From the NCBI GenBank assembly GCA_017994815.1, contig JAGOJY010000004.1, forward strand, positions 76,466 to 140,465: a stretch of DNA of 64,000 nt, read 5' to 3'. A model generated the notes under the pieces. It saw only the letters and a list, made by a program, of their open reading frames with translations, searched no databases and was not told the DNA's origin. Shown piece by piece: positions 1-64,000 of the stretch (the stretch's first letter is position 1; each line of letters starts with the position of its first letter). The stretch is from Acidobacteriota bacterium. GTDB lineage: Bacteria; Acidobacteriota; Polarisedimenticolia; J045. Position numbers and translations under genes: made by a program.

Positions 1-132
1 CAAGTGCCATCGTAGATCCGCGTACCCCGCGCGACAAGACGACGCGGCGACCGCGTTCTGGATCGGCGTTGAGGTGGGGTGCGAAAAACGGGGCGCCCGG
101 AGCATCAGCGTGAAACGGTCGGCCCCGTTGAC

Positions 133-166
133 GAACAAGAGCCTCCCTGCCTGGGGAGGCTCTTGT
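133..166. terminator. Perfect 14-bp inverted repeat (AACAAGAGCCTCCC-tgcctg-GGGAGGCTCTTGTT) downstream of the minus-strand toxin gene; candidate intrinsic terminator
   Basis: Inverted repeat read directly in the sequence. It lies just beyond the stop of the RelE-like CDS. There is no strong U-tract, which is normal for high-GC genomes. Confidence 0.4.
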
Positions 167-225
167 TGTCGTGCTCTCGTCTCGGTCCCGTTCGTGCTGG
201 CTGGCTCTGACGCTCTTGGTCTGCC

Positions 226-471
226 CTACTTCGGGTGCGGGATGATGGTAATGAGGTAGTAGGTGTCGCCCTCGATCGTGAAGTAGAAGCGCCAGGAGCC
301 GGTCACCCGGCCCTGCCACAGCCCACGGGCCGGATCGTACTTCTTGACGCGCAGAGAGGGGTGCCGCTGGTTTGATAGCAACAACGCGGCCTTGCGGTCG
401 AACGCACGCTGGATCGCGGGCGGTGCCGTCGCGTAGCTCTTGCGGAACCGCTCGGTGTAGGCCAGGCGCAT
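226..471 (-). CDS. RelE/ParE-family type II toxin (81 aa)
   Basis: Internal Met of ORF 226..834. Translation MRLAYTERFRKSY...RHPSLRVKKYDP...WRFYFTIEGDTYYLITIIPHPK is a typical RelE/ParE fold signature. Its start overlaps the stop of the upstream antitoxin. Confidence 0.8.
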   Translation of the reverse strand: MRLAYTERFRKSYATAPPAIQRAFDRKAALLLSNQRHPSLRVKKYDPARGLWQGRVTGSWRFYFTIEGDTYYLITIIPHPK

Positions 472-773
472 CAGCGTTTCTTGGCCGTCTTCCTCGCCCG
501 CCCGCGCCTGGTCGGCTGCCGCAAGGAATGCGCCGTGGCGGCCGCGCTGTCGAAGGGGCCGTAGATCCGGCCCTTGCGGACGTCCTCCAGCCCCTCGGTC
601 AGTTCGGCTTCGAGTTGGTCGTAGTCCGGCAGGAGGGTCAGGGGCACCACCGCCGCCATCGGCTTGCCGGCGCGTTCGATGACGAACTGGTCCCCGCGGT
701 GGTACGCGCCTTCCAGCAGCTCGCCCAGCTTGTGCCGGGCTTCGAGCGCGGTGACTTTCTTGACCATGTCCAT
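471..773 (-). CDS. Phd/YefM-family antitoxin
   Basis: ORF 471..788. The N-terminus MDMVKKVTALEARHKLGELLEGAYHRGDQFVIERAGKPMAAVVPL is a Phd/YefM signature. ATG at 773 is preceded by GAGGT; the track start at 788 is a TTG. Stop overlaps the toxin start. Confidence 0.75.
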   Translation of the reverse strand: MDMVKKVTALEARHKLGELLEGAYHRGDQFVIERAGKPMAAVVPLTLLPDYDQLEAELTEGLEDVRKGRIYGPFDSAAATAHSLRQPTRRGRARKTAKKR

Positions 774-775
774 AC

Positions 776-830
776 CTCGTTGTATCAATTCTTATACTTG
801 TAGCAATTGTATCAGTTACTGCCGCGGTCG
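776..830 (-). promoter_or_regulatory. AT-rich TA promoter/operator with three TTGTATCA-type repeats
   Basis: TTGTATCA at 780-787 and 807-814, and TTGTAGCA at 797-804. The patch is AT-rich in a 70% GC genome and lies immediately upstream of the antitoxin start. Autoregulated TA operons typically have such operators. Confidence 0.4.
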
Positions 831-895
831 TCAAGCCCCGCGACGGCCCGTGCCGGGTGAACGACGCGGCGTAACGATCTCCGGTGAGCGCTGGG

Positions 896-1726
896 TCAGC
901 TACTCTGCTTCGGCGGCCAGTATCCCCGTCGCACGTTCTCCTCGTACGCAGCCTGGACCTCCTCCCTGGTCCGGTAATCGCCGGGCAACGGTGAGTAGAC
1001 CGAGAGCACCGGCAGCGCCAAGGTGAGCGGGACGCAATCGTCGTAGAGGTACTTGGCCATGAACGTGATGTCGATCAAGCTCGCGTCCGGCGCGGCCGAC
1101 TCGCCCAGGGCCAGCACAAACCCAAGCGGCGCGAACGTGATCTCGCTGAACACGGAATGCGTGCGGCGCGCCAGGTCGCCGATCCCGACCGGCCCAGAAG
1201 CGCGGCCCCGGTCGGCGGCAGTGAGCAAGGCGAACACCGCGTACTCCGCAGGCAGGCCGGTCGCGAACTCGTTCAGCACAAACCGCTTCAGCTCAGGACA
1301 CGTCTTGTGAAACGCAGGGCCGATCGTGCTCGCGAACATGGCGATGACCTGCTTGAGCACCCGAAGCGGGAAGACGGTGTAGGTGTGCTGGTGGATGCCG
1401 GGTGCTGCGAGCAAGCGCAAGAAGCGGCCGGCTTGGTGCGCGAACTCGACGTAGGCGGGACCGTACCTCGTGCCGGTGAAGTTGTTGCACCGGCCGCACA
1501 GCGTGTGGGCTCCCGCGCCGCGCCGGAGCAGGTCCCCGCGAATGTGGTCGAGGTCTGCGGTCTGGAACAGCGTCTCGCTGCGTGCGCGACGGACGGGTCG
1601 GCGGTTGAACGCCGCCCGGGGCGGAACGTGCTCGTACGAGAGATCGCCCGTCGTGCCGCACAGGTGGCAGGTCCCGCGTACTCGTCTGCGCCCCATTGCC
1701 TGTCGTCCCTGGCCCGCAAGCGCCAT
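896..1726 (-). CDS. HNH endonuclease-like protein
   Basis: ORF 896..1774. Motifs CHLCG...EHVPP...CGRCNN match the HNH C-X2-C / His / C-X2-C-N pattern. Start position is uncertain. Confidence 0.5.
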   Translation of the reverse strand: MALAGQGRQAMGRRRVRGTCHLCGTTGDLSYEHVPPRAAFNRRPVRRARSETLFQTADLDHIRGDLLRRGAGAHTLCGRCNNFTGTRYGPAYVEFAHQAGRFLRLLAAPGIHQHTYTVFPLRVLKQVIAMFASTIGPAFHKTCPELKRFVLNEFATGLPAEYAVFALLTAADRGRASGPVGIGDLARRTHSVFSEITFAPLGFVLALGESAAPDASLIDITFMAKYLYDDCVPLTLALPVLSVYSPLPGDYRTREEVQAAYEENVRRGYWPPKQSS

Positions 1727-1784
1727 TATGACGGGGTGCCGGCGTATGCGCCCGCGCGGAGCAGGTCGGAGCACGACGTCTCGC

Positions 1785-1933
1785 GGGGGACTTCCGGGTG
1801 GACTTCGGGGACTTGGGGGACTTCGGAAACGCTCTGGGCCACGTCGGCTTAGCTAACGTTCGCGATTTCGTCTGAACGAAAACGGCCTCTCCTCACCCCC
1901 CGTGCAAAGTCCCCCAAGTCCCCCATGTCCCCC
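1785..1933. repeat. Inverted arrays of GGGGGACTT-type iteron-like repeats flanking a lower-GC spacer
   Basis: Left array 1785-1828 holds four copies of GGACTT(C)GG. Right array 1907-1933 holds three copies of (A)AGTCCCCC, the reverse complement. A 78-bp AT-richer spacer separates them. The structure sits between the ATPase gene stop and the HNH gene start. Confidence 0.5.
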
Positions 1934-1937
1934 GCGG

Positions 1938-3284
1938 CTACGCCACGAGCGCCGGCGGGGCGGCGTCCGTCGCCGTAACCGGCTCGATCCCGTACCGCTC
2001 GAACAGCCGCTCCAGCGCCGGCCGCTCGGAGTTCGGCACGACGAAGGCGCCGTGCCGCTTTTCGGTCCGAAGGTGCAGGCGGTTTCGAAGCAGGAAGCCC
2101 ACCCACTTGGGGGTGACCTTGCGCTCGTACTCCTCCCCGTGGCGGTCGGTGAACAGTCCCGTCACCTCCTTGACCGAGAGCGGGCTTTCGGCAGCGAGGA
2201 GGTCGCGGATGACTTCAAGGACCTGGGCCTCGGCCGTGAGCGCGCGGTCGGAGACAAGCTCGCGGTTGAACCGCCGGGCGAGGTCCCGCAGCTCTGTCCG
2301 GGTCCGCTCGTCGTGGATGACGGAGAGCAGTGGCACGAGAACCTGGTTCAGGCGCGGCTCGAGCGACGGGTCGACCAAGCCCTCGGGTGAGGAAGTGCGC
2401 CCGAGCGTGCGCAGCCGGAACAACAGGAGCTTGTTCCGGAGCGCGAGCGCCGCGTCCTTGTGCTCGTTCGGCAGGTTGATCGGCACGTCCGCGCGGAGCC
2501 GCCGCTGACCCATGACCTCGGTGAGGCAGCGCGACTCCAGCGCGCGATCCTCGAAGAGGCCTCTCGTCGCCACTAGCTTTGGGCCGAACACGGCGTAGGC
2601 CGTGGGGTTGAACTCCCGCGTGGACGACACCTCAGTGCGAAGCACCGGGAACCCGCGGCCGTTGCCGTTGTTCAAGATCTTGACGATCTCGGCCCGCTCG
2701 TCCGAGAGCCTAAAGTCCCCCTCGTCGACGATCAGGGTGCCGCGGACCGCGTCGAGGATCCGAAACAGCGGCGACACCGTGGAGGCGCCGCTGGCGAAGA
2801 TCGGCTTGTAGCAGAGCGACCCGACCGTCAGCAGGAAGCGGGTCTTGCCGGAGCCGGGATCCCCGAGCAGCCGCAGGTACGGCAGCTCGTTGAAGGCGTC
2901 GTAGACCCAGGTGAACAGGACGTAGTACGAGGCGAGCTTCTCGAACAGGGCCGACACGTCCACGTAGCGGTGGACGAACCGTTGGATCTCGGCCACGAGG
3001 TCCTGCTCCGCGCCGTACTCGGCCGTGTCGGAGGGGAACAGCACCACGTCGTTTCTGAGCAGGTTGTTCTCGGGCGAGTACGGCAGCAGCCGCCGGTCGT
3101 CCACCAAGAGGGAGTCCTCGTAGCGGACCTGGCCCTCCTGCCAGACCAGGAACAGCGTCCGGCGCTCGGCGGGGCGGTACAGCAGCTCGACGAGGGTGCC
3201 GTCGGGCAGGACTTCCGAGACCGTGCGCCGGACCGCGGTGTGCCGCGCCGCCTCGGCCGCGTGCTTGAGGTTTTCGGCGCTCAT
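1938..3284 (-). CDS. P-loop NTPase, putative primase-associated helicase/ATPase (448 aa)
   Basis: Walker A GDPGSGKT and Walker B LIVDEGD. True start MSAENL at 3284 overlaps the primase stop (ATGA). The Arg-rich N-terminal extension of track ORF 1938..3974 was discarded. Confidence 0.7.
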   Translation of the reverse strand: MSAENLKHAAEAARHTAVRRTVSEVLPDGTLVELLYRPAERRTLFLVWQEGQVRYEDSLLVDDRRLLPYSPENNLLRNDVVLFPSDTAEYGAEQDLVAEIQRFVHRYVDVSALFEKLASYYVLFTWVYDAFNELPYLRLLGDPGSGKTRFLLTVGSLCYKPIFASGASTVSPLFRILDAVRGTLIVDEGDFRLSDERAEIVKILNNGNGRGFPVLRTEVSSTREFNPTAYAVFGPKLVATRGLFEDRALESRCLTEVMGQRRLRADVPINLPNEHKDAALALRNKLLLFRLRTLGRTSSPEGLVDPSLEPRLNQVLVPLLSVIHDERTRTELRDLARRFNRELVSDRALTAEAQVLEVIRDLLAAESPLSVKEVTGLFTDRHGEEYERKVTPKWVGFLLRNRLHLRTEKRHGAFVVPNSERPALERLFERYGIEPVTATDAAPPALVA

Positions 3285-4216
3285 GGTCCGGCGAGTCTCC
3301 GGATGACTTCCAGGGCCTGACCAAACGTCAGGCCCTCGTACTTCTGCACGAAGGCGAGCGCGTCGCCGTGGGCCCGGCAGCCGAAGCAGTGGAAGGTCTG
3401 CGAGCCGGGGTAGACCACGAACGAGGGCACGCGGTCGTCGTGGAAGGGGCAGCGGCCCTTGAGGACCTGGCCCGTGCGCCGCAGGGTCACGAACTCCCCC
3501 ACCACCTCTTCGAGGCGCACGCGGGCCTGGAGTTCGGCCGCGTCCGTGCCTGGAAACGGCTGCCAGGGCCTCCGGGGCGGATCTTGCGACTCCGGCTCCG
3601 GCGGCAGGGGCTCGGCGGCGTCGAGGAGCGCGAGGAAGTCCTCGCGCGTTCTTTTCAGCTTCACGAAGAAGTCGGTCACGTCGCCGCGGAGGCCGAGCTC
3701 GTCCGGGAGCTGCACCACCCGGGCGTGCGGGAGCAGGCTCGCGACGCGCCGGGCACCGGCTCGTCCGGCCGCGTCGTGGTCGTAACAGACGTAGAGGTTG
3801 GGGACGGACCGGAGGGCCTCGGCCCACTCCGGGAGAAAAACGAGGGCGCCTCCGGTGCCGGTCACGGCCGCGATACCCCGCCCTTCGAGGACCAGCCGGT
3901 CGAACTCGCCCTCGCAGACGACGAGCCGTTCCTGGTCTTCGCGGACGTGCTCCCAGCCGTACAACTCGGCCCACGCTCCGGGCTGCGAGCGCATCTTCGG
4001 ACCCCAGGGCCGCTCGGGATCGCGGGCGTAGCGGAAGAACGCGAAGTCACATTCGCGGTCGAAGACGGGGATCGTGATCCGCTCGCCGTCGAAGCCCAGG
4101 AGGAACCGGGCGATCACGTCGTCGGTGATGCCGCGGGCGTTCAGGTACGCGCGAATCCGCGGCGGCATCTGGCCGTGGTACTGCCGCGCGAGGTCGAGGT
4201 AGGTGGCGTTGCTCAT
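3281..4216 (-). CDS. DnaG-like primase with Toprim domain and C-terminal CHC2 zinc finger
   Basis: Toprim motifs VVCEGEFD and YVCYDHDAAG. zf-CHC2 CPFHDDRVPSFVVYPGSQTFHCFGCRAHGDALAFV sits at the C-terminus. Start MSNATYLDL at 4216. Confidence 0.75.
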   Translation of the reverse strand: MSNATYLDLARQYHGQMPPRIRAYLNARGITDDVIARFLLGFDGERITIPVFDRECDFAFFRYARDPERPWGPKMRSQPGAWAELYGWEHVREDQERLVVCEGEFDRLVLEGRGIAAVTGTGGALVFLPEWAEALRSVPNLYVCYDHDAAGRAGARRVASLLPHARVVQLPDELGLRGDVTDFFVKLKRTREDFLALLDAAEPLPPEPESQDPPRRPWQPFPGTDAAELQARVRLEEVVGEFVTLRRTGQVLKGRCPFHDDRVPSFVVYPGSQTFHCFGCRAHGDALAFVQKYEGLTFGQALEVIRRLAGP

Positions 4217-4405
4217 GGCGGGACCGTAACAAGCACGCGCAGAACGGGACAGGAGGCGGGAGCTGCCGGGGGCGGCAGGTACTGACAGGATCTTCGGATG
4301 GCCCACATCGCTTCTCTCGGTGCAAAACGGGATCCGAGCGGCGCGGTCCTTAACCAATGCGCGTACCCTTCCAAGACGTCGAGCGATTTGTTACGCTTAC
4401 CTTCG

Positions 4406-4627
4406 ATGAGCGAGCATCCGATAATCGAGCCCGGCCGCTACCGACACTACAAGGGTCAGTACTACCGCGTGATCGGCTGCGCGACGCATACCGAGACTGG
4501 GGAGGAGTTAGTCGTCTACCAAGCACTGTACGGTGAGATGCGCTTATGGGTGCGACCGAAAGCGATGTTTCTGGAATTGGTCGAGTCATCCGGTCGCCGC
4601 ATGCCCCGGTTCGAACGCACAGAATGA
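4406..4627 (+). CDS. DUF1653-family small protein (73 aa)
   Basis: MSEHPIIEPGRYRHYKGQYYRVIGCATHTETGEELVVYQALYG...WVRPKAMFLELV matches the DUF1653 signature. GC is lower than the flanks. Confidence 0.65.
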   Translation: MSEHPIIEPGRYRHYKGQYYRVIGCATHTETGEELVVYQALYGEMRLWVRPKAMFLELVESSGRRMPRFERTE

Positions 4628-4655
4628 CGAAGCACCAATGGCCCCGGAGTAGGTA

Positions 4656-5828
4656 GTGGCATTCATCCTACCATCCCTGTCGCGGAAAAGGTCTCGGATC
4701 GAGACGCAAGCGGCGGAACTGGTCGCCGCACCGATCACACAGACGGTGGGCTTTTTCGACCTTGTGGGTTCGACTTCGGCAAAGCTGCGCAAGGGCCATA
4801 CACGCGGGGTGCATGCAGCGATGGTCTTCACGCTCGCGGCTCGATCGGTTGTCCACAGTTACCGTGGCGCCGTTGTCAAGGAGCTTGGGGACGGGGTGCT
4901 CTGCCGGTTCAGCGATCCGCTCTCTGCTTGTCGCGCGGCGTTGACGCTGAAAGCCCTCTGCCCTGAACTAGGTCTCATGGGACGTTTCGGTCTTGCCCTT
5001 GGCCGACTCTCGCGCTACTCCCGGACCGCCGGCAACGAGGATGTGTTTGGAGCACCGGTCGATCGCTGCGCCCGCATCCAAGCTGCCGCACGACCGCAGC
5101 AGGTACTGATTGACGATCCGCTCCACGAAGCCGTCCGAAGTCACCTCGTTGAGCATCCCGAGGTGCTCGCGAGTGACGCTCTTCCCCTGGACGCCAAGGA
5201 CATTGGACTGATCAACGTGCGGGAGCTCTCATTACGCGGCGACGGGCTCGCGAACCGCCTCAGTGGCAGTTTCCGTGCATACCCTCAAGGTCGCCTCACG
5301 ATAGCGGAGAAGGTGAGATTCGCCCGCAACGCAAAGAGCGAGGTGCTGGAGATAGGAACCGGCCTTACTGCATTCGCGAAATCCTTTACGGGCCAACGAC
5401 CGGGTGAGTTTCAAGATCACATCGCAGCACTCGTGCGCCGAGGCGTGTCGGTCAAGTGCTACGCCGTCGATCCACACTATGAGCCGGCCCAAAGGTATCT
5501 GCGCGAATGTGGCGATCGGCAGTACGAGAGCGACATTCTCCGAGCGAGGAAACAGATTCTCGCCGAGCGCCGCCGGCTCCTGGCCTGCGGAACCGCTGGG
5601 TCTCTCGAGTACTACGTCTACTCACGCATCCCGTTCTTCCACTGCTTGTGTTGCGACAGCGACGATCCCGCCGATGGATCCATGCTGTTCTCCTACTACC
5701 TCCCCGGCGTACCCAGGGCCTCGTGTCCGGTCTACCTAATCTCGCGAGCCTCCGAACCAGAACTGTACGACAAGCACCTGGCTTCGGTGCGACTTGTTCA
5801 ACAGCATAGTCGCGAGATCGAGGCGTAA
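4656..5828 (+). CDS. Divergent class III nucleotidyl cyclase domain fused to ~200-aa uncharacterized C-terminal domain
   Basis: Cyclase-like motifs FFDLVGST, KELGDGVLCRF and VFGAPVDRCARIQAAARPQQVLI, with Asp in place of the usual Asn. The C-terminal half has multiple Cys (CLCCDSDD, CPVYLI) and no recognisable family. GC is ~58%. Confidence 0.6.
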   Translation: MAFILPSLSRKRSRIETQAAELVAAPITQTVGFFDLVGSTSAKLRKGHTRGVHAAMVFTLAARSVVHSYRGAVVKELGDGVLCRFSDPLSACRAALTLKALCPELGLMGRFGLALGRLSRYSRTAGNEDVFGAPVDRCARIQAAARPQQVLIDDPLHEAVRSHLVEHPEVLASDALPLDAKDIGLINVRELSLRGDGLANRLSGSFRAYPQGRLTIAEKVRFARNAKSEVLEIGTGLTAFAKSFTGQRPGEFQDHIAALVRRGVSVKCYAVDPHYEPAQRYLRECGDRQYESDILRARKQILAERRRLLACGTAGSLEYYVYSRIPFFHCLCCDSDDPADGSMLFSYYLPGVPRASCPVYLISRASEPELYDKHLASVRLVQQHSREIEA

Positions 5829-5959
5829 CTGAAGCTGCATACGGGAGTTCATTGACAGTTCGCGTCCTCGCACGTAGGATGAAACCACACCTCGTCCTGC
5901 CGCATCCGGCAGACCGTACCGCCTGTCCCGTCGCGCCCGTGGGCTGCTACGCTGCCCGC

Positions 5960-6136
5960 ATGCAGCTCACGGACGATGACATCCGCGAATTCAGCGAGAT
6001 CTGGCAGCAGGAGTTCGGCGAGGACATCCCCTTGGGCGAGGCGCGCTCGCGAGCGTCGCACCTCATGCACCTGTACCTGCTGTTCTCCCGACCCGCGCCG
6101 CCTGTCCCTCCGCCAGACAACCAACAACCCCCATGA
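5960..6136 (+). CDS. Small hypothetical protein (58 aa)
   Basis: Internal Met MQLTDDDIREFSEIWQQEF of ORF 5852..6136. Ends 3 nt before the recombinase start. No recognisable family. Confidence 0.3.
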   Translation: MQLTDDDIREFSEIWQQEFGEDIPLGEARSRASHLMHLYLLFSRPAPPVPPPDNQQPP

Positions 6137-7743
6137 AGTACTTCCTCTACTGCCGCAAGTCCAGCGAGGACGAGGACCGGCAGGTCCTCTCCATCGAATC
6201 CCAGCGCCGCGAAGTCGAGCGCCTGCTGCCGCATTGGCCGGAGGTCGAGATCCTGGAGGTGTACGAGGAGTCGTTCAGCGCGAAAGCGCCGGGCCGGCCT
6301 ATCTTCGACGAGATGATCCAGCGGATCGAGAAGGGCGAGGCCCAGGGGATCGTGGCCTGGCACCCGGACCGGCTGGCAAGAAACTCCATCGACGGCGGGC
6401 GGATCATCTACCTGCTCGACCGAAAGCTCCTGCAAGACCTCCGGTTCGCCACGTTTACGTTCGACAACACCCCGCAGGGCAAGTTCATGCTCTCCATCAT
6501 CCTGGCGAATTCCAAGTACTACGTGGACAGCCTCTCGGAGAACGTCAAGCGCGGCAACCGCACCAAGGTCGAGAACGGCTGGCGCCCCACGCCCGCGCCC
6601 GTCGGCTACCTCAACGACTCGGCCACGCGGACGATCGTGGCCGATCCCGAGCGGTTCCCCCTGGTCCGGCAGATGTGGGACCTAATGCTGACCGGAGCCT
6701 ACAGCCCCCAGCGGATCTGTGACATCGCTCGCGAAGAGTGGGGCCTACGATCCGTCAAGCGCAAACGCACCGGTGGCGCGCTCCTCAGCCGATCCACGGT
6801 CTACGGCATCTTCGCCAACCCCTTCTACGCCGGCGTGATCGACTGGGAGGGCAAGACCTATCCCGGCAAGCATCAAGCCATGGTGACGCTGGACGAGTTC
6901 GACACGGTCCAGAAGCTCCTCGGCCGGCCGGGGCGTCCCCGCCCCCAGAAACACCGTTTCGCGTTCACGGGTCTCATGCGCTGCGGGTACTGCGGCCTCT
7001 CCATCACGGCCGAGGAACGGTACAACCGCTTCGGCTCGTTCTACACCTACTACCACTGCACGAAACGCCGGGTCGGCACCCACTGCGACCAGCCCTATGT
7101 GCCCTTGGCTCGGCTCGAGCAGCAGATCGTCGCCTTTCTTGAGGGGATCTCCCTGCCCGAGCCGTTCCACCGCTGGGCACTGAACCGCCTCGAACGCGCT
7201 ACCCGGCAGGATAAGCACGAGCGAGTTGCACAGCACCGGTCGCTGGACGCAGCGCTGACAGTGGTGGATCGGCAGGTCGAGAACCTGACCGACCTGAGGC
7301 TGCGGGACCTGCTCTCGGACGAGGAGTTCCTGCGCCGACGACAGGCTCTGGAGCGCGACAAGCTGGCGCTGGCCCAGCGACGGTCGGCTGGACCGCCGAG
7401 CTGGTTTGAACCCGCCCAGGGGGTGATATCCTTCAGCATCCACGCAGTTTCCTGGTTCCAGCGCGACGATCTGGACGTGAAGCGCCTGATCCTCGAAACC
7501 GTCGGTTCGAACCCGCGCCTTCTGGACGGAGAACTGCTCATCGAAGCCAAAAAACCGTTCCGGTCATGGACCGGAACGGTTTCTCGTTCAGATTGGTCGG
7601 CCTTCGTGAAGGACGTTCGAACACTGGTGGCTGCCAACGATCCCGCGTTCACGAAGACGCTCGCCAACATCGGTCGGCTCGTGAGCATCGTTCAGGGTAG
7701 CAAAGAGCCAGATGCCAGGAAGGGGGTGTCTCGTGCCGCCTGA
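6133..7743 (+). CDS. Large serine recombinase (resolvase/invertase catalytic domain + recombinase domain + zinc ribbon)
   Basis: N-terminus YCRKSSEDEDRQVLSIESQRRE is the catalytic Ser motif region. It is followed by a recombinase domain and a CGYCG...C...C zinc ribbon, 536 aa. Confidence 0.9.
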   Translation: MKYFLYCRKSSEDEDRQVLSIESQRREVERLLPHWPEVEILEVYEESFSAKAPGRPIFDEMIQRIEKGEAQGIVAWHPDRLARNSIDGGRIIYLLDRKLLQDLRFATFTFDNTPQGKFMLSIILANSKYYVDSLSENVKRGNRTKVENGWRPTPAPVGYLNDSATRTIVADPERFPLVRQMWDLMLTGAYSPQRICDIAREEWGLRSVKRKRTGGALLSRSTVYGIFANPFYAGVIDWEGKTYPGKHQAMVTLDEFDTVQKLLGRPGRPRPQKHRFAFTGLMRCGYCGLSITAEERYNRFGSFYTYYHCTKRRVGTHCDQPYVPLARLEQQIVAFLEGISLPEPFHRWALNRLERATRQDKHERVAQHRSLDAALTVVDRQVENLTDLRLRDLLSDEEFLRRRQALERDKLALAQRRSAGPPSWFEPAQGVISFSIHAVSWFQRDDLDVKRLILETVGSNPRLLDGELLIEAKKPFRSWTGTVSRSDWSAFVKDVRTLVAANDPAFTKTLANIGRLVSIVQGSKEPDARKGVSRAA

Positions 7744-7909
7744 GGCAGACCGCGGATCGTTCACGTCTCTGTGCCCGCGCTGCTGGTCAGGAAGGCCCAG
7801 ATCGCGGGAGGATCCGGGGTGTTGTGGTTGCTCGCATCCATGGACTTCAACCTGCCAAGCCCACCGGTCGTGTCAACGGTCCGGTTCTCGCGGACTCTCG
7901 GGCAGGGCC

Positions 7910-8467
7910 TCACCGATCGAACTCCCGCTTGGCCTCCTCGAAGTAGAACACCTCCGGACGCCAGCCCTGGAGCCACTCCCGCAGCTCCTCGGCCTCCTCC
8001 AAGTCCTCGTCGTCCCCGAGGATGACCCTGACGCAGTCCTGGTACCCGCCCGTCCCGCCGCAGTCGTCGGGTGGGAAGGCTCGCGCTCCACCGAGCAGCC
8101 GGCGTTGGAAGCTCTCGGGCAGCTCCACCGTGCCGTGGCAGACCAGCTCGTGCCACCAGGAGTCCCCGAAGTCGTACAGATAGAAGCAGCGAGACGGCTC
8201 CGAACCGAAGAAGCTTTGGAGCTTGACCCGGCCCGAGTCGGGCGGAGGCTCGTCCATGTCCTCGTGGGGCAGGCCCGCGAGGTCGATCCCCCGCTCGTGG
8301 GCCTTGAGGCGGCGGAACACGTGCAGGTGAGAGTTGGTCCAGCCGCAGGCGTCCTGGATCGCTTCATGCACGGCGGCGAAGGTCAGGTCGTCCCGCAGCA
8401 GGAACCGGCGGAAGATCCTCGGTTCCACGTCGCAGAGCGTCACCTCGAAGTCGTAGTAGCGGGGCAT
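7910..8467 (-). CDS. pRiA4b ORF3-like family protein
   Basis: Motifs YDFGDSWWHELV and PPDDCGGTGGY are characteristic of PF07929. Confidence 0.7.
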   Translation of the reverse strand: MPRYYDFEVTLCDVEPRIFRRFLLRDDLTFAAVHEAIQDACGWTNSHLHVFRRLKAHERGIDLAGLPHEDMDEPPPDSGRVKLQSFFGSEPSRCFYLYDFGDSWWHELVCHGTVELPESFQRRLLGGARAFPPDDCGGTGGYQDCVRVILGDDEDLEEAEELREWLQGWRPEVFYFEEAKREFDR

Positions 8468-8746
8468 GGGTTCACGGTACCGAAACCAGGGAAAAGCACA
8501 AGGGCGGAAGCCGTCGGTGTCAAGCTGTCAGGACGACGGTGACGCGCAATGGCAACGGCAAGGTCGTTCCCGAAGTCCTGTGCTGGGCCGGCGGTACCTG
8601 CTGTCCGCGTGCCCAAGGCGGGAAAACTAACGCCAGCGCCCGCCCTTGTTAGCGTGCCAGTCCTGCTCTTGGCACCTCGGCCTCGTTCGCTCCCGTCTTG
8701 ACGCGGGCTGGTATCGCCAACTACCTTCCTCCTGGGAGGCCCGATC

Positions 8747-9103
8747 ATGTCGCGAAGGTGGATGCTTGTCGTCCTTCTCCTGCCAGCAATCCTGACCCTG
8801 TGGTCCTGCACCGACAGTGGTGACGACGACAACGACGGTCGCGTCGTGCGCTACCTGCTCACCTCAACCTGCACGGCTGATGTCGCCTACCTCGGCGCCC
8901 ACGAGATCGAGCGCGAGGAAGACGATGTCAGCAGTGGCTGGCGGTTCAGCTTCCAAGGCTCCAAGGGCGACGAGGTCTACATCGGCGCCATGCTCGACTG
9001 CGACGGGACCGTCACGGTCGAGATCTTCAAGGACGACCGACGGTACCGCTCCGCCACCGCGAGTGGCCCCGCGGCGTTCGCGGAGGCGTCGGGGAAGTTG
9101 TAG
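8747..9103 (+). CDS. Small secreted lipoprotein, hypothetical
   Basis: Signal peptide MSRRWMLVVLLLPAILTLWSC with a lipobox-like Cys, followed by an acidic mature region. Confidence 0.5.
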   Translation: MSRRWMLVVLLLPAILTLWSCTDSGDDDNDGRVVRYLLTSTCTADVAYLGAHEIEREEDDVSSGWRFSFQGSKGDEVYIGAMLDCDGTVTVEIFKDDRRYRSATASGPAAFAEASGKL

Positions 9104-9126
9104 GCGCACAGACCGCCGTTGGCTAA

Positions 9127-9588
9127 TCAGTACTCGTGCACAACGCCCGGTGGTCGCGGTGACCGCTGGCCGAACAGTCGATCAAACGTAATGCGGATTC
9201 GCAGACCACCGAAGATCGCTATCTGTACTTGATATGCAGGTGTCCTCAGCCTGCGCCGACGGCATCGGACCCACGCGATCTCGCAGTTATGCGGCTTCTC
9301 GTTATCTTTCCATTCCTTCGGTCGAACGGTACAGCCTCGGATGTCGAGTTGTGCAACGCCCTCCGCCGCTAAATCGACGAGTACTTCCGCCTCGCCGCTC
9401 AGCGCAAGCATGTTCGCCAGAGCCGCATGGTAGCTAGGTACGATCTCAATCGTGATCACACACCTGCTACGGCCGAGATCAGTGCAGACCCCATAGACGA
9501 GCACGTCCGTCAGATCGAGACGGGTCAGCGCTACGGGGTCCAATGGGACACCGAAGCCGGAGGTGACTTCCGGCGGCGAGCCGGCCAT
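9127..9588 (-). CDS. Putative immunity protein for the RHS toxin (153 aa)
   Basis: Begins 2 nt after the RHS stop on the same strand. GC is ~56%, markedly lower than the RHS core. No recognisable family. Position is typical for immunity genes. Confidence 0.45.
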   Translation of the reverse strand: MAGSPPEVTSGFGVPLDPVALTRLDLTDVLVYGVCTDLGRSRCVITIEIVPSYHAALANMLALSGEAEVLVDLAAEGVAQLDIRGCTVRPKEWKDNEKPHNCEIAWVRCRRRRLRTPAYQVQIAIFGGLRIRITFDRLFGQRSPRPPGVVHEY

Positions 9589-9590
9589 GT

Positions 9591-12500
9591 TCACTGCCTC
9601 TCGGGTGGAACTGCAACCGGGATCGTCCGCGGAGGCTGTGTGGTCGTTCGGCCCGTCAAGGGCAGGTGTGACGGCGCCCTCGCAAGAGTCCGGCCGGTCC
9701 AAGGGTCGATCGGCTGGCCGCGCAGGTTGTACACTTTGGCGTAGCCCGCAGGGTTCCAACCGTCGGGCATGGCTGCCCGTACAGCGCCAGCATCGCCCCG
9801 CGACCCAGCCGGTCGATACACAACGCCGCGACCGTTGTCCGCCATGCTCCGAACCCAACCCCTAGGAACAATGATATCGCCGGAGGCCGTCGGGACCCTC
9901 ACCTCGTTCAACGTTGTTGAAGCAGCCCGAGCGCCGCCAGCGACGCTTGTCAGCATCAAGATGAGCCCCCCAGCCCGACCCGCTTCCGCAGCGCTTGCTC
10001 GGACGTAACTCTCGCCAGTGCCTCCAGTTCCGTGCACCTCTCCGACTGACGTGCCGAGATTCAGGGTGTCGCCGATGCCTTGGACCATTGAACCGCCGAT
10101 ACCAAGGGTTGCATCAACCGCAACACCACCGAAACTACCATCGTTGGCGGCAGCGCCAGCCTCCTGAAGACTTGCACCCCAACTGATGACTCGTGCCGCC
10201 GCCGCACGATTCAATCCTGACGTCCAATCCAAGTAGCGGCCGACGAGCGCCCGCACACCCGCGCGTCCGTCGGGGTCAGTGAAGTTAACGGCGTCGTTGA
10301 ACGCATATGCGTAGCGGTTGACGGAGCGAGGATCGAGGTCGGAGAACGAGTCGCCCGGATCGGGCGACATGAACCGAGCGATCCGCCAGTTGTAGAAGCG
10401 CGCACCGAAATTCGATAGCCCCGACTCGTCATCGCGCAACTTCGCCGTGTACCCGCCGTCCAGCACCCGGCAGCCGTCGGTCTTCGGCTCGCCGAACGGG
10501 AACAGTTCGTAGCTCGCGTCCAGGCCGCCCTCGCCATCCAGAACGTAGCGGGTCGAGCCCAAGTGGTCGTTGACGTGCCACCGCAGAATCGAGCGAGCCG
10601 TGCGGACGTCATAGAACAGTTGGGTGTCCAGGAGCGTTGTCAACTCGTCCAGATAGGATAGCTTGGTGGTACCGTCGGGGGTCATGTTCTGCTGATCCGA
10701 GAGGTTCGGGCTTTCCGCCCGCCACACCTCCCAGGGCGTGCCACACCCGGCGGGGTCGGTCCAGGAAAGCAGCGGCTGCTCACCGGTCTTGGTCAGCCGC
10801 AGCGAATCGAAGACGCTCTCGCCGTCGTCCACGTTGGCGTAGGTCTTCTCCGCGACCAATTGGTCGCCGAGCCAGATGAACTCCCGCCGTGCGTCCGCGA
10901 CACCCGCGCCCTGTCGCTCCCGGCGAGCCAGAAGCTCGCCACGGTCGCCGAACAGATCCAGGCGCACCAGCCCACTCGGTCCTGAGGTCAGGGTGCGCTG
11001 GCCCTGGCCGTCGTAGGAGTAGGACCAGGCGGCGGAATCGACGGTCTGGAGGAATCCGCCCGGATGGTACCCGTAGCTGTGGGCACCGTCATTGAGTAGG
11101 TCGCCGCGGAGGTTGTAACTCCACCCGTTGATCTTGTTATCGGTGTAGCCGTAGCTGAAGTTGAGGCTCGGCCACTGGGTGCTATTCCGGGAGGTCAGGT
11201 TGCCGCGCGCATCCGCCGTGTAGGTGACGGTTCCCGTCGTCCCGTACTGTACCTGCTCCAGGTTTCGCCGGGAGTCGTAGGTGTACTGATCGACGCGGTT
11301 CGCAACATCCGGCTGCCCGACAAACCCCTGTGTGGTCGCTACCTTCTTGAGCAGGCCCCGGGCGTTGTATTCCTGGAAATCCAGAAGCAGGTTGCGGGCA
11401 ACGCCGTCCTCGGTCACGCCCGTGGTGTAGATCTGCTCCGGGCGGTTCCGGGATTGGGCGGAAGTCGGGAGATATACCGACACGCCGTTGTCGTAGTCGA
11501 TCCGCGATGGCTTGAACGCAGCGCTGTAGTTCACGTCCGTGACCACCACCCTGCCCCCGACCAAGGCCGCGTAGTCCGGCAGGTCCGCATCGTTATAGGT
11601 GTAGGTGACTTCCGTCTCGACGCTCTGGCCGCTCAGGGTCGGGTACTTCAGGCTCTCGACGTTGCCGCGCGTGTCATACGTCCAGTTGGTCACGAGCGTG
11701 CTGCCGTCGATTCGGTTCTCCCGCCGCTGGAGCTGCCCGTCTGCATTGAAGTCGGTCCAGAGGGTAGTCCCCGTCCCGTCGGTCATGCCCGACAGGTGCC
11801 CTCTTGCGTTGACATATGTCGCCGACGCACCTGGTACGGCGTCGCCGTCGTAGTAGAAGCGCGCATCCGTGCCGGACGGGTAGTCGATCAGCGTGAGCCT
11901 CCGGCGGGGGTCGTAGTCGTAGTACACGTTGATGCTCTGCGCATCGTTGCGCTTGGTGCGGTTGCCCAGCTTGTCGTAGGTGTAGCGTGTGCGGCCGGAC
12001 TCGGGTCGGGTCTCCTCGGTAAGATACCCGAGCGCGTTGTAGGTAAACGTCGAGTTGCTGGTAGCACTACCCGGCGGGTCGATGGTCTTGAGCCGGTCGA
12101 GCAGGTCGTAATCGTATGTCGTGACGCTTCCTTCCTGGTCCTGCAACTGGCTGACGCGGCCGAAGTCGTCGAACGTGTACACAACCGTGTTGCCGCCCGG
12201 TTCGGTGACCGTCTTGGTATTGCTGGTGTAGGAGTACTGGGTCGTGCCGTCAACGGTCGTCTCAGTGGCCGGCCGGCCCAGTCCATCATACGTGTACGCG
12301 ATTGCCGGCGCATTGGTCGTGGGGTCGCTTAGCGCCAGCTCGTAGGTCTTGTAGAGCTGGCCCGCAGCGTTGTAGGAGCGACGCGCGTAGGAGTAGGTGC
12401 TCCCCGACAGCCGGGTGCGGACCAAATACGGCCGCCCCAGAGTGTCGAAAGAGTAGCGGGTCTTCTCCTGGGTGCCGCGCTTGATGATCACGTACTGGGC

Positions 12501-14480
12501 GGCCGAGTTGTCGTACTCGATGTTGGTGTCGAGCACACCGGGTTCCGGCGGGTCGATCTTGGTCAGCCGGCCGAGGTCGTCATAGGTGAAGTTGGTGGTC
12601 TTGCTGTTCTCGTCCGTCTGCGCGAGAACGAGGCCGGTCTCCTGGTCGATGGTGCGGCTGAAGAGCTGATCGTCGTTCACGGTCACGCTGCTCAGGACGC
12701 CGTAGGTGTGGACGAAGTCGGTGGTGATGTCGGTCGTGCCGTTCTCCTCGACCTGCTGCTGGATGTCTCCGCGTGCGTCGTACTCGAAAGTGGTGTGAGT
12801 GGTGCCGGAAGTCGAGTTCTCACCGGACAGCGTGTCGTACCAGCGGTCTTCCGAGGAGAGGTGCCCCAGGATCTCGCCCGCCGGGCAGGAAGTGCAGGAG
12901 TAGTACTCGCGCGTCGTCTCCGCCTTCTTGGTACCCGATGCGGTCTTCCGGAGTTCCCTGGTGACCAACTGAACGAGGTTGTTGCTGCGGAACGTCGCGT
13001 CGTCGCCGTCGCCATTGGAGTGCTCGTACTCGTACTGGGTCTTGCGGTACGCCGCTCCGTCCCAGTCGCGCTCCTCGACCGTGCCCACGTTACCGTAGTT
13101 GTCGTGCCCCGAGAACAAGGTCTCAGAGCTGCGGCTCGTGCCACCGTAGAGGGTGACCGTGGTTTGCGTCAGAAGAGCACGGGTCGCATCCTCGAAGTAG
13201 CCGTTCTGCGTCGAGATCTCGTCGTTCGAGATGCGCTGGCCCGTGTACACGTGCTCCACCTTCTTGAGCAGGGTGGACGAGCCCGAGTAAACCTCGGTCT
13301 TGTTGAGCGTACCCGCACGCCAGATCTGGTCGGTGCCGGTGTTCCCGCGCCGGTTGAAATAGTGCTTCTGGACGTTGTTCGACGGGTCCGTGACCGCGGT
13401 CGGATTGTCAGGCAGCGTCTCGGTGGCGTAGCTGTACGTCCAGGTGCCCCCACTGGCGGCTCGGGAACTCACCACCCGGGTCCGCTCGTTGCTCTGGTAC
13501 GTGTTGCGGTGCGGGTTGTAGAAGGTGTTGTCGGCGTAGGCGTAGGTGATGGTGCCGCCCTGCGGCAGCGTGATCGTGTGCAGCTCCGGGAGCGACGAGA
13601 CCTGGTAGTAGTCGTAGAGCGTCTCAAGCCCGGTGGGCAGGGTCACGCTCGCGAGAACGTTCTTGGACGTGTACGCAGGCTCAGCGACGTCGTAGGTGTA
13701 GGTGATCGACTGGCCGGCCGTGTTTTTCACGGCCATCGTGGACAGGCGCTTGGGCGAGCCAGGGTGGTTGACGTGGTTGATGTACTGGAAGGTGACCTGG
13801 CGGTTCCAGCGGTTCTCGGTCGCGGTGAGCCAGTTGATGTAGGAGTAGTTCTTCTCGTAGGTGTGGGTGATGCGGTTGCCGGCCGTGTCCTCTTTGTATT
13901 CGAGGTAGCGGTAGTCGCTCCACGTGTACGCCGTGGCGCTCGGGAAGTGCCACTTGGTCCCTGTCGGATCCGTCACGGTCCAGCCGCTGTCGGAAACCAG
14001 CGCCCAGCCGCCCTTGGAGATGTAGTCGCCTGCCGGAGCAGGGGTCAGGACGTTGTTGTGGAAGAACTCTTCCTTGCCGCCGCCCGGTAGTTCCAGAACG
14101 TACTTCGGTACACCGCCCGTGAGCGGATTCACCCACAGGCGTCCCGGGTGCATCATCCAGCCGATGCCGAGGTTCGATTCCTCAGCGAAGTCGGTGTCGT
14201 ACCCGGGAGGAGGACCCCACGTGCGGATCTTGCTCGTGTACCAGCGCACGACCTCGAGGTCCATCCCGTTCGGTCCGGGCAGGCGGTAATCGACGTACCG
14301 CAGGATCAGGGCACCGGTAAAGAGATCCACCTGCTCCTCGGCCATGAGCGAGTCGTACACGTGCTCGGCCCGAAACTCGGGCAAGCTGTAGGATTCGTCG
14401 GAAGCTGCGACTAGGTGCGTCGCAGCCAATACCACCAGCACAGCGGTGCAACACCGGCCAATACTCCGCATGAGCCGCAT
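9591..14480 (-). CDS. RHS/YD-repeat polymorphic toxin with Sec signal peptide and variable C-terminal toxin domain (1629 aa)
   Basis: N-terminal signal MRLMRSIGRCCTAVLVVLAATHLVAAS. Many YD repeats (YTYDGLGR, YDYDLLDRL, YTYDKLGNR). RHS core end NFTDPDGR is followed by a ~220-aa C-terminal domain of unassigned family. No PAAR or VgrG nearby. Confidence 0.85.
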   Translation of the reverse strand: MRLMRSIGRCCTAVLVVLAATHLVAASDESYSLPEFRAEHVYDSLMAEEQVDLFTGALILRYVDYRLPGPNGMDLEVVRWYTSKIRTWGPPPGYDTDFAEESNLGIGWMMHPGRLWVNPLTGGVPKYVLELPGGGKEEFFHNNVLTPAPAGDYISKGGWALVSDSGWTVTDPTGTKWHFPSATAYTWSDYRYLEYKEDTAGNRITHTYEKNYSYINWLTATENRWNRQVTFQYINHVNHPGSPKRLSTMAVKNTAGQSITYTYDVAEPAYTSKNVLASVTLPTGLETLYDYYQVSSLPELHTITLPQGGTITYAYADNTFYNPHRNTYQSNERTRVVSSRAASGGTWTYSYATETLPDNPTAVTDPSNNVQKHYFNRRGNTGTDQIWRAGTLNKTEVYSGSSTLLKKVEHVYTGQRISNDEISTQNGYFEDATRALLTQTTVTLYGGTSRSSETLFSGHDNYGNVGTVEERDWDGAAYRKTQYEYEHSNGDGDDATFRSNNLVQLVTRELRKTASGTKKAETTREYYSCTSCPAGEILGHLSSEDRWYDTLSGENSTSGTTHTTFEYDARGDIQQQVEENGTTDITTDFVHTYGVLSSVTVNDDQLFSRTIDQETGLVLAQTDENSKTTNFTYDDLGRLTKIDPPEPGVLDTNIEYDNSAAQYVIIKRGTQEKTRYSFDTLGRPYLVRTRLSGSTYSYARRSYNAAGQLYKTYELALSDPTTNAPAIAYTYDGLGRPATETTVDGTTQYSYTSNTKTVTEPGGNTVVYTFDDFGRVSQLQDQEGSVTTYDYDLLDRLKTIDPPGSATSNSTFTYNALGYLTEETRPESGRTRYTYDKLGNRTKRNDAQSINVYYDYDPRRRLTLIDYPSGTDARFYYDGDAVPGASATYVNARGHLSGMTDGTGTTLWTDFNADGQLQRRENRIDGSTLVTNWTYDTRGNVESLKYPTLSGQSVETEVTYTYNDADLPDYAALVGGRVVVTDVNYSAAFKPSRIDYDNGVSVYLPTSAQSRNRPEQIYTTGVTEDGVARNLLLDFQEYNARGLLKKVATTQGFVGQPDVANRVDQYTYDSRRNLEQVQYGTTGTVTYTADARGNLTSRNSTQWPSLNFSYGYTDNKINGWSYNLRGDLLNDGAHSYGYHPGGFLQTVDSAAWSYSYDGQGQRTLTSGPSGLVRLDLFGDRGELLARRERQGAGVADARREFIWLGDQLVAEKTYANVDDGESVFDSLRLTKTGEQPLLSWTDPAGCGTPWEVWRAESPNLSDQQNMTPDGTTKLSYLDELTTLLDTQLFYDVRTARSILRWHVNDHLGSTRYVLDGEGGLDASYELFPFGEPKTDGCRVLDGGYTAKLRDDESGLSNFGARFYNWRIARFMSPDPGDSFSDLDPRSVNRYAYAFNDAVNFTDPDGRAGVRALVGRYLDWTSGLNRAAAARVISWGASLQEAGAAANDGSFGGVAVDATLGIGGSMVQGIGDTLNLGTSVGEVHGTGGTGESYVRASAAEAGRAGGLILMLTSVAGGARAASTTLNEVRVPTASGDIIVPRGWVRSMADNGRGVVYRPAGSRGDAGAVRAAMPDGWNPAGYAKVYNLRGQPIDPWTGRTLARAPSHLPLTGRTTTQPPRTIPVAVPPERQ

Positions 14481-14492
14481 GGTCGTTCCCCC

Positions 14493-15065
14493 TCACCGCG
14501 AACTGCGGGTGCAGTCGTCACCCACGCAGCGGACGCACACCACGCCCGGCTCTGGTTCGGTCGGGCAGCCTCCGGAACACGTAACCTGAAGCACCGCCTC
14601 AGGGTCGGTAAGCGGGGCGCACGCAATGATGTTGCCCTCTTCGGTCGTACAGCGGTAGCCGTCGGGAACTCGGACCGTGAGTGAATCCACCCCGCCACCG
14701 GGCGCAGGTTCCGCGCACAGGGTCTCGATGACCACGCCGCCGTCGGCGTAGAACTCGTCGAACCGGTTGATGGTCGTGCAGGCACCGGACCCGTTGACCT
14801 CCAGGCAGCCGTGGTCGAAGCGGACGACGCCTCCGCCGATCTCGTCGGTGCAGCCGGCGGTGCCGGTTTCCACGTCCCACTCGCAGCTTCCCGTCTCGGA
14901 GAAGAGCGCGACCGTGTAGGCAATGCCGACCGAGTCGTTGAGGTTGCAGGCGAAGCTCTCGTAGTGCATGAACCTGGGTCGTCTGCGGACCTGGTCGGCG
15001 GTCGCTGGGGCGGTCAGCAACAGCAAGAGCACGAGAAGCGTGGCGATCCCGCGAACCTGGCGCAT
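14493..15065 (-). CDS. Cys-rich secreted protein, hypothetical
   Basis: Internal Met MRQVRGIATLLVLLLLLTAPATA is a signal peptide; at least 10 Cys. Ends 13 nt upstream of the RHS start, so probably co-transcribed. Confidence 0.5.
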   Translation of the reverse strand: MRQVRGIATLLVLLLLLTAPATADQVRRRPRFMHYESFACNLNDSVGIAYTVALFSETGSCEWDVETGTAGCTDEIGGGVVRFDHGCLEVNGSGACTTINRFDEFYADGGVVIETLCAEPAPGGGVDSLTVRVPDGYRCTTEEGNIIACAPLTDPEAVLQVTCSGGCPTEPEPGVVCVRCVGDDCTRSSR

Positions 15066-15256
15066 GTCCGGTCTCCTCAGACTGGGCAGAGATGGATCAA
15101 CTCCGACGCACATCGCTGCCCGAATGAAAACGAGCCCCATAGGACGTCCCCAACCCTCTTCCCGGTAGTTCTACGCCGGTGCGTTCAGGTCCGCTACCGG
15201 TTGAACACCAATGGTTACTGTGTAAGTCCCGGAGGTTTGGGAAGAACCCTGCCAAA

Positions 15257-15296
15257 GAGAAACGCCAGCGCTTTGCACGCTGGCGTTTGGTTTGGG
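15257..15296. terminator. Strong hairpin (AACGCCAGCG-ctttgca-CGCTGGCGTT) with flanking T-runs; candidate intrinsic terminator
   Basis: Perfect 10-11 bp stem just downstream of the minus-strand nuclease gene stop. T/U-rich on both sides (GTTTGGTTTGGG on plus, TTCTCTTTGG on minus). Confidence 0.5.
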
Positions 15297-15301
15297 TCCG
15301 G

Positions 15302-16087
15302 CTACCGCACCCGGACGAGAGTTTCCGCCGCCCGCACGGTGTCGCCGGTGCAGACGGGGAGGTAGTCGCACCAGGCGCACCACAGCCCGGGGCGCTTGTA
15401 GAACTCGCCCTCGGCGATCCGCCGGCCGAGCAGGGCGGCCTTGGTGAGGAACTCGGAGAGGTGCCGTTCGGTGCGGGACGTGAGGTGCCACTCGATCCGC
15501 GGCTCTTTCGTCTTCACGAGCACGCACAGGGCGGCCTGCTCGGCCGTGGGCTCGGCGAGCTGGTAGGCCGTGAGCTGGTCCGAGAGTTCCGCCTCGTGCT
15601 CGTCGTAGCGGGCGGAGGCGGTCTTGAAGTCGATCACGGTGCGCTTGCCGTCGAGGACGGCCACGAGGTCCACGACACCCACCAGGGGCAGGTCGAGGCT
15701 GGTGACGTCGAGCTGGAACGGCTTCTCCACGGCTCCGACGGTGCCGAGCTTGGGAAGCTCGTCCGCCACGAACCGGGCGAGGAGCACCTCGCCGATGCCG
15801 TCCAGCCGCTCCCAGGAGTCGCGCGTGCCGTACGTGAGGGCGACCTGCTTCGTCGCCTCCCAGGTCTCGCCGAACAGCGAGACCGGATCCTCGCCCGACT
15901 GGAACAGCCGGGCGAGGGCCTGGTGGACGATCTGGCCGAAGACGAGTGTCGCGGGCGGGACCTTCGGGCGGAGGTTCTCGACGTAATACAGGCGGTACTG
16001 CTCGGGGCAGTGGAGATAGCGGCTGAGGCGCGAGAACGAGAGGTGGGGCGTGGCCCTCGCGACTGGCTCCGGACGGGCGGCGGTCAC
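15302..16087 (-). CDS. PD-(D/E)XK nuclease, Cas4/RecB-like with C-terminal Cys cluster
   Basis: N-terminal motif SFSRLSRYLHCPEQYRLYYVE, DFKT motif, and C-terminal CAWCDYLPVC. GTG start at 16087 overlaps the stop of the upstream SWIM gene (GTGA). Confidence 0.65.
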   Translation of the reverse strand: MTAARPEPVARATPHLSFSRLSRYLHCPEQYRLYYVENLRPKVPPATLVFGQIVHQALARLFQSGEDPVSLFGETWEATKQVALTYGTRDSWERLDGIGEVLLARFVADELPKLGTVGAVEKPFQLDVTSLDLPLVGVVDLVAVLDGKRTVIDFKTASARYDEHEAELSDQLTAYQLAEPTAEQAALCVLVKTKEPRIEWHLTSRTERHLSEFLTKAALLGRRIAEGEFYKRPGLWCAWCDYLPVCTGDTVRAAETLVRVR

Positions 16088-16950
16088 GGTGACCGCCGCG
16101 GGGCGGGACCGAGCGGCAGGACCTGCTCGACGTTCTGGAACCGGCCGTCGGGAGACGGCTGGGTCACGATCCGGCACAGCAGGTCGAGCCGGACGCCCTC
16201 GGCGACGGTGCCGGCGCGGTCGGGGAAGCCGGCCGCGGCGATCGCGTCGGCGAGCTGCTTCGGGTTGCCGAACAGTCTGAGCGTCTGGCCGTTCGATTGG
16301 ATCAGGATGTAGAGCCTGCGGCCCCACTTGCCGTCCATGCCGTCGATGCGCAGGAGCATCGCCGGCATGCCGGACTGAGCCGGCGGGGGCGCAGCGGGAC
16401 GCGGCGCGGGAGCGGAACGCTCGGCACGCTGTTCGCCGTTTCCGGCGAGGAACCGGCCGATGATCCCGGCCTGGAGCGCGAGGATCGCCTCGGCTCTGCC
16501 TTCGGTTTCGGAGCGGGTCGGCTCGACCGGGCAGGAGAACTCGACCGAGAGCGAGTCGATCCGGCCGTCGGGGGAGATGCTGCGCTTGAGCAGCATCTGC
16601 GCCGCCGAACCGTTCGTGGTGTGTGGCGCGCGCCGGCGCCGGGTGGGTTTGCCCTCCTCCTGGATCGCGGCGCGCTCCTCGTCCTCGGCGGGCGGCACCG
16701 TTTCGGGCGGAGCCGGGGCCGCGAAGCGGCTCTGGACCGCCAGCACGTGCTTGCAGCGCCAGTCAGGGTCGGTGCGGTGATAGTCGAAGTCGGGGCAGGT
16801 GCAGGTCGGGCTGTTCAGGTCGGGGCCGACGACGTACACGGTCCGCCCGTTCTGGGGCGCGTGAACGCGAAAGCCGTCGGGGCCGCGCGCGATGACGAAG
16901 ACTTCGTCCGTGGCGCGTGTGTCGCGGGGTTGTCGTTCCTCGGGTCGCAT
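16084..16950 (-). CDS. SWIM zinc-finger protein with uncharacterized C-terminal domain
   Basis: CTCPDFDYHRTDPDWRCKHVLAV matches SWIM CxCxnCxH. A Pro/Ala linker and an unknown C-terminal domain follow. Confidence 0.65.
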   Translation of the reverse strand: MRPEERQPRDTRATDEVFVIARGPDGFRVHAPQNGRTVYVVGPDLNSPTCTCPDFDYHRTDPDWRCKHVLAVQSRFAAPAPPETVPPAEDEERAAIQEEGKPTRRRRAPHTTNGSAAQMLLKRSISPDGRIDSLSVEFSCPVEPTRSETEGRAEAILALQAGIIGRFLAGNGEQRAERSAPAPRPAAPPPAQSGMPAMLLRIDGMDGKWGRRLYILIQSNGQTLRLFGNPKQLADAIAAAGFPDRAGTVAEGVRLDLLCRIVTQPSPDGRFQNVEQVLPLGPAPRRSP

Positions 16951-17109
16951 GACGGGTCCTCCTTTCGTGAGGGGTTCGGGGTCGTGGGGTGGTAATGAAC
17001 GTCACTCCACGCTACCGAAGGCCCTCGGACCCGTGAAGGCGGCACATGGGGCCGACACGTCACGGCATGCAGTCTTCCGACCAAACGCCCAGCGGGACAC
17101 GCTGACGTC

Positions 17110-18282
17110 ATGGCCACTCCTTCTTCCCAGTCCGTGACGCTCCTCGGGCGCACCACGTTCCGCAACGTGCACCGCGTGTTCGGCATCCGGCAGCGCGACC
17201 GGCTAAGTCACGTCTACCTCATCGGGCGCACCGGGGTGGGTAAGTCCACGCTCTTGGCGTCGATCGCTCGTCAAGATGTGGACGCTGGGCACGGCCTCGC
17301 GCTGTTCGACCCACACGGCGACCTCGCGGACGACGTCGCGGGCTACGCCAAGCGGGTGCGGCCCGACGACCTTCTTTACCTCAACGCCCCTGATCCAGCG
17401 CAGCCGTTCACGTTCAATCCTCTCGCGGAGGTGTCACCGGAAAGACGCTCTCTCGCGTCGGCGAATCTGCTCGACGTGTTCAAGAAGATCTGGGCCGACT
17501 CGTGGGGCCCGCGCCTGGAGCACATTTTGAGGAACTGCCTCTTGACGTTGCTCGACCAACCGGAGCCATCCCTGGGCGACATGCCGCGCTTGCTGCATGA
17601 CACTGCGTACCGCAAACGCGCGGTTCTGCGCGTCGCGAACCCTCAGGTCCGGCACTTCTGGCTCGTCGAATGGGAGGGGTACGGCGTCCGGTTCCGGGCC
17701 GAGGCCGCGGCGCCGCTCGATAACAAGGTCGGCGCCTTCGTCACCGACCCCGTGCTCCAACGAGTACTGCTCGCAAGAAACCAACCACTTAGCCTGCGCC
17801 GCATCATGGACGAGGGCCGCGTGCTCGTCGTGAATCTCTCGAAGGGCCGTATCGGCGAACCCGTCGCGGCGCTCCTTGGTTCCCTCCTGTTGGCAAGCCT
17901 CGGACTCGCCGGCCTTGGACGCGCCGACGTGCCCGAGACGGCACGCCGCGACTTCTTCACGATGCTCGACGAGTTTCAGTTCTTCATCACGCAATCGTTG
18001 GCAGGCATGCTCGCCGAGCTCAGGAAATTCCACGTCGGCCTGACGCTCGCGCATCAGTTCCTCGGCCAACTCGATCCGCTGCTTCGGAATGCTGTTCTGG
18101 GGAACGTGGGGTCCTTGGTCTGCTTTCGAATCGGCGCTGAGGATGCGGAGACTCTGGAACGGGAGTTCGTGCCGGACCTCCGGGCAGAAGACCTCAGTAC
18201 CCAACCGAACTTCGCCTTCTACACCAAGATCATGAATGACGGCCGCATCTCGCGGCCATTCAGTGCGGAGACGTTCCGCTGA
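17110..18282 (+). CDS. HerA/FtsK-superfamily ATPase, TraD/VirD4 (T4SS DNA-transfer)-like, no TM segment
   Basis: Walker A GRTGVGKST, LFDPHGDL motif and Walker B LDEFQF. The C-terminal LAHQFLGQL resembles the T4CP C-terminal region. Confidence 0.7.
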   Translation: MATPSSQSVTLLGRTTFRNVHRVFGIRQRDRLSHVYLIGRTGVGKSTLLASIARQDVDAGHGLALFDPHGDLADDVAGYAKRVRPDDLLYLNAPDPAQPFTFNPLAEVSPERRSLASANLLDVFKKIWADSWGPRLEHILRNCLLTLLDQPEPSLGDMPRLLHDTAYRKRAVLRVANPQVRHFWLVEWEGYGVRFRAEAAAPLDNKVGAFVTDPVLQRVLLARNQPLSLRRIMDEGRVLVVNLSKGRIGEPVAALLGSLLLASLGLAGLGRADVPETARRDFFTMLDEFQFFITQSLAGMLAELRKFHVGLTLAHQFLGQLDPLLRNAVLGNVGSLVCFRIGAEDAETLEREFVPDLRAEDLSTQPNFAFYTKIMNDGRISRPFSAETFR

Positions 18283-18335
18283 CCCCGACTTGGATTGGCT
18301 CCACACAGATCTTTACTGAAGACACCCCCATTGCG

Positions 18336-19769
18336 TCAGAATCGGTTGCTGGCGTAACCCCGCTCACGCCAGCCCTGGACGTGATTGCGCGCGCGCCGGA
18401 TGATCTTCGCTTGGTGCTGGAATCCCGCCTGCATGGCCACCTGGAGTGCGCGATCCAGCGTATCCACGGCGGCAGTGATGTCCCGGTCCAGGTGCCAGCG
18501 TGCCAGAGCCGCGGCGCGAAGAGCGGCACTCCGAAAGCGCGTCTCCATCTCCTTCTGTTCCAGCGCGGCGAGGAGGTGATCGAGCGCTCGCCCATACTGG
18601 CCGGTCTTGCGAAGGGCGTCGCCGTAAACTACATGCTTCCCGTGCGCGCTGCCTTCACTCCCGGCCGCCTTCAAGATCATGGACTCGCTCGCTGCGGGAA
18701 GTACGCTACGTCCGCCAGCGAGGACTTCCTCGCGTAGGGCACGAGCACGCACGAGTTCCCGTTCGCCCGCCTCACTCCGTATGTTACGCAGGAGCTCGAT
18801 CGCGTGGTCGAGACGCGTCAAGCGGTCCTCGTCTGCTGCGGCCGTTTCCAGTTGATCAGCCACGCATACCGCGATGTAGTGCGCACGCGCTCTGGTGAGA
18901 TCCGCCTCAGGCTGACCCAGCCCGCTCTGTTTGAGGCTCCGGAAGATGTCCGTCACCACGGCTGACGAGAGCTGAGGTCGGCCGATCTGCATTTCGATCC
19001 GTGCGCGCGCGAGCAGGAGGCCGTACCACACCGGATCGGCACGCTTCTGTTCACTTCCGAAATACCGGTCGATGGCGCCGTCGAGAAGAAGCTGGGCCGT
19101 GACCCACTGGTCCTCCGCGCACAATTTGCGCGCCCGTCCCACGCATTCCCCAACGTCACCTTCCCGCATCGCGATCTTGCGGGCGACATGATCGACGTAC
19201 TGCGTCGCGCGGTCCTCGTCCTCGACACGAATGTCGTCGGCGACGATCCACCACGGCCCGCTGGCGCGGGCCACGTGTCGGTAGTTGCGCATCTCGTCCC
19301 AGCGCAGCAGATCACCGGGGTGTGCGTTGAGGTTTCGCTTCAGCCACTGCTCGAAGGCCCATTCTGTCTGGCCGAGGCGCTCACGAATCCGCACCGCCTG
19401 GGACGGGGATCGCGGGTGGTGCGCCTGCTCCTTGATCACGAGGAGCAGAAACGCCACGTGGTGTTCCGTGAAGCGTTCGCCGATCAGCCCGAGCCGAGGT
19501 GGCAGCTTGGGCGGGAACGGCCCGAGGCGAAGGCGCTCCACGTCCTCGCCCGGAAACTGCCAGGAGATCACGGCCGACGACTCGAACGCGCGACGGGCGG
19601 TCCGTCGCGCCTTAACCCGCGCTGCGGTCCTAGCGCCTACGGGAGTCACCGCAGCCATATCCGGTGCGTCGTCTTCGATCCGAATCCGAAAAAGAGAAGC
19701 CTGTGGCTTCTGCATTGCTTTCTCTACCCCGGTTGTCCGAACCGTAGCCTGACGCGCACCTGCTGACAA
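18336..19769 (-). CDS. Hypothetical alpha-helical protein (477 aa)
   Basis: Long ORF with no recognisable motifs. Start may instead be at MQKPQ (19718). Confidence 0.45.
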   Translation of the reverse strand: MSAGARQATVRTTGVEKAMQKPQASLFRIRIEDDAPDMAAVTPVGARTAARVKARRTARRAFESSAVISWQFPGEDVERLRLGPFPPKLPPRLGLIGERFTEHHVAFLLLVIKEQAHHPRSPSQAVRIRERLGQTEWAFEQWLKRNLNAHPGDLLRWDEMRNYRHVARASGPWWIVADDIRVEDEDRATQYVDHVARKIAMREGDVGECVGRARKLCAEDQWVTAQLLLDGAIDRYFGSEQKRADPVWYGLLLARARIEMQIGRPQLSSAVVTDIFRSLKQSGLGQPEADLTRARAHYIAVCVADQLETAAADEDRLTRLDHAIELLRNIRSEAGERELVRARALREEVLAGGRSVLPAASESMILKAAGSEGSAHGKHVVYGDALRKTGQYGRALDHLLAALEQKEMETRFRSAALRAAALARWHLDRDITAAVDTLDRALQVAMQAGFQHQAKIIRRARNHVQGWRERGYASNRF

Positions 19770-20035
19770 CCATTGCCCGCAGAACGCAGCCGCGGGTTGG
19801 TGGTGGAGCGGGGAGTGTTAGCGCACTCCCCTCGGCAGGCAACGGTTATCTGCCACCCACCGACCCACAGGAGGTAGAGCTCCATGTGGGCGCTCCATGT
19901 AGTCGCGCCACTCGTCCAGTCGTTGCGCCAGAGTTTCGCGCGGATCTGCGCGCACACCTTGTCTGACGCCCCGCCACGACATTTCTGTCACACCACTTCA
20001 ACCACACGGCGCACGACGCGCCACTGGGAGGCTCG

Positions 20036-21676
20036 ATGACCGCGAGACCTACGTCGCCCTCGCCAACGGAGGGTGGGCGCGCCGAACGACCGGCACGTCC
20101 GCACCTCGGCAGTACCCGCCGTGCTGACGACCCGGGTGATGGTCTGGAACCGCCGGACGGTGATCCGCCTGATGACCCCGTCTGGTTCGATCGCGAACAC
20201 CAGCAGGTGCTGCTACGGATCGAGAGCTGCGACACCCGTCGCGACCAGGAACGGGCCGCCCGAATCGCGAGCGCGGAGCAGACCGAGCGCATCCAGGAAC
20301 TGAACGCGGAAGAGGCAGGACTCGGGAGTGACGAGCACCTGCGGCGCATCGCCGAGAGTTCCTGGTTCCCCCATCTCCGCGCGATCCGGCGCGGCGCGAA
20401 CCTATGCTGGTGGTTCGACATGTTGCTCTGGATGGCGTTGGCAGTGAGCCTGTGGTTCTACTGCCGGCAGCTGGTTCAGGCCGACGACGGGTCGACGCCA
20501 GCGCTCCTCTACCTCGCCGGCCTCGTCCTGGTACCCCTCTTCGCGTCGGTCTGCGCGCGGGCGACGAAGGGTATGGGGCAGCAGGTCGCCGTTAGCCGTT
20601 TGACCGACGCGACGAACATCGAGCACACGATCGACCGGCAGGTACGGGTGGCTGGGTCGTGCGCCGTCTTCGGCCTCGCCTGCCTCTTGGTACTCCTCAT
20701 CTCCTTCCTCTTCACGATTCCCGGGGGCGTCGGGGTCGTTCAGGCGGTGAGCACGATCGTGACCATCGGGGCGAACGTCACCTTTGGTCTCGCGGCCGGG
20801 ATCGGTAGCAATGCAGCTGGGATCCTCGAGAAGCCGAGCCGGCGAGAGACGATTCGTTGCCGTATCGAGATGAAGAAGAACCTGCGCGATCGGCTCTCGA
20901 AGTTTTTCAGCGTTCTTGCCGTTATCGCCAGCGGGCTGAGTGCGGCTCGAGGTGCCGAGCCGGCACCCGTCTGGGTCTGGCTGGTCGGCACGACCGACCT
21001 CGAGCCGATCCAACGCCGCGCAGCGTTGGATGCCCTGGTCCGGAGTGCCACCACACGTGCGCGCCAGTTGAACGTCGGTGCCATTCAGGTCGTGACCATC
21101 ACTGGCGAGGACATCCTCTCGAACATGCGGTGGGTAGTGGTTCCTCGGCAGGCCTACTTCGAGGACTGCGCCAAAGCGCGGCCCGCGACGGCGATTGGGA
21201 AGACCTGGACGCAGTGGTCTCCGGCCGTCGTCGCAGAGCACCGCGCCCAGGCGGTTGCCGCGTGCACTGCGCGTGTACGCGAACAACGATCCCAGGCCCT
21301 CGCCGAGGAGCAGGGATTCCGCAACGCTCTCTGGTCCGCGGTGTCCGCCACGCCTCGCGCGAACGCAACCCGTATCGTCCCACTCCTGAACCTCGTGCTG
21401 TCCCGCCCGGGAACACGCGCGGTCGACATCGTGAGTACCGGTGTCGACCAGAGTGGTTTGCCCCTCATGTCCCTGAGCGTGCCGGCGACAACTCGCGTCA
21501 CACTCATCCTCACCCGTCCGGACCCGCGACACCGTCCCTACCTTTGGGACGTGCTCCAGGCCGGTAAGGCGTGGTCACGCGTGAAAGGCGTCGTCGTAGT
21601 CGGTGCCGAGGAGTACGCCGGGGTCTGGCCGGTTCTAAACGCTGGCTCGCTTTCACGCAACACGGGGAGCGAGTAG
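20036..21676 (+). CDS. Polytopic membrane protein, hypothetical (546 aa)
   Basis: Several hydrophobic helices (WWFDMLLWMALAVSLWF, LYLAGLVLVPLFASV, CAVFGLACLLVLLISFLF). First gene of a tightly overlapping operon. Confidence 0.5.
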   Translation: MTARPTSPSPTEGGRAERPARPHLGSTRRADDPGDGLEPPDGDPPDDPVWFDREHQQVLLRIESCDTRRDQERAARIASAEQTERIQELNAEEAGLGSDEHLRRIAESSWFPHLRAIRRGANLCWWFDMLLWMALAVSLWFYCRQLVQADDGSTPALLYLAGLVLVPLFASVCARATKGMGQQVAVSRLTDATNIEHTIDRQVRVAGSCAVFGLACLLVLLISFLFTIPGGVGVVQAVSTIVTIGANVTFGLAAGIGSNAAGILEKPSRRETIRCRIEMKKNLRDRLSKFFSVLAVIASGLSAARGAEPAPVWVWLVGTTDLEPIQRRAALDALVRSATTRARQLNVGAIQVVTITGEDILSNMRWVVVPRQAYFEDCAKARPATAIGKTWTQWSPAVVAEHRAQAVAACTARVREQRSQALAEEQGFRNALWSAVSATPRANATRIVPLLNLVLSRPGTRAVDIVSTGVDQSGLPLMSLSVPATTRVTLILTRPDPRHRPYLWDVLQAGKAWSRVKGVVVVGAEEYAGVWPVLNAGSLSRNTGSE

Positions 21677-21679
21677 CCG

Positions 21680-21964
21680 ATGGACGACCTGAAGCGTGCT
21701 GCGATCGGGCTGCTCCTCATGCTGCTGCTTCTGGGGTTCTCCTGGGGACTCTTGAAGGGACAGCTGGCCGCCCTTCACACCAGTCCCGGCAAGCTCGCAA
21801 AGCTGACGGCTCGATACCTCGCCGGGGCCGCGCGGGTGGCGTTCCGACTCGTGCGCTGGCCCCTCTCCTACGTCGGCCTTGCGGGCCGTCAACTTCGTCG
21901 CCTGCCGTTCAAGACTACCTTCACCGACCGAGGTCGCGCGCGATCGGTCGGCTTCGAGGACTGA
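21680..21964 (+). CDS. Small membrane protein, hypothetical
   Basis: TM helix AAIGLLLMLLLLGFSWGLL. Starts 4 nt after the stop of the previous gene. Confidence 0.4.
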   Translation: MDDLKRAAIGLLLMLLLLGFSWGLLKGQLAALHTSPGKLAKLTARYLAGAARVAFRLVRWPLSYVGLAGRQLRRLPFKTTFTDRGRARSVGFED

Positions 21965-21966
21965 CC

Positions 21967-22476
21967 ATGCGGCTTGCGCAGTTTCAGATTCTCGACCAGT
22001 GGCACCTGCTGGTTCGTGCCGCTGGCCACAAGGGAGCAAGGTTTGTCATTGCCCTCGAGCGAGCACTGGCGGCGGCCGCTCTGCCCGGCATTGAGTGGCA
22101 TGAAGCGAGCATCGCCGCCGGTTTCCTGAAGAGCCTTCGGGGCAAACGTCGTGATGTCCTCGTCATCACTACGCGGGCGTTCCCCGAACACCGCGTGCTC
22201 GTGAGTCACTATCCCTACGGAACGGCGCTCGGCGTGGGCCGATTCGTGGTCGTGAGACCGCGCATCGGGCGAGATGCCCGACGACTCCTGTCCATCCCGC
22301 GGCACGGTACGAGTTGGCACGAGGTGGGCTCAGAGCACGACGTGTTCGAGTGCATGGATCTTGCCGCCGCCATCGCCGTCGTGGACAACGCCGTGAACGT
22401 TGCGGTCGGCGTGCTCAAGCAACCCGAGAGTGAAGGAACGGGTGAGTCGGGCACGTCGAGCGCGGACGTGTTGTGA
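21967..22476 (+). CDS. Hypothetical protein (169 aa)
   Basis: Internal ATG of ORF 21571..22476, chosen because it follows the previous stop by 3 nt. Overlaps the next start. Confidence 0.4.
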   Translation: MRLAQFQILDQWHLLVRAAGHKGARFVIALERALAAAALPGIEWHEASIAAGFLKSLRGKRRDVLVITTRAFPEHRVLVSHYPYGTALGVGRFVVVRPRIGRDARRLLSIPRHGTSWHEVGSEHDVFECMDLAAAIAVVDNAVNVAVGVLKQPESEGTGESGTSSADVL

Positions 22477-24536
22477 TTACGCTCCTGGTTCTGGCAGGCC
22501 TCGCTCTCGGCGGGGCCTGCCTCGTCTATGTCTACTTTGCGCAGCAACGACAGGATCAGGGCCGACGCCAGCGCGAACGCGCGACATGGCTTGCGCACGA
22601 CCGGGCAGCCAAGGCGACGAGCGCAGTCGAACGCGTCGCCCGCTTTTACCCGTTCCTGCTGAGAGAGCTCGAGGCGGTAAGCGTCGCGACAGAGAAGTCT
22701 GGCACAGCAGTTCGTGATCTTCTGCAGTCGCTTCCCGGGATCTCGATCGGTGTCGGGCCCCACGACATTCCCGCCGTGCTGGCCCACAGCCGGAGACCGT
22801 CGCACGTCCTCCTCCTGGCTCGCTCCGGTGGCGGCAAGACCGTTCTCTTGACCCGGGTGCTCGCTCATGACCTAGGGCACACCAGTGTCGTCGTGATCGG
22901 CGCTGAGCGAGATGCATTTCGCCGGTTGGTCCTGCCGTTTGTTCCGCCAGCGCGGGCAAAGGACACCGTGTACTGGGCGCTCGGGGACGAAGCGTGCCCC
23001 GTCGGACTGAACGCTTGTGACGTTCCGGCCGGTGCTTCGCCGGCCCGATACGCCGGGGACCTCTACCACATCTGGAAGCAGGGTTCGGAAGAAGACTCCA
23101 TAGGCGGTCGCAGCGACGCGATCGTCTGGAACACGCTCGCGGTACTCGTTGCCGCCCCCGGCACCTCGTTCCTCTCGATCCGCCCCATACTTGAAGACGC
23201 CTCGTTCCGTGCGGGCCTGCTTGAGCACGTCACCGATTCCGAGGTTCGGAACTACTGGACCAGTTCTTTTCCCCGTCTGCCCGCAAGCGCCATTCAGCCG
23301 TTCCTGAACCGCGTGACACGGATCCTGAGTCCGGCTATTCGCCGCGCGTTCTGTGCGGAGCAGAACACGTTCTCGCTGCGGGGCGTACTCGACTCCGGCG
23401 TACTGCTCGTGGACACCTCGGGCTTGCCGCCGGACGAACGACGCCTCGCTGCCCAGCTCGTTCTCGCGATGATCCAACTCTGCATCGAACAGCGCGACGA
23501 GATCGATGAAGGCGCTCGGCCCCGGACGCATCTGTTCATCGACGAATTTTCCACGCTGGCCGGAACGTCCGAGCATACGTGGCGCGAGTTGTTCTCCCGC
23601 TCGCGTCGCATGGGTCTCGGTCTGTTCTTGACCTTGCAGCACACCGCGGCCTTGCCTACGGCAATTCGAGCGGAGCTCCTGACCAATAGTTCCACGCTGA
23701 TCGCCTTGCCGTTGGGCGCGAAAGACGCAGCCCTCCTCAATCGCGAGTTCTTGGTGCCGTCTACGACGGGCGGAACGGCGGCGATTCCGTCAGCGAGGCT
23801 CATAGACAGCGGTGTGGGGTCGGGCTATCTGCGCACGGCGCCCGGCGCGGTGGCCATGCCCGTCCGATTCCACCCACCCCTGGCAGAGCGCCCAATAGCG
23901 GACGGCGAGCGCATCAAGTCGGTGTCGTGGAAGACACATGGAGCATCGAGGCCGCCTGAGGCGGGGCCACCGCCTGTTATGGCGCGATCCGCTCCATGCC
24001 CCCCTGCCGAGCCTCCGCTGAGTGGATTGCCCGGCCGCGGCGGCTCTCAGCACAAGTTCCTCCAGCAATTCGTTGCTCAGGTGGGGTCAGAGCGCGGGTT
24101 TCGCTCAGACCTAGAACTCTCGATCCTCGCCGGCACCGGACGAGTAGATGTTGCCCTCATGCGTGACGATCTCCGGATTGCCGTTGAGATCGCGATCACC
24201 ATGACTCCTGAGCGGGTCGCAGCATCCGTAACGAAGTCACTCGCGGCGGGATTCGACCGCGTCGTTGTCCTTGCGCCAGACCAGAACCTACGGCGACGAA
24301 TTGAGCCAGAGCTCGCAGCAGCGCTCGGCAGTAAGGAACGTGAGCGAGTCCACGTCGGTGGCGCCGAGACGCTCGTTGCCCTGTTAGACGAAGTCCAAAC
24401 ACCGACATCGTCCGATCAACCCGCCGGGTACCGCCTCTCGGTTCGACAGGTGGAGGTTCCCCCAGTTCGAGCTACGGCAAACCGCGCGACGCTCGCCCGA
24501 ATCGTTGGTGACGCGCTTCTACGGAGGACGCAATGA
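22473..24536 (+). CDS. Membrane-anchored FtsK/TraD-like (T4CP-like) ATPase with extra C-terminal domain (687 aa)
   Basis: N-terminal TM MITLLVLAGLALGGACLVYVYF, Walker A ARSGGGKT and Walker B LFIDEFSTLAG. ~200-aa C-terminal domain of unknown function. Confidence 0.7.
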   Translation: MITLLVLAGLALGGACLVYVYFAQQRQDQGRRQRERATWLAHDRAAKATSAVERVARFYPFLLRELEAVSVATEKSGTAVRDLLQSLPGISIGVGPHDIPAVLAHSRRPSHVLLLARSGGGKTVLLTRVLAHDLGHTSVVVIGAERDAFRRLVLPFVPPARAKDTVYWALGDEACPVGLNACDVPAGASPARYAGDLYHIWKQGSEEDSIGGRSDAIVWNTLAVLVAAPGTSFLSIRPILEDASFRAGLLEHVTDSEVRNYWTSSFPRLPASAIQPFLNRVTRILSPAIRRAFCAEQNTFSLRGVLDSGVLLVDTSGLPPDERRLAAQLVLAMIQLCIEQRDEIDEGARPRTHLFIDEFSTLAGTSEHTWRELFSRSRRMGLGLFLTLQHTAALPTAIRAELLTNSSTLIALPLGAKDAALLNREFLVPSTTGGTAAIPSARLIDSGVGSGYLRTAPGAVAMPVRFHPPLAERPIADGERIKSVSWKTHGASRPPEAGPPPVMARSAPCPPAEPPLSGLPGRGGSQHKFLQQFVAQVGSERGFRSDLELSILAGTGRVDVALMRDDLRIAVEIAITMTPERVAASVTKSLAAGFDRVVVLAPDQNLRRRIEPELAAALGSKERERVHVGGAETLVALLDEVQTPTSSDQPAGYRLSVRQVEVPPVRATANRATLARIVGDALLRRTQ

Positions 24537-25513
24537 GCGGCCCGGTCCCGTTCGGGCTCCGGCGTGAGCGCGGCACACTCGTGGCTGAACCCGCCGAGGC
24601 GGGCCTCGTCCGCGCCCTGGTTGGGGAATTCCTAGCAACGGGACGAATGAAGTCAGTTGCCGCGACGTTGAATCAACATGGGTTTCGGACCAGACGCGGC
24701 CGGCCGTGGAGTGACATGGCGGTTGCGCGAGCACTCCAGACGATTTGCGTTCACAACCTCGTGGACGAAGGACTTCGTGCCCGTTGCGCTGCCCTGCTCG
24801 AGGCCCACCGTCAAGGCGCGCCCGCTCGGCGCGCGGTGCACCCCTTGGGCGGCGTGGTCGCCTGCGGCACGTGCAGCGGGAGGATGTACCTCTTCGGCTC
24901 GGGTCCAACCGGCAAGTTCATCTGCCGATCCTGCCGAACGAAGATTCCCGCGCCGACACTAGAGCAGGTCTTCGTGGCAAGTCTCGCCTCGATTTCGATC
25001 ACACCCGAAGAGGTCTGCGCGGCATGTGGGGATCAGGAGCGACCCCTCGACCTGCCTCCCCGCGGTCTTGCTGTAGCGGAGATCTGGCCGGCGCTTGGCC
25101 TCGACGATCGACGGCAACTCGTTGACGCGGTCGTGTCCGAGGTGGTGGTCGCAGACAACGAGATCACGGTTTCCTTCGCATTGACCGCGGCGTCATCGGC
25201 GCCCAGCAGCGACGGCCCGCCCGTCCCGTCGCCTTCTTCTCGCAGTTGTACGTCCTCCAAGAAGAAGCCAACGAAACAGCGCAACACAAAGGCTGACCGT
25301 TCGGCCGCACCCGAGGAAAGCGCGGGGCCGTTGGTCACCGTGGAGGAAGCGGCGGCGCTCCTCCGCACGAGTCCGAAGGCGATTTACGCCATGGCCGAAC
25401 GCGGACAGCTCGGTGGCGTGGTGCGCGTGGGACGCCGCCTGCTCTTCTCGCGGGAGCAGCTGCTACACTCACTCACCGGAAGTCGTGCGCCATCGCCTGA
25501 GGAGACCAGGTGA
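24533..25513 (+). CDS. Serine-recombinase-derived protein lacking catalytic domain (recombinase domain + Cys4 ribbon) fused to C-terminal excisionase/AlpA-type HTH
   Basis: N-terminus PFGLRRERGTLVAEPAEAGLVRALVGEF is a recombinase domain. CGTCSG...CRSC is a zinc ribbon. C-terminus LVTVEEAAALLRTSPKAIYAMAERGQL is an Xis/AlpA-like HTH. Overlaps both neighbours. Confidence 0.55.
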   Translation: MSGPVPFGLRRERGTLVAEPAEAGLVRALVGEFLATGRMKSVAATLNQHGFRTRRGRPWSDMAVARALQTICVHNLVDEGLRARCAALLEAHRQGAPARRAVHPLGGVVACGTCSGRMYLFGSGPTGKFICRSCRTKIPAPTLEQVFVASLASISITPEEVCAACGDQERPLDLPPRGLAVAEIWPALGLDDRRQLVDAVVSEVVVADNEITVSFALTAASSAPSSDGPPVPSPSSRSCTSSKKKPTKQRNTKADRSAAPEESAGPLVTVEEAAALLRTSPKAIYAMAERGQLGGVVRVGRRLLFSREQLLHSLTGSRAPSPEETR

Positions 25514-26643
25514 TGAGCGTCAGAGTCAGACCGTACCGACGAGGCGGCTTCGAAGTGGACATCCTCGCGCTCCTGCCCGACGGAACCCGGATTCGAGATC
25601 GGCGCCGAGCGCCGGTCGCGAGCCGATCCGCGGCCCTTCGCTGGGGCCAGGCGCGCGAACGGGAACTCATCCGCAACGGTCGCCCGAAACAACGAGAGGA
25701 GGTGCCAACGCTCGCAGATTTCGCTCCGCGTTTTCTCGACGGCTACGCGCGAGCGAATCGGCAGAAGCCCAGCGGCATCGCGGCGAAGGAGACTGCGCTC
25801 CGGGTCCACCTGATTCCTGCTCTGGGCAACAAGCCGTTGGACCGGATCGGCAACGAGGACGTACAGCGCGTCAAGACGGCTCTCTCGGACCGATCCCCAA
25901 AGACGGTGAACAACGTGCTCACGGTCCTCAACACGTTGCTCAAAGTAGCCGTCGAGTGGGGAATCGTTGAACGAATGCCCTGCACCGTCCGCCTGCTACG
26001 CGTGACCCAAGGCCGTGCGGGCTTTCACGATTTCCACGAGTACGAGCGGCTCATCGAGGCGGCTCGGGCGGTCGACAGCAATGCCTTAGTCGTGGTGCTG
26101 CTGGGTGGCGAAGCCGGGCTCCGCTGTGGCGAGATGATGGCCCTCGAGTGGACCGACGTGGACACGACCCGGCGTCAGCTGCAGGTAGAGCGCTCCGAGT
26201 GGAAGGGCAAGGTCACGGTCCCGAAGGGCGGCCGGTCTCGCATCGTGCCGATGACCTCGCGCCTTGCAGCGGCACTCACCGCACACCGGCATCTCAGGGG
26301 ACCGCGCGTGTTGTGCCAACCGGACGGGCAATCGCTCACACAGAAGATGGTGCGGGTCTTGGTGCAGAAGGCCGCGCGCCGGGCCCAACTCAAGAACCAG
26401 AGCGTGCACATCCTGCGGCACACCTTCTGCTCGCACCTTGCGATGCGGGGAGCCCCCGCGCGCGCCATCCAAGAACTAGCCGGACACAAGGACCTGTCCA
26501 CGACGCAGCGCTACATGCACCTCTCCCCGGCAGCAATCGAGAGCGCTATTCGCCTCTTGGACAGGTCAACACAACACCGGGGCACTGGAGACGGTGTGGA
26601 GACGGGCTCTGCCGAGAAACACAACCAGAGCCCGCACAAGTAG
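25510..26643 (+). CDS. int: Tyrosine-type site-specific integrase
   Basis: C-terminal catalytic region HILRHTFCSHLA...TTQRYMHL carries the R-H-R-Y pattern. Ends 5 nt from the tmRNA 3' end. Confidence 0.9.
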   Translation: MMSVRVRPYRRGGFEVDILALLPDGTRIRDRRRAPVASRSAALRWGQARERELIRNGRPKQREEVPTLADFAPRFLDGYARANRQKPSGIAAKETALRVHLIPALGNKPLDRIGNEDVQRVKTALSDRSPKTVNNVLTVLNTLLKVAVEWGIVERMPCTVRLLRVTQGRAGFHDFHEYERLIEAARAVDSNALVVVLLGGEAGLRCGEMMALEWTDVDTTRRQLQVERSEWKGKVTVPKGGRSRIVPMTSRLAAALTAHRHLRGPRVLCQPDGQSLTQKMVRVLVQKAARRAQLKNQSVHILRHTFCSHLAMRGAPARAIQELAGHKDLSTTQRYMHLSPAAIESAIRLLDRSTQHRGTGDGVETGSAEKHNQSPHK

Positions 26644-26648
26644 TTAGG

Positions 26649-27005
26649 TGGTGGAGGCGGCGGGAATCGAACCCGCGTCCGAGGAAGGTCGGCAACAGGC
26701 TTCTACACGCTTAGCCGCTTCTTTTGGATCTCGCGTCGGCCGCACCGAAGGGCAGGTTCGGCGTCCGCCAGCCCTTTGATCTCGTCGCGCGCTGCCGGGC
26801 CGGCAACGCGGGACCAGCCCGCGTCCATTGACGTCCTGACTCCACCCCACGGGCGGGGCGAAGGGGACGGACCGCTTTTAGTTAAGCAGCCAGAGCAAGT
26901 TCAGTGTTGGCGCTTGTTTTAAGCGTCCCGTGGATTTACGAGGTACCGGGAACCCTCGGCGTGCCACCTGCGCTTTCCAGTCCCCGTCGAGTCCTGTTCG
27001 CCCCC
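26649..27005 (-). ncRNA. ssrA: tmRNA (ssrA), tag reading frame ANTELALAA
   Basis: 5' end GGGGGCGAACAGGACUCGACGGGG. 3' T-arm GCGGGUUCGAUUCCCGC followed by CGCCUCCACCA. Acceptor stem carries the G3:U pair. Internal ORF GCC AAC ACT GAA CTT GCT CTG GCT GCT TAA. Confidence 0.85.
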
Positions 27006-27067
27006 ACGAGTGACCAAGCGCGTCGTTATTGTGGGATCGGCCGGGGGGCGCGGCAAGGCCCGGCCGC

Positions 27068-27607
27068 TCAGCCCGGCGGCGCGGGCGGCGCGGCCAGCAG
27101 AGCGGTCAGCTCGTCGCGCTGAGCGGGATCGAGGTCCGGGCTGAAGTGGAGCACGGCCTCGCGGGTGTCGCTGGTCTCGAAGTAGGCGGAGCGGCAGTCG
27201 AGGTGGATGAAGCCGCCGGGGGTGAACCGGACCTCCTCGAAGTACGTCAGCCGGATGCGCCAGCTGCCGCGGGGGATCGGTTCGCGGCAGTGGCGGCACT
27301 TGGCCTGGCCGCCGGGGGCGCGCTCGGCGCCGTCGATGCGCGGCAGCCGCGGTGCGGCGGAGGCGGCATGGGCGGCGCGTTCCAAACTGTCGCGGTCGGG
27401 CACGTCCCCCGGCTGCGCGAGGAACTCGAGCAGCGATCCGGGCCGCTTGTACGCCGCGCAGAGCGGGTGGAACCACAGCGTGGTCTCGCCCTCTCCATAG
27501 GGGTTCGCGATGCGCTCGCCGAAGCGCAGTTCGCCGCGCCCGATCGGCCGCGTGCAGCCGCGGCAGCGCGAGCGCCCGGTGGTCGCCGGCTCGAGGACGT
27601 GCGTCAC
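27068..27607 (-). CDS. PARP-type zinc-finger protein (two zf-PARP-like repeats)
   Basis: CRGCTRPIGRGELRFG...WFHPLC and CRHCREPIPRGSWRIRL...FIHLDC. GTG start overlaps the MFS stop (GTGA). The Arg-rich upstream part of the 732-aa track ORF was discarded. Confidence 0.55.
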   Translation of the reverse strand: MTHVLEPATTGRSRCRGCTRPIGRGELRFGERIANPYGEGETTLWFHPLCAAYKRPGSLLEFLAQPGDVPDRDSLERAAHAASAAPRLPRIDGAERAPGGQAKCRHCREPIPRGSWRIRLTYFEEVRFTPGGFIHLDCRSAYFETSDTREAVLHFSPDLDPAQRDELTALLAAPPAPPG

Positions 27608-28863
27608 GCGGCCTCCTCGTCGCGCCCGGTCGGATCCGAGGTGGCCCGCGTCCGTCGCGCCAGCAGGACAAACGGCAGCGAGAGGAGCGCGACGCCCGCG
27701 CTCGCCAGGTACGACACCGGGTAGCCCCACGCGTCGGCCGACCTCCCGAGCAGCGGCTGGAGGACCACGCCGCCGGCCGAGCCGAGCAGGTTGTCGGACG
27801 ACAGCACGGTGGCCCGCTGCTCGGACGGGATCAACCCGTTGATGAACGCGAGCCGCACGGGCGTCACGGCCGCGAAGGCCGTGCCCCACGCGGCGAGGGC
27901 GACCAGCGCGACCGGGAACGTCGTCCCGACGCCGATCAGCGCCAGCGCCGCCGCGCTGAGCAGGGTGCCAACGAGCAGCAAGGTCGTGCGGCGATGGAAG
28001 GCGCGGCTGACGCGCGGCGCGGCGGCGCCGCCCAGCATCTGCGTGCCGGCGACGATCGCGGCAGCAAGCCCGGCGATCGCGTACGAGCCGCGCCCGCCGT
28101 ACAGCTCGAGCAGGTACGGCTGCAGCGCGTAGAAGACGTAGATCCCGACACCCGCGCTGAACGGGCTGGCGAGCATCAGCCAGCGCACCGGCGGGTTGCC
28201 GAGGCCGTGGTCCAGCGAGTCGCGCAGGATGCGGCGCATCTCCGCCCCGGGCGACGCGCCCGTGCGCGGCGCGAAGCCGACGTCGCGCATCCAGCGGAAG
28301 GCGATCACGAACGTCAGCGCCAGCATCAGCGCACGCACGAGGTAGGGCACGCCGAGGTTCGTGAGCTGGGCCACGAGGCCGCCCGCCACGGTGCCGGTCA
28401 GCATCGCGGCGCCGCTGGCGACCTGGCCCTTGGCGAAGGCGGATTCGAGGCTGCCGCTGTACCCGGCGGAGTTGAGCCCGTCCACCAGCCAGGCCTCGGT
28501 CGCGCCGGAGAAGAACGTGAAGCCGAGGCCGAGCAGCAACGAGGTCAGCGCCCAGGCCCAGAACGGGCCGTGGATGCGCCACAGGAGGAAGTACAGGAGC
28601 GTCGAGGCGAACAGCGTGGACGCGCCGAGCAGGTACGAGGCGCGCCGGCCGACGGTGTCGGCGACGACGCCCGTCGGGACCTCGAACAGCATCTCGCCCA
28701 GCGTGTAGAAGGCGTTGACCGAGAACGCCGCGGTGACGCCGAGGCCGGCGTCGAGCAGGAACAAGGTGTTGATGCCCCAGATGAACGACGACGCCAAGGT
28801 CGAGAGCACGGTCAGCAGGACGTACGTGCCGAGCACTCGCCTCGCCGTGACCGCCTCGTGCAT
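27604..28863 (-). CDS. MFS transporter
   Basis: 12-TM hydropathy pattern. Motif ADTVGRRASYLLG matches the MFS signature loop. Confidence 0.85.
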   Translation of the reverse strand: MHEAVTARRVLGTYVLLTVLSTLASSFIWGINTLFLLDAGLGVTAAFSVNAFYTLGEMLFEVPTGVVADTVGRRASYLLGASTLFASTLLYFLLWRIHGPFWAWALTSLLLGLGFTFFSGATEAWLVDGLNSAGYSGSLESAFAKGQVASGAAMLTGTVAGGLVAQLTNLGVPYLVRALMLALTFVIAFRWMRDVGFAPRTGASPGAEMRRILRDSLDHGLGNPPVRWLMLASPFSAGVGIYVFYALQPYLLELYGGRGSYAIAGLAAAIVAGTQMLGGAAAPRVSRAFHRRTTLLLVGTLLSAAALALIGVGTTFPVALVALAAWGTAFAAVTPVRLAFINGLIPSEQRATVLSSDNLLGSAGGVVLQPLLGRSADAWGYPVSYLASAGVALLSLPFVLLARRTRATSDPTGRDEEAA

Positions 28864-29062
28864 TCCGCGGGTGCCCCTCCCGGGCGCCGCGGCCGGACCC
28901 GGGCGGTCCCGGCGCGCGGTCCGACAAGCGCGACGTCAAGACGCTACACCGCGGGGCCGGTCCGGGCACGCCGCGGTCGCCCCGCACGACACGTTTCCCG
29001 GCTCGGGACGCTCCGGCACGCCGCGGCGTAAAATCGCGGCAGCGGCCCGTTACCCTCGACGC

Positions 29063-29650
29063 ATGACAGGAGCGATCCCGATGCCGGAACCCGGAGCGGA
29101 CGCCCCGCGCGGTCCCCTGACCTACGCGGACTATGCCGCCCTGCCCGACGACGGGCACCGCTACCAGCTCGTCGAGGGGGACCTGGTCGTGATGCCGTCG
29201 CCGAACCGCTGGCACCAGGCACTCGTCGGGAAGCTCTACGCGAGCCTGCTGCGGCACGTCGAGCAACGGGGTCTGGGGCAGGTGTTCGTGGCCCCGCTCG
29301 ACGTCGTCCTCGCGGAGCGGGTCGTCTTGCAGCCGGACGTCTTATTTGTCTCCAACGAGTGCGCGGCGATCGTCGGCGACGCGAACGTCACCGGCGCGCC
29401 GGACCTGTGCGTCGAGGTGCTGTCGCCCGGGACCGAGCGGCTCGACCGCACGCGGAAGTTGGACCTGTACGCGCGGCACGGGGTCTCCCACTGCTGGATC
29501 GTGGACGTCGCGGCGCGTTCGATCGAGGAGTACGTGCTGGCCGGCGACGTCTACCGCGTGAGGAGCGTCACGGGCAACGACGAGGTCCTCCGGCCTGCAG
29601 CGCTGGCGGGGTTCGAGTTCCGGCTGGCCGAGGTCGGCCTGCCCGGCTAG
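29063..29650 (+). CDS. Uma2-family (DUF820) PD-(D/E)XK endonuclease-like protein
   Basis: YQLVEGDLVVMPSPNRWHQALV...PDLCVEVLSPGTERLDRTRKLDLYARHGVSHCWIVD. Start taken from the track frame (MTGAIP). Confidence 0.75.
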   Translation: MTGAIPMPEPGADAPRGPLTYADYAALPDDGHRYQLVEGDLVVMPSPNRWHQALVGKLYASLLRHVEQRGLGQVFVAPLDVVLAERVVLQPDVLFVSNECAAIVGDANVTGAPDLCVEVLSPGTERLDRTRKLDLYARHGVSHCWIVDVAARSIEEYVLAGDVYRVRSVTGNDEVLRPAALAGFEFRLAEVGLPG

Positions 29651-29663
29651 GCGAGTTCGCGGC

Positions 29664-29939
29664 CTACTTGCGCACGACCCTCAGGAAGATGCGGTACTTG
29701 GAGTCGTTGAGGTCGTCGGGCAGGCGGTAGGCGTCGGGGACGAGCAGCACCAGCACCCGCGCGCCGGGTGGATCCACGTCGGGGGAAGTCGGGGCGCGAT
29801 CGGGACCGACGCGCTCCGAATCCCGCCGCCGGCGCGGCATCCGCACGTGGAGCAGCTTGGCCTCGATCGGCGCCGGCGAGGCCGCCTGACGATCGCCCGC
29901 CTGTCCGATGGCCGGGACCCGACCGATGATCACGTCCAT
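29664..29939 (-). CDS. Hypothetical small protein (91 aa)
   Basis: ORF only; convergent with the Uma2 gene. No recognisable family. Confidence 0.2.
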   Translation of the reverse strand: MDVIIGRVPAIGQAGDRQAASPAPIEAKLLHVRMPRRRRDSERVGPDRAPTSPDVDPPGARVLVLLVPDAYRLPDDLNDSKYRIFLRVVRK

Positions 29940-30045
29940 AACTGCCTCCGATCCTCGTTTCGGCCCGCCCCCGCGGAACCTGAAGGCCGGCCGGGCGGGT
30001 TCGGCCGGCCGCGGGCTCCCGCGGACGGAACTGGCCGGAAACGCC

Positions 30046-30072
30046 TAAGGACACGGGCCGAAAGGCCGATAC
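30046..30072 (+). promoter_or_regulatory. Sigma-28 (FliA)-type promoter upstream of motA: TAAGGACA-N11-GCCGATAC
   Basis: Match to TAAAGTTT-N11-GCCGATAA read ~45 nt upstream of the motA start. Confidence 0.4.
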
Positions 30073-30116
30073 GGATTCCGGCGGGCGCCGTGGACTGCGC
30101 CCTTGCGGGGACCCGG

Positions 30117-30884
30117 GTGGACCTTTCGACCGTATTCGGCCTGCTCGCCGGCGCGGCGCTGATCCTGTCCGCGATCGTGCTCGGGGGCCGGCCGTCGCTG
30201 TACCTCGACTTCCCGTCGTTCCTGATCGTCTTCGGCGGGACGCTGGGGGTGACGTTCATCAAGAACCCGCTGGACCGGGTGTTCAGCACGCTGTCGGTGG
30301 TGCGCAAGGCGTTCACCAACCGGCTGACGCAGCCCGAGGAGTTGGCCGAGCAGATCGTGCAGCTCTCGCGCAAGGCGCGGCGCGAGAGCCTCCTGGCGCT
30401 GAACAAGGTCCCGATCGGGGACCCGTTCCTCGCGCGCTCGGTGAAGCTGGCGGTGGACGGGATGGAGCCGGCCGAGATCAAGACGCTGCTGGAGGCCGAG
30501 ATCCAGACGCTGGCCCAGCGGCACAAGCAGGGACAGGAGCTTCTGGAGGGGATGGCGGCCTCGGCGCCGGCCCTCGGGATGATCGGCACGCTGATCGGGC
30601 TGGTGCAGATGCTGGCCAACATGAACGAGCCGCACAGCATCGGGCCGGCGATGGCGGTGGCGCTCTTGACGACGCTGTACGGCGCGCTTCTCGCGTACCT
30701 CGTCTGCCTACCGCTGGCCGAGAAGCTCCGCAACCGCAGCCGCCAGGAAGTCAACGCCCGGATGATGGTGCTGCAGGGGATCGTCGCGATCGCGCACGGC
30801 GAGCACCCGATGTCGATCGGCGAGAAGCTGGCGCCGTACGTCGAGCCGCGCGCGCGGCGCGAATCGCGGCGGGACGTGGCGTGA
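30117..30884 (+). CDS. motA: Flagellar stator protein MotA
   Basis: GTG start VDLSTVFGLLAGAALIL. Four TM helices and C-terminal plug region; MotA/TolQ/ExbB family. Confidence 0.85.
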   Translation: MDLSTVFGLLAGAALILSAIVLGGRPSLYLDFPSFLIVFGGTLGVTFIKNPLDRVFSTLSVVRKAFTNRLTQPEELAEQIVQLSRKARRESLLALNKVPIGDPFLARSVKLAVDGMEPAEIKTLLEAEIQTLAQRHKQGQELLEGMAASAPALGMIGTLIGLVQMLANMNEPHSIGPAMAVALLTTLYGALLAYLVCLPLAEKLRNRSRQEVNARMMVLQGIVAIAHGEHPMSIGEKLAPYVEPRARRESRRDVA

Positions 30885-30894
30885 GGCGAGCCTG

Positions 30895-31569
30895 ATGGAC
30901 CTGCCGCAGGACGAGCCGCGCAACACGGCGCCGGTGTGGGCGATCACGTTCGCCGACATGATGACGCTGTTGTTGTGCTTCTTCGTGCTGGTCCTGGCGT
31001 TCAGCGCGCTGGAGATCGACCGCTTCAAGGTGCTGGCGCGCTCGATGCGCGACGCCTTCGGCGGGCCGACGCAGGTTGCCGCCGAGGGACCGGTCGGGGC
31101 GCTGGAGTACCCGGATTACACGCGGGCGCGGCTGCTCGAGCACGTCGAGTTGCTGCGCCGCCGGCTGCCCGACCCGTCCCTGGTCCAGGCCAGCCTGGAG
31201 GACGACGGGGTGCGGGTCCGGCTGAGCGAGAAGTTCGCGTTCGCCCGGGGCAGCGCCGTGCTGGAACCCGACGTGCACGCGATGCTCGACGGGCTGGCGC
31301 GGCTGATCGCCGACTCGGGCAAGGAGGCGGTGGTCGAGGGACACACGGACAGCCTGCCGATCGGCTCGGCGACGTTCCCCAGCAACTGGGAACTGTCGGC
31401 GGCCCGCGCGGGGGCGGTGGTGCGGTACCTGGTCGCGCACGGCGTGCCGGGCAACCGCATCGAGGCGGTCGGGCGCGCGGACACGCGGCCGCTCGCGGAC
31501 AACCGAACCGAGGACGGCATGCGGCGCAACCGGCGGGTGGAGATCCTGATCCGCACGGCGGCGAGCTGA
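30895..31569 (+). CDS. motB: Flagellar stator protein MotB (OmpA-like C-terminal domain)
   Basis: N-terminal TM with conserved Asp (FADMMTLLL). C-terminal OmpA motif NRRVEIL. Confidence 0.85.
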   Translation: MDLPQDEPRNTAPVWAITFADMMTLLLCFFVLVLAFSALEIDRFKVLARSMRDAFGGPTQVAAEGPVGALEYPDYTRARLLEHVELLRRRLPDPSLVQASLEDDGVRVRLSEKFAFARGSAVLEPDVHAMLDGLARLIADSGKEAVVEGHTDSLPIGSATFPSNWELSAARAGAVVRYLVAHGVPGNRIEAVGRADTRPLADNRTEDGMRRNRRVEILIRTAAS

Positions 31570-31603
31570 CCGGGATTGCCGATACGAACTGGAGGTCGGG
31601 GCG

Positions 31604-32086
31604 ATGGCGGAAGAAGCTGAACCCAAGGCGAAGGGTGGCAAGAAGAAGCTGCTGTTCATCCTGCTCGGCGCGGTGGTGCTGGTGCTGGCCGTGGCGGGCG
31701 TGCTGACGACCCTGCTGATGGGCGGGGGCAAGAAGGCGGAGGCCAGCGCGGAGGCCGCGGTGGCCGCGCCGGCGCCGGATGCAGTCGTGACGCTGGAACC
31801 GTTCGTGGTCAACCTCGCCGACCCGCGCGGCGACCGCTTTCTCAAGGCGACGCTGCGGGCCGTGGTGTCGGACCCGGCGCTGGCCGCGCAGATGCAGCAC
31901 GACGTGCTGCTGGTCTCGCGGATCCGCGACCGCGTGATTTCGGTCCTGACCAGCAAGACCTACGAGGACATCGGCCACAACGAGGGCAAGGAAGCGCTGC
32001 GGGAGGAGCTGGCGCGCGAGATCAACCAGATGCTCCCCAACGACGCGGTGCGCGAGATCCTCCTCGTCGACTTCATCGTGCAGTAG
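31604..32086 (+). CDS. fliL: Flagellar basal-body-associated protein FliL
   Basis: Lys-rich N-terminus, single TM, FliL C-terminal domain (VVNLADPRGDRFLK...). Confidence 0.8.
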   Translation: MAEEAEPKAKGGKKKLLFILLGAVVLVLAVAGVLTTLLMGGGKKAEASAEAAVAAPAPDAVVTLEPFVVNLADPRGDRFLKATLRAVVSDPALAAQMQHDVLLVSRIRDRVISVLTSKTYEDIGHNEGKEALREELAREINQMLPNDAVREILLVDFIVQ

Positions 32087-32181
32087 TGGTGGGGGGGGAC
32101 AGTCGAGTCCGACAGCAGCGAACGGGTCGGGCTCGATGTCCCCTCACCGGCCCGGCTGCTGCGGCCCGCCTGCGGCGGCCG

Positions 32182-33006
32182 CTACATGCCGCGCAGGACG
32201 CTGAGGCCGTCGGCGATGCTGCGCCGCACGTCCAGCGAGAGTTCGTCGAGCTTCTCGGCCTTGTAGCCGAGGCGGGCCGCCGCGGGAATGGGATCCTCGC
32301 TGGCGTTCTCGAACAGCCGGTCGGTGAGCACCACCGGCGCGAGCCGCACGGCGTGCGGGCTCGCCTCCAGGTCCGTACCGTGGTGCGCACCGGCGGTCTC
32401 GGCCAGGAGCGGCCCGAGGTTCCACTGCTCGAGCAGCATCCGCCCGATCTGCTGGTGATCGATGCCGATCCGCTGGCGCTCGGGGCCGGGCAGCGGGAGC
32501 GCGCCACCGCTCTGCAGCATCAGGTCCACGTAGTCGTCGGTCTTCTGGCCGAGCAGGACCAGCCGCCCGCAGTCGTGCAGCAGCCCGCAGATGAACGCCT
32601 CCTCGTACCAGTCCTCGCCGCGCTTCTCGACCAGGTAGCGCGCGCCGAGCGCGGTGACGATCGCGTGCTCCCAGATCAGCCAGCGCTGCTCGGTGGCTTC
32701 GGGCGGGATGGCGTCGCGCAGGCGCGAGGCAACGCTGGTGAAGATCAAGGAGCGCAGGCGCAGGAAGCCGATCAGGATGATCGCCTGCTTGAGCGTCGTG
32801 ACCGGCTTGAGCAGGGTGAACAGCGCCGAGTTGGCCAGCCGCAGCACGGTCGCGGTGAGCGCGGGATCGCACTCGATGACGGCCCGCAGCTGGTCGGCGG
32901 TCGTGTCCGGGTCCTGCAGCAGGAGCAGGGCCTGTCCCGCGACGCTCGGCATCGGCGGCAGCTCGGCGGCCCACACGCCCGGGGCGAGTTCGGCGTTCGG
33001 GCTCAT
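32182..33006 (-). CDS. HDOD-domain signalling protein
   Basis: HDOD motifs LAETAGAHHG and CGLLHDCGRLVLL. Confidence 0.8.
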   Translation of the reverse strand: MSPNAELAPGVWAAELPPMPSVAGQALLLLQDPDTTADQLRAVIECDPALTATVLRLANSALFTLLKPVTTLKQAIILIGFLRLRSLIFTSVASRLRDAIPPEATEQRWLIWEHAIVTALGARYLVEKRGEDWYEEAFICGLLHDCGRLVLLGQKTDDYVDLMLQSGGALPLPGPERQRIGIDHQQIGRMLLEQWNLGPLLAETAGAHHGTDLEASPHAVRLAPVVLTDRLFENASEDPIPAAARLGYKAEKLDELSLDVRRSIADGLSVLRGM

Positions 33007-33260
33007 GGGTTGTCGTTCCCTTCCGGCGGCTCCGGCTTGCGCAGCGTGGAGACGATCGCGTCGAGCGAGCCGCGGTCCGTGCGCGCCGCCTCGCGGTTCG
33101 CCGCCACGACCGCGCGGTGCAGCTCCTCGCGCACCACGGGCACGTCGTCGGGCGCTTCGAGGCCCAGGCGCACCTGTTGCCCGCGGATGTCGATCACCTT
33201 GACGCGGATGTCCTTGCCGATGATCAAGGACTGGCCGATCTTGCGGGTCAGAACGAGCAC
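33003..33260 (-). CDS. csrA: Carbon storage regulator CsrA
   Basis: MLVLTRKIGQSLIIGKDIRVKVIDIRGQQVRLGLEAPDDVPVVREEL. Confidence 0.9.
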   Translation of the reverse strand: MLVLTRKIGQSLIIGKDIRVKVIDIRGQQVRLGLEAPDDVPVVREELHRAVVAANREAARTDRGSLDAIVSTLRKPEPPEGNDNP

Positions 33261-33288
33261 GGGACCTCCCTGTCCCTGCGGCGAGTCG

Positions 33289-33726
33289 TCACTCGCCGCC
33301 GTCGGCAGCCAGCGGGTGTTGCAGCGGCCAGTCGGTGTCCTCGAGGATCACCTGCCAGCCGCGCATCGTCTCGGGGTTGAGCACCAGCGGCGCGCGCAGG
33401 TTGGCGCTGGCGCCGTTCCGGCGCAGCGTGACGATGACCAGGAGCACCGAGGACTTGCCGCCGCCGAGCCCCATTCGCGCGAGCATGCCGAGCGGAATGC
33501 GCGGGTCGTACCCGCGCTTCGCGAGCTGCGCGGGCAGCACCAGCAAGGACAGCGCGGCGGGCTCGATCGCGCGCAGCCACAGGAACGGCTGCGCCTGGTC
33601 GCTGGCGACCAGCTCCCACTCGCGCACGTCCTCGAAGCCCGGCAGCCCCTCGGGGAACAGGATCGTGCTGCGCCCCGTTTCGCTGCTCAGGACCTCGCAC
33701 GGACGCGTTGCCACGGCTTCGGTCAC
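33289..33726 (-). CDS. fliW: Flagellar assembly factor FliW
   Basis: ILFPEGLPGFEDVREWEL...QPFLWL matches the FliW family. Confidence 0.85.
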   Translation of the reverse strand: MTEAVATRPCEVLSSETGRSTILFPEGLPGFEDVREWELVASDQAQPFLWLRAIEPAALSLLVLPAQLAKRGYDPRIPLGMLARMGLGGGKSSVLLVIVTLRRNGASANLRAPLVLNPETMRGWQVILEDTDWPLQHPLAADGGE

Positions 33727-33730
33727 GGCG

Positions 33731-34606
33731 TCACCCGAGATAGTCGAAGAAGGTCGGCCCGAACAGCCTGGCGCCGGCCGCGAGGGTCGCGTTGTAGCCG
33801 GTCTCGAACTTCTGCACGTCGGAAATCGCTTGCGCCAGGTCGGCCGCGCCGAGGGCGTTGGCCCTTTCCGCCACCTCGAGCTGGCGGTCGCCGATCCGCA
33901 CGTCGGCGTCGTCGAGCATCTTGAGCCGCGTGCCGACGCGCGCGAGCAGCGCGGCGTTGGCCGAAATCGCGTCGTCGAGCGGTTCGAGGAGGTTCTGCAC
34001 CGTGTCGGTGTCGTTGGTGCGCAGCGCCGCCTCCAAATCGTCGAGGATCGCCAAGGCGCCGCTGCTGCCGGTGCCGAAGACCTGGTCGCCGGCCAGGTTG
34101 AGCGACACGCTGACGTCGTCCAGCGGGATCTCGATCTCGCGCGAGTTGCCCTGGTAGTTGCCGGAGGCGTCGAACGGCTGCATCTCGGTCAGCGTGCCGG
34201 AGAAGATGTAGCGCCCGGCCAGCTTCAGGTTGGCGATTCCCTCCACCTGCTCGCGCAGGCCGTGGATCTGCTCGGCCAGCGCGATCTTCTCTTCCGGCTG
34301 CAGGATGTCCGACGCGCCCTGCATGGCGTACGTGCTGGCGCTGGCGAGGATGTTCCCCAGCTCCGTCAGGCCGCGCTCCGTCAGCTGCAGCCACGGCCGC
34401 GCCTGCGAGATCCCGCGCTGGCGCATCGTCAGCTTCTGCGACTCGTCGGCCAGCCGCAGCAGCTCGCCCGCGACCTGCGGGTCGTCCGAGGCGTAGCGCA
34501 CGCGCACGCCGGTCGACATGCGCTCCAGCGCGTCGTCGAGGTCCAGCCGCGCCTTGTGCAGCTGGCGGAGGAACATGTCCTGGTCGAACGAGACGCCGAT
34601 CTTCAT
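33731..34606 (-). CDS. flgL: Flagellar hook-associated protein FlgL
   Basis: Flagellin-like N- and C-terminal helices. Position after flgK. Confidence 0.8.
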   Translation of the reverse strand: MKIGVSFDQDMFLRQLHKARLDLDDALERMSTGVRVRYASDDPQVAGELLRLADESQKLTMRQRGISQARPWLQLTERGLTELGNILASASTYAMQGASDILQPEEKIALAEQIHGLREQVEGIANLKLAGRYIFSGTLTEMQPFDASGNYQGNSREIEIPLDDVSVSLNLAGDQVFGTGSSGALAILDDLEAALRTNDTDTVQNLLEPLDDAISANAALLARVGTRLKMLDDADVRIGDRQLEVAERANALGAADLAQAISDVQKFETGYNATLAAGARLFGPTFFDYLG

Positions 34607-34613
34607 GGGCCGC

Positions 34614-36017
34614 TCACTCGGTCAACAGCGTCAGCGCGGTTTCCGTCACGCGGTTCACGACCTGCATGAACCGCGCCGCCGCGTCGAACGACTGCTGCCA
34701 CTTGATCAGTTCGGCCGCCTCCTCGTCGAGGCTGACCGCCGACCGCGCGTTGCGCATCTGGTCCAGGCTGTCGAGGATCACCTGGCTGGCTTGCACCGCG
34801 GCGCCGCCCTCGGCCGAGTCGCGCCCGACCTGGGCCACGATGTCCGCGGCGTAGTCGCCGAAGCTGCGCGTGCCGAGCGAGGCGATCGGCTGCTCGCGCA
34901 GCGCCAGAAGCGCCAGCACGTTGGTGTTGTTGAACGGCTCGCCCGCGACTCCGGAGGCCGCGATGCGGCGCGCGTCGGCGGCGACCACCGCGTTGACGTG
35001 GATCGCCGCGGCGGCGTTGTCGCCGGGCGGATCGGGCTCGAACAGGTTCAGCCCGCCGTTGCCGTCGAGGTCGAAGCCGGCGGCGTGGACCTGGTTGAAC
35101 TGCTCGATCACGGCCGAGGCCAGCACGTTCAGCCGGTCGCGGTAGCCGGCCAGGTCGGTGTCACGCACCTGGAGGTAGCCGCCCAGCTCCCCGCCGCGCA
35201 GCGAGCTGGTCAGGTCGACGCTCTCGCCGCCGCGGCTGACGTAGATCCGCACGAGGCCGTCGCTGTCGTTGCGCAGCTCCAGCGGCCGCGCCGACAGGCG
35301 GACCAGCAGCGGGTCGCCCGGCCCGTCGAGGAACACGCTGACCGCGCCGTCGTCCTCCTCCACGGCGCGGATCGCGACCAGCCCGCTCAGCTCGTCCAGC
35401 AGACGGTCGCGCTCGTCGCGCAGATCCGAGGCCTCGGCGCCGCCCGATTCCTGGCTGACGATCTCGCTGTTGAGCTTGGCGAGCTGCCGCACGATCTCGT
35501 TGACGCGCTCGGCCCGCGAGCCGATGCGCTCGTTGGCCGTGCGCCGCGACTCGACGACGTAGGCGTCGGCGCGCTGCAGGCCGCTGGCCAGCCGCTGCGC
35601 CGCGGCGATGACGTCCTCGCGCAGCGCGATGCTGTCGGGTTGCACCGCGACCTGCTCGAACGCGTCGAACAGGCCGGTCAGCGCCTCCTGCAGCGTGGAG
35701 TTCTCGATCTCGCCCAGCGTCGGCTCGAAGGCCGACAGGACCTCGGTGCGGGTGCTGTCCGAGCCGTAGCGGCTCATCTCGCGGCGCACCGAGAAGTCGA
35801 GGAACGGGTCGCGCACGCGGTGCATCGACACGACGTCCACGCCGATGCCGGCCAGCCCGCCGGTCAGGTTCACGATCGGCAGCATCCCCAGCTCGATGCG
35901 GCGGCGCGAGAAGCCGGGCGTCTGCGAGTTCGCGACGTTGTAGCCGGCCAGGTCCATGCCGAGCCGGAACGCGCGCATCGCCGAGCGACCGATGGCGAAG
36001 TGCGAGAAGGTGGTCAC
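34614..36017 (-). CDS. flgK: Flagellar hook-associated protein FlgK
   Basis: N-terminal rod/hook motif GLDLAGYNVANSQTPGFSRR. C-terminal FlgK domain. Confidence 0.85.
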   Translation of the reverse strand: MTTFSHFAIGRSAMRAFRLGMDLAGYNVANSQTPGFSRRRIELGMLPIVNLTGGLAGIGVDVVSMHRVRDPFLDFSVRREMSRYGSDSTRTEVLSAFEPTLGEIENSTLQEALTGLFDAFEQVAVQPDSIALREDVIAAAQRLASGLQRADAYVVESRRTANERIGSRAERVNEIVRQLAKLNSEIVSQESGGAEASDLRDERDRLLDELSGLVAIRAVEEDDGAVSVFLDGPGDPLLVRLSARPLELRNDSDGLVRIYVSRGGESVDLTSSLRGGELGGYLQVRDTDLAGYRDRLNVLASAVIEQFNQVHAAGFDLDGNGGLNLFEPDPPGDNAAAAIHVNAVVAADARRIAASGVAGEPFNNTNVLALLALREQPIASLGTRSFGDYAADIVAQVGRDSAEGGAAVQASQVILDSLDQMRNARSAVSLDEEAAELIKWQQSFDAAARFMQVVNRVTETALTLLTE

Positions 36018-36019
36018 GC

Positions 36020-36469
36020 TCAGCCCTCCGCCGACAGCGCGCCGCCCGCGGGCGCGGCCGAGGCCGGCCGCCCGTCGGGCAGGTACGCCGTGCCGAACGC
36101 CGACGACACCGCCGCGTCGCGGGTCTGGAAGGTGTCGCCCAGCCGCTCGAGCACGGTGCCGGCGACGGCGGCTTCGCGCAGCAGCACCGCCAGCGCCCGC
36201 GCGGCCGCGCCGCGCGCGTTCTCGAGATCCGGACGGTCCTGCGCGGCTCCCGCGGATTCCAGCCGCCCGCGCTCGTCCTCCAAGAGCGCGAAGCGCGTGG
36301 CCAGCGTCGTGGCCTCGCGGCAGAGCTGCTCGAGGCGCTCGCGGTCGGCCGCGAGCAGCGCGCGGCGCTGCTCGGCGACGAGCCCGGTCAGCTCGCCGAA
36401 CAGGCGGGCCTGCGCCTCGAGCACACCGCCGAGGGCCGCCGCCGCGTCGCGGCGGGACTCAGTCGCCAC
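36020..36469 (-). CDS. flgN: FlgN-like flagellar chaperone
   Basis: Small helical protein between flgM and flgK. Weak family signal. Confidence 0.55.
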   Translation of the reverse strand: MATESRRDAAAALGGVLEAQARLFGELTGLVAEQRRALLAADRERLEQLCREATTLATRFALLEDERGRLESAGAAQDRPDLENARGAAARALAVLLREAAVAGTVLERLGDTFQTRDAAVSSAFGTAYLPDGRPASAAPAGGALSAEG

Positions 36470-36779
36470 CTTCGCTCTCGCGCATCAGGGCGTCGGCGAT
36501 CCGGGTGCCGTCCACCGCGTAGCGCCCGCTCGCGATCTCGGCGCGCATGCGCTCGACCAGCTCCTCGCGGACCTCCGGCGAGTCGAGCATCGCGCTGCGC
36601 AGGCGGGCCAGCTCGCGGGCGCCCGCCGACAGTTCGATGCCGTCGCGCTCGGGCGCCATCGCGCGAGCGCCGCGGCGGCCGTCGGCGCGGTCCGTCCGCT
36701 CGGCCGCCCGCTCGGTCTCGTCGAGTTGCGCGAGCATGTCGCGCAGGCGGCTCAGCGGATCGGAAGGGTTGATCTTCAT
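36459..36779 (-). CDS. flgM: Anti-sigma-28 factor FlgM
   Basis: MKINPSDPLSRLRD... with a C-terminal helical region typical of FlgM. Confidence 0.7.
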   Translation of the reverse strand: MKINPSDPLSRLRDMLAQLDETERAAERTDRADGRRGARAMAPERDGIELSAGARELARLRSAMLDSPEVREELVERMRAEIASGRYAVDGTRIADALMRESEGGD

Positions 36780-37252
36780 CGCTCATCCTCCGGCAGGCCG
36801 TCCCCGGGCAGAACGGGTGCGGACAACTGCCCAAGCGTCTTTTCGGCAACGTCGAGGCGAACTTGAGCCCCGCTTCGCATATTTCCGAACGAGCGCGGCG
36901 GGGAGCCGAGATCTGCGGACGGTTTTGACGCCCCGCTTGCGCCGGGGCTAGCTGCTGGCCCCGAAGGAGTTAGCTGGTCCGCGATCTTCGCCGCGAGCCC
37001 GAGCGGCTCGCGCTCGGCGATCGCCTCCGTCAGGTAGACCTCGAACAAGGTCGAACGAGGTCCGGCCTCGCCGGAACCGCCGAAGAAGCTGCCCTCCTCC
37101 AGCTGGGCCCGCTGCATCGCCTTGAACATCTCGCGCAGCAGGGCCGCCTCGAGCCCGCGCGCCGCCTTCTGGATCGCCGCGCGCTGGTCGGTGTCCGCCG
37201 CCGTCCCCGGCTCCCCGACCCCGACCCCCGCCCCCGTGCGCGCGATCTCCAT
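36776..37252 (-). CDS. Rod-binding protein (FlgJ N-terminal domain-like)
   Basis: IQKAARGLEAALLREMFKAMQRAQ matches the FlgJ rod-binding domain. Start MEIARTG overlaps the flgI stop. Confidence 0.7.
   Translation of the reverse strand: MEIARTGAGVGVGEPGTAADTDQRAAIQKAARGLEAALLREMFKAMQRAQLEEGSFFGGSGEAGPRSTLFEVYLTEAIAEREPLGLAAKIADQLTPSGPAASPGASGASKPSADLGSPPRSFGNMRSGAQVRLDVAEKTLGQLSAPVLPGDGLPEDER
36840..36866 (-). promoter_or_regulatory. Sigma-28-type promoter for flgM operon: TCAAGTTC-N11-GCCGAAAA (minus strand)
   Basis: Read on the minus strand ~55 nt upstream of the flgM start. Resembles the element upstream of the CheX-REC gene. Confidence 0.45.
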
Positions 37253-38391
37253 CAGATCACCACCAGCTCGGCCTGCAGCGCCCCCGCGGCGCGGATCGCC
37301 TGGAAGATGGCGATCAGGTCGCGCGGGCTGACCCCGAGCTTGTTCAGCGCGTTGACGAGGTCCTCGACGCTGCTGCCCTCCGCGAGCTGCAGCGACTTCC
37401 CGTCGCTCTCCTCGGCCGCGACGTCGGTGCGCGGCACGACGGCGGTCCGCCCCTTCTCGGAAAACGGCTGGGGCTGGCTGACTTCCCACGTGCGGCTGAC
37501 GGAGATGATCAGGTTGCCGTGGGTGATCGAGACGCGCGAGATGCGCGCGTCGCCGCCGGTCACGACCGTCCCGGTGCGCTCGTTCAGCACCACGCGCGCC
37601 GGCGTGTCCGGCGCGACCGGCACCGCCAACGCCGCCGCGAGGAACTCGACCGGCTTGTCGCGCATCGCCTCGGGCACCGTCACCCGCACGGTGCCGGAGT
37701 CGATCGCCTGCGCGGTCCCGGGCTGGAAGGCGTTCGCCAGCGCCTGCTCGACCCGGTGCGCGTTGCCGAAGTCGGGCCGCCGGAGCTGCAGGTCGAACGT
37801 CGTGCGCCCCTCGAGGTCGATGCCCGAGGAGCGCTCGACGAGCGCGCCGGCCGGGATCAGCCCGGCGGTCGCGTGGTTCTTCTGCACCGACGTGCCGCCG
37901 CCGCCGGCGGCGTACGCGCCGCCGAGGCTCACCGGCCCCTGCGCGATCGCGTAGACGCGGCCGTCCGGCCCGTGCAGCGTCGTCATCAACAGCGTGCCGC
38001 CGGTGAGTGACTTGGCGTCGCCGACCGACGCGACGTTGACGTCGATGCGCGTGCCGGGCCGCGTGAACGCCGGCAGGTTGCCGGTCACCATCACCGCCGC
38101 GGCGTTGCGCACGCGGATCGAGGCCGGCGGGACGACGACGCCCATGCGCTGCAGCGCGTTGGCCAGGCTCTGGATCGTGAACTTGGCCTGCGTGCCGTCG
38201 CCGGTGCCGGCCAGCCCGACGACGAGGCCGTAGCCGACGAGCTGGTTCTCGCGCACGCCGTGTACGTCGGCGATCTCGCGCAACTGCACCGTGCGCTCGC
38301 CCGCGCGGGCCGGCGCCGCGGGCGGCTCCTGCGCCGCCGCGACCAGCGCGGCGAGCCCGAAGCAGATCGCAATGGCGCTCGCGTGTCTCAT
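37252..38391 (-). CDS. flgI: Flagellar P-ring protein FlgI
   Basis: Signal peptide, then GYGLVVGLAGTGDG...; FlgI family. Confidence 0.9.
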   Translation of the reverse strand: MRHASAIAICFGLAALVAAAQEPPAAPARAGERTVQLREIADVHGVRENQLVGYGLVVGLAGTGDGTQAKFTIQSLANALQRMGVVVPPASIRVRNAAAVMVTGNLPAFTRPGTRIDVNVASVGDAKSLTGGTLLMTTLHGPDGRVYAIAQGPVSLGGAYAAGGGGTSVQKNHATAGLIPAGALVERSSGIDLEGRTTFDLQLRRPDFGNAHRVEQALANAFQPGTAQAIDSGTVRVTVPEAMRDKPVEFLAAALAVPVAPDTPARVVLNERTGTVVTGGDARISRVSITHGNLIISVSRTWEVSQPQPFSEKGRTAVVPRTDVAAEESDGKSLQLAEGSSVEDLVNALNKLGVSPRDLIAIFQAIRAAGALQAELVVI

Positions 38392-38400
38392 CGCGTCACC

Positions 38401-39099
38401 TCAGAACGGCCAGAGCTTGGCCATCAGGCGCTGGAACCAGCCCTGCTTGGTCGTGTCGGCGATCTCGCCGTGCCCGCCGTAGGTGATCGTCAGGTCGGCG
38501 ATCTGGGAAGAAGCGATCGTGTTCGACGGGCCGACGTCCTCGGGGCGGACGATGCCGGCCAGCGTGATGATCTGCCGCTCGCGGTTGACGAGGATCTCCT
38601 TCTTGCCCGCGACGAGCATCCGCCCGCCGGCGCCGACCGCGAGCACGCGCACGGCGATGCGGCCGCTCAGCGTGGACTGCCGCGTCGTCGCGCCCTGCCC
38701 GTCGAACGACTGCTCGGTCGTGGCCGACAGCGCGAGCGCCGGGTCGAAGTCGGGGCCGAGCTTGCCCTTGGCCTTGTTCTCCCAGCCGAGGATCACCGGC
38801 GCTTTCAGCTCGGTGGACGACGAGCGGTCGAGCTGGTTGTCGGCCGACGCCTTGCCCAGCGAAGTCTCGACGATCTGCACGGTCAGCACGTCGCCCATGT
38901 GGCGCGCGCGGAAGTCCCCGACCAGCTCGGCGGCGCCGTTGTTGGCGTACAGCGAGCCCTCGGACAGCGCCGGCGCCTGCGAGGCGTCCTCGAGGACCGG
39001 GAGCGGCCCGTCGAACACGGTCGGCGTCGGCTGGGGCACCGTGGCGCAGGCCGCGCAGAGCGCGGCGAGCGCGACGCTGGCGAGCGCGCGGGAAATCAT
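38401..39099 (-). CDS. flgH: Flagellar L-ring lipoprotein FlgH
   Basis: Lipobox LAALCAAC. FlgH motifs GDVLTVQIVE and LTITYGGHGE. Confidence 0.85.
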   Translation of the reverse strand: MISRALASVALAALCAACATVPQPTPTVFDGPLPVLEDASQAPALSEGSLYANNGAAELVGDFRARHMGDVLTVQIVETSLGKASADNQLDRSSSTELKAPVILGWENKAKGKLGPDFDPALALSATTEQSFDGQGATTRQSTLSGRIAVRVLAVGAGGRMLVAGKKEILVNRERQIITLAGIVRPEDVGPSNTIASSQIADLTITYGGHGEIADTTKQGWFQRLMAKLWPF

Positions 39100-40100
39100 G
39101 GCTTCTCCTGTGCCGGGTCCGGCGCCGGCGGCGTCTCGACGACGACGCGCCCGGGGGCGACCACGCGCGCGCGGATCGGCTTGCGGTCGGCCCCGTCCAC
39201 GGTGACGGTGTCGCCGGGGTTGCCGCGGCCGCGCGCGATCGACGACAGCTCCAGCTCGATCCCGCCCTGGCGCACGAGGACCTGCACCGGCTGCCCCGGC
39301 TCGACGGCGCAGCGCCGCATCACCGCCCGCGCCGGGACCGGGTCGCCGCGCCGCAGTGGCGTGCGCAGCGTCAGCCCGGCGACCTCGGCCGGATCGCGCA
39401 GGTTGGCTTCGCCACGGCGCAGCGGGCGCGGCTCGACGCGCACGTCGCCGTCGTCGACCGCCTCGCCGGGGAGCAGGTCGCGCGTCGCCACCAGCACCTC
39501 GGCCGTCACCTCGACGCGCGCGGTCGCCGTGAAGCGCCGCGGCGAACCGCCGGGCGCCTGCGCGATCACCGGGACCAAAAGCGTCCCGCTGCTGATGCCC
39601 GCGGCCGGCGGGTCGGCGCGCAGCTCGTACGCGCCGGGCGGCATCAGCGCGTTCTGCGGCAGCGAGAGCGACAGCAGCTTGACCTCGCCGTCCGCGCGCG
39701 CGGCCAGCGTCGCGCTGACCGCGGCGCGCACGCGCTCGAGGTCGAGCGGCTGCCCCGCGCCACGGACCCGCACGTAGGGCGCGCCGGCGAAACGGATGGT
39801 CGCGCCGGGGATGCCGGACTGCTCGAGCGCGCGCCGCAGCTCCGCCGGGAGCACGACGCGGGCGCGGCCCGGCCCGGGCGCCGTCCCGACCGTCAGCGCC
39901 GCCGCGCCGTCCGCCCCGGGGCCGGACAGCTCGGCGAGTTCGGCGATGGTCAGCGGCTGCTCGGCCGCGGCGTCGGCCTGCGCGCGCAGCGTGACGACCA
40001 GCGCGCCGCTGTCCGGCGGGGCGTCGTTCGCCAGCCCCGGCAACGCGAGCAGCGCGGCCATTGCGGCCAGGACGAGCGCGAGGCGGCGCACGGCTCCCAC
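39096..40100 (-). CDS. flgA: Flagellar P-ring assembly chaperone FlgA
   Basis: Signal peptide and C-terminal SAF-like region. Position upstream of flgH/I. Confidence 0.65.
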   Translation of the reverse strand: MGAVRRLALVLAAMAALLALPGLANDAPPDSGALVVTLRAQADAAAEQPLTIAELAELSGPGADGAAALTVGTAPGPGRARVVLPAELRRALEQSGIPGATIRFAGAPYVRVRGAGQPLDLERVRAAVSATLAARADGEVKLLSLSLPQNALMPPGAYELRADPPAAGISSGTLLVPVIAQAPGGSPRRFTATARVEVTAEVLVATRDLLPGEAVDDGDVRVEPRPLRRGEANLRDPAEVAGLTLRTPLRRGDPVPARAVMRRCAVEPGQPVQVLVRQGGIELELSSIARGRGNPGDTVTVDGADRKPIRARVVAPGRVVVETPPAPDPAQEKP

Positions 40101-40104
40101 CGCC

Positions 40105-40890
40105 TCAGCGGACGAGCTGCGCGAGCTGGCGCAGCATGTCGTCCACGCTCTTGATCGACCGCGAGTTCAGCTCGTAGGCGCGCTGCGCGGTGATCATGTC
40201 CACCAGCTCGGTGACGATGTCCACGTTCGACGTCTCGAGGAAGCCCTGCTGCAACTCGCCGAGACCGTCGGTGCCGGGCGTGCCGAGGATCGGGTCGCCG
40301 CTGGCCACCGTGGACGCGAACATGTTGCTGCCGATGCTCTGCAGCCCCGTGGGGTTGATGAAGTGCGCCAGCTCGATGTTGCCGACCTGGCTCACCGTTT
40401 CGTCGGCCAACCGCACGCTGACCGTGCCATCGCGGCCGATCGTCACCGTCTGGGCGTCCTGCGGCAGCGTGATCGGCGGGTCGAGCGAGTAGCCGAGCAT
40501 GTTGACCAGGTTGCCGTTCTCGTCGGTGGTGAACGCGCCGTCGCGCGTGTAGACCATCGTGCCGTCCGGCTTGATGACCTTGAAGAACCCCTCGCCGGCG
40601 ATGATCACGTCCAGCGGGTTCTCCGTGGCGCGGAAGTCGCCCTGTTCGAACAGCTTCTTGACCGCGCCGGTGCGGGCGCCGAGGCCGATCTGGATTCCGC
40701 TCGGCAGGTTGGTCGACGCGCTCGAGGCGGTGCCGGGGGCGTTGATCGTCTGGTACAGGAGGTCCATGAACTCGGCGCGGCTGCGCTTGTAGCCGGTCGT
40801 GCTCACGTTGGCCAGGTTGTTGGCGATGACGTCCATGTTGACCTGCTGCACGGACATTCCGGCGGCGGCGGTCCAGAGCGAGCGTTCCAT
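40105..40890 (-). CDS. flgG: Flagellar distal rod protein FlgG
   Basis: MERSLWTAAAGMSVQQVNMDVIANNLANVSTTGYKR. Confidence 0.9.
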   Translation of the reverse strand: MERSLWTAAAGMSVQQVNMDVIANNLANVSTTGYKRSRAEFMDLLYQTINAPGTASSASTNLPSGIQIGLGARTGAVKKLFEQGDFRATENPLDVIIAGEGFFKVIKPDGTMVYTRDGAFTTDENGNLVNMLGYSLDPPITLPQDAQTVTIGRDGTVSVRLADETVSQVGNIELAHFINPTGLQSIGSNMFASTVASGDPILGTPGTDGLGELQQGFLETSNVDIVTELVDMITAQRAYELNSRSIKSVDDMLRQLAQLVR

Positions 40891-40939
40891 TGCCGTCTCC
40901 CTTTCTGCGCCGGGCGGGGCCGGGGCCCCGCCCCTTCGT

Positions 40940-41674
40940 TCACTTCGCGTTGGCCAGGTCGAGCGCCTTGCGCGCGAGCGTGTTGGCGGTCAGGTCGACC
41001 ACGCGCTGCTGCAGCTCGAACAGGCGACTGGCCTCGATCATCGAGACCAGCTCGTTGGTGGCCTGCACCTGCGGTTCCTCGACGAAGCCCTGCGCGACGC
41101 GGGCTTCGCCCTGCGCCATCGCGCGCGCGCCGGAACCGGCGCTCCACAGCGTCGCGCCTTCGCGGGTCATCTCCGCGACCGGGGCGTCGACGAAGCCGAG
41201 CCGCGCGACCTGCGCGCCGTTGACCGTCAGCGAGCCATCGGGCGCGATGACCACGTCGCCCTCCGGCAGCGTGATCGGCTGGCCGCGATCGTCGAGCACC
41301 GGGTCGCCTTCCGGCGTAACGAGCCGCCCGCTCTGCGCGCGCTGGAACGTGCCGGCACGCGTCAGGCGCTCGCCGGCGGTGGTGCCGACGCGGAACCAGC
41401 CGCGGCTTTCGAGCGCGAGGTCGAGCGGGTTGCCGGTCTCGCGCAGGCTGCCCGGCCGCTCGTCGCGCCAGCCCCCGCTGACGCTGACACCGTACGACGG
41501 CGGCTGCCCCTGCGGGATCTGCCGTGCCATCTCGGCGCTCAGGTACGAGGCGAACAGCGTGTGCTCCGGCCGGTACGCGGCGGTGCGCACGTTGGCGAGG
41601 TTGTTGGAGACGACGTTGAGCGTGCGCAGCCCGGCGATCATGCCCGAGGCGCCGGTGTACAGGAGCGGGTACAT
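40940..41674 (-). CDS. flgF: Flagellar proximal rod protein FlgF
   Basis: Internal Met MYPLLYTGASGMIAGLRTLNVVSNNLANVRT. Confidence 0.85.
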   Translation of the reverse strand: MYPLLYTGASGMIAGLRTLNVVSNNLANVRTAAYRPEHTLFASYLSAEMARQIPQGQPPSYGVSVSGGWRDERPGSLRETGNPLDLALESRGWFRVGTTAGERLTRAGTFQRAQSGRLVTPEGDPVLDDRGQPITLPEGDVVIAPDGSLTVNGAQVARLGFVDAPVAEMTREGATLWSAGSGARAMAQGEARVAQGFVEEPQVQATNELVSMIEASRLFELQQRVVDLTANTLARKALDLANAK

Positions 41675-41813
41675 CGTCAGTGCCCTCCCGCGACGAGATG
41701 CAAGATCCGCGCCGTTGGGAGCAATCGCCGGGCCCGGTGCAAGCACCGGCCGGGCCGCTCCCGAAGCCCGCCAGCGGCGCCGGACGCGCTGGGACCCGGC
41801 AGAATTTGCCGGG

Positions 41814-42017
41814 TCACGTGTCGGTCCTCCGCAGCTTCAGCACGACCTCCGGGACGAGGCGCAGGACCTCGACCCACACGTCTTCACCGGCGCGCAGCGC
41901 GGCGTTCGCGCGGGCCGGGACGAGGAGCCCGCCGAGTTCGAGCAGCGCGCGGCCGTCGGACATCAGCGCGGTGACCCGCGCCGCGTAGACCTCGCCGATG
42001 GCCAGCGCCGGCAGCAT
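41814..42017 (-). CDS. Small hypothetical protein in flagellar operon (67 aa)
   Basis: Internal Met immediately after the stop of the preceding small gene. No family. Confidence 0.3.
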   Translation of the reverse strand: MLPALAIGEVYAARVTALMSDGRALLELGGLLVPARANAALRAGEDVWVEVLRLVPEVVLKLRRTDT

Positions 42018-42019
42018 GC

Positions 42020-42304
42020 TCAACTCGCCCGGGCCCGGAAGCGCGCGAGGCGGTCGCGCAGCGCGGCCTCGGCGAGCAGCTCCTGCTGCTCGGCGCGCTC
42101 GACCAGATCCGCCAGCGCCGGGGCCGCCGCCGCGACCGGCGCCGCCGCCACGGCGGGCGCGGGCGCCTTGGCGCGGCGCGCGAACCAGCGCCGCCGGCGG
42201 GGCGCCGCTTCCGCCGCCCGGCGGCGCGGCCCGCGCAGCACCGCGCACAGCGCCGCGAGGATCAGCACGTTGAACGCAAGCTGCAGCACGACGAGGTCGT
42301 GCAT
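42020..42304 (-). CDS. Small single-TM protein, hypothetical (94 aa)
   Basis: TM helix LVVLQLAFNVLILAALCAVL. Directly downstream of fliN. Confidence 0.4.
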   Translation of the reverse strand: MHDLVVLQLAFNVLILAALCAVLRGPRRRAAEAAPRRRRWFARRAKAPAPAVAAAPVAAAAPALADLVERAEQQELLAEAALRDRLARFRARAS

Positions 42305-42660
42305 CAGCTGTCCCCGCGCTGCGCGTCGCCCAGCAGTTCGCGCACGCGGAAGGCGAACCGGCCGTCCACCACGACGAGGTCGCCCGCCGCGTACGGCCGC
42401 TCCTGGATGTAGAGCGTCACCGCGTCGTCCCCCTCCGGTCCGACCGGCACCGCTTCCCCCACGCGCAACGACAGCACGCGCTCGAGCGGCCAGACCTCGC
42501 GACCGAGGCGCACCTCGAGCGGCAGCTCCAGCTCGTCGAGCAGCGCGACCGACCCGCCGGCGCGCGGTGCCGCCTCGCGGCGCGGCGCCGTCTCCTCGCG
42601 CAGCTCGGCTTCGACGTCGGCCCAGCCGACCTGCCCGCCATCCCCGTCCTGGTTCGCCAT
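42304..42660 (-). CDS. fliN: Flagellar motor switch protein FliN
   Basis: SpoA domain LEVRLGREVWPLERVLSLRVGEAVPVG...GDLVVVDGRFAFRV. Confidence 0.85.
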   Translation of the reverse strand: MANQDGDGGQVGWADVEAELREETAPRREAAPRAGGSVALLDELELPLEVRLGREVWPLERVLSLRVGEAVPVGPEGDDAVTLYIQERPYAAGDLVVVDGRFAFRVRELLGDAQRGDS

Positions 42661-42674
42661 CTCGCGTCCTCCGC

Positions 42675-43607
42675 TCAGCCGCGGACCGCGCCGATCGACG
42701 CGATCTCGAACACGCGCTCGGCGTTCCGCTTCTTGAGGTAGCCCCGCATCATCAGCGCGCCGTTCAGCCGCAGCGCGAGCGGCTCGCCCTCGCGCGTGTC
42801 GAGCTGCACCACGTGGCCCGGCCGCATGCGGCGCACGTCGCTGACCCTCAGGCTCGCGCCGGTGATCACCGGCTCGACGCGCACCGGCACCTTGGCCAGC
42901 GCCGCGACCAGCTCCGGCGGGCAGCTCTCGACCGCGCGCACCGGCGGGTCGGCCAACAGCCGCGCGACGAGCACCGGCGTCATCAGCAGCCGGCACACGG
43001 CCTCGCCGGTCGGCGCGGTGACCCGGAAGCCCGCGGTCGCCAGCGTCCCGCCGCGCCGCGCGAGCCGGCCGAACAGCGGGTCGGCCTCCAGCCCGCCCGA
43101 GGCCAGCGGGGCGAGCGGGGTGTTGCGGTCGAGGTACGCCACCAGCCGGTGCAGCGCGGTCTCGAACAGCAGGCACTCGACCGGCGACAGCGCGCGCGAG
43201 CCGTCGGGCGCGGTTCCCTCGCCGCCCTGCAGCCGGTCCACGATCGACAGCGCCAGCTCGGACTGGAACGACAGCGCGCCGAGCGGCTCGCCCGCCGCGT
43301 CGACCAGCGCGCCGACCGGCTCGGACGGCGCGAGCGTCCCGAGCACCGTCGTCGCCGGCTGCTGCAGCAGCCCGGCGAACTGCGCGATGACGGGGCTCTC
43401 CGAGATCAGCACGATCGACAGCGCCTCGCCGAGCCGCGCGGCGATCTTCTCGCAGGCGGCCTGCGTCAGCGCGAGGCGCTCGCCCGCGAGCACGAGCGGC
43501 GCGCGCAGGTCGAACGGCGTCTCGCTCGTGCTGGCCGGGCGCGCCGGCTCCGCGTCGTACGACTGCAGCAGCGCGTCGACCTCGGCCTGGGACAACAGTC
43601 GCGTCAT
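42675..43607 (-). CDS. fliM: Flagellar motor switch protein FliM
   Basis: N-terminal LSQAEVDALL CheY-binding motif. FliM middle and C-terminal SpoA-like domains. Confidence 0.85.
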   Translation of the reverse strand: MTRLLSQAEVDALLQSYDAEPARPASTSETPFDLRAPLVLAGERLALTQAACEKIAARLGEALSIVLISESPVIAQFAGLLQQPATTVLGTLAPSEPVGALVDAAGEPLGALSFQSELALSIVDRLQGGEGTAPDGSRALSPVECLLFETALHRLVAYLDRNTPLAPLASGGLEADPLFGRLARRGGTLATAGFRVTAPTGEAVCRLLMTPVLVARLLADPPVRAVESCPPELVAALAKVPVRVEPVITGASLRVSDVRRMRPGHVVQLDTREGEPLALRLNGALMMRGYLKKRNAERVFEIASIGAVRG

Positions 43608-43622
43608 CGCCGCCTCCCCCGC

Positions 43623-44390
43623 TCACGCATGCTCGGGAACCTTCAGGCGCTCGTCGATCCGCGCCCGCAGCCGGGCGATGGCGCGCGTGTGGATCTGGCA
43701 CACGCGCGATTCCGTCACCTCCAGCGCCGCGCCGATCTCCTTCAGCGTCAGGCCGCGCTCGTAGTACAGGCTGAGCACCAGCCGCTCGCGTTCCGGCAGG
43801 CTCTCGATCTCCTCCGCCAGAAGGTGCTGGCGCTCGCGCTCCTGCACGCAATCGAGCGGGTTGGCGCCGGGATCGGCCGGGTCGCGGCCCTCCTCCTCGT
43901 TGCCCGGGAGCTGGCCGATGCGGATCCCGCGCGCCTGCACGTACAGCGCCTGCAGTTCCTCGATCGAGAGCTGCAGCTCCTGCGCGATCTCCTCGTCCGT
44001 CGCGGTCTGGCGCGTGCGGCGCTCGACCGCGCTGATCGCCGCCTCGAGCTTGCGCGCCGCGCGCCGCAGCGTGCGCGGCGCCCAGTCGCGGGCCCGCACG
44101 CCGTCGAGGATCGCGCCGCGGATGCGCGACTCGGCGTACGTCTTGAACTGCACGTTGTGCGAGGGGTCGAAGCGGTCGACGGCCTCGATCAGGCCCAGTA
44201 GCCCGTCGCCGACGAGGTCGTCGAAATCGACGCCCCCCGCGAGCCGGCAGCCGATGCGATGCGCGAGGTAGCGCACCAGCGCCGAGTGCCCGAGCAGCAG
44301 GCGCTCGCGGGCCGCCGACCCCGAGACGCGCGCCTCGGGTGTCCACTCGACCGACGGGTCGACCAGCGGGAGGTCGCCGGTGGTTTTCAA
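43623..44390 (-). CDS. fliA: Flagellar sigma factor FliA (sigma-28)
   Basis: Region 2 DLVGDGLLGLIEAVDRFDPSHNVQFKTYAESRIRGAI. Region 4 LSLYYERGLTLKEIGAALEVTESRVCQIH. TTG start overlapping the flhG stop was chosen; ATG at 44429 is the alternative. Confidence 0.8.
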   Translation of the reverse strand: MKTTGDLPLVDPSVEWTPEARVSGSAARERLLLGHSALVRYLAHRIGCRLAGGVDFDDLVGDGLLGLIEAVDRFDPSHNVQFKTYAESRIRGAILDGVRARDWAPRTLRRAARKLEAAISAVERRTRQTATDEEIAQELQLSIEELQALYVQARGIRIGQLPGNEEEGRDPADPGANPLDCVQERERQHLLAEEIESLPERERLVLSLYYERGLTLKEIGAALEVTESRVCQIHTRAIARLRARIDERLKVPEHA

Positions 44391-45232
44391 TGCAGGACCT
44401 CCGCGACCGGTGGGTTGTAGTCTCGGCATGGCTCGGCACCCGCACGCTGGCGGCGGTGGGCCAGCGCGGCAAAGCGCAGCGCCAGCCGCTCGAGCGAGCG
44501 GCTGGCCGGCGCGAACGGCGCGTCGATGAGCACGGCCCGCTGGCGCTTGGCGGCCGTGACGACGGCCTCGTCGCGCGGGACGAAGCCGTCCAGGTCGATG
44601 CCCTGCGACAGGAACCGCTCGGCGGCGGCGAGCAGCCGCGCGTGCACCTGGCGCGCCTCGCGCTCGTCGGCGACCCCGTTGACGACCAGCCCGACCGGCT
44701 GGTTCGGCGTGCGGCGGCGCAGGAGCTTGAGCGTGGCGTAAGCGTCCACGAGCGCGGTCGGCTCGGGCCACGTCACCAGCGCGACGCGGTCGGCCAGCGC
44801 CAGGACGCGCGAGACCTGCTCGCTGATCCCCGCGGCGGTGTCCACGAGCAGCAGGTCGTTCTGCTCGCGCACGCGGCGCACGGCGTCGACGAAGCGCAAC
44901 AGCTCGTCGGTGGTCAGCCGGGTCAGCTCCGGGATCCCGGAGCCGGCCGGGATCAGGCGGATCCCGCCCGGCCCCTCGATCGTGATGTCGTCGAACGACG
45001 CGCCGTCGCGGAAGAAGTGCTCGATCGTGCGCTTGGGCACGAGGCCGAGCATCACGTCGAGGTTGGCGAGGCCGAGGTCGGCGTCGAGCACGGTCACGCG
45101 CAGGCCGAGCTTGGACATCGCGATGGCGAGGTTGGCGACGACGGAGGTCTTGCCGACGCCGCCCTTGCCCGACGTCACCGCGAGCGCCAGGCAGCGCTCC
45201 GCGCGGCGCGGCGCCAGCGCGGGCGCGCTCAC
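44387..45232 (-). CDS. flhG: Flagellar number regulator FlhG/FleN (MinD-like ATPase)
   Basis: Deviant Walker A SGKGGVGKT. GTG start overlaps the flhF stop. Confidence 0.85.
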   Translation of the reverse strand: MSAPALAPRRAERCLALAVTSGKGGVGKTSVVANLAIAMSKLGLRVTVLDADLGLANLDVMLGLVPKRTIEHFFRDGASFDDITIEGPGGIRLIPAGSGIPELTRLTTDELLRFVDAVRRVREQNDLLLVDTAAGISEQVSRVLALADRVALVTWPEPTALVDAYATLKLLRRRTPNQPVGLVVNGVADEREARQVHARLLAAAERFLSQGIDLDGFVPRDEAVVTAAKRQRAVLIDAPFAPASRSLERLALRFAALAHRRQRAGAEPCRDYNPPVAEVLH

Positions 45233-46230
45233 CGGGCCTCCCGGCGCAGCGCCACGGGCGGTTGCCCGGGCAGCGGCAGGGCCCACGCCGCGAGGCGGCG
45301 CGCGTCGGCCGGCAGCAGGTCGTCGGGGACGTCCGGACCGCAGCCGAGGTGGTGCAGCGGCAGGCGCGTGCGGGCCAGCGCGCTGATCAGCGTCCCGGGG
45401 CGGACGGCCTCGTCCACGCGCGTCGCGCCGAGCGCGCCGGGGTGCAGGCGCGCGAAGCGCCGCACCGTTTCGGCGAGCGCTTCCGGCTCGCCGTCCGCCG
45501 CGAGCAGCAGCTCGATCTCCTCCGGGCGCGTGCCGGCGAGAAGCTGCGCCAGCCAGTCCAGCGCCTCGCCGTCGTGGCGCGAGATCCCCGGCGTGTCGAG
45601 CAGCAGCGTGCCGCGCCGGCCGGCGGCTTCGCGCGCCGCGTACAGCTCGCGGCGGTTGCGCACCGCGTGGAACGGAATGCCCAGCACGCGCGCGTACGCT
45701 TCGAGCTGCTCGGCCCCGCCGAGCCGGCGCGTGTCGCACGACGCCAGCACGACCGTGCGGCCGTCGTGGCACAGCTCGCGCGCGGCGAGCTTGGCCGCGG
45801 TGGTGGTCTTGCCCACGCCCGGCGCGCCCACCAGCACCAGCAGCGACGAGCCCGTGACACGCGGCGGCGCGCCGGCCGGCAGCCACAGCGCGATCAGGTC
45901 GCGCGCGTAGCTGACGCACGCCTGGCGGTCCTCCAGCCGGTCGCTGTCGAGGTTCGACAGCGCCGCCGCCGTGATCTGCTCGGCCAGCGGCACCGAGAAG
46001 CCGCACGCGACGAGGTCGTCGCGCAGCCGCTCCGCCGCCGGGGAGTCCGGCAGGCACGGCGCCGCGCCGGGCAGCGCCCGCCGGGGCCCCGGCCGCTCGG
46101 CCGCCGCGAGCACTTCGACTCCCGCGGGACCGCGCCGTGTCTCGAGGATGCACGCGTCGGGTCCCAGCTCGCCGCGCACGCGCGCGAGCGCCTCGGCCCC
46201 GGTGCGTCCCTGGTAGGTCTTCACGAGCAT
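45229..46230 (-). CDS. flhF: Flagellar SRP-type GTPase FlhF
   Basis: GAPGVGKTTTAAKLAA and DTPG motifs. Confidence 0.85.
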   Translation of the reverse strand: MLVKTYQGRTGAEALARVRGELGPDACILETRRGPAGVEVLAAAERPGPRRALPGAAPCLPDSPAAERLRDDLVACGFSVPLAEQITAAALSNLDSDRLEDRQACVSYARDLIALWLPAGAPPRVTGSSLLVLVGAPGVGKTTTAAKLAARELCHDGRTVVLASCDTRRLGGAEQLEAYARVLGIPFHAVRNRRELYAAREAAGRRGTLLLDTPGISRHDGEALDWLAQLLAGTRPEEIELLLAADGEPEALAETVRRFARLHPGALGATRVDEAVRPGTLISALARTRLPLHHLGCGPDVPDDLLPADARRLAAWALPLPGQPPVALRREAR

Positions 46231-46360
46231 CCGCGCCCCAAGGGGGACAGGTGGCACACCGGTCCCCGGTTGTCGCTGCGAACCGCGCGTCGGCAAGTCC
46301 CTGTCTGTACGGGCCGCCGCAGGCGGCCCGCTACGCGACGCGTCACGCCGTCGCGCGTCA

Positions 46361-48409
46361 TCAGCTCACCGTTGCCAGCGCGCGGAGGGTCACCTCCGGC
46401 GGGATTTCCATCGTCGACAGCACCGCGGTGTGCGGCAGTTGCAGGCGCATCAAGGCCGAGAGCGACGGCCGCAGCAGCGGGCCGGTGACGATCGGGCACT
46501 GCGCGCCGGCGCCGGAAATCGCGGTGACGATCCGCGTGACGACCTCGCGCGCGCGCGCCGGCGCGAGGCCGCTGCCGGGTCCGCTCGGATCGCCGACCAG
46601 TGCCGCCGTCAGCTCGTCCTCCAGCTCCGGCGCCAGCGCCACGCAGCGCAGCGCGCCACGCTCGTCGGCCAGCCCGCCGACGATCGCGCGGCCGAGCGCG
46701 CGGCGGACCGTCTCGACGATCGTCTGCGTGTCGCGGGTGGCCGCGGCGTCGGCCATCGCCTCGACGATCAGCGCCAGGTCGCGGATCGAGACCCGCTCGC
46801 GCAGGAGCGCCTGCAGCACGCGCTGCACCTCGCCGACCGTGAGCCGCTCCGGGATCAGCTCGGCCACCGCCTTGGGGTGCGTCTTCTGCAGGTGGTCGAT
46901 CAGGCGCGCCACGTCCTCGCGGCCGAGGAGGTCGGCCGCGTGGCGCTGGATCAGTTCCATCAGGTGCGTGGTCAGGACCGACGGCGCGTCCACGACGGTG
47001 TAGCCGGCCGAGCGCGCGTCGTCGGCGCGGTCCGGCGCGATCCACACCGCCGGCAGGCCGAATGCCGGGTCCTTCGTCTTCTCGCCCTCGATCGGCCGCA
47101 GCGCGCCGGCGTCGAGCGCCAACAGGCGCCCGCGCGGGATGCGCCCCGTGCCGATGCGCACGCCGCGCAGGACGATCGCGTACTGGTCCGGCGGGAGCTG
47201 CAGGTTGTCGCGCACGCGCACCGGCGGCAGGACGAACCCCTGCTCGGCGGCGATCTGGCGCCGCAGGCCCTTGATCTTGTCCAGGATGCCGCCGCCGCGG
47301 TCGGCCCCGACGGCGCCGATCAGGTCGTAGCCGACCTCGACGCACAGCGGGTCGACGCCGAGCAGCGGCTCGACCTCGTCCTCCGGCGGGCGCTGCGGCT
47401 CCGGCTCCGGCGGCGGGGCCTCGGCTGCCTCGCGCTCGCGCGCCGACGCCGCGCGGGAGCCGGCGAACACTGCCGCGGCGAGGATCATGAACGAGACCTT
47501 CGGCAGGCCGGGGATTAGCGCGAGGGCGAACAACGTCCCGGCGGCGATGCGCAGCGGGCGCGGCGAGAGCAGCAGCTGGCCGACGACTTCCTCGCCCAGG
47601 CTGCGCTCCTGCGCCGCGCGGGTCGTGATCACGCCGCCGGCGATCGCGATCAACAGCGCCGGGATCGCGGTCACCAGGCCGTCGCCGATCGTCAGCACGG
47701 TGTAGGTCTGGAACGCCTCGGAGGCTTCCATCCCCTTCTGCAGGATCCCGATCAGAAGGCCCGCGCCGATGTTGATCAATACGATGATGAACGCCGCGAT
47801 CGCGTCGCGTTGCGTGAAGCGCACCGCGCCGTCCATCGAGCCGAAGAACTCCGCTTCCTTCTGGATCGCCAGCCGCCGCCCGATCGCCTCGCGCTCGGTG
47901 ATCAGCCCGGCGTTGAGGTCGGCGTCGATCGCCATCTGCTTGCCGGGCATCGCGTCGAGGGTGAAGCGGGCGATCACCTCGGAGATGCGGGTCGAGCCGT
48001 GCGCGATCACGACGAACTGCACGACCAGCAGCACCAGGAACACGACGATGCCGACCACGAACGAGCCGCCGACCACGAACTGGCCGAAGGCCTCGATCAC
48101 CACGCCGGCGGCGCGCGTCCCCTCCTCGCCGTGCAGCAGGATCGAGCGGGTGCAGGCGATGTTCAGCGCCAGCCGGAACAGCGTCAGCAGCAGCAGCAGC
48201 GACGGGAAGGACGAGAACTTCGTCGGCCCCGGCACGTACATCGCCGTCATCAGCACGACGAGGCTGGCCGCCAGGTCGACGGTGATCAGCACGTCGAGCA
48301 GCGCCGTCGGCACCGGCACCACGATCAAGGAAATCGCGCAGACCACGCCGATCGGCAGGATCAGCGCGCTCTTGGACATGCCGGCGGGCATCGCGGTCGC
48401 GGCGCTCAC
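46361..48409 (-). CDS. flhA: Flagellar export apparatus protein FlhA
   Basis: 682 aa. TM domain plus cytoplasmic domain with FHIPEP-family motifs. Confidence 0.9.
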   Translation of the reverse strand: MSAATAMPAGMSKSALILPIGVVCAISLIVVPVPTALLDVLITVDLAASLVVLMTAMYVPGPTKFSSFPSLLLLLTLFRLALNIACTRSILLHGEEGTRAAGVVIEAFGQFVVGGSFVVGIVVFLVLLVVQFVVIAHGSTRISEVIARFTLDAMPGKQMAIDADLNAGLITEREAIGRRLAIQKEAEFFGSMDGAVRFTQRDAIAAFIIVLINIGAGLLIGILQKGMEASEAFQTYTVLTIGDGLVTAIPALLIAIAGGVITTRAAQERSLGEEVVGQLLLSPRPLRIAAGTLFALALIPGLPKVSFMILAAAVFAGSRAASAREREAAEAPPPEPEPQRPPEDEVEPLLGVDPLCVEVGYDLIGAVGADRGGGILDKIKGLRRQIAAEQGFVLPPVRVRDNLQLPPDQYAIVLRGVRIGTGRIPRGRLLALDAGALRPIEGEKTKDPAFGLPAVWIAPDRADDARSAGYTVVDAPSVLTTHLMELIQRHAADLLGREDVARLIDHLQKTHPKAVAELIPERLTVGEVQRVLQALLRERVSIRDLALIVEAMADAAATRDTQTIVETVRRALGRAIVGGLADERGALRCVALAPELEDELTAALVGDPSGPGSGLAPARAREVVTRIVTAISGAGAQCPIVTGPLLRPSLSALMRLQLPHTAVLSTMEIPPEVTLRALATVS

Positions 48410-49503
48410 GACGTGGCCCCCTCGAGCTCAGGGTGCTGGCGGTAGCGCCCGCGCCCGCGGCGGCCCATGACGTAGGCGAAGACCTCGGCCACCGCGCGGT
48501 ACAGCGCGGCCGGCACCGGCGCGCCGAGCGGGCAGAGCTTGTCCAGCATCCGCGCCAGCGGGGGGTCCTCGACGATCGGCACGCTGTGCGCCCGCGCCTC
48601 GTCCTTGATGCGCTGCGCGAGCCGGTCCCAGCCCTTGGCGATGACGACCGGCGCCGCCATCCGCGCCTTGTCGTACTTCAGCGCGACGGCGACGTGCGTC
48701 GGGTTGGTCACGACCACGTCCGCGGTGCGGACGGCGGCCATCATCCGCCGCCGCGCCATCTCGCGCTGGCGCTGGCGGATGCGGCCGCGGATCATCGGGT
48801 CGCCTTCGTTTTCCTTCGACTCGTCGCGGACTTCCTGCTTGGTCATGTACAGCTGGCGGTACCAGCGAAACCAGGCGACGCCGAAGTCGACCACCGCGAT
48901 GGCGATCCCGACCAGGAGCGCGCGGAACAGGACGCGCCCGCAAATTCCGGCCAATTCGCCGATGAACGCCGACGTCGGCACCATCGCCAGCGAGGCGACG
49001 TGGCTCCACTCCGGCAGGACGACCGCCGCGGCGACCAGGCCGTAGAGGAACGTGCGCAGCAGCGCCTTGGCGGCGTTGATCAGCTTGGCGACGTTGATGA
49101 AGTTCTTCAGCCCGGTCACCGGGTTCAGGCGCTTGAGCTCGAACGGCAGCGGGTTCTTGCGCGGCTGGAACCCGCCCTGCAGCAGCTGGCCGACGACCCC
49201 GCCGACCAGTAGCAGCAGCAGCAGCGGGGCCATCATCACGAGGGCCTCGGTGGCGGACGAGACGATCCCGTCCATGAGCGCGGCCTCGCCCGGCCCGCGC
49301 CCGGCGCGCTGCAGCGTGACGCGCATCATCGAGGCCGACGCCGAGAGGAACGCCGCCCCGCCCAGCGCGGCCCACAGCAGGAACATCGCCAGCGCCGCGG
49401 CGTGGCCGATGTCCTGGCTGCGGGCGACCTGCCCCTGCTCGCGGGCGCGGCGGATGCGCCGGCCGGACGGCTTCTCGGTCCTTCTGTCCTTGTCCTCGGC
49501 CAT
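48406..49503 (-). CDS. flhB: Flagellar export apparatus protein FlhB
   Basis: NPTH autocleavage motif (VVVTNPTHVAVAL). Start taken at MAEDKD. Confidence 0.9.
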   Translation of the reverse strand: MAEDKDRRTEKPSGRRIRRAREQGQVARSQDIGHAAALAMFLLWAALGGAAFLSASASMMRVTLQRAGRGPGEAALMDGIVSSATEALVMMAPLLLLLLVGGVVGQLLQGGFQPRKNPLPFELKRLNPVTGLKNFINVAKLINAAKALLRTFLYGLVAAAVVLPEWSHVASLAMVPTSAFIGELAGICGRVLFRALLVGIAIAVVDFGVAWFRWYRQLYMTKQEVRDESKENEGDPMIRGRIRQRQREMARRRMMAAVRTADVVVTNPTHVAVALKYDKARMAAPVVIAKGWDRLAQRIKDEARAHSVPIVEDPPLARMLDKLCPLGAPVPAALYRAVAEVFAYVMGRRGRGRYRQHPELEGATS

Positions 49504-49504
49504 G

Positions 49505-50284
49505 TCAGCGCTGTCCGGCCACGGCCCGCAGCAGGCCGAAGGCATCGCCCGTCGCGCCGTCCAGCGCCTCGGCGACGATCGGGGCCAGCATGTGCAGCGA
49601 GAAGGCCAGCCCGAGCAGGGCGACGAGGTAGCGCAGGGGCGCGCCGACCACGAGGATGTTCATCTGCGGCACGGCGCGCGCGATCAGCATCAGGAACAGG
49701 TCGACGAGCATCGCCGCGGCGAGCACCGGCGCGGCCAGGCGCACGCCGAGCACGAGCATGCGGCCGGTGACCGACACCGCCGCCGGGAGCCACGGGCCGG
49801 TCAGGTGCACGGTCCCGCAGGGGACGATCTCGTACGACTTGGCCAGCGCCCCGATCATCTGGCGGTGCCCGCCGATCGCGAGGTACGCCAGCGCGCCGAG
49901 CAAGCGGTAGAACACGCCCAGGGTCGGCGTCGTCTGCTGCGTGACCGGGTCGAGCATGCTGGCGATGGCGAGCCCGCTGGAGTGGCTCCCCAGCTCGCCG
50001 GCGAACAGCGCCAGGTCCACCACCATCCGCGCGGCGAAGCCGATCAAGAGCCCCGCGAACAGCTCGCCGGCCACCAGCGGCAGGATCGCGGCGTTCGCGC
50101 CGGGGGCCGGCGCGATCGGCGCCAGTAGCAGCGCCAGCAGCACCGCGAAGCCGATCCGGAGCTGGGCCGGCACCGACTCCGAGCCGGCGATCGGCGCGGT
50201 CGCCACGAACGCGCCCGTGCGCACGGCGAGCGCCATCCCCGACAGGACGCTGTTCCACGGCAGCTGGAAGACGACCAGGTCCAT
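49505..50284 (-). CDS. fliR: Flagellar export apparatus protein FliR
   Basis: Polytopic; position between flhB and fliQ. Confidence 0.8.
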   Translation of the reverse strand: MDLVVFQLPWNSVLSGMALAVRTGAFVATAPIAGSESVPAQLRIGFAVLLALLLAPIAPAPGANAAILPLVAGELFAGLLIGFAARMVVDLALFAGELGSHSSGLAIASMLDPVTQQTTPTLGVFYRLLGALAYLAIGGHRQMIGALAKSYEIVPCGTVHLTGPWLPAAVSVTGRMLVLGVRLAAPVLAAAMLVDLFLMLIARAVPQMNILVVGAPLRYLVALLGLAFSLHMLAPIVAEALDGATGDAFGLLRAVAGQR

Positions 50285-50553
50285 CAGGGCGCGAGGCCGG
50301 AGATCAGGCCGAAGATCCGCTGCGTGAACTCGATCATCAGCCGCAGCATCCAGTGCAGCGAGATCAGCAGCGCGAAGAACACCGCGAGGATCTTCGGGAT
50401 GAACGTGATCGTGACGTCCTGGATCGACGTCGCGACCTGCAGCACGCTGATCACGATCCCGACGAGCATCCCGGCCAGGAGCATCGGCGCCCCCACGAGC
50501 AGCGCGACGCCGATCGCATCGCGGCCGATCGTGACGACGGTCATCTCGTCCAC
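50284..50553 (-). CDS. fliQ: Flagellar export apparatus protein FliQ
   Basis: 89 aa, two TM helices, FliQ signature. Confidence 0.9.
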   Translation of the reverse strand: MDEMTVVTIGRDAIGVALLVGAPMLLAGMLVGIVISVLQVATSIQDVTITFIPKILAVFFALLISLHWMLRLMIEFTQRIFGLISGLAP

Positions 50554-50571
50554 GTCCCCTCCCCCAACCCC

Positions 50572-51309
50572 TCAGCGCACTCCGGCCACGAGCGAGCCCG
50601 CGAGCAGGCTCCAGCCGTCGACCAGCACGAACAGCAGCACCTTGAACGGCAACGACACCATCGCCGGCGGCAGCATCATCATTCCCATCGACAGCAGGAT
50701 CGAGGACACGACAAGGTCGACGACGAGGAACGGCAGGAACAACAGGAAGCCGATCTCGAACCCGGCGCGCAGCTCCGAGATCACGTACGACGGCACGACC
50801 ACGCGCAGCGGCAGGTCCGCCGGGCCGGACGGGCGCGGCATCTTCGACATGCGCACGAACAGCGCGAGGTCGGCCTCGCGCGTGTTGCGCAGCATGAACT
50901 CCTTCATCGGGCCGGCCGCGGCGGTGAGCCCGGCCGTGGCGTCGAGCTTGCCCTCGTTGTAGGGCAGCCACGCCTCGCTGTGCACCTTCTCCAGGACCGG
51001 CGACATCGTGAACAGCGTCAGGAACAGCGCGAGGCCGATGACGACCTGGTTCGGCGGCATCTGCGGCGTGCCCAGCGCCTGCCGCAGGAAGTGCAGCGCG
51101 ACGATGAACCGGACGAAGCAGGTCATCATCAGCAGCAGCGCCGGCGTGACGGCCAGCACCGTCATCAGGATCAGCAGGCGCAGGGCCGTCGAGCCGCCGC
51201 CGTCGAGGCGCAGCTGGATGCTGGCCGGGCCGCTGTCGTCGGCCGCCAGCGCCGGGAGCGCCGCGCACGCGGCGAGCAGCGCCAGCGCCACCAGGACGCG
51301 ACGGGTCAC
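50572..51309 (-). CDS. fliP: Flagellar export apparatus protein FliP
   Basis: Signal peptide plus FliP motifs. Confidence 0.9.
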   Translation of the reverse strand: MTRRVLVALALLAACAALPALAADDSGPASIQLRLDGGGSTALRLLILMTVLAVTPALLLMMTCFVRFIVALHFLRQALGTPQMPPNQVVIGLALFLTLFTMSPVLEKVHSEAWLPYNEGKLDATAGLTAAAGPMKEFMLRNTREADLALFVRMSKMPRPSGPADLPLRVVVPSYVISELRAGFEIGFLLFLPFLVVDLVVSSILLSMGMMMLPPAMVSLPFKVLLFVLVDGWSLLAGSLVAGVR

Positions 51310-51692
51310 GACGCGGACTCCGTGCGCGGGGCGGCGTTGGTCCGTGCGCGGCCGGTGCGCAGCGCGCGCGTCGCCTCGGCCAGCGTCGTCAGCCAGCCGG
51401 CGGCAGCCGGCGCGGCGGCGCGGGCCGGTTCTTCGAGGGGATCCAGCTCGGTCAACAGGCTGACGGCGCGGTCGGAGACGCCGAGCACCAGCCGGCGCCC
51501 GTCCACGGCGACGACGGCGAGCTGCGTGCCGCGCGCGACGACCAGCCGCTCCTCGACGCGCATCCGCGAACCGCGCGCGCCGATGCCGCGCCGCGCGAGC
51601 CGCGCGGCGAGCAGGGCCAGGACGAGCACGATCACCAGCGCGCTGCCGACGCGCAACAGGTCGAGGAACCCCGTGCCGGCCGCTTCAGCCAC
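51306..51692 (-). CDS. fliO: Flagellar protein FliO
   Basis: Single TM; RLVVARGTQLAVVAVDGRRLVLGVSDRAVSLL. Directly upstream of fliP. Confidence 0.7.
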   Translation of the reverse strand: MAEAAGTGFLDLLRVGSALVIVLVLALLAARLARRGIGARGSRMRVEERLVVARGTQLAVVAVDGRRLVLGVSDRAVSLLTELDPLEEPARAAAPAAAGWLTTLAEATRALRTGRARTNAAPRTESAS

Positions 51693-51990
51693 GGTCGGGC
51701 CCCACGCGCGTGAGCCGCAGCGCGAGCCGCCCCTTGACCTCGACGATCTCGCCGGCGCCGATCACCGCGCCGCCCGCGACCAGGTGCGTCGCCTCGCCGA
51801 CCGGCGTGTCGAGCGGGATCACGCTGCCCGGCTCGAGCCGCCGCAGCGCCGAGAGGCGCGCGTTGCCGGTCGCGATGCGGGCCGCGAGTTCCAGCGGCAA
51901 GCCGTGGAACTCGGTCCGCGCCCAGCCGGCCGAGGCTCCGCTCGCTGGCTCCGGCTTTCGCGGCGCCTGGGTCGTCTTGCTTTCGGCCAT
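51685..51990 (-). CDS. Second FliN/FliY-type SpoA-domain protein
   Basis: LPLELAARIATGNARLSALRRLEPGSVIPLDTP...AVIGAGEIVEV. Confidence 0.75.
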   Translation of the reverse strand: MAESKTTQAPRKPEPASGASAGWARTEFHGLPLELAARIATGNARLSALRRLEPGSVIPLDTPVGEATHLVAGGAVIGAGEIVEVKGRLALRLTRVGPDRG

Positions 51991-52016
51991 CGTCGCCTCC
52001 GCGAACGGGGGCCTTC

Positions 52017-52032
52017 AGCAAGCGTTGTGCCG
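52017..52032 (-). promoter_or_regulatory. Sigma-54 -24/-12 promoter (CGGCAC-N5-TTGCT on minus strand) upstream of the fliN2-fliOPQR-flhBAFG-fliA operon
   Basis: Read on the minus strand as CGGCACAACGCTTGCT, with consensus GG/GC spacing. Lies ~25 nt upstream of the fliN2 start, with GGAGG in the leader. Confidence 0.5.
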
Positions 52033-52170
52033 CCGGCTTTCGCCTCGGTTAAGTCGCTGACCCGCGATGCCTTGCCTCGCGCGGGAGACCAACGGCGCGG
52101 CGACGCGCGGCCGATGGCACGACGGCCGGTTGACAGGCGGTTCAAATCGGAACGGTGCGGTAACGCGGCG

Positions 52171-52197
52171 GGGCGGGGACGGAGCCCCGCCCCTTTA
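52171..52197. terminator. GC-rich hairpin GGGGCGGGG-acggag-CCCCGCCCC followed by TTT; candidate terminator downstream of flgE
   Basis: Perfect 9-bp stem in the flgE/fliN2 intergenic region. The T-run is on the plus side. Confidence 0.4.
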
Positions 52198-52238
52198 CCG
52201 CGTACTGCGCCGCGCTTTCAGCGGGCGGGGACGAACCC

Positions 52239-53555
52239 CTACCCGCGCTTGATCGACAGCGCTTCCTGCATCACCTGGTCGGTCGTCGTGATGATCCGGC
52301 TGTTCGACTGGTAGCCGCGCTCGGCGATGATCAGGTCCGTGAACTGGTCCGTGATGTCCACGTTCGACAACTCGAGCGCGCGGGCCATGATCGTGCCGCG
52401 CCCGCCGGTCCCGGCCGTGCCGAGGGTCGCCGCGCCGGAACCGAGCGACGCGGTGTAGGTGTTGCCCGCGGCCTTGGTCAGCCCGGCCGGGTTGTTGAAC
52501 GAGGCGATCGCGAGCTGCGCGAGCTCGATCGTCTGCCCGTTGGTGAACGTCCCGCTGATCAGCCCCGCGTCGTTGACGGTCAGCGTGCGGATGCGGCCGA
52601 CCCCGTAGCCGTTCTGCGACATGCTGCTGATCGCGGAGTCCATGGCGAAGCCGGTGACCAGCGGCGTGGCGTCGGTCTCGAACAGGCCCCAGACGACGTC
52701 CTGCGCCGCGGCGCCGTTGGCCCAGCCCGGGATCGACAGCGTGACGTTGGCGGCCGGATCGGTGAGCTGCCCGTTGCTGTCGAACTGCATCGTCCCGGAG
52801 TCGATCACCTCGTACTCGGGGTCGCCGGGGGCGACCGGGATGCCGAGGTCGCTCTTCGGCGCTCGGGCTTCCCAGGTCCAATCGTCGAGCTTGCCGTCGC
52901 CGTCGTTGTCGATCGGCGTGAACACCAGCGTCAGCTCGTGCTCCGCGCCGAGCGAATCGAACACGGGGACGGTGTTGGTGTACATCTCGGCTTCATTGGC
53001 CGCGGTGGCCGGGTTGTCGACCAGCGCCTCCGCGTTGAGGTTCATCGTCAGCTCGAACAGCGTGGTCGTGTTCGGCGGCGCCTGCAGGCCGGCCGGGATG
53101 CGGATGTCGCTGATGCTGCCGGACGGGATGATGTGACCGAGCGGGTCCAGCTCGGTGTAGCCCTGCACGCGGTGCCCGTTCGGATCGACCAGGTAGCCGT
53201 TGGCGTCGAACGAGAAGTTCCCGGCGCGCGAGTAGACCGGCAAGCCGTCGTGGGTGCGCAGCGCGAACAGGCCGGAGCCCTGCAGCGCCATGTCGGTCTC
53301 GACGTCGGTCGGCTGCAGCGCGCCCTGGTTGAAGATCTGGTGCACGGCGGCCAGCTGCGTGCCGAGGCCGATCTGGAACGGCACGCCCGCCCCGTTGACG
53401 CCGGCGGTGGTGGACGAGAACAGCTCGGCGAACGAGGCACGACTGCCCTTAAAGCCGAACGTGTTGACGTTCGCCAGGTTGTTGCCGATCACGTTCAGTT
53501 GCGCCGAATGCGCCTTGAGTCCGGTCAACCCCGTGTAGAACGCGCTGTAGGCCAT
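52239..53555 (-). CDS. flgE: Flagellar hook protein FlgE
   Basis: Conserved rod/hook N- and C-terminal motifs; 438 aa. Confidence 0.9.
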   Translation of the reverse strand: MAYSAFYTGLTGLKAHSAQLNVIGNNLANVNTFGFKGSRASFAELFSSTTAGVNGAGVPFQIGLGTQLAAVHQIFNQGALQPTDVETDMALQGSGLFALRTHDGLPVYSRAGNFSFDANGYLVDPNGHRVQGYTELDPLGHIIPSGSISDIRIPAGLQAPPNTTTLFELTMNLNAEALVDNPATAANEAEMYTNTVPVFDSLGAEHELTLVFTPIDNDGDGKLDDWTWEARAPKSDLGIPVAPGDPEYEVIDSGTMQFDSNGQLTDPAANVTLSIPGWANGAAAQDVVWGLFETDATPLVTGFAMDSAISSMSQNGYGVGRIRTLTVNDAGLISGTFTNGQTIELAQLAIASFNNPAGLTKAAGNTYTASLGSGAATLGTAGTGGRGTIMARALELSNVDITDQFTDLIIAERGYQSNSRIITTTDQVMQEALSIKRG

Positions 53556-53634
53556 GTTCGCTGACCTCCTCTGCGGGTCCGCGCGGCGGAACCCGCGTGC
53601 GTTTCGCGGCGGGTCTCCGTCCCCGCCGTTTCGT

Positions 53635-54321
53635 CTATTGCGCCTGGATCTCCCAGATATCCGCGAAATCGATCGTGCGGCCGCCCGAGACGAGCGTCAG
53701 CGTGCCGCCGCCGAAGTTGATGCCGTCGATCTCCAGCTCGACGTACGCCTGCGCGTTGACCTCGCGCCCCTCGCCGTCCACCGTCACCACGCGGAACGAG
53801 TAGTCGCCCGGTTCGAGCTGCTGGCCGTTCTCGGCGTCGATGCCGTCCCAGCGGAACTCGTTGCGCCCGGCCTTCACGTCATCGAGCGCCACGCTGGTCA
53901 CGAACTGCCCGCTGGCGTCGAAGATGTCCACTCGCGCCGCGCGCGGCGCCTCGCCGAGTTCGAACGCGATCGCCTCGGCGCCGTCCTCGCGCAGCCGGAA
54001 CTTGCCATCGGTGTTCGCGAGCACGTTGCGGCCGACCAGGCTCAGCGCCTGGCTGTTGACGAGCTGGTCCTGGCCGCTATTGAGCAGGTCCATGCGCTTG
54101 TTCAGGTCGACCAGCTGCTCGAGGCTGGAGAAGGTCGCGAGCTGCGCGACGAACTCGTGGTCCTGCATCGGCTCGAGCGGGTTCTGGTTTTCCATCTGCG
54201 CCACCAGCAGCTTGATGAACTCGTTGCGGCCGAGGCCCTGGGTCGCATCGGCCCACGGGCTGGCCTCGGTCACGGTGCGGTAGCTGCTGTTGTCGAGCCC
54301 GATGTCGGTGATGGTGCTCAT
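53635..54321 (-). CDS. flgD: Flagellar hook capping protein FlgD
   Basis: Internal Met MSTITDIGLD... NEFIKLLVAQMENQNPLEPM matches the FlgD motif. Confidence 0.85.
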   Translation of the reverse strand: MSTITDIGLDNSSYRTVTEASPWADATQGLGRNEFIKLLVAQMENQNPLEPMQDHEFVAQLATFSSLEQLVDLNKRMDLLNSGQDQLVNSQALSLVGRNVLANTDGKFRLREDGAEAIAFELGEAPRAARVDIFDASGQFVTSVALDDVKAGRNEFRWDGIDAENGQQLEPGDYSFRVVTVDGEGREVNAQAYVELEIDGINFGGGTLTLVSGGRTIDFADIWEIQAQ

Positions 54322-54341
54322 GGATCCTCCACGGCCCGGAT

Positions 54342-54358
54342 TTGCAACCGCGATGCCA
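54342..54358 (-). promoter_or_regulatory. Sigma-54 -24/-12 promoter (TGGCAT-cgcgg-TTGCA on minus strand) upstream of flgDE
   Basis: Reverse complement of ttgcaaccgcgatgcca gives TGGCATCGCGGTTGCA. Ends ~20 nt upstream of the flgD ATG, with GGAGGA in the leader. Confidence 0.55.
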
Positions 54359-54449
54359 TCGCGGGAAGCCGTGCCGGCCGCAGCGGAAGCCGCGGTCGGG
54401 GCGCGATGCGGCAACTTTTGCCGGGATGCCGGAAAGCCTGACCTGCCCG

Positions 54450-57068
54450 TCAGGTGATGACGTCGAGGCGCGTGGAGGCGTGGAAGTGCTGCAGGCGCGC
54501 CGCCGCGTGCGCGGGGTGCGGGTCGCGCTGCGCGGCCTGCCCGCCACCCTGCTGCCCGTGCCCCCGGGAACCGTCGCGGTCGGCGGCGCCCGCCTGGTCG
54601 TGGCGCTGCCCGTCGCCCGCCGCGGCGAGCGGGACCTCGACCCGTGCCGGCTCGCCGGGGCGCGAGAGCAGCGCTTCCAGCCGGGCCGCGCCGTCCGCGA
54701 GCAGGCCCGCGACTTCGGGCGTTTCGGCCATCAAGCGCACGTGCAGTTCGCGCCCGCGCAGGGTGAGCCGCGCGAGGACGTGGCCCAGTTCCGGCGGATC
54801 GAGCGCAAGCGTGACCGTGCCCGTCGGCAGCGATGCGATGCGCGCGGCGAGTTGTTCGATCACGATCGTGGAGGGACCGGATGACGCTGGCGCGGCCGAA
54901 CGCACCGGCGAGGGCGGCACCGGCCCGCTGGCCGCGGCCGGTTTCGCGGCCGCGACGGCGTGCAGTTCCGCCGCGCGCGGCGGGCGCTGCGACGCCGCGC
55001 TCGCGGCATCCCGCGGTGCGCGGTCATCGGCAGGCCGCGGCGCTGTGGCCGCCCGGGAGGCCGGATCCGGAACCGGGTCCGTCTCGCGCGACGGCTGGCG
55101 CGGCGTGGGCTCCACCTCGCGGCCCGCGGACCGCGCCGCGATCTCCGGAAGCGGCGCCGCAGAGACCGGCACGTGCACCACCGTCGAGCGGAACGCGGCA
55201 ACTTCGTCGATGTGCGTGGGGACAGGTGGCGCACCTGTCGCCGCAGGCCGATACGAACCGTCCACCACGACGCGCTGCGCGGCGGGCGTGGGGACAGGTG
55301 GCGCACCTGTCTCGGCAGTCCGATTTGGATTCTCCGGGGCCACGTGGCCAAAGACCCGCGTCGGTGCCGGGCCGCCTGCGGCGGCCCCTACGAAGACCAC
55401 CGAATCCCCGGCGGCGACCAGCCTGGGGACCGGCGGATTCGAACCGCGCGCTTCGGCGCGCGTGGGGACAGGTGGCGTACCTGTCTCGGCAGTCCGATTT
55501 GGATTCTCCGGGGCCAGGTGGTCAAAGACCCGCGTCGGTGCCGGGCCGCCTGCGGCGGCCCCTACGAAGACCACCGAATCACCGGCGGCGACCAGCCTGG
55601 GGACCGGCGGATTCGAACCGCGCGCTTCGGCGCGCGTGGGGACAGGTGGCGCACCTGTCTCGGCAGTCCGACTTGGATTCTCCGGGGCCAGGTGGTCAAA
55701 GACCCGCGTCGGTGCCGGGCCGCCTGCGGCGGCCCCCACGAAGACCACCGAATCACCGGCGGCGACCAGCCTGGGGACCGGCGGATTCGAACCGCGCGCT
55801 TCGGCGCGCGTGGGGACAGGTGGCGCACCTGTCGTCGCAGTTCGAATCCAACGGTCCGCGAAGACGCGTTCGGCAGCCGGCGTCGGGACGGGTGGCGGAC
55901 CTGTTTCCGCAGTTCGATTCGAACCGTCGACCGTGACGCGTGACGCGGCCGGCGTGGGGACGGATGGCGCACCTGTTTCCGCAGGTGGATTCGAACCGTC
56001 GACGACGACGGAATCCGTCGGATTCGAATCGCCGGAAGCGACGGGAGTGGCGACAGGTGGCGCACCTGTCACCGCCGTTCGACCATTTTCCGGGGCCACG
56101 TGGTCAAAGATCGGTGTCGGTGCCGGGCCGCCTGCGGCGGCCCCTACGAAGCCCGCCGAATCGCCGGCGGCGACGGGCGGCGGGACCGGCGGATTCGAGC
56201 CGCCTGCGGCGACCGGCGTGGGGACCGGCTGGTTCGCACCGCGGGCAGTGGCGGGCGTCGGGACGGGTGGCGGACCTGTTTCCGCAGTTCGATTCGAACC
56301 GTCGACCGTGACGCGTGACGCGGCCGGCGTGGGGACGGGTGGCGGACCTGTTTCCGCAGTTCGATTCGAACTGTCGACGACGACGGAATCCGCCGGGTTC
56401 GAACCGCCGGAAGCGACGGACGTGGGGACGGGTGGCGCACCTGTCACCGTCGTTCGACCATTTTCCGGGGCCACGTGGTCGAAGATCGGTGTCGGTGCCG
56501 GGCCGCCTGCGGCGGCCCCTACGAAGCCCGCCGAATCGCCGGCGGCGACCGGCGTGGGGACCGGCTGGTTCGCACCGCGGGCAGTGGCGGGCGTGGGGAC
56601 AGGTGGCCGACCTGTCTGCGCAGGCCGATTCGAGCCGTCCACCACGACGCGTGACGCGGCCGGCGTGGGGACGGATGGCGCACCTGTTTCCGCAGTTCGA
56701 TTCGAACCTTCGACGACGACGGAATCCGTCGGGTTCGAACCGCCGGAAGCGACGGGCGTGGGGACGGGTGGCACAGCTGTCGCCGTGGTGCGATTCGCAA
56801 GATCCACGGCGACGGACTCAGCGACGACCGTGGTTCTCGGGTCCTTCGCCCCGTGGTCCAAGACCCGTGTCGGTGCCGGGCCGCCTGCAACGAACGGCGT
56901 GGGGACCGATGGGCGTTCCGCCTGTGCCCCGTCGCCCCGTTTCAGCGCCTGGGCCAGGAGCTGCATGAACGTGGCGCGGTGCGGGGCCGCCCGGGCAGCC
57001 GGCGGTCCGCCGGCGGCCGTCGCGCCCCCGAGCGCGACGCGCAGCAGCAGGGAGATCGGAACTCGCAT
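54450..57068 (-). CDS. fliK: Flagellar hook-length control protein FliK with greatly expanded Pro/Thr-rich tandem-repeat ruler region
   Basis: C-terminal Flg_hook domain LALDPPELGHVLARLTLRGRELHVRLMAETPEVAGLL. Start is uncertain; MRVPISLLL at 57068 was chosen, and the ORF extends to 57470. Confidence 0.65.
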   Translation of the reverse strand: MRVPISLLLRVALGGATAAGGPPAARAAPHRATFMQLLAQALKRGDGAQAERPSVPTPFVAGGPAPTRVLDHGAKDPRTTVVAESVAVDLANRTTATAVPPVPTPVASGGSNPTDSVVVEGSNRTAETGAPSVPTPAASRVVVDGSNRPAQTGRPPVPTPATARGANQPVPTPVAAGDSAGFVGAAAGGPAPTPIFDHVAPENGRTTVTGAPPVPTSVASGGSNPADSVVVDSSNRTAETGPPPVPTPAASRVTVDGSNRTAETGPPPVPTPATARGANQPVPTPVAAGGSNPPVPPPVAAGDSAGFVGAAAGGPAPTPIFDHVAPENGRTAVTGAPPVATPVASGDSNPTDSVVVDGSNPPAETGAPSVPTPAASRVTVDGSNRTAETGPPPVPTPAAERVFADRWIRTATTGAPPVPTRAEARGSNPPVPRLVAAGDSVVFVGAAAGGPAPTRVFDHLAPENPSRTAETGAPPVPTRAEARGSNPPVPRLVAAGDSVVFVGAAAGGPAPTRVFDHLAPENPNRTAETGTPPVPTRAEARGSNPPVPRLVAAGDSVVFVGAAAGGPAPTRVFGHVAPENPNRTAETGAPPVPTPAAQRVVVDGSYRPAATGAPPVPTHIDEVAAFRSTVVHVPVSAAPLPEIAARSAGREVEPTPRQPSRETDPVPDPASRAATAPRPADDRAPRDAASAASQRPPRAAELHAVAAAKPAAASGPVPPSPVRSAAPASSGPSTIVIEQLAARIASLPTGTVTLALDPPELGHVLARLTLRGRELHVRLMAETPEVAGLLADGAARLEALLSRPGEPARVEVPLAAAGDGQRHDQAGAADRDGSRGHGQQGGGQAAQRDPHPAHAAARLQHFHASTRLDVIT
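55230..56900. repeat. Tandem ~180-bp (60-aa) repeats inside fliK, about 8 copies, three nearly identical
   Basis: Near-perfect recurrence, e.g. gtggggacaggtggcgcacctgtctcggcagtccga...gaaccgcgcgcttcggcgcgc. The protein repeat is RTAETGAPPVPTRAEARGSNPPVPRLVAAGDSVVFVGAAAGGPAPTRVFDHLAPENPN. Confidence 0.75.
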
Positions 57069-57201
57069 CGCCCGGCGTGGAGGCAAGCCGCGTGCCGCCG
57101 GCCGGCGGTCGCCGTACGCCGCGCTCGTTCGGCGCCGAGCGGCGCCCGGCAAGATTTGCCGACCGGCCGCACGAGATTGCCGCGCGGCACCCCATGGCCG
57201 T

Positions 57202-57228
57202 TCAAGCTCGTCTGAATCGGGCCGAAAC
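57202..57228 (+). promoter_or_regulatory. Sigma-28-type promoter TCAAGCTC-N11-GCCGAAAC upstream of the CheX-REC-like gene
   Basis: Matches the class of elements seen upstream of flgM and cheY. Lies in the divergent region between fliK and the plus-strand gene. Confidence 0.4.
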
Positions 57229-57264
57229 GAACTTGAGCCATCTCCGGTGGCGAACGGGAGCGTC

Positions 57265-58404
57265 GTGGAGACCACGACCGCCAGCATCCTGGCGCGCCTG
57301 CTGCGCAGCGAAGCGGAAGCCGTCCTCGCCGCATTCGCGGAGAGCCTGGAAGCGCTCGTCGGCCGCAAGGTCGACGTCGAGCCGCTGCCGGCGGGCAACG
57401 CCGAGATCCCGATCCTGTTCGGCGACCGCGAACTGTACGTTTTCCCGATCGAGGCGCAGAGCGGCACCACGCAGCCGGCGTTGCTCGCCCTCGACCTGCC
57501 GGGCGCGGTCTACCTCGGTGCGTCGCTCAGCCTGATGGGGCCCGAACAGGTCAACGAGGTCCTCGGCAGCGGCGAGATCCCCGAGATCCTCCACGACTCG
57601 ATCGGCGAGGTCGCCAACATCCTCTGCGGCGGCGTCGCGAAGATCGTGCGGCTGCGCGCCCCGTCGGGGACCCCGGAGTTCCGCCGCGGGCCGCACTTCG
57701 AGCGGCGCGGGGTCGGTGCGTGGCCGGACCTGCTGAGCGCCTTCGATCCCGATCCCGCGGCGCCGTGGGACGTGCTCGGCGGTCGGCTGAGCCTCGCCGG
57801 GGCCGACTCGGGCACGTTCCTGTGGGCCGCCAGCGGCCGCAAGCGCAAGGCCGCCGCGGCGGAAAAGGCGGACCCCGCGGCGGCGACCGGATCGCACCCC
57901 GCGACCGAGCCGCGCATCACCGCCCCGCAGCCGATCCAGCAGCCGGCCGCGCCAGCGCCTGCGCCGCGCGAGGCAGCGGCGTCGCCGGAGCGCCGCGCGA
58001 AACCCGAGCCGGCACCGGCCGCCTCGCCGCAGCCGTGGCTCCCGTCGGCACTCCTGGTGCAGGTCACGGGGCACCCGGCGGACGCGGCGGTCGTCGGGTT
58101 GCGCAGCGTGCTCGACGCCGCCGGGGCCTCGGTCCTGCCGTCGTTCTCGCCGGTGACGGGGGCGCAGGGGCCGGGGGCGCTGTTCGTGGTGAGCCGGTCG
58201 CCGGTCGACCTGAAGTCGCGGCTGGAGTCGATCGCGCCGGGGCGGCGGCCGCCGCTCGTCGTCGCGTGCTCCGACCGCCCGACCCGCGAGCTGGTGCAGG
58301 CGGCGCGGGCCGCCGGGGCCGACGACTTCCTCGTGCTCCCGGCGGCGGTGGACCGCCTGGCAACGGTCCTGCGGCGCTTCATCAGCGCGGAAGCCCCGGC
58401 ATAG
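57265..58404 (+). CDS. CheX/CheC-like domain protein with C-terminal receiver (REC)-like domain
   Basis: C-terminal segment of the 1316-aa antisense track ORF. CheX-like GEVANILCGGVAKI. C-terminus resembles a REC tail (GADDFLVLP). GTG start with GGGAG SD; alternative GTG at 57247. Confidence 0.55.
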   Translation: METTTASILARLLRSEAEAVLAAFAESLEALVGRKVDVEPLPAGNAEIPILFGDRELYVFPIEAQSGTTQPALLALDLPGAVYLGASLSLMGPEQVNEVLGSGEIPEILHDSIGEVANILCGGVAKIVRLRAPSGTPEFRRGPHFERRGVGAWPDLLSAFDPDPAAPWDVLGGRLSLAGADSGTFLWAASGRKRKAAAAEKADPAAATGSHPATEPRITAPQPIQQPAAPAPAPREAAASPERRAKPEPAPAASPQPWLPSALLVQVTGHPADAAVVGLRSVLDAAGASVLPSFSPVTGAQGPGALFVVSRSPVDLKSRLESIAPGRRPPLVVACSDRPTRELVQAARAAGADDFLVLPAAVDRLATVLRRFISAEAPA

Positions 58405-58486
58405 ATCGGATAACCGCAGACGTCCGCGTGCCGACCCTCGAAATCACCTTCGATCGTCGGGGCCGGGATGCTAACCTTCCGCCGCG

Positions 58487-59947
58487 GTGGAAACGACCCG
58501 TTTCCCGCGAGGCGGCATGCGCGTGATGCCTTTCCCCGACCCGAGGAAGGGACTCGTGCGAGGGGTGATCCTCGCCTTGGTCCTGGCGGCCCTCGCCGCC
58601 GCGTACGGGTGTCGCGGCCCGCGCCAGCCGAATGTCGTTCTGATCTCGATCGACACGCTGCGCGCCGACAAGCTCGGGGCCTACGGGCACACCGCCCCGA
58701 CCAGCCCCGCGGTCGATCGCCGGCTCGCGGCGCAGGGCGTCACCTTCACCCGCGCGTTCAGCCAGTCGCCGAAGACGACGCCCTCGCACATGTCGATGCT
58801 CACGTCGCTGTACCCGTGCGTGCACGGGGTCGAGCTGTGGACTTCGTCCGAAACGCCGAGCGCCAAGCTCCGTCCGGCGATCGACACGCTCGCGGAGCTA
58901 CTGCAGGCGTCCGGCTACGCCACCGTCGCGTTCACCGGCGGCGGCCACGTGCACGCCTCGCGCGGTTTCGCCGATGGCTTCGACACCTACGAGCACGGGG
59001 ACGAGCTGAAGAGAACGCTGGAGTGGCTGCGCGCGCACGGCCGCGACGGGAAGTTCTTCCTGTTCTTCCACACGTACCTGGTCCACGATCCGTACGTGCA
59101 CCCGCTGCGCTACATCCGGCAGTTCGACCCCGATTACAACGGCCCGGTGCTCGAACGCGTCGAGCAGCTCAACCAGCGCGCGCGGGGACGCCACACCCGT
59201 CCGGTGAGCGAGAAGAAGATGAGCCGGGCGCAGGCGTTCTGGGAGGTCGTCGACCGCAACAACCCCGCCGACGTGCGCTTCGTCGAGCACCTCTACGAGG
59301 CCGGCATCCTCCGCATGGACGAAACACAGCTGACGCCGCTGCTCGACCTGCTCGACGAACTCCAGCTCGCGGAGAACACGCTCGTCGTCTTCACCTCCGA
59401 CCACGGCGAGGCGTTCCTCGAGCACGGCAACTTCCTGCACATGGACCTCTACGGCGAGACGCTCCACGTCCCGCTGATCGTCCGATACCCGGGCCACGTG
59501 CCGGCCGGCGCGCGCTTCGACGCCCCCGTCACCTCGCTCGACCTGATGCCGACGATCCTCGACATCGCCGGGCTGCCGGTCCCGGCGGCGGCGCAGGGAC
59601 GCAGCCTCGTGCCGCTGTGGAGCGGCGGGAAGATCGCGCCGCTGCCGACGATCAGCGAGTGGAACGGCCGCGCCAGCGGCGTGCCGTTCTCGGCGGTCCG
59701 CGACGGCGGGTTCTCGTACATCGTCGAGGGTTCCGACGAGCAGCTGTTCGACTTGGGCGCCGATCCGGGCGAGCGGAACTCGCTCGTGCAGCAGCAGGCC
59801 GGGCAGCTGGCCGCGCTGCGGGCGCAAAAGGCCGAGTGGGAGAAGGAGTGCCGGATCCGCGCGAGCCAGCTCGGGCCGCCGCCGAGCGGGGCCGGGCCCT
59901 CCGAGGAAACCCGGCGCCAGCTGCGGGCCCTGGGGTACGTTCAGTAA
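58487..59947 (+). CDS. Sulfatase (alkaline-phosphatase superfamily)
   Basis: VVLISIDTLRADKLGAYGH...SPKTTPSHMSMLTSLYP matches the sulfatase N-terminal signature. Confidence 0.85.
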   Translation: METTRFPRGGMRVMPFPDPRKGLVRGVILALVLAALAAAYGCRGPRQPNVVLISIDTLRADKLGAYGHTAPTSPAVDRRLAAQGVTFTRAFSQSPKTTPSHMSMLTSLYPCVHGVELWTSSETPSAKLRPAIDTLAELLQASGYATVAFTGGGHVHASRGFADGFDTYEHGDELKRTLEWLRAHGRDGKFFLFFHTYLVHDPYVHPLRYIRQFDPDYNGPVLERVEQLNQRARGRHTRPVSEKKMSRAQAFWEVVDRNNPADVRFVEHLYEAGILRMDETQLTPLLDLLDELQLAENTLVVFTSDHGEAFLEHGNFLHMDLYGETLHVPLIVRYPGHVPAGARFDAPVTSLDLMPTILDIAGLPVPAAAQGRSLVPLWSGGKIAPLPTISEWNGRASGVPFSAVRDGGFSYIVEGSDEQLFDLGADPGERNSLVQQQAGQLAALRAQKAEWEKECRIRASQLGPPPSGAGPSEETRRQLRALGYVQ

Positions 59948-59963
59948 GCGCGCGGGGACTCGA

Positions 59964-61034
59964 GTGGCACTGTCGCCGACCATCAACGATCCGCCGCGCG
60001 CCGCCGTGCTGCGCCTGAGCTGGCCGATCGGCGCGACGTTCGCGATCGCGCTGGCGATCGTCTTGGTGATCGTGACCGCGTGCGAGTTCGCGGCGCGGGG
60101 CAAGACCTTCGACGACCGGATGTTCCCCGAGAGCATCGGCAGCGGCCAGCCCCAACTGGACAAGAAGCTCGTCCTGTTGCGGCGGATGGTCGAGCGCGAG
60201 CACGGCCTGGACTGCCTGTTCCTCGGCAGCTCGCAGGTCTACCGCGCGATCGACCCGCAGGCGGTCCGCCAACGCATCCGGCAGCGAAGCGGCGAAGACC
60301 TGCGCTGCTTCAACTTCGGCCTCGGCGGGATGTCGGAGATCAGCGAGGCGCCGTTGGCCGAGATCCTGCTGCGCAAGTACCGGCCGCGGCTGGTCGTCGT
60401 CGGCCTGTCGTCGTACGGGATGGGCGACCGCGGCTTCAAGTTCGACGAGTTCCTCGGCGCGAGCCCGTGGTTCCAGTACCAGTCCGGGGATCCGACGCTC
60501 AGCGGCTGGCTGCTCGAGCACTCGTACGCGATGCGGCGCTACCAGGGCTACCGCTTCCGCACCGGCACCGACAAGGACCAGATCGCCACGCAGGTCGGGC
60601 TCGTCATCGGCATGGACCCGACCGGGCACGCACCGCTGAAGCGCGGCGAGTACCGCGGCGTGGGCCCCGAGACGCGCCGTGTCCTGCAGCAGTTCAGCGT
60701 CTCCCCGCAGCACATCGAAGGGCTGCAGGCGCTCTTGGCGCTGCGCTCGGCGGACGTCGAGTTCCTCGGCGTCGAGCTGCCGGTGCACGAGACCGTGATC
60801 GCGCTGTACCCGCAGGGCGCGGCCGACCACACCGCCGCGCGGGCGACGATCGAGCAGATCGCGGCGCAGCACGGGATCCCGTTCTGGCGCCTGCCCGACG
60901 ACCTGCGCTTCCCCGCCGACACGTGGGCCGACTTCGTGCACCTCAACCGCGCGGGGACCGCGATCTACAGCGACTGGCTGGGCGAGCGGCTCGGCGAGGC
61001 GCTGCGCCGCGGCGAGCTGACCGCCGGGCGCTAG
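59964..61034 (+). CDS. Hypothetical membrane-anchored protein
   Basis: N-terminal TM helix IGATFAIALAIVLVIVTA. No clear family. Confidence 0.5.
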   Translation: MALSPTINDPPRAAVLRLSWPIGATFAIALAIVLVIVTACEFAARGKTFDDRMFPESIGSGQPQLDKKLVLLRRMVEREHGLDCLFLGSSQVYRAIDPQAVRQRIRQRSGEDLRCFNFGLGGMSEISEAPLAEILLRKYRPRLVVVGLSSYGMGDRGFKFDEFLGASPWFQYQSGDPTLSGWLLEHSYAMRRYQGYRFRTGTDKDQIATQVGLVIGMDPTGHAPLKRGEYRGVGPETRRVLQQFSVSPQHIEGLQALLALRSADVEFLGVELPVHETVIALYPQGAADHTAARATIEQIAAQHGIPFWRLPDDLRFPADTWADFVHLNRAGTAIYSDWLGERLGEALRRGELTAGR

Positions 61035-61039
61035 GCCGC

Positions 61040-61519
61040 TCAGCGCCGGCGCATGTGGTTGTACATCAGCGCGGTTTCGACCGACTTGCCCTCGATGCGC
61101 CAGTTGAGCTGCGCGCCGGCCGATGCGCCGACGTTGACCATCTGCGCGCGCCCGGCGAGCACGGAGGGCAGCGACAGCTCGAGGTGGATGCCGGAGGCCT
61201 CGATGCGGCGCTTGACCGAGCCACCGAGGATGTTCGCCAGCTCGCCCAGGCTGTCCGCGACCGCGGGATCGCTGGCCGCGAGTTCCTCGTCGCCCAGGAG
61301 CATCCCGGCGAGCCGCCGGGCGGTCGCCTCGGCGCAGGAAAAGCGCAGCAGGCCGCGGAACTCGGGGCCAGCCAGGCCGATGATCCCGGTCATGCTCGGC
61401 GAGTCCGGCTCGCCGCCGGTGCCCGGGCCGTCGTAGGGCAGCGCGAACAGCGTTTCCATCACCTCGCGAAACGACTCGACCAGGGCCGCACCGAGATCGA
61501 CCTGCTCCACGACGTTCAT
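61040..61519 (-). CDS. cheX: Chemotaxis protein CheX
   Basis: Internal Met MNVVEQVD...GELANILGGSV matches CheX. Confidence 0.8.
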   Translation of the reverse strand: MNVVEQVDLGAALVESFREVMETLFALPYDGPGTGGEPDSPSMTGIIGLAGPEFRGLLRFSCAEATARRLAGMLLGDEELAASDPAVADSLGELANILGGSVKRRIEASGIHLELSLPSVLAGRAQMVNVGASAGAQLNWRIEGKSVETALMYNHMRRR

Positions 61520-61544
61520 CTCGTCTCCCGTTCCTGTGTGCCCG

Positions 61545-61928
61545 TCAGGTCCGGCAGGCGAGCAGCACCGGCGCGAGCGTCTCGGCCAGCTTCTCGGGGG
61601 TGAACGGCTTGGTGACGAAGCCGTTGGCACCGGCGTCGAGCGCGCGCTGGATGCGCTCCTTGCCGCCCTCGGTGGTCACCATCAGCATCGGCATGTGGTA
61701 ACCCTTGGCGCGGCTGGCGATGACGAAGTCGATCCCGTTCATGTTGGGCATGTTCCAGTCGCAGAGCACGAGGTCCGGTTTCGGCGAGCGCTCCAGCATC
61801 GCCAGCGCCTCGACGCCGTCCGAAGCCTCGAGCACCTCGCCGACGCCGAGCGCGGCCTGGCGCAGCGCGCGCGTGATCACCTTGCGCATCACGACCGAGT
61901 CGTCGACCAGCAGAACGTTCAAGGCCAT
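61545..61928 (-). CDS. cheY: CheY-like response regulator
   Basis: Internal Met MALNVLLVDDS with D/D/K receiver residues (LCDWNMPNMNG, TKPF). Confidence 0.85.
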   Translation of the reverse strand: MALNVLLVDDSVVMRKVITRALRQAALGVGEVLEASDGVEALAMLERSPKPDLVLCDWNMPNMNGIDFVIASRAKGYHMPMLMVTTEGGKERIQRALDAGANGFVTKPFTPEKLAETLAPVLLACRT

Positions 61929-61979
61929 CGGCGCGCTCCCTCTCCCGGCCGCGCGAGGCGCGCGGCCTTCCGGGAAGCT

Positions 61980-62006
61980 CATCGGGAATCACGCCCGGAA
62001 ACTTGA
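61980..62006 (-). promoter_or_regulatory. Sigma-28-type promoter TCAAGTTT-N11-TCCCGATG upstream of cheY-cheX (minus strand)
   Basis: Read on the minus strand. The -35 half is strong; the -10 half is imperfect. Confidence 0.35.
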
Positions 62007-62040
62007 ACGGCAGGCGCGGATGGTCGAAAGTGCGCCGGCG

Positions 62041-62457
62041 TCACTGCACGTCGCGCGGACCCGGGACGGCGAAACCGCCGCGCACGACGAGGACCTGGGA
62101 GCGCGGGGCGCCGGAGTCCAGGGCGGAGGCGAGGTGCGCGATCCGCAGCGCCGCGCGCTCGATGTCGCCGCGCAGCTCGGTCAAGCGGGCGAACTGCTCG
62201 CGGCAGGCTTCGCGCAGCTCGCCGAGCCGCCCCTGGAGTCGGCCGAGCTGTTCGCGGGCCGCGGACGCGTGCCGGCGGACCGCCGCCTCGCGCTCGAACG
62301 TCTCGACGATCGCGCCGACGTACGGGCCGGCCTCGCGCTCGAGCGAGATGCCCTTGGCCCGGAAGAGGTTCCGGACCTCGTCCACGAACGACTGTGGAGC
62401 GCCGGTGCGCCGCGCGAGCGCGGCGATCAGGGCGGCCACGGATCCGGCCAATTCCAC
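62041..62457 (-). CDS. Hypothetical helical protein (138 aa)
   Basis: ORF only. Confidence 0.35.
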   Translation of the reverse strand: MELAGSVAALIAALARRTGAPQSFVDEVRNLFRAKGISLEREAGPYVGAIVETFEREAAVRRHASAAREQLGRLQGRLGELREACREQFARLTELRGDIERAALRIAHLASALDSGAPRSQVLVVRGGFAVPGPRDVQ

Positions 62458-62555
62458 GGCAAGGCCTTTCGTCCCCGGCCTTGCGAGGTACGGCGAAACG
62501 GCCGCCGGTCAAGGCAAAATGCAGAGTCCATCAAAAGCGAACGTCGGCGGCACCC

Positions 62556-63938
62556 TCACGCGGGCAGGCGCAGCTTGGTCCCGATGTTGTCCCGGATCCA
62601 GTGCTCGTCCAGCCACTCGACCGGATCGACCGAAATGCCCTGCACGAACATCTCGAGGTGCAGGTGGTCGCCGCCGGCCAGTCCGGTCGCCCCGGTCGCA
62701 CCGATGGTCTGGCCCTTGGTCACGCGGGCGCCTTTCTCGACCGCCACGCTCGACAGGTGGCCCTGCAGGCTCAATAGCCCGTAGCCGTGGTCGATGATCA
62801 CGGCGTTGCCGTAGATCCCGAGGTAGCCGGCGAACAGCACGACGCCCGCGTTGGGCGCGGGCGCGGGCGCGCGCGAGAGCGAAGCCAGGTCGAGGCCGAG
62901 GTGCGTCTGCCGGTCCACGCTGCGGCCCTGGTAGCGGTAGTCGCGCGTGTCGGCGAACCCGGCGCGGCGCTGCGAGTTCGCCATCTGCAGGAAGGCGCCC
63001 GACCACAGCAGGGCCGGTTCGCTCTGCCCGGCCAGCTCGGAGATGAAGCGCAGGTTGCGGCGGCGCAACTCGCCGTTGATCTCCAGGTACTGCTCGAGCG
63101 TCGAGCCGCTCGCCTTCAGGTCGGGCGTGTTGCCGACGATCTCCGGCACGACCTTGTCCAGGAACGCGTCGGAGATCTCGATCGTGTCGGACGTCGGCGG
63201 GCGCGGCTTGAAGATGTTGATGAAACCCAGCTCGGAGCGGTTGCCGGCGTCGTCCTCGGCGAACAGCCGCACCTTGCCCGGGTCCGACAGGTCCCACGGG
63301 ATGCCGAACAGCACGAAGCGCTCGCCCGGGCCGCCGCCGGGGAGCGGGTACGACAGCATCTCGCGCTCGCCGGCGCGCACCCCCGAGCGCACCGCGGTGT
63401 CGCCCGCGCGGAACACGACCGCGCCCGCCCCGCCCTGGCGCACGTAGTGCTGGCTCGTGAGCAGCTCGAGCCGCGGCGGCCGGAAGCGGACCGGGAGCTT
63501 CTTCTCGACGACGACCGGCGCGGGGCCGCGGAACGTGCCCGCGATGCGCGTCGCCGTCGCGCGCAGGACCGCCTCGCCCTCGCGCAGCCAATCCGGTGCG
63601 CCGCGGCCGACCGTCGCCTTCAGCTCCGCCTCGGGGTGCACCGGCCGCGAACGGAACGGGTACAGCGAGCCGTGGGCGAACGTCTCGTGCGCGAGCACCG
63701 CCGACTTGTCGCCCTGGACGATCTCCAGCGTCACCTCCGCGAGGCCGCGCCGCGGCTCCTTGAACTGCGCGCGCACTTCCGTCGCGCCGCCGATCGCCGG
63801 GCGCGCGGCGTCGAGCGTCACCGCGGGCGGCGGCGCGGCGCGCAGCGCGCCGAGCACGAAGTAGACGAGGGCGAGCACGACGATGAGCAACAGCGGCCAG
63901 CGCAGCGGGATCCGACGTCGCGGCTTCTCGTAGGCCAA
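62556..63938 (-). CDS. M23/LytM-family metallopeptidase with N-terminal TM
   Basis: C-terminal HLGLDLA...GDHLHLEM matches M23 (HxxxD ... HxH). Confidence 0.85.
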   Translation of the reverse strand: MAYEKPRRRIPLRWPLLLIVVLALVYFVLGALRAAPPPAVTLDAARPAIGGATEVRAQFKEPRRGLAEVTLEIVQGDKSAVLAHETFAHGSLYPFRSRPVHPEAELKATVGRGAPDWLREGEAVLRATATRIAGTFRGPAPVVVEKKLPVRFRPPRLELLTSQHYVRQGGAGAVVFRAGDTAVRSGVRAGEREMLSYPLPGGGPGERFVLFGIPWDLSDPGKVRLFAEDDAGNRSELGFINIFKPRPPTSDTIEISDAFLDKVVPEIVGNTPDLKASGSTLEQYLEINGELRRRNLRFISELAGQSEPALLWSGAFLQMANSQRRAGFADTRDYRYQGRSVDRQTHLGLDLASLSRAPAPAPNAGVVLFAGYLGIYGNAVIIDHGYGLLSLQGHLSSVAVEKGARVTKGQTIGATGATGLAGGDHLHLEMFVQGISVDPVEWLDEHWIRDNIGTKLRLPA

Positions 63939-64000
63939 GCTTCACCTCCGGACGCGGGAGTCTACGCGGGGATGTGGACACAGTCATCTCTCCTGACGCC

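What the first reader, a model, noticed from the sequence alone, without database searches (positions are those of the whole stretch)
54450..57068. FliK carrying about eight tandem 60-aa repeats (three near-identical 180-bp copies)
The hook-length ruler is expanded to roughly 870 aa by recent tandem duplication of a Pro/Thr-rich unit. FliK length scales hook length, so this predicts an unusually long hook. Near-identical copies also make the locus prone to copy-number variation by slippage or recombination.
Basis: partly seen in the sequence, partly recalled or inferred. Interest (0 to 1): 0.5.

Follow-up and report, generated by a model that had tools for sequence, protein, structure and literature searches.

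The report
FliK hook ruler with expanded repeats
An uncultured Acidobacteriota bacterium encodes an 872-residue flagellar hook-length ruler (FliK), nearly two-thirds of it stacked tandem repeats, which public annotation cuts to its last 137 residues; it is a real but fairly ordinary variation on a known protein.

Summary
The minus-strand ORF 54450..57068 (872 aa) is FliK. It has a Flg_hook/T3S4 C-terminal domain, lies directly upstream of flgD-flgE in a large flagellar cluster, and has a FliK-like N-terminus.

Residues 54-614 form a hierarchical tandem array of 20 modules, each starting with PVPTP. The module types are 13, 24, 31 and 44-47 aa. The array includes three near-identical 174-bp (58-aa) units, not 180-bp, and two 336/375-bp super-repeats.

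A JGI contig from a sister strain (~94% identical), assembled independently, also carries three 58-aa units in an open FliK frame. It differs by one in-frame 27-bp deletion. Substitutions between the strains show coding constraint (pN/pS 0.48). Copies within the window resemble each other more than they resemble their positional orthologues, so homogenisation or re-duplication is recent.

NCBI annotates only the last 137 aa, probably because codon usage in the repeats is atypical (GC3 0.70).

The predicted long hook (~150 nm on the Salmonella calibration) and copy-number variation remain inference. The full array is spanned by only one assembly. Natural repeat-bearing rulers are known (YscP), and other FliKs with repeats or greater length turned up here. 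I judge it a new member of a known kind, of modest interest.

The parts
54450..57068 (-). fliK coding sequence, 872 aa plus stop
   Evidence: ORF and start candidates. Pfam Flg_hook, E 7e-12. Logan gene calls from both ends use this frame and the ATG at 57068. The N-terminus aligns from residue 1 with relative P0009.
56910..57068 (-). N-terminal region, residues 1-53 (MRVPIS...ATFMQLLAQALKRG); presumed export signal and hook/cap-binding part
   Evidence: Positive codon-usage score in the FliK frame and GC3 0.85. BLASTP to the P0009 N-terminus, E 7e-5. AF2 predicts a helix at residues 28-42 with low confidence. The function is inferred.
55227..56909 (-). Repeat array, residues 54-614: 20 PVPTP-initiated modules (a 31 aa, b 24, c 13, d 44-47)
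   Evidence: Composition P 18%, A 17%, V 13%, T 10.5%, G 10.5%. GC3 0.70.
56433..56768 (-). Super-repeat 1 (a1 b1 c1 d1), 336 bp
   Evidence: forms part of the 375-bp-period array.
56058..56432 (-). Super-repeat 2 (a2 b2 c2 c2' d2), 375 bp, with one extra 39-bp c module
55821..56057 (-). Partial super-repeat 3 (a3 b3 b3')
   Evidence: The b3 and b3' modules have orthologues in sister strain L097.
55299..55820 (-). Three near-identical 174-bp (58-aa) c-d units
   Evidence: TRF 97% identity. Copies differ at 2-5 of 141 core nt. Three units are also present in L097.
55227..55298 (-). Terminal b module (b7)
54864..55226 (-). Non-repetitive Pro/Ala-rich linker, residues 615-735
   Evidence: pN/pS 0.92 between strains.
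54660..54827 (-). Core of the T3S4 / Flg_hook domain (residues 748-803), the part that would contact FlhB
   Evidence: Pfam PF02120, 45.4 bits against a cut-off of 29.8. Profile hit to PDB 2RRL, E 1.7e-4. pN/pS 0.34.
54450..54863 (-). The only part annotated in the public record (MBP7146493.1, 137 aa, internal GTG start)
   Evidence: The next annotated protein is MBP7146494.1 at 57247, which leaves about 2.4 kb unannotated.
53635..54321 (-). flgD (hook cap), immediately downstream
   Evidence: Pfam FlgD, FlgD_ig and FLgD_tudor. A 228-aa gene call on Logan contigs.
52239..53555 (-). flgE (hook protein, 438 aa)
   Evidence: Pfam. Identical protein in 11 Logan contigs (8 shown) and in NCBI as MBP7146491.1.
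48406..49545 (-). flhB, the switch partner of FliK, with NPTH autocleavage motif at residue 281
   Evidence: Pfam Bac_export_2, E 3e-110. NPTH motif.
57247..58404 (+). Divergently transcribed hypothetical gene (385 aa) that bounds the fliK start region
   Evidence: Exact gene call in 6 Logan contigs. NCBI MBP7146494.1. No Pfam or NCBIfam family.

Best explanation
This is the flagellar hook-length control protein FliK of an uncultured Acidobacteriota bacterium, encoded as one 872-aa protein.

Layout:
- a short N-terminal region (residues 1-53, presumed export signal and hook-cap/hook contact);
- a 561-residue spacer rich in Pro, Ala, Thr, Gly and Val, built by hierarchical tandem duplication of PVPTP-initiated modules;
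- a 121-residue non-repetitive Pro/Ala linker;
- the C-terminal T3S4 domain that flips FlhB from hook-type to filament-type export.

Inferred mechanism, by analogy with Salmonella FliK and Yersinia YscP. FliK is exported intermittently through the growing hook. The switch fires only when the hook is long enough for the N-terminus to reach the cap while the C-terminal domain sits at FlhB. A longer spacer should therefore set a longer hook. The Salmonella slope of 0.2 nm per residue gives roughly 150 nm. The value would be larger if the proline-rich spacer is more extended than a helix.

The array is evolutionarily active. The three 58-aa units have been homogenised or re-duplicated in this lineage, and a sister strain carries an in-frame 9-aa deletion.

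What is shown: gene identity, the single ORF, the repeat anatomy, coding constraint, and turnover between strains. What is inferred: export, ruler function of the repeats, and hook length.
For: Identity as FliK:
- Pfam Flg_hook, E 7e-12, above the gathering score.
- Profile hit to the Salmonella FliK C-domain structure 2RRL.
- All 69 other significant hits of an exhaustive phmmer search align to the C-terminal part of the query (mostly residues ~640-872), and the closest have FliK-like layouts.
- Gene order is fliK-flgD-flgE-fliN-fliO-fliP-fliQ-fliR-flhB-flhA-flhF.
- FlhB has NPTH.

Single long CDS:
- The frame is open from 57068 to 54450, and only this frame and its mirror antisense frame lack stops.
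- Every module and every indel between copies is a multiple of 3: 39, 72, 93, 132/135/141 nt.
- Gene calls on Logan contigs enter the array in this frame from both sides and start at 57068.
- The N-terminus aligns from residue 1 with relative P0009.
- Relatives L095 and L096 also have long in-frame Pro-rich ORFs upstream of a truncated FliK call.
- pN/pS between strains in the repeats is 0.48 (P 0.009), against about 1.2-1.4 in four other frames.

Reality of the array:
- Sister-strain contig L097 has b b' (c d)x3 b in an open frame.
- Logan contigs from several samples are 99.95-100% identical to the window; the furthest-reaching on the 5' side (56666) and two on the 3' side (55315) stop exactly where the window's repeated 31-mers begin, others stop short of these points and one (L001) runs to 55389.

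Turnover: difference matrix.

Ruler principle: PMC6126814, PMC6972891, and YscP repeats in PMC3469391.
Against: - No assembly other than this MAG spans the whole array, so the total module count rests on one contig.
- Codon usage in the repeats fits no frame (all scores negative, GC3 0.70).
- The pN/pS signal cannot separate the FliK frame from its mirror antisense frame.
- The AlphaFold model is uninformative (mean pLDDT 34.6).
- No N-terminal family model matches.
- The length-to-hook relation has been measured only within Salmonella and Yersinia.
- In Salmonella, lengthening the linker next to FliKC by 40 residues impaired switching (PMC6972891).
- The sister strain has the same number (3) of 58-aa units, so copy-number polymorphism has not been seen.
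Confidence: 0.7

Rival explanations
1. The repeats are real and translated, but they do not act as a proportional ruler. The proline-rich spacer would be a compact or merely tolerated low-complexity tether, possibly with another role, and hook length would be about normal.
For: Sequence constraint is weak within the array (pN/pS 0.3-1.3 between copies; 0.48 between strains). FliK central regions differ freely in length and sequence among relatives: 394-729 aa and first-start upper bounds of ~370-790 aa. There is no cross-species calibration. Over-long linkers impair switching in Salmonella.
Against: Engineered FliK of 363-785 aa gave tightly controlled hooks of 42-135 nm, linear in length. YscP repeat number correlates with needle length. 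Purifying selection and a preserved frame across strains indicate that the segment matters.
Confidence: 0.2
2. The copy number or order of modules in the window is an assembly error: collapse, expansion or a chimeric join in a metagenome-assembled genome.
For: All 14 Logan contigs break at or before the array edges, so none verifies the interior 55390-56665. The first 18 residues of L097 are d-type where the window has an a module. Extra fully identical copies would collapse silently.
Against: The longest exact repeat is 96 bp and each copy has private SNPs. The ORF stays in frame. An independent assembly of a diverged strain gives the same b b' (c d)x3 b order and the same count of three. The furthest-reaching Logan ends (55315 and 56666) match the positions predicted from the window's own repeat structure.
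Confidence: 0.1
3. The deposited annotation is right. FliK would be only the 137-aa C-terminal protein starting at the internal GTG (54863), and the repeat region would be untranslated or a decaying remnant.
For: NCBI calls only 137 aa. Many short FliK entries exist in databases. Codon statistics in the repeats are non-coding-like.
Against: A C-terminal domain alone lacks the N-terminal export and ruler part that FliK function needs (PMC6972891). No stop occurs in 2.6 kb, and all indels are multiples of 3. There is an excess of synonymous change between strains. Gene calls on Logan contigs extend through the region. The same truncation pattern appears in relatives that also have long open upstream frames, which points to a systematic gene-calling failure.
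Confidence: 0.05
4. The repeats are translated on the plus strand, in the mirror frame of the 1316-aa ORF 54454..58404, as an N-terminal extension of the divergent gene.
For: That frame has no stops and shows the same pN/pS as the FliK frame.
Against: This is the classic shadow frame that shares third codon positions with the true frame. The same signal appears over the T3S4 domain, which is certainly minus-strand coding. The plus-strand gene is called from 57247 in six assemblies and in NCBI. An extension would have to run antisense through the whole of fliK.
Confidence: 0.02

Closest known systems
Salmonella enterica FliK (405 aa; FliKN ruler 1-207, Pro-rich linker 208-267, FliKC 268-405; PDB 2RRL)
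   Same: Both have a C-terminal Flg_hook/T3S4 domain, a disordered proline-containing middle, a position in a flagellar cluster, and an FlhB partner with NPTH. Intragenic duplication inside fliK arises readily in the laboratory as a suppressor (PMC6972891).
   Different: The protein here is 2.15 times longer. 64% of it is recent tandem repeats. There is no detectable sequence similarity outside the C-terminal domain. fliK is the first gene of its operon and lies directly upstream of flgD-flgE.
Yersinia YscP, the injectisome needle-length ruler
   Same: YscP is a secreted ruler with a T3S4 C-terminal domain. Its ruler part carries natural tandem repeats of 14, 25 and 46 aa whose number differs between strains and correlates linearly with needle length (PMC3469391). 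The modules here are 13, 24, 31 and 44-47 aa.
   Different: YscP belongs to a non-flagellar T3SS. There is no sequence relationship in the repeats. Strain-to-strain copy-number differences are documented for YscP but have not been seen here.
Engineered long FliK variants (Spoering et al. 2018, PMC6126814)
   Same: Lengthening the ruler to 785 aa still gave controlled hooks of up to 135 nm. The present protein is a natural counterpart of similar or greater length.
   Different: Those inserts were alpha-helical YscP segments in a peritrichous host. Here the spacer is 18% proline, and the FlhF gene suggests a polar flagellum.
FliK of related uncultured bacteria (L095 and L096, JGI 3300037318) and of SAR324 (L062, L065)
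   Same: L095 and L096 share the fliK-flgD-flgE(438 aa) synteny and a Pro/Ala-rich centre, have their own short tandem repeats (KQA[PS]EAPPAP, four copies with one G for E change, in L095), and were truncated by gene callers. SAR324 FliKs hold 24-aa tandem repeats.
   Different: Their repeats are unrelated in sequence, much shorter and fewer. These proteins are shorter: at least 598 aa, about 712 aa, 697 aa and 680 aa.

Membership tests
FliK (flagellar hook-length control protein) | C-terminal Flg_hook / T3S4 domain | tested here: met
   PF02120, 45.4 bits (cut-off 29.8), E 7e-12. Profile A1 against PDB 2RRL, E 1.7e-4. Of the 70 phmmer hits, one is the database's own 137-aa copy of this protein and the other 69 align to the C-terminal part of the query.
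FliK (flagellar hook-length control protein) | Encoded among flagellar hook and export genes | tested here: met
   flgD and flgE follow directly, then fliN, fliO, fliP, fliQ, fliR, flhB, flhA and flhF.
FliK (flagellar hook-length control protein) | N-terminal region carrying a hook-type export signal and FlgD/FlgE binding | tested here: inconclusive
   The only evidence is weak similarity to the N-terminus of relative P0009, starting at residue 1 (E 7e-5), and an F-x-x-L-L-type motif. No family model matches. Export is not testable in silico.
FliK (flagellar hook-length control protein) | Flexible, proline-containing segment between the N-terminal and C-terminal parts | tested here: met
   Residues 54-735 contain 18% Pro in the repeats. 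AF2 gives no confident fold there (weak evidence).
FliK (flagellar hook-length control protein) | Partner FlhB with the NPTH autocleavage site | tested here: met
   FlhB at 48406-49545 has NPTH at residue 281.
FliK (flagellar hook-length control protein) | Is secreted, and sets hook length and the export switch | not testable with these tools
   Requires genetics, EM or a secretion assay.
Repeat-tuned T3SS rulers (YscP-like behaviour) | Tandem repeats inside the ruler region | tested here: met
   TRF and module map.
Repeat-tuned T3SS rulers (YscP-like behaviour) | Repeat number differs between strains | tested here: inconclusive
   Sister strain L097 has the same three 58-aa units. It also has a 9-aa in-frame deletion, divergent copies, and possibly a different upstream module. 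The 5' half of its array was not recovered.
Repeat-tuned T3SS rulers (YscP-like behaviour) | Length of the appendage scales with ruler length | not testable with these tools
   Known for Salmonella FliK and Yersinia YscP. No data exist for this organism.

The most novel reading that the evidence does not exclude
The PVPTP module array could be a natural, recombination-driven 'dial' for hook length. Unequal crossing-over and gene conversion among modules would keep generating FliK length variants within populations of this acidobacterial lineage. Selection would then tune an unusually long hook (>=150 nm) for a polar flagellum. This would be the flagellar counterpart of YscP repeat variation, and a case where a proline-rich rather than helical ruler sets the length.
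Probability: 0.2. Interest if true: 0.55.

Novelty: new member of a known kind. Interest (0 to 1): 0.3.

Why it matters
Three points would matter if the reading is right.

1. It is a natural FliK whose ruler segment is built almost wholly from recent repeats. That gives a ready-made series (1..n modules) for testing whether a proline-rich, non-helical spacer obeys the 0.2 nm-per-residue rule established with helical inserts in Salmonella.

2. It exposes a systematic annotation error. PGAP and IMG truncate FliK to its C-terminal domain in this high-GC clade, here and in two relatives. Protein databases therefore lack these ruler regions, and surveys of FliK length based on them are biased.

3. 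The two-strain comparison shows concerted evolution inside a flagellar structural gene.

None of this changes the understanding of how hook length is controlled.

Tried and rejected
- Word-indexed homologue search with the full protein: 8000 candidates, none significant. It was swamped by low-complexity words.
- GTDB scan with FliK: no relative found.
- GTDB scan with FlgE: the nearest match is a Ca. Polarisedimenticolia MAG at 59% over a partial gene, on a contig without fliK.
- Two JGI metagenome scans (a 23-mer from the repeat, and the FliK peptides) found nothing. These negatives carry little weight, because the JGI contig L097 contains both the 23-mer and one of the peptides. That collection is evidently incomplete.
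- The profile search of the 5.8-billion protein set returned only short FliK fragments, so it was useless for a length survey.
- NCBIfam: no family for FliK.
- AlphaFold2 single-sequence model: mean pLDDT 34.6, so I ran no fold search.
- Sigma-70 promoter and terminator scan of the fliK/divergent-gene intergenic region: nothing found. A sigma-54-like GGCA...TTGC seen by eye has the wrong spacing.
- Codon-usage scoring cannot pick a frame in the repeats.
- pN/pS among copies within the window rests on too few changes to be informative.
- The cluster of the divergent gene has no sister-strain member, so the 5' half of the sister array could not be fetched.
Full report
**What is there**

The region holds one long minus-strand ORF. 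From the ATG at 57068 to the stop at 54450 it encodes 872 aa.
- Its C-terminus matches Pfam Flg_hook (FliK), E 7e-12, 45.4 bits against a cut-off of 29.8.
- A profile of this domain and its relatives hits the solved Salmonella FliK C-terminal domain, 2RRL (E 1.7e-4).
- Directly downstream lie flgD and flgE, then fliN, fliO, fliP, fliQ, fliR, flhB (NPTH at residue 281), flhA, an FlhF-type GTPase, a sigma factor, and rod, ring and hook-associated genes.
- Upstream, a hypothetical gene is transcribed divergently from 57247.

The window comes from a 154-kb contig of a MAG labelled Acidobacteriota bacterium. The nearest FlgE among GTDB species representatives is a Candidatus Polarisedimenticolia MAG, at 59% over a partial gene.

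**Repeat anatomy**

Tandem Repeats Finder gives a 174-bp period x 3.3 copies at 97% identity, a 375-bp period x 1.9 at 92%, and 72-bp and 39-bp periods.

At protein level, residues 54-614 (window 55227-56909) split cleanly into 20 modules that all begin with PVPTP or a close variant. There are four types: a (31 aa), b (24), c (13) and d (44-47). Their order is d0 | a b c d | a b c c d | a b b | (c d)x3 | b.

'About eight 60-aa repeats' is a rough description of a nested, hierarchical array that makes up 64% of the protein.

The array is 18% Pro, 17% Ala, 13% Val and 10.5% each Thr and Gly. The motif occurs nowhere else in the window.

**Is it one gene, and is the start upstream of the repeats?**

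The public record says no. NCBI annotates only the last 137 aa (MBP7146493.1, from an internal GTG at 54863). The next annotated protein is the divergent gene MBP7146494.1, so about 2.4 kb is unannotated. I conclude that this annotation is wrong, for seven reasons.
1. Only the FliK frame and its mirror antisense frame are free of stops across the array.
2. Every module length and every indel between copies is a multiple of three: 39, 72, 93, 132/135/141 nt.
3. Gene calls on independent Logan contigs run into the array in the FliK frame from the 3' side (312 residues, to the contig edge). From the 5' side they start exactly at 57068.
4. The N-terminus (MRVPIS..., then ATFMQLLAQAL) aligns from residue 1 with the N-terminus of a 729-aa relative (E 7e-5).
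5. Two related loci with the same synteny were also called as 138- and 163-aa FliK. Both have long in-frame Pro/Ala-rich ORFs upstream (at least 598 aa, and up to 828 aa but probably about 712), so the truncation is a systematic gene-calling failure.
6. Between this strain and a sister strain, substitutions in the repeats show an excess of synonymous change in the FliK frame (pN/pS 0.48, P 0.009). Four other frames give about 1.2-1.4. The T3S4 domain gives 0.34 and the linker 0.92.
7. A C-terminal domain alone would lack the export and ruler part that FliK function requires (PMC6972891).

The likely cause of the truncation is atypical codon usage. GC3 is 0.70 in the repeats against 0.85-0.96 around them, and a codon-usage score is negative in every frame there. 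One caveat remains: the pN/pS signal is identical in the mirror antisense frame, which shares third codon positions. That is also true over the T3S4 domain, where the coding strand is not in doubt.

**Is the array an assembly artefact?**

Fourteen Logan contigs from several sequencing runs are 99.95-100% identical to the flanks. None crosses the array.
- Their furthest ends (55315 and 56666) are exactly the positions predicted by the outermost repeated 31-mers in the window, 55286 and 56695. The outer repeat structure therefore exists in those samples, but the interior is not verified by them.
- The longest exact repeat is 96 bp, so 150-bp reads can resolve the array as assembled.

The decisive evidence is JGI contig L097 (sample 3300010346). 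It is a sister strain about 94% identical, and it reaches 782 bp into the array with the FliK frame open to the contig edge.
- Its layout is b b' (c d)x3 b. This is the same order and the same three 58-aa units, with one in-frame 27-bp deletion at the junction of units 1 and 2.
- The 3' half of the array, including the triplet, is thus independently confirmed.
- The 5' half (55985-56665) rests on this MAG alone.

**Turnover**

Over a 141-nt core, the numbers of differences are as follows:

| Comparison | Differences |
|---|---|
| Between the window's three units | 2, 3 and 5 |
| Between the sister strain's three units | 7, 13 and 14 |
| Positional orthologues, unit 1 | 14 |
| Positional orthologues, unit 2 | 10 |
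| Positional orthologues, unit 3 | 2 |

Units 1 and 2 of the window look like recent copies of unit 3. This means gene conversion or loss-and-reduplication after the strains split, which supports 'recent' duplication and active recombination in the array. Actual copy-number polymorphism was not observed.

The first 18 residues of L097 are d-type where the window has an a module. This may reflect a different module order, but it lies at a contig end and is weak evidence.

**How unusual is it?**

An exhaustive phmmer search of 1.84 billion representative proteins gave 70 hits. One is the database's own 137-aa copy of this protein; the other 69 align to the C-terminal part of the query (mostly ~640-872, a few reaching back to 448-590), lengths up to 729 aa. 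The absence of repeat matches is partly because such regions are not called as genes.

In 58 ORFs with a FliK-like C-terminus, found upstream of flgD-flgE or flgE in diverse genomes, maximal ORF lengths for complete ORFs are about 370-790 aa. One reaches 1249 aa (L081), which is an upper bound. Two SAR324 FliKs carry their own 24-aa tandem repeats. This protein is thus at the long end and extreme in repeat content, but neither length nor repeats is unique among FliKs.

I found no paper describing natural tandem repeats in FliK. The analogous injectisome ruler YscP is well known to vary between Yersinia strains by repeats of 14, 25 and 46 aa, with a linear effect on needle length (PMC3469391).

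**Mechanism and prediction (inference)**

In Salmonella, FliK variants of 363-785 aa give tightly controlled hooks of 42-135 nm, at 0.2 nm per residue (PMC6126814). Applied here, 872 aa extrapolates to about 150 nm. A proline-rich chain could be more extended than the helical inserts used there.

Several points count against a simple extrapolation.
- No cross-species calibration exists.
- Over-long linkers next to FliKC impaired switching in Salmonella.
- The structure model is uninformative (mean pLDDT 34.6).

I put about 0.85 on 'a single 872-aa FliK with a genuine repeat array'. I put about 0.5 on 'the hook is substantially longer than in relatives'.

**Verdict**

Identity, start, translation and recent duplication are supported; the long hook and copy-number variation are untested. 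This is a new member of a known kind, of modest interest. Its most useful by-products are a corrected gene model and a natural module series for testing ruler mechanics.

Noticed in passing
window 54864-57246: The deposited NCBI annotation has no gene over about 2.4 kb. FliK is called as 137 aa (MBP7146493.1) and the next protein is MBP7146494.1 at 57247. The repeat-bearing five-sixths of fliK is therefore absent from protein databases.
   Followed up: yes
L095 1-1796 and L096 635-3121 (JGI 3300037318): Two related loci with identical synteny also have FliK truncated by the gene caller (163 and 138 aa). In-frame Pro/Ala-rich ORFs of at least 598 aa and up to 828 aa lie upstream. L095 carries four tandem copies of KQA[PS]EAPPAP, with one G for E change.
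   Followed up: partly
L062 6968-9061, L065 7013-9055 (SAR324 MAGs); L081 4929-8678: SAR324 FliK ORFs contain about 24-aa tandem repeats in their centres. An unclassified MAG with a Campylobacter-like FlgE has an ORF of up to 1249 aa (first-start upper bound) whose C-terminus matches the FliK C-terminal profile built here, and it has no repeats.
   Followed up: partly
window 57247-58404 (+): This is a divergently transcribed 385-aa hypothetical protein with no Pfam or NCBIfam family. By eye, its N-terminal half has a CheC/CheX-like look (…HDSIGEVANILCGG…) and its C-terminal part looks receiver-like. A divergent gene also sits upstream of fliK in L096; whether it is homologous was not tested.
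   Followed up: partly
window 45229-46296 (-) and 43623-44771 (-): An FlhF-type SRP54 GTPase and a sigma-70-family (FliA-like) factor lie inside the flagellar cluster. This suggests polar flagellation under FlhF control.
   Followed up: no
window 61040-61988 (-): A CheX-domain protein and a single-domain response regulator lie next to each other, just beyond a sulfatase (58487-59947) and a GDSL-like gene.
   Followed up: no
window 9591-14492 (-): A very long ORF (about 1634 codons) has coding-like GC3. I did not examine it.
   Followed up: no
Metagenome-contig collection: Both JGI scans returned nothing, although JGI contig L097 contains the searched 23-mer twice and one of the searched peptides. 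Negatives from that collection should be read with caution.
   Followed up: yes
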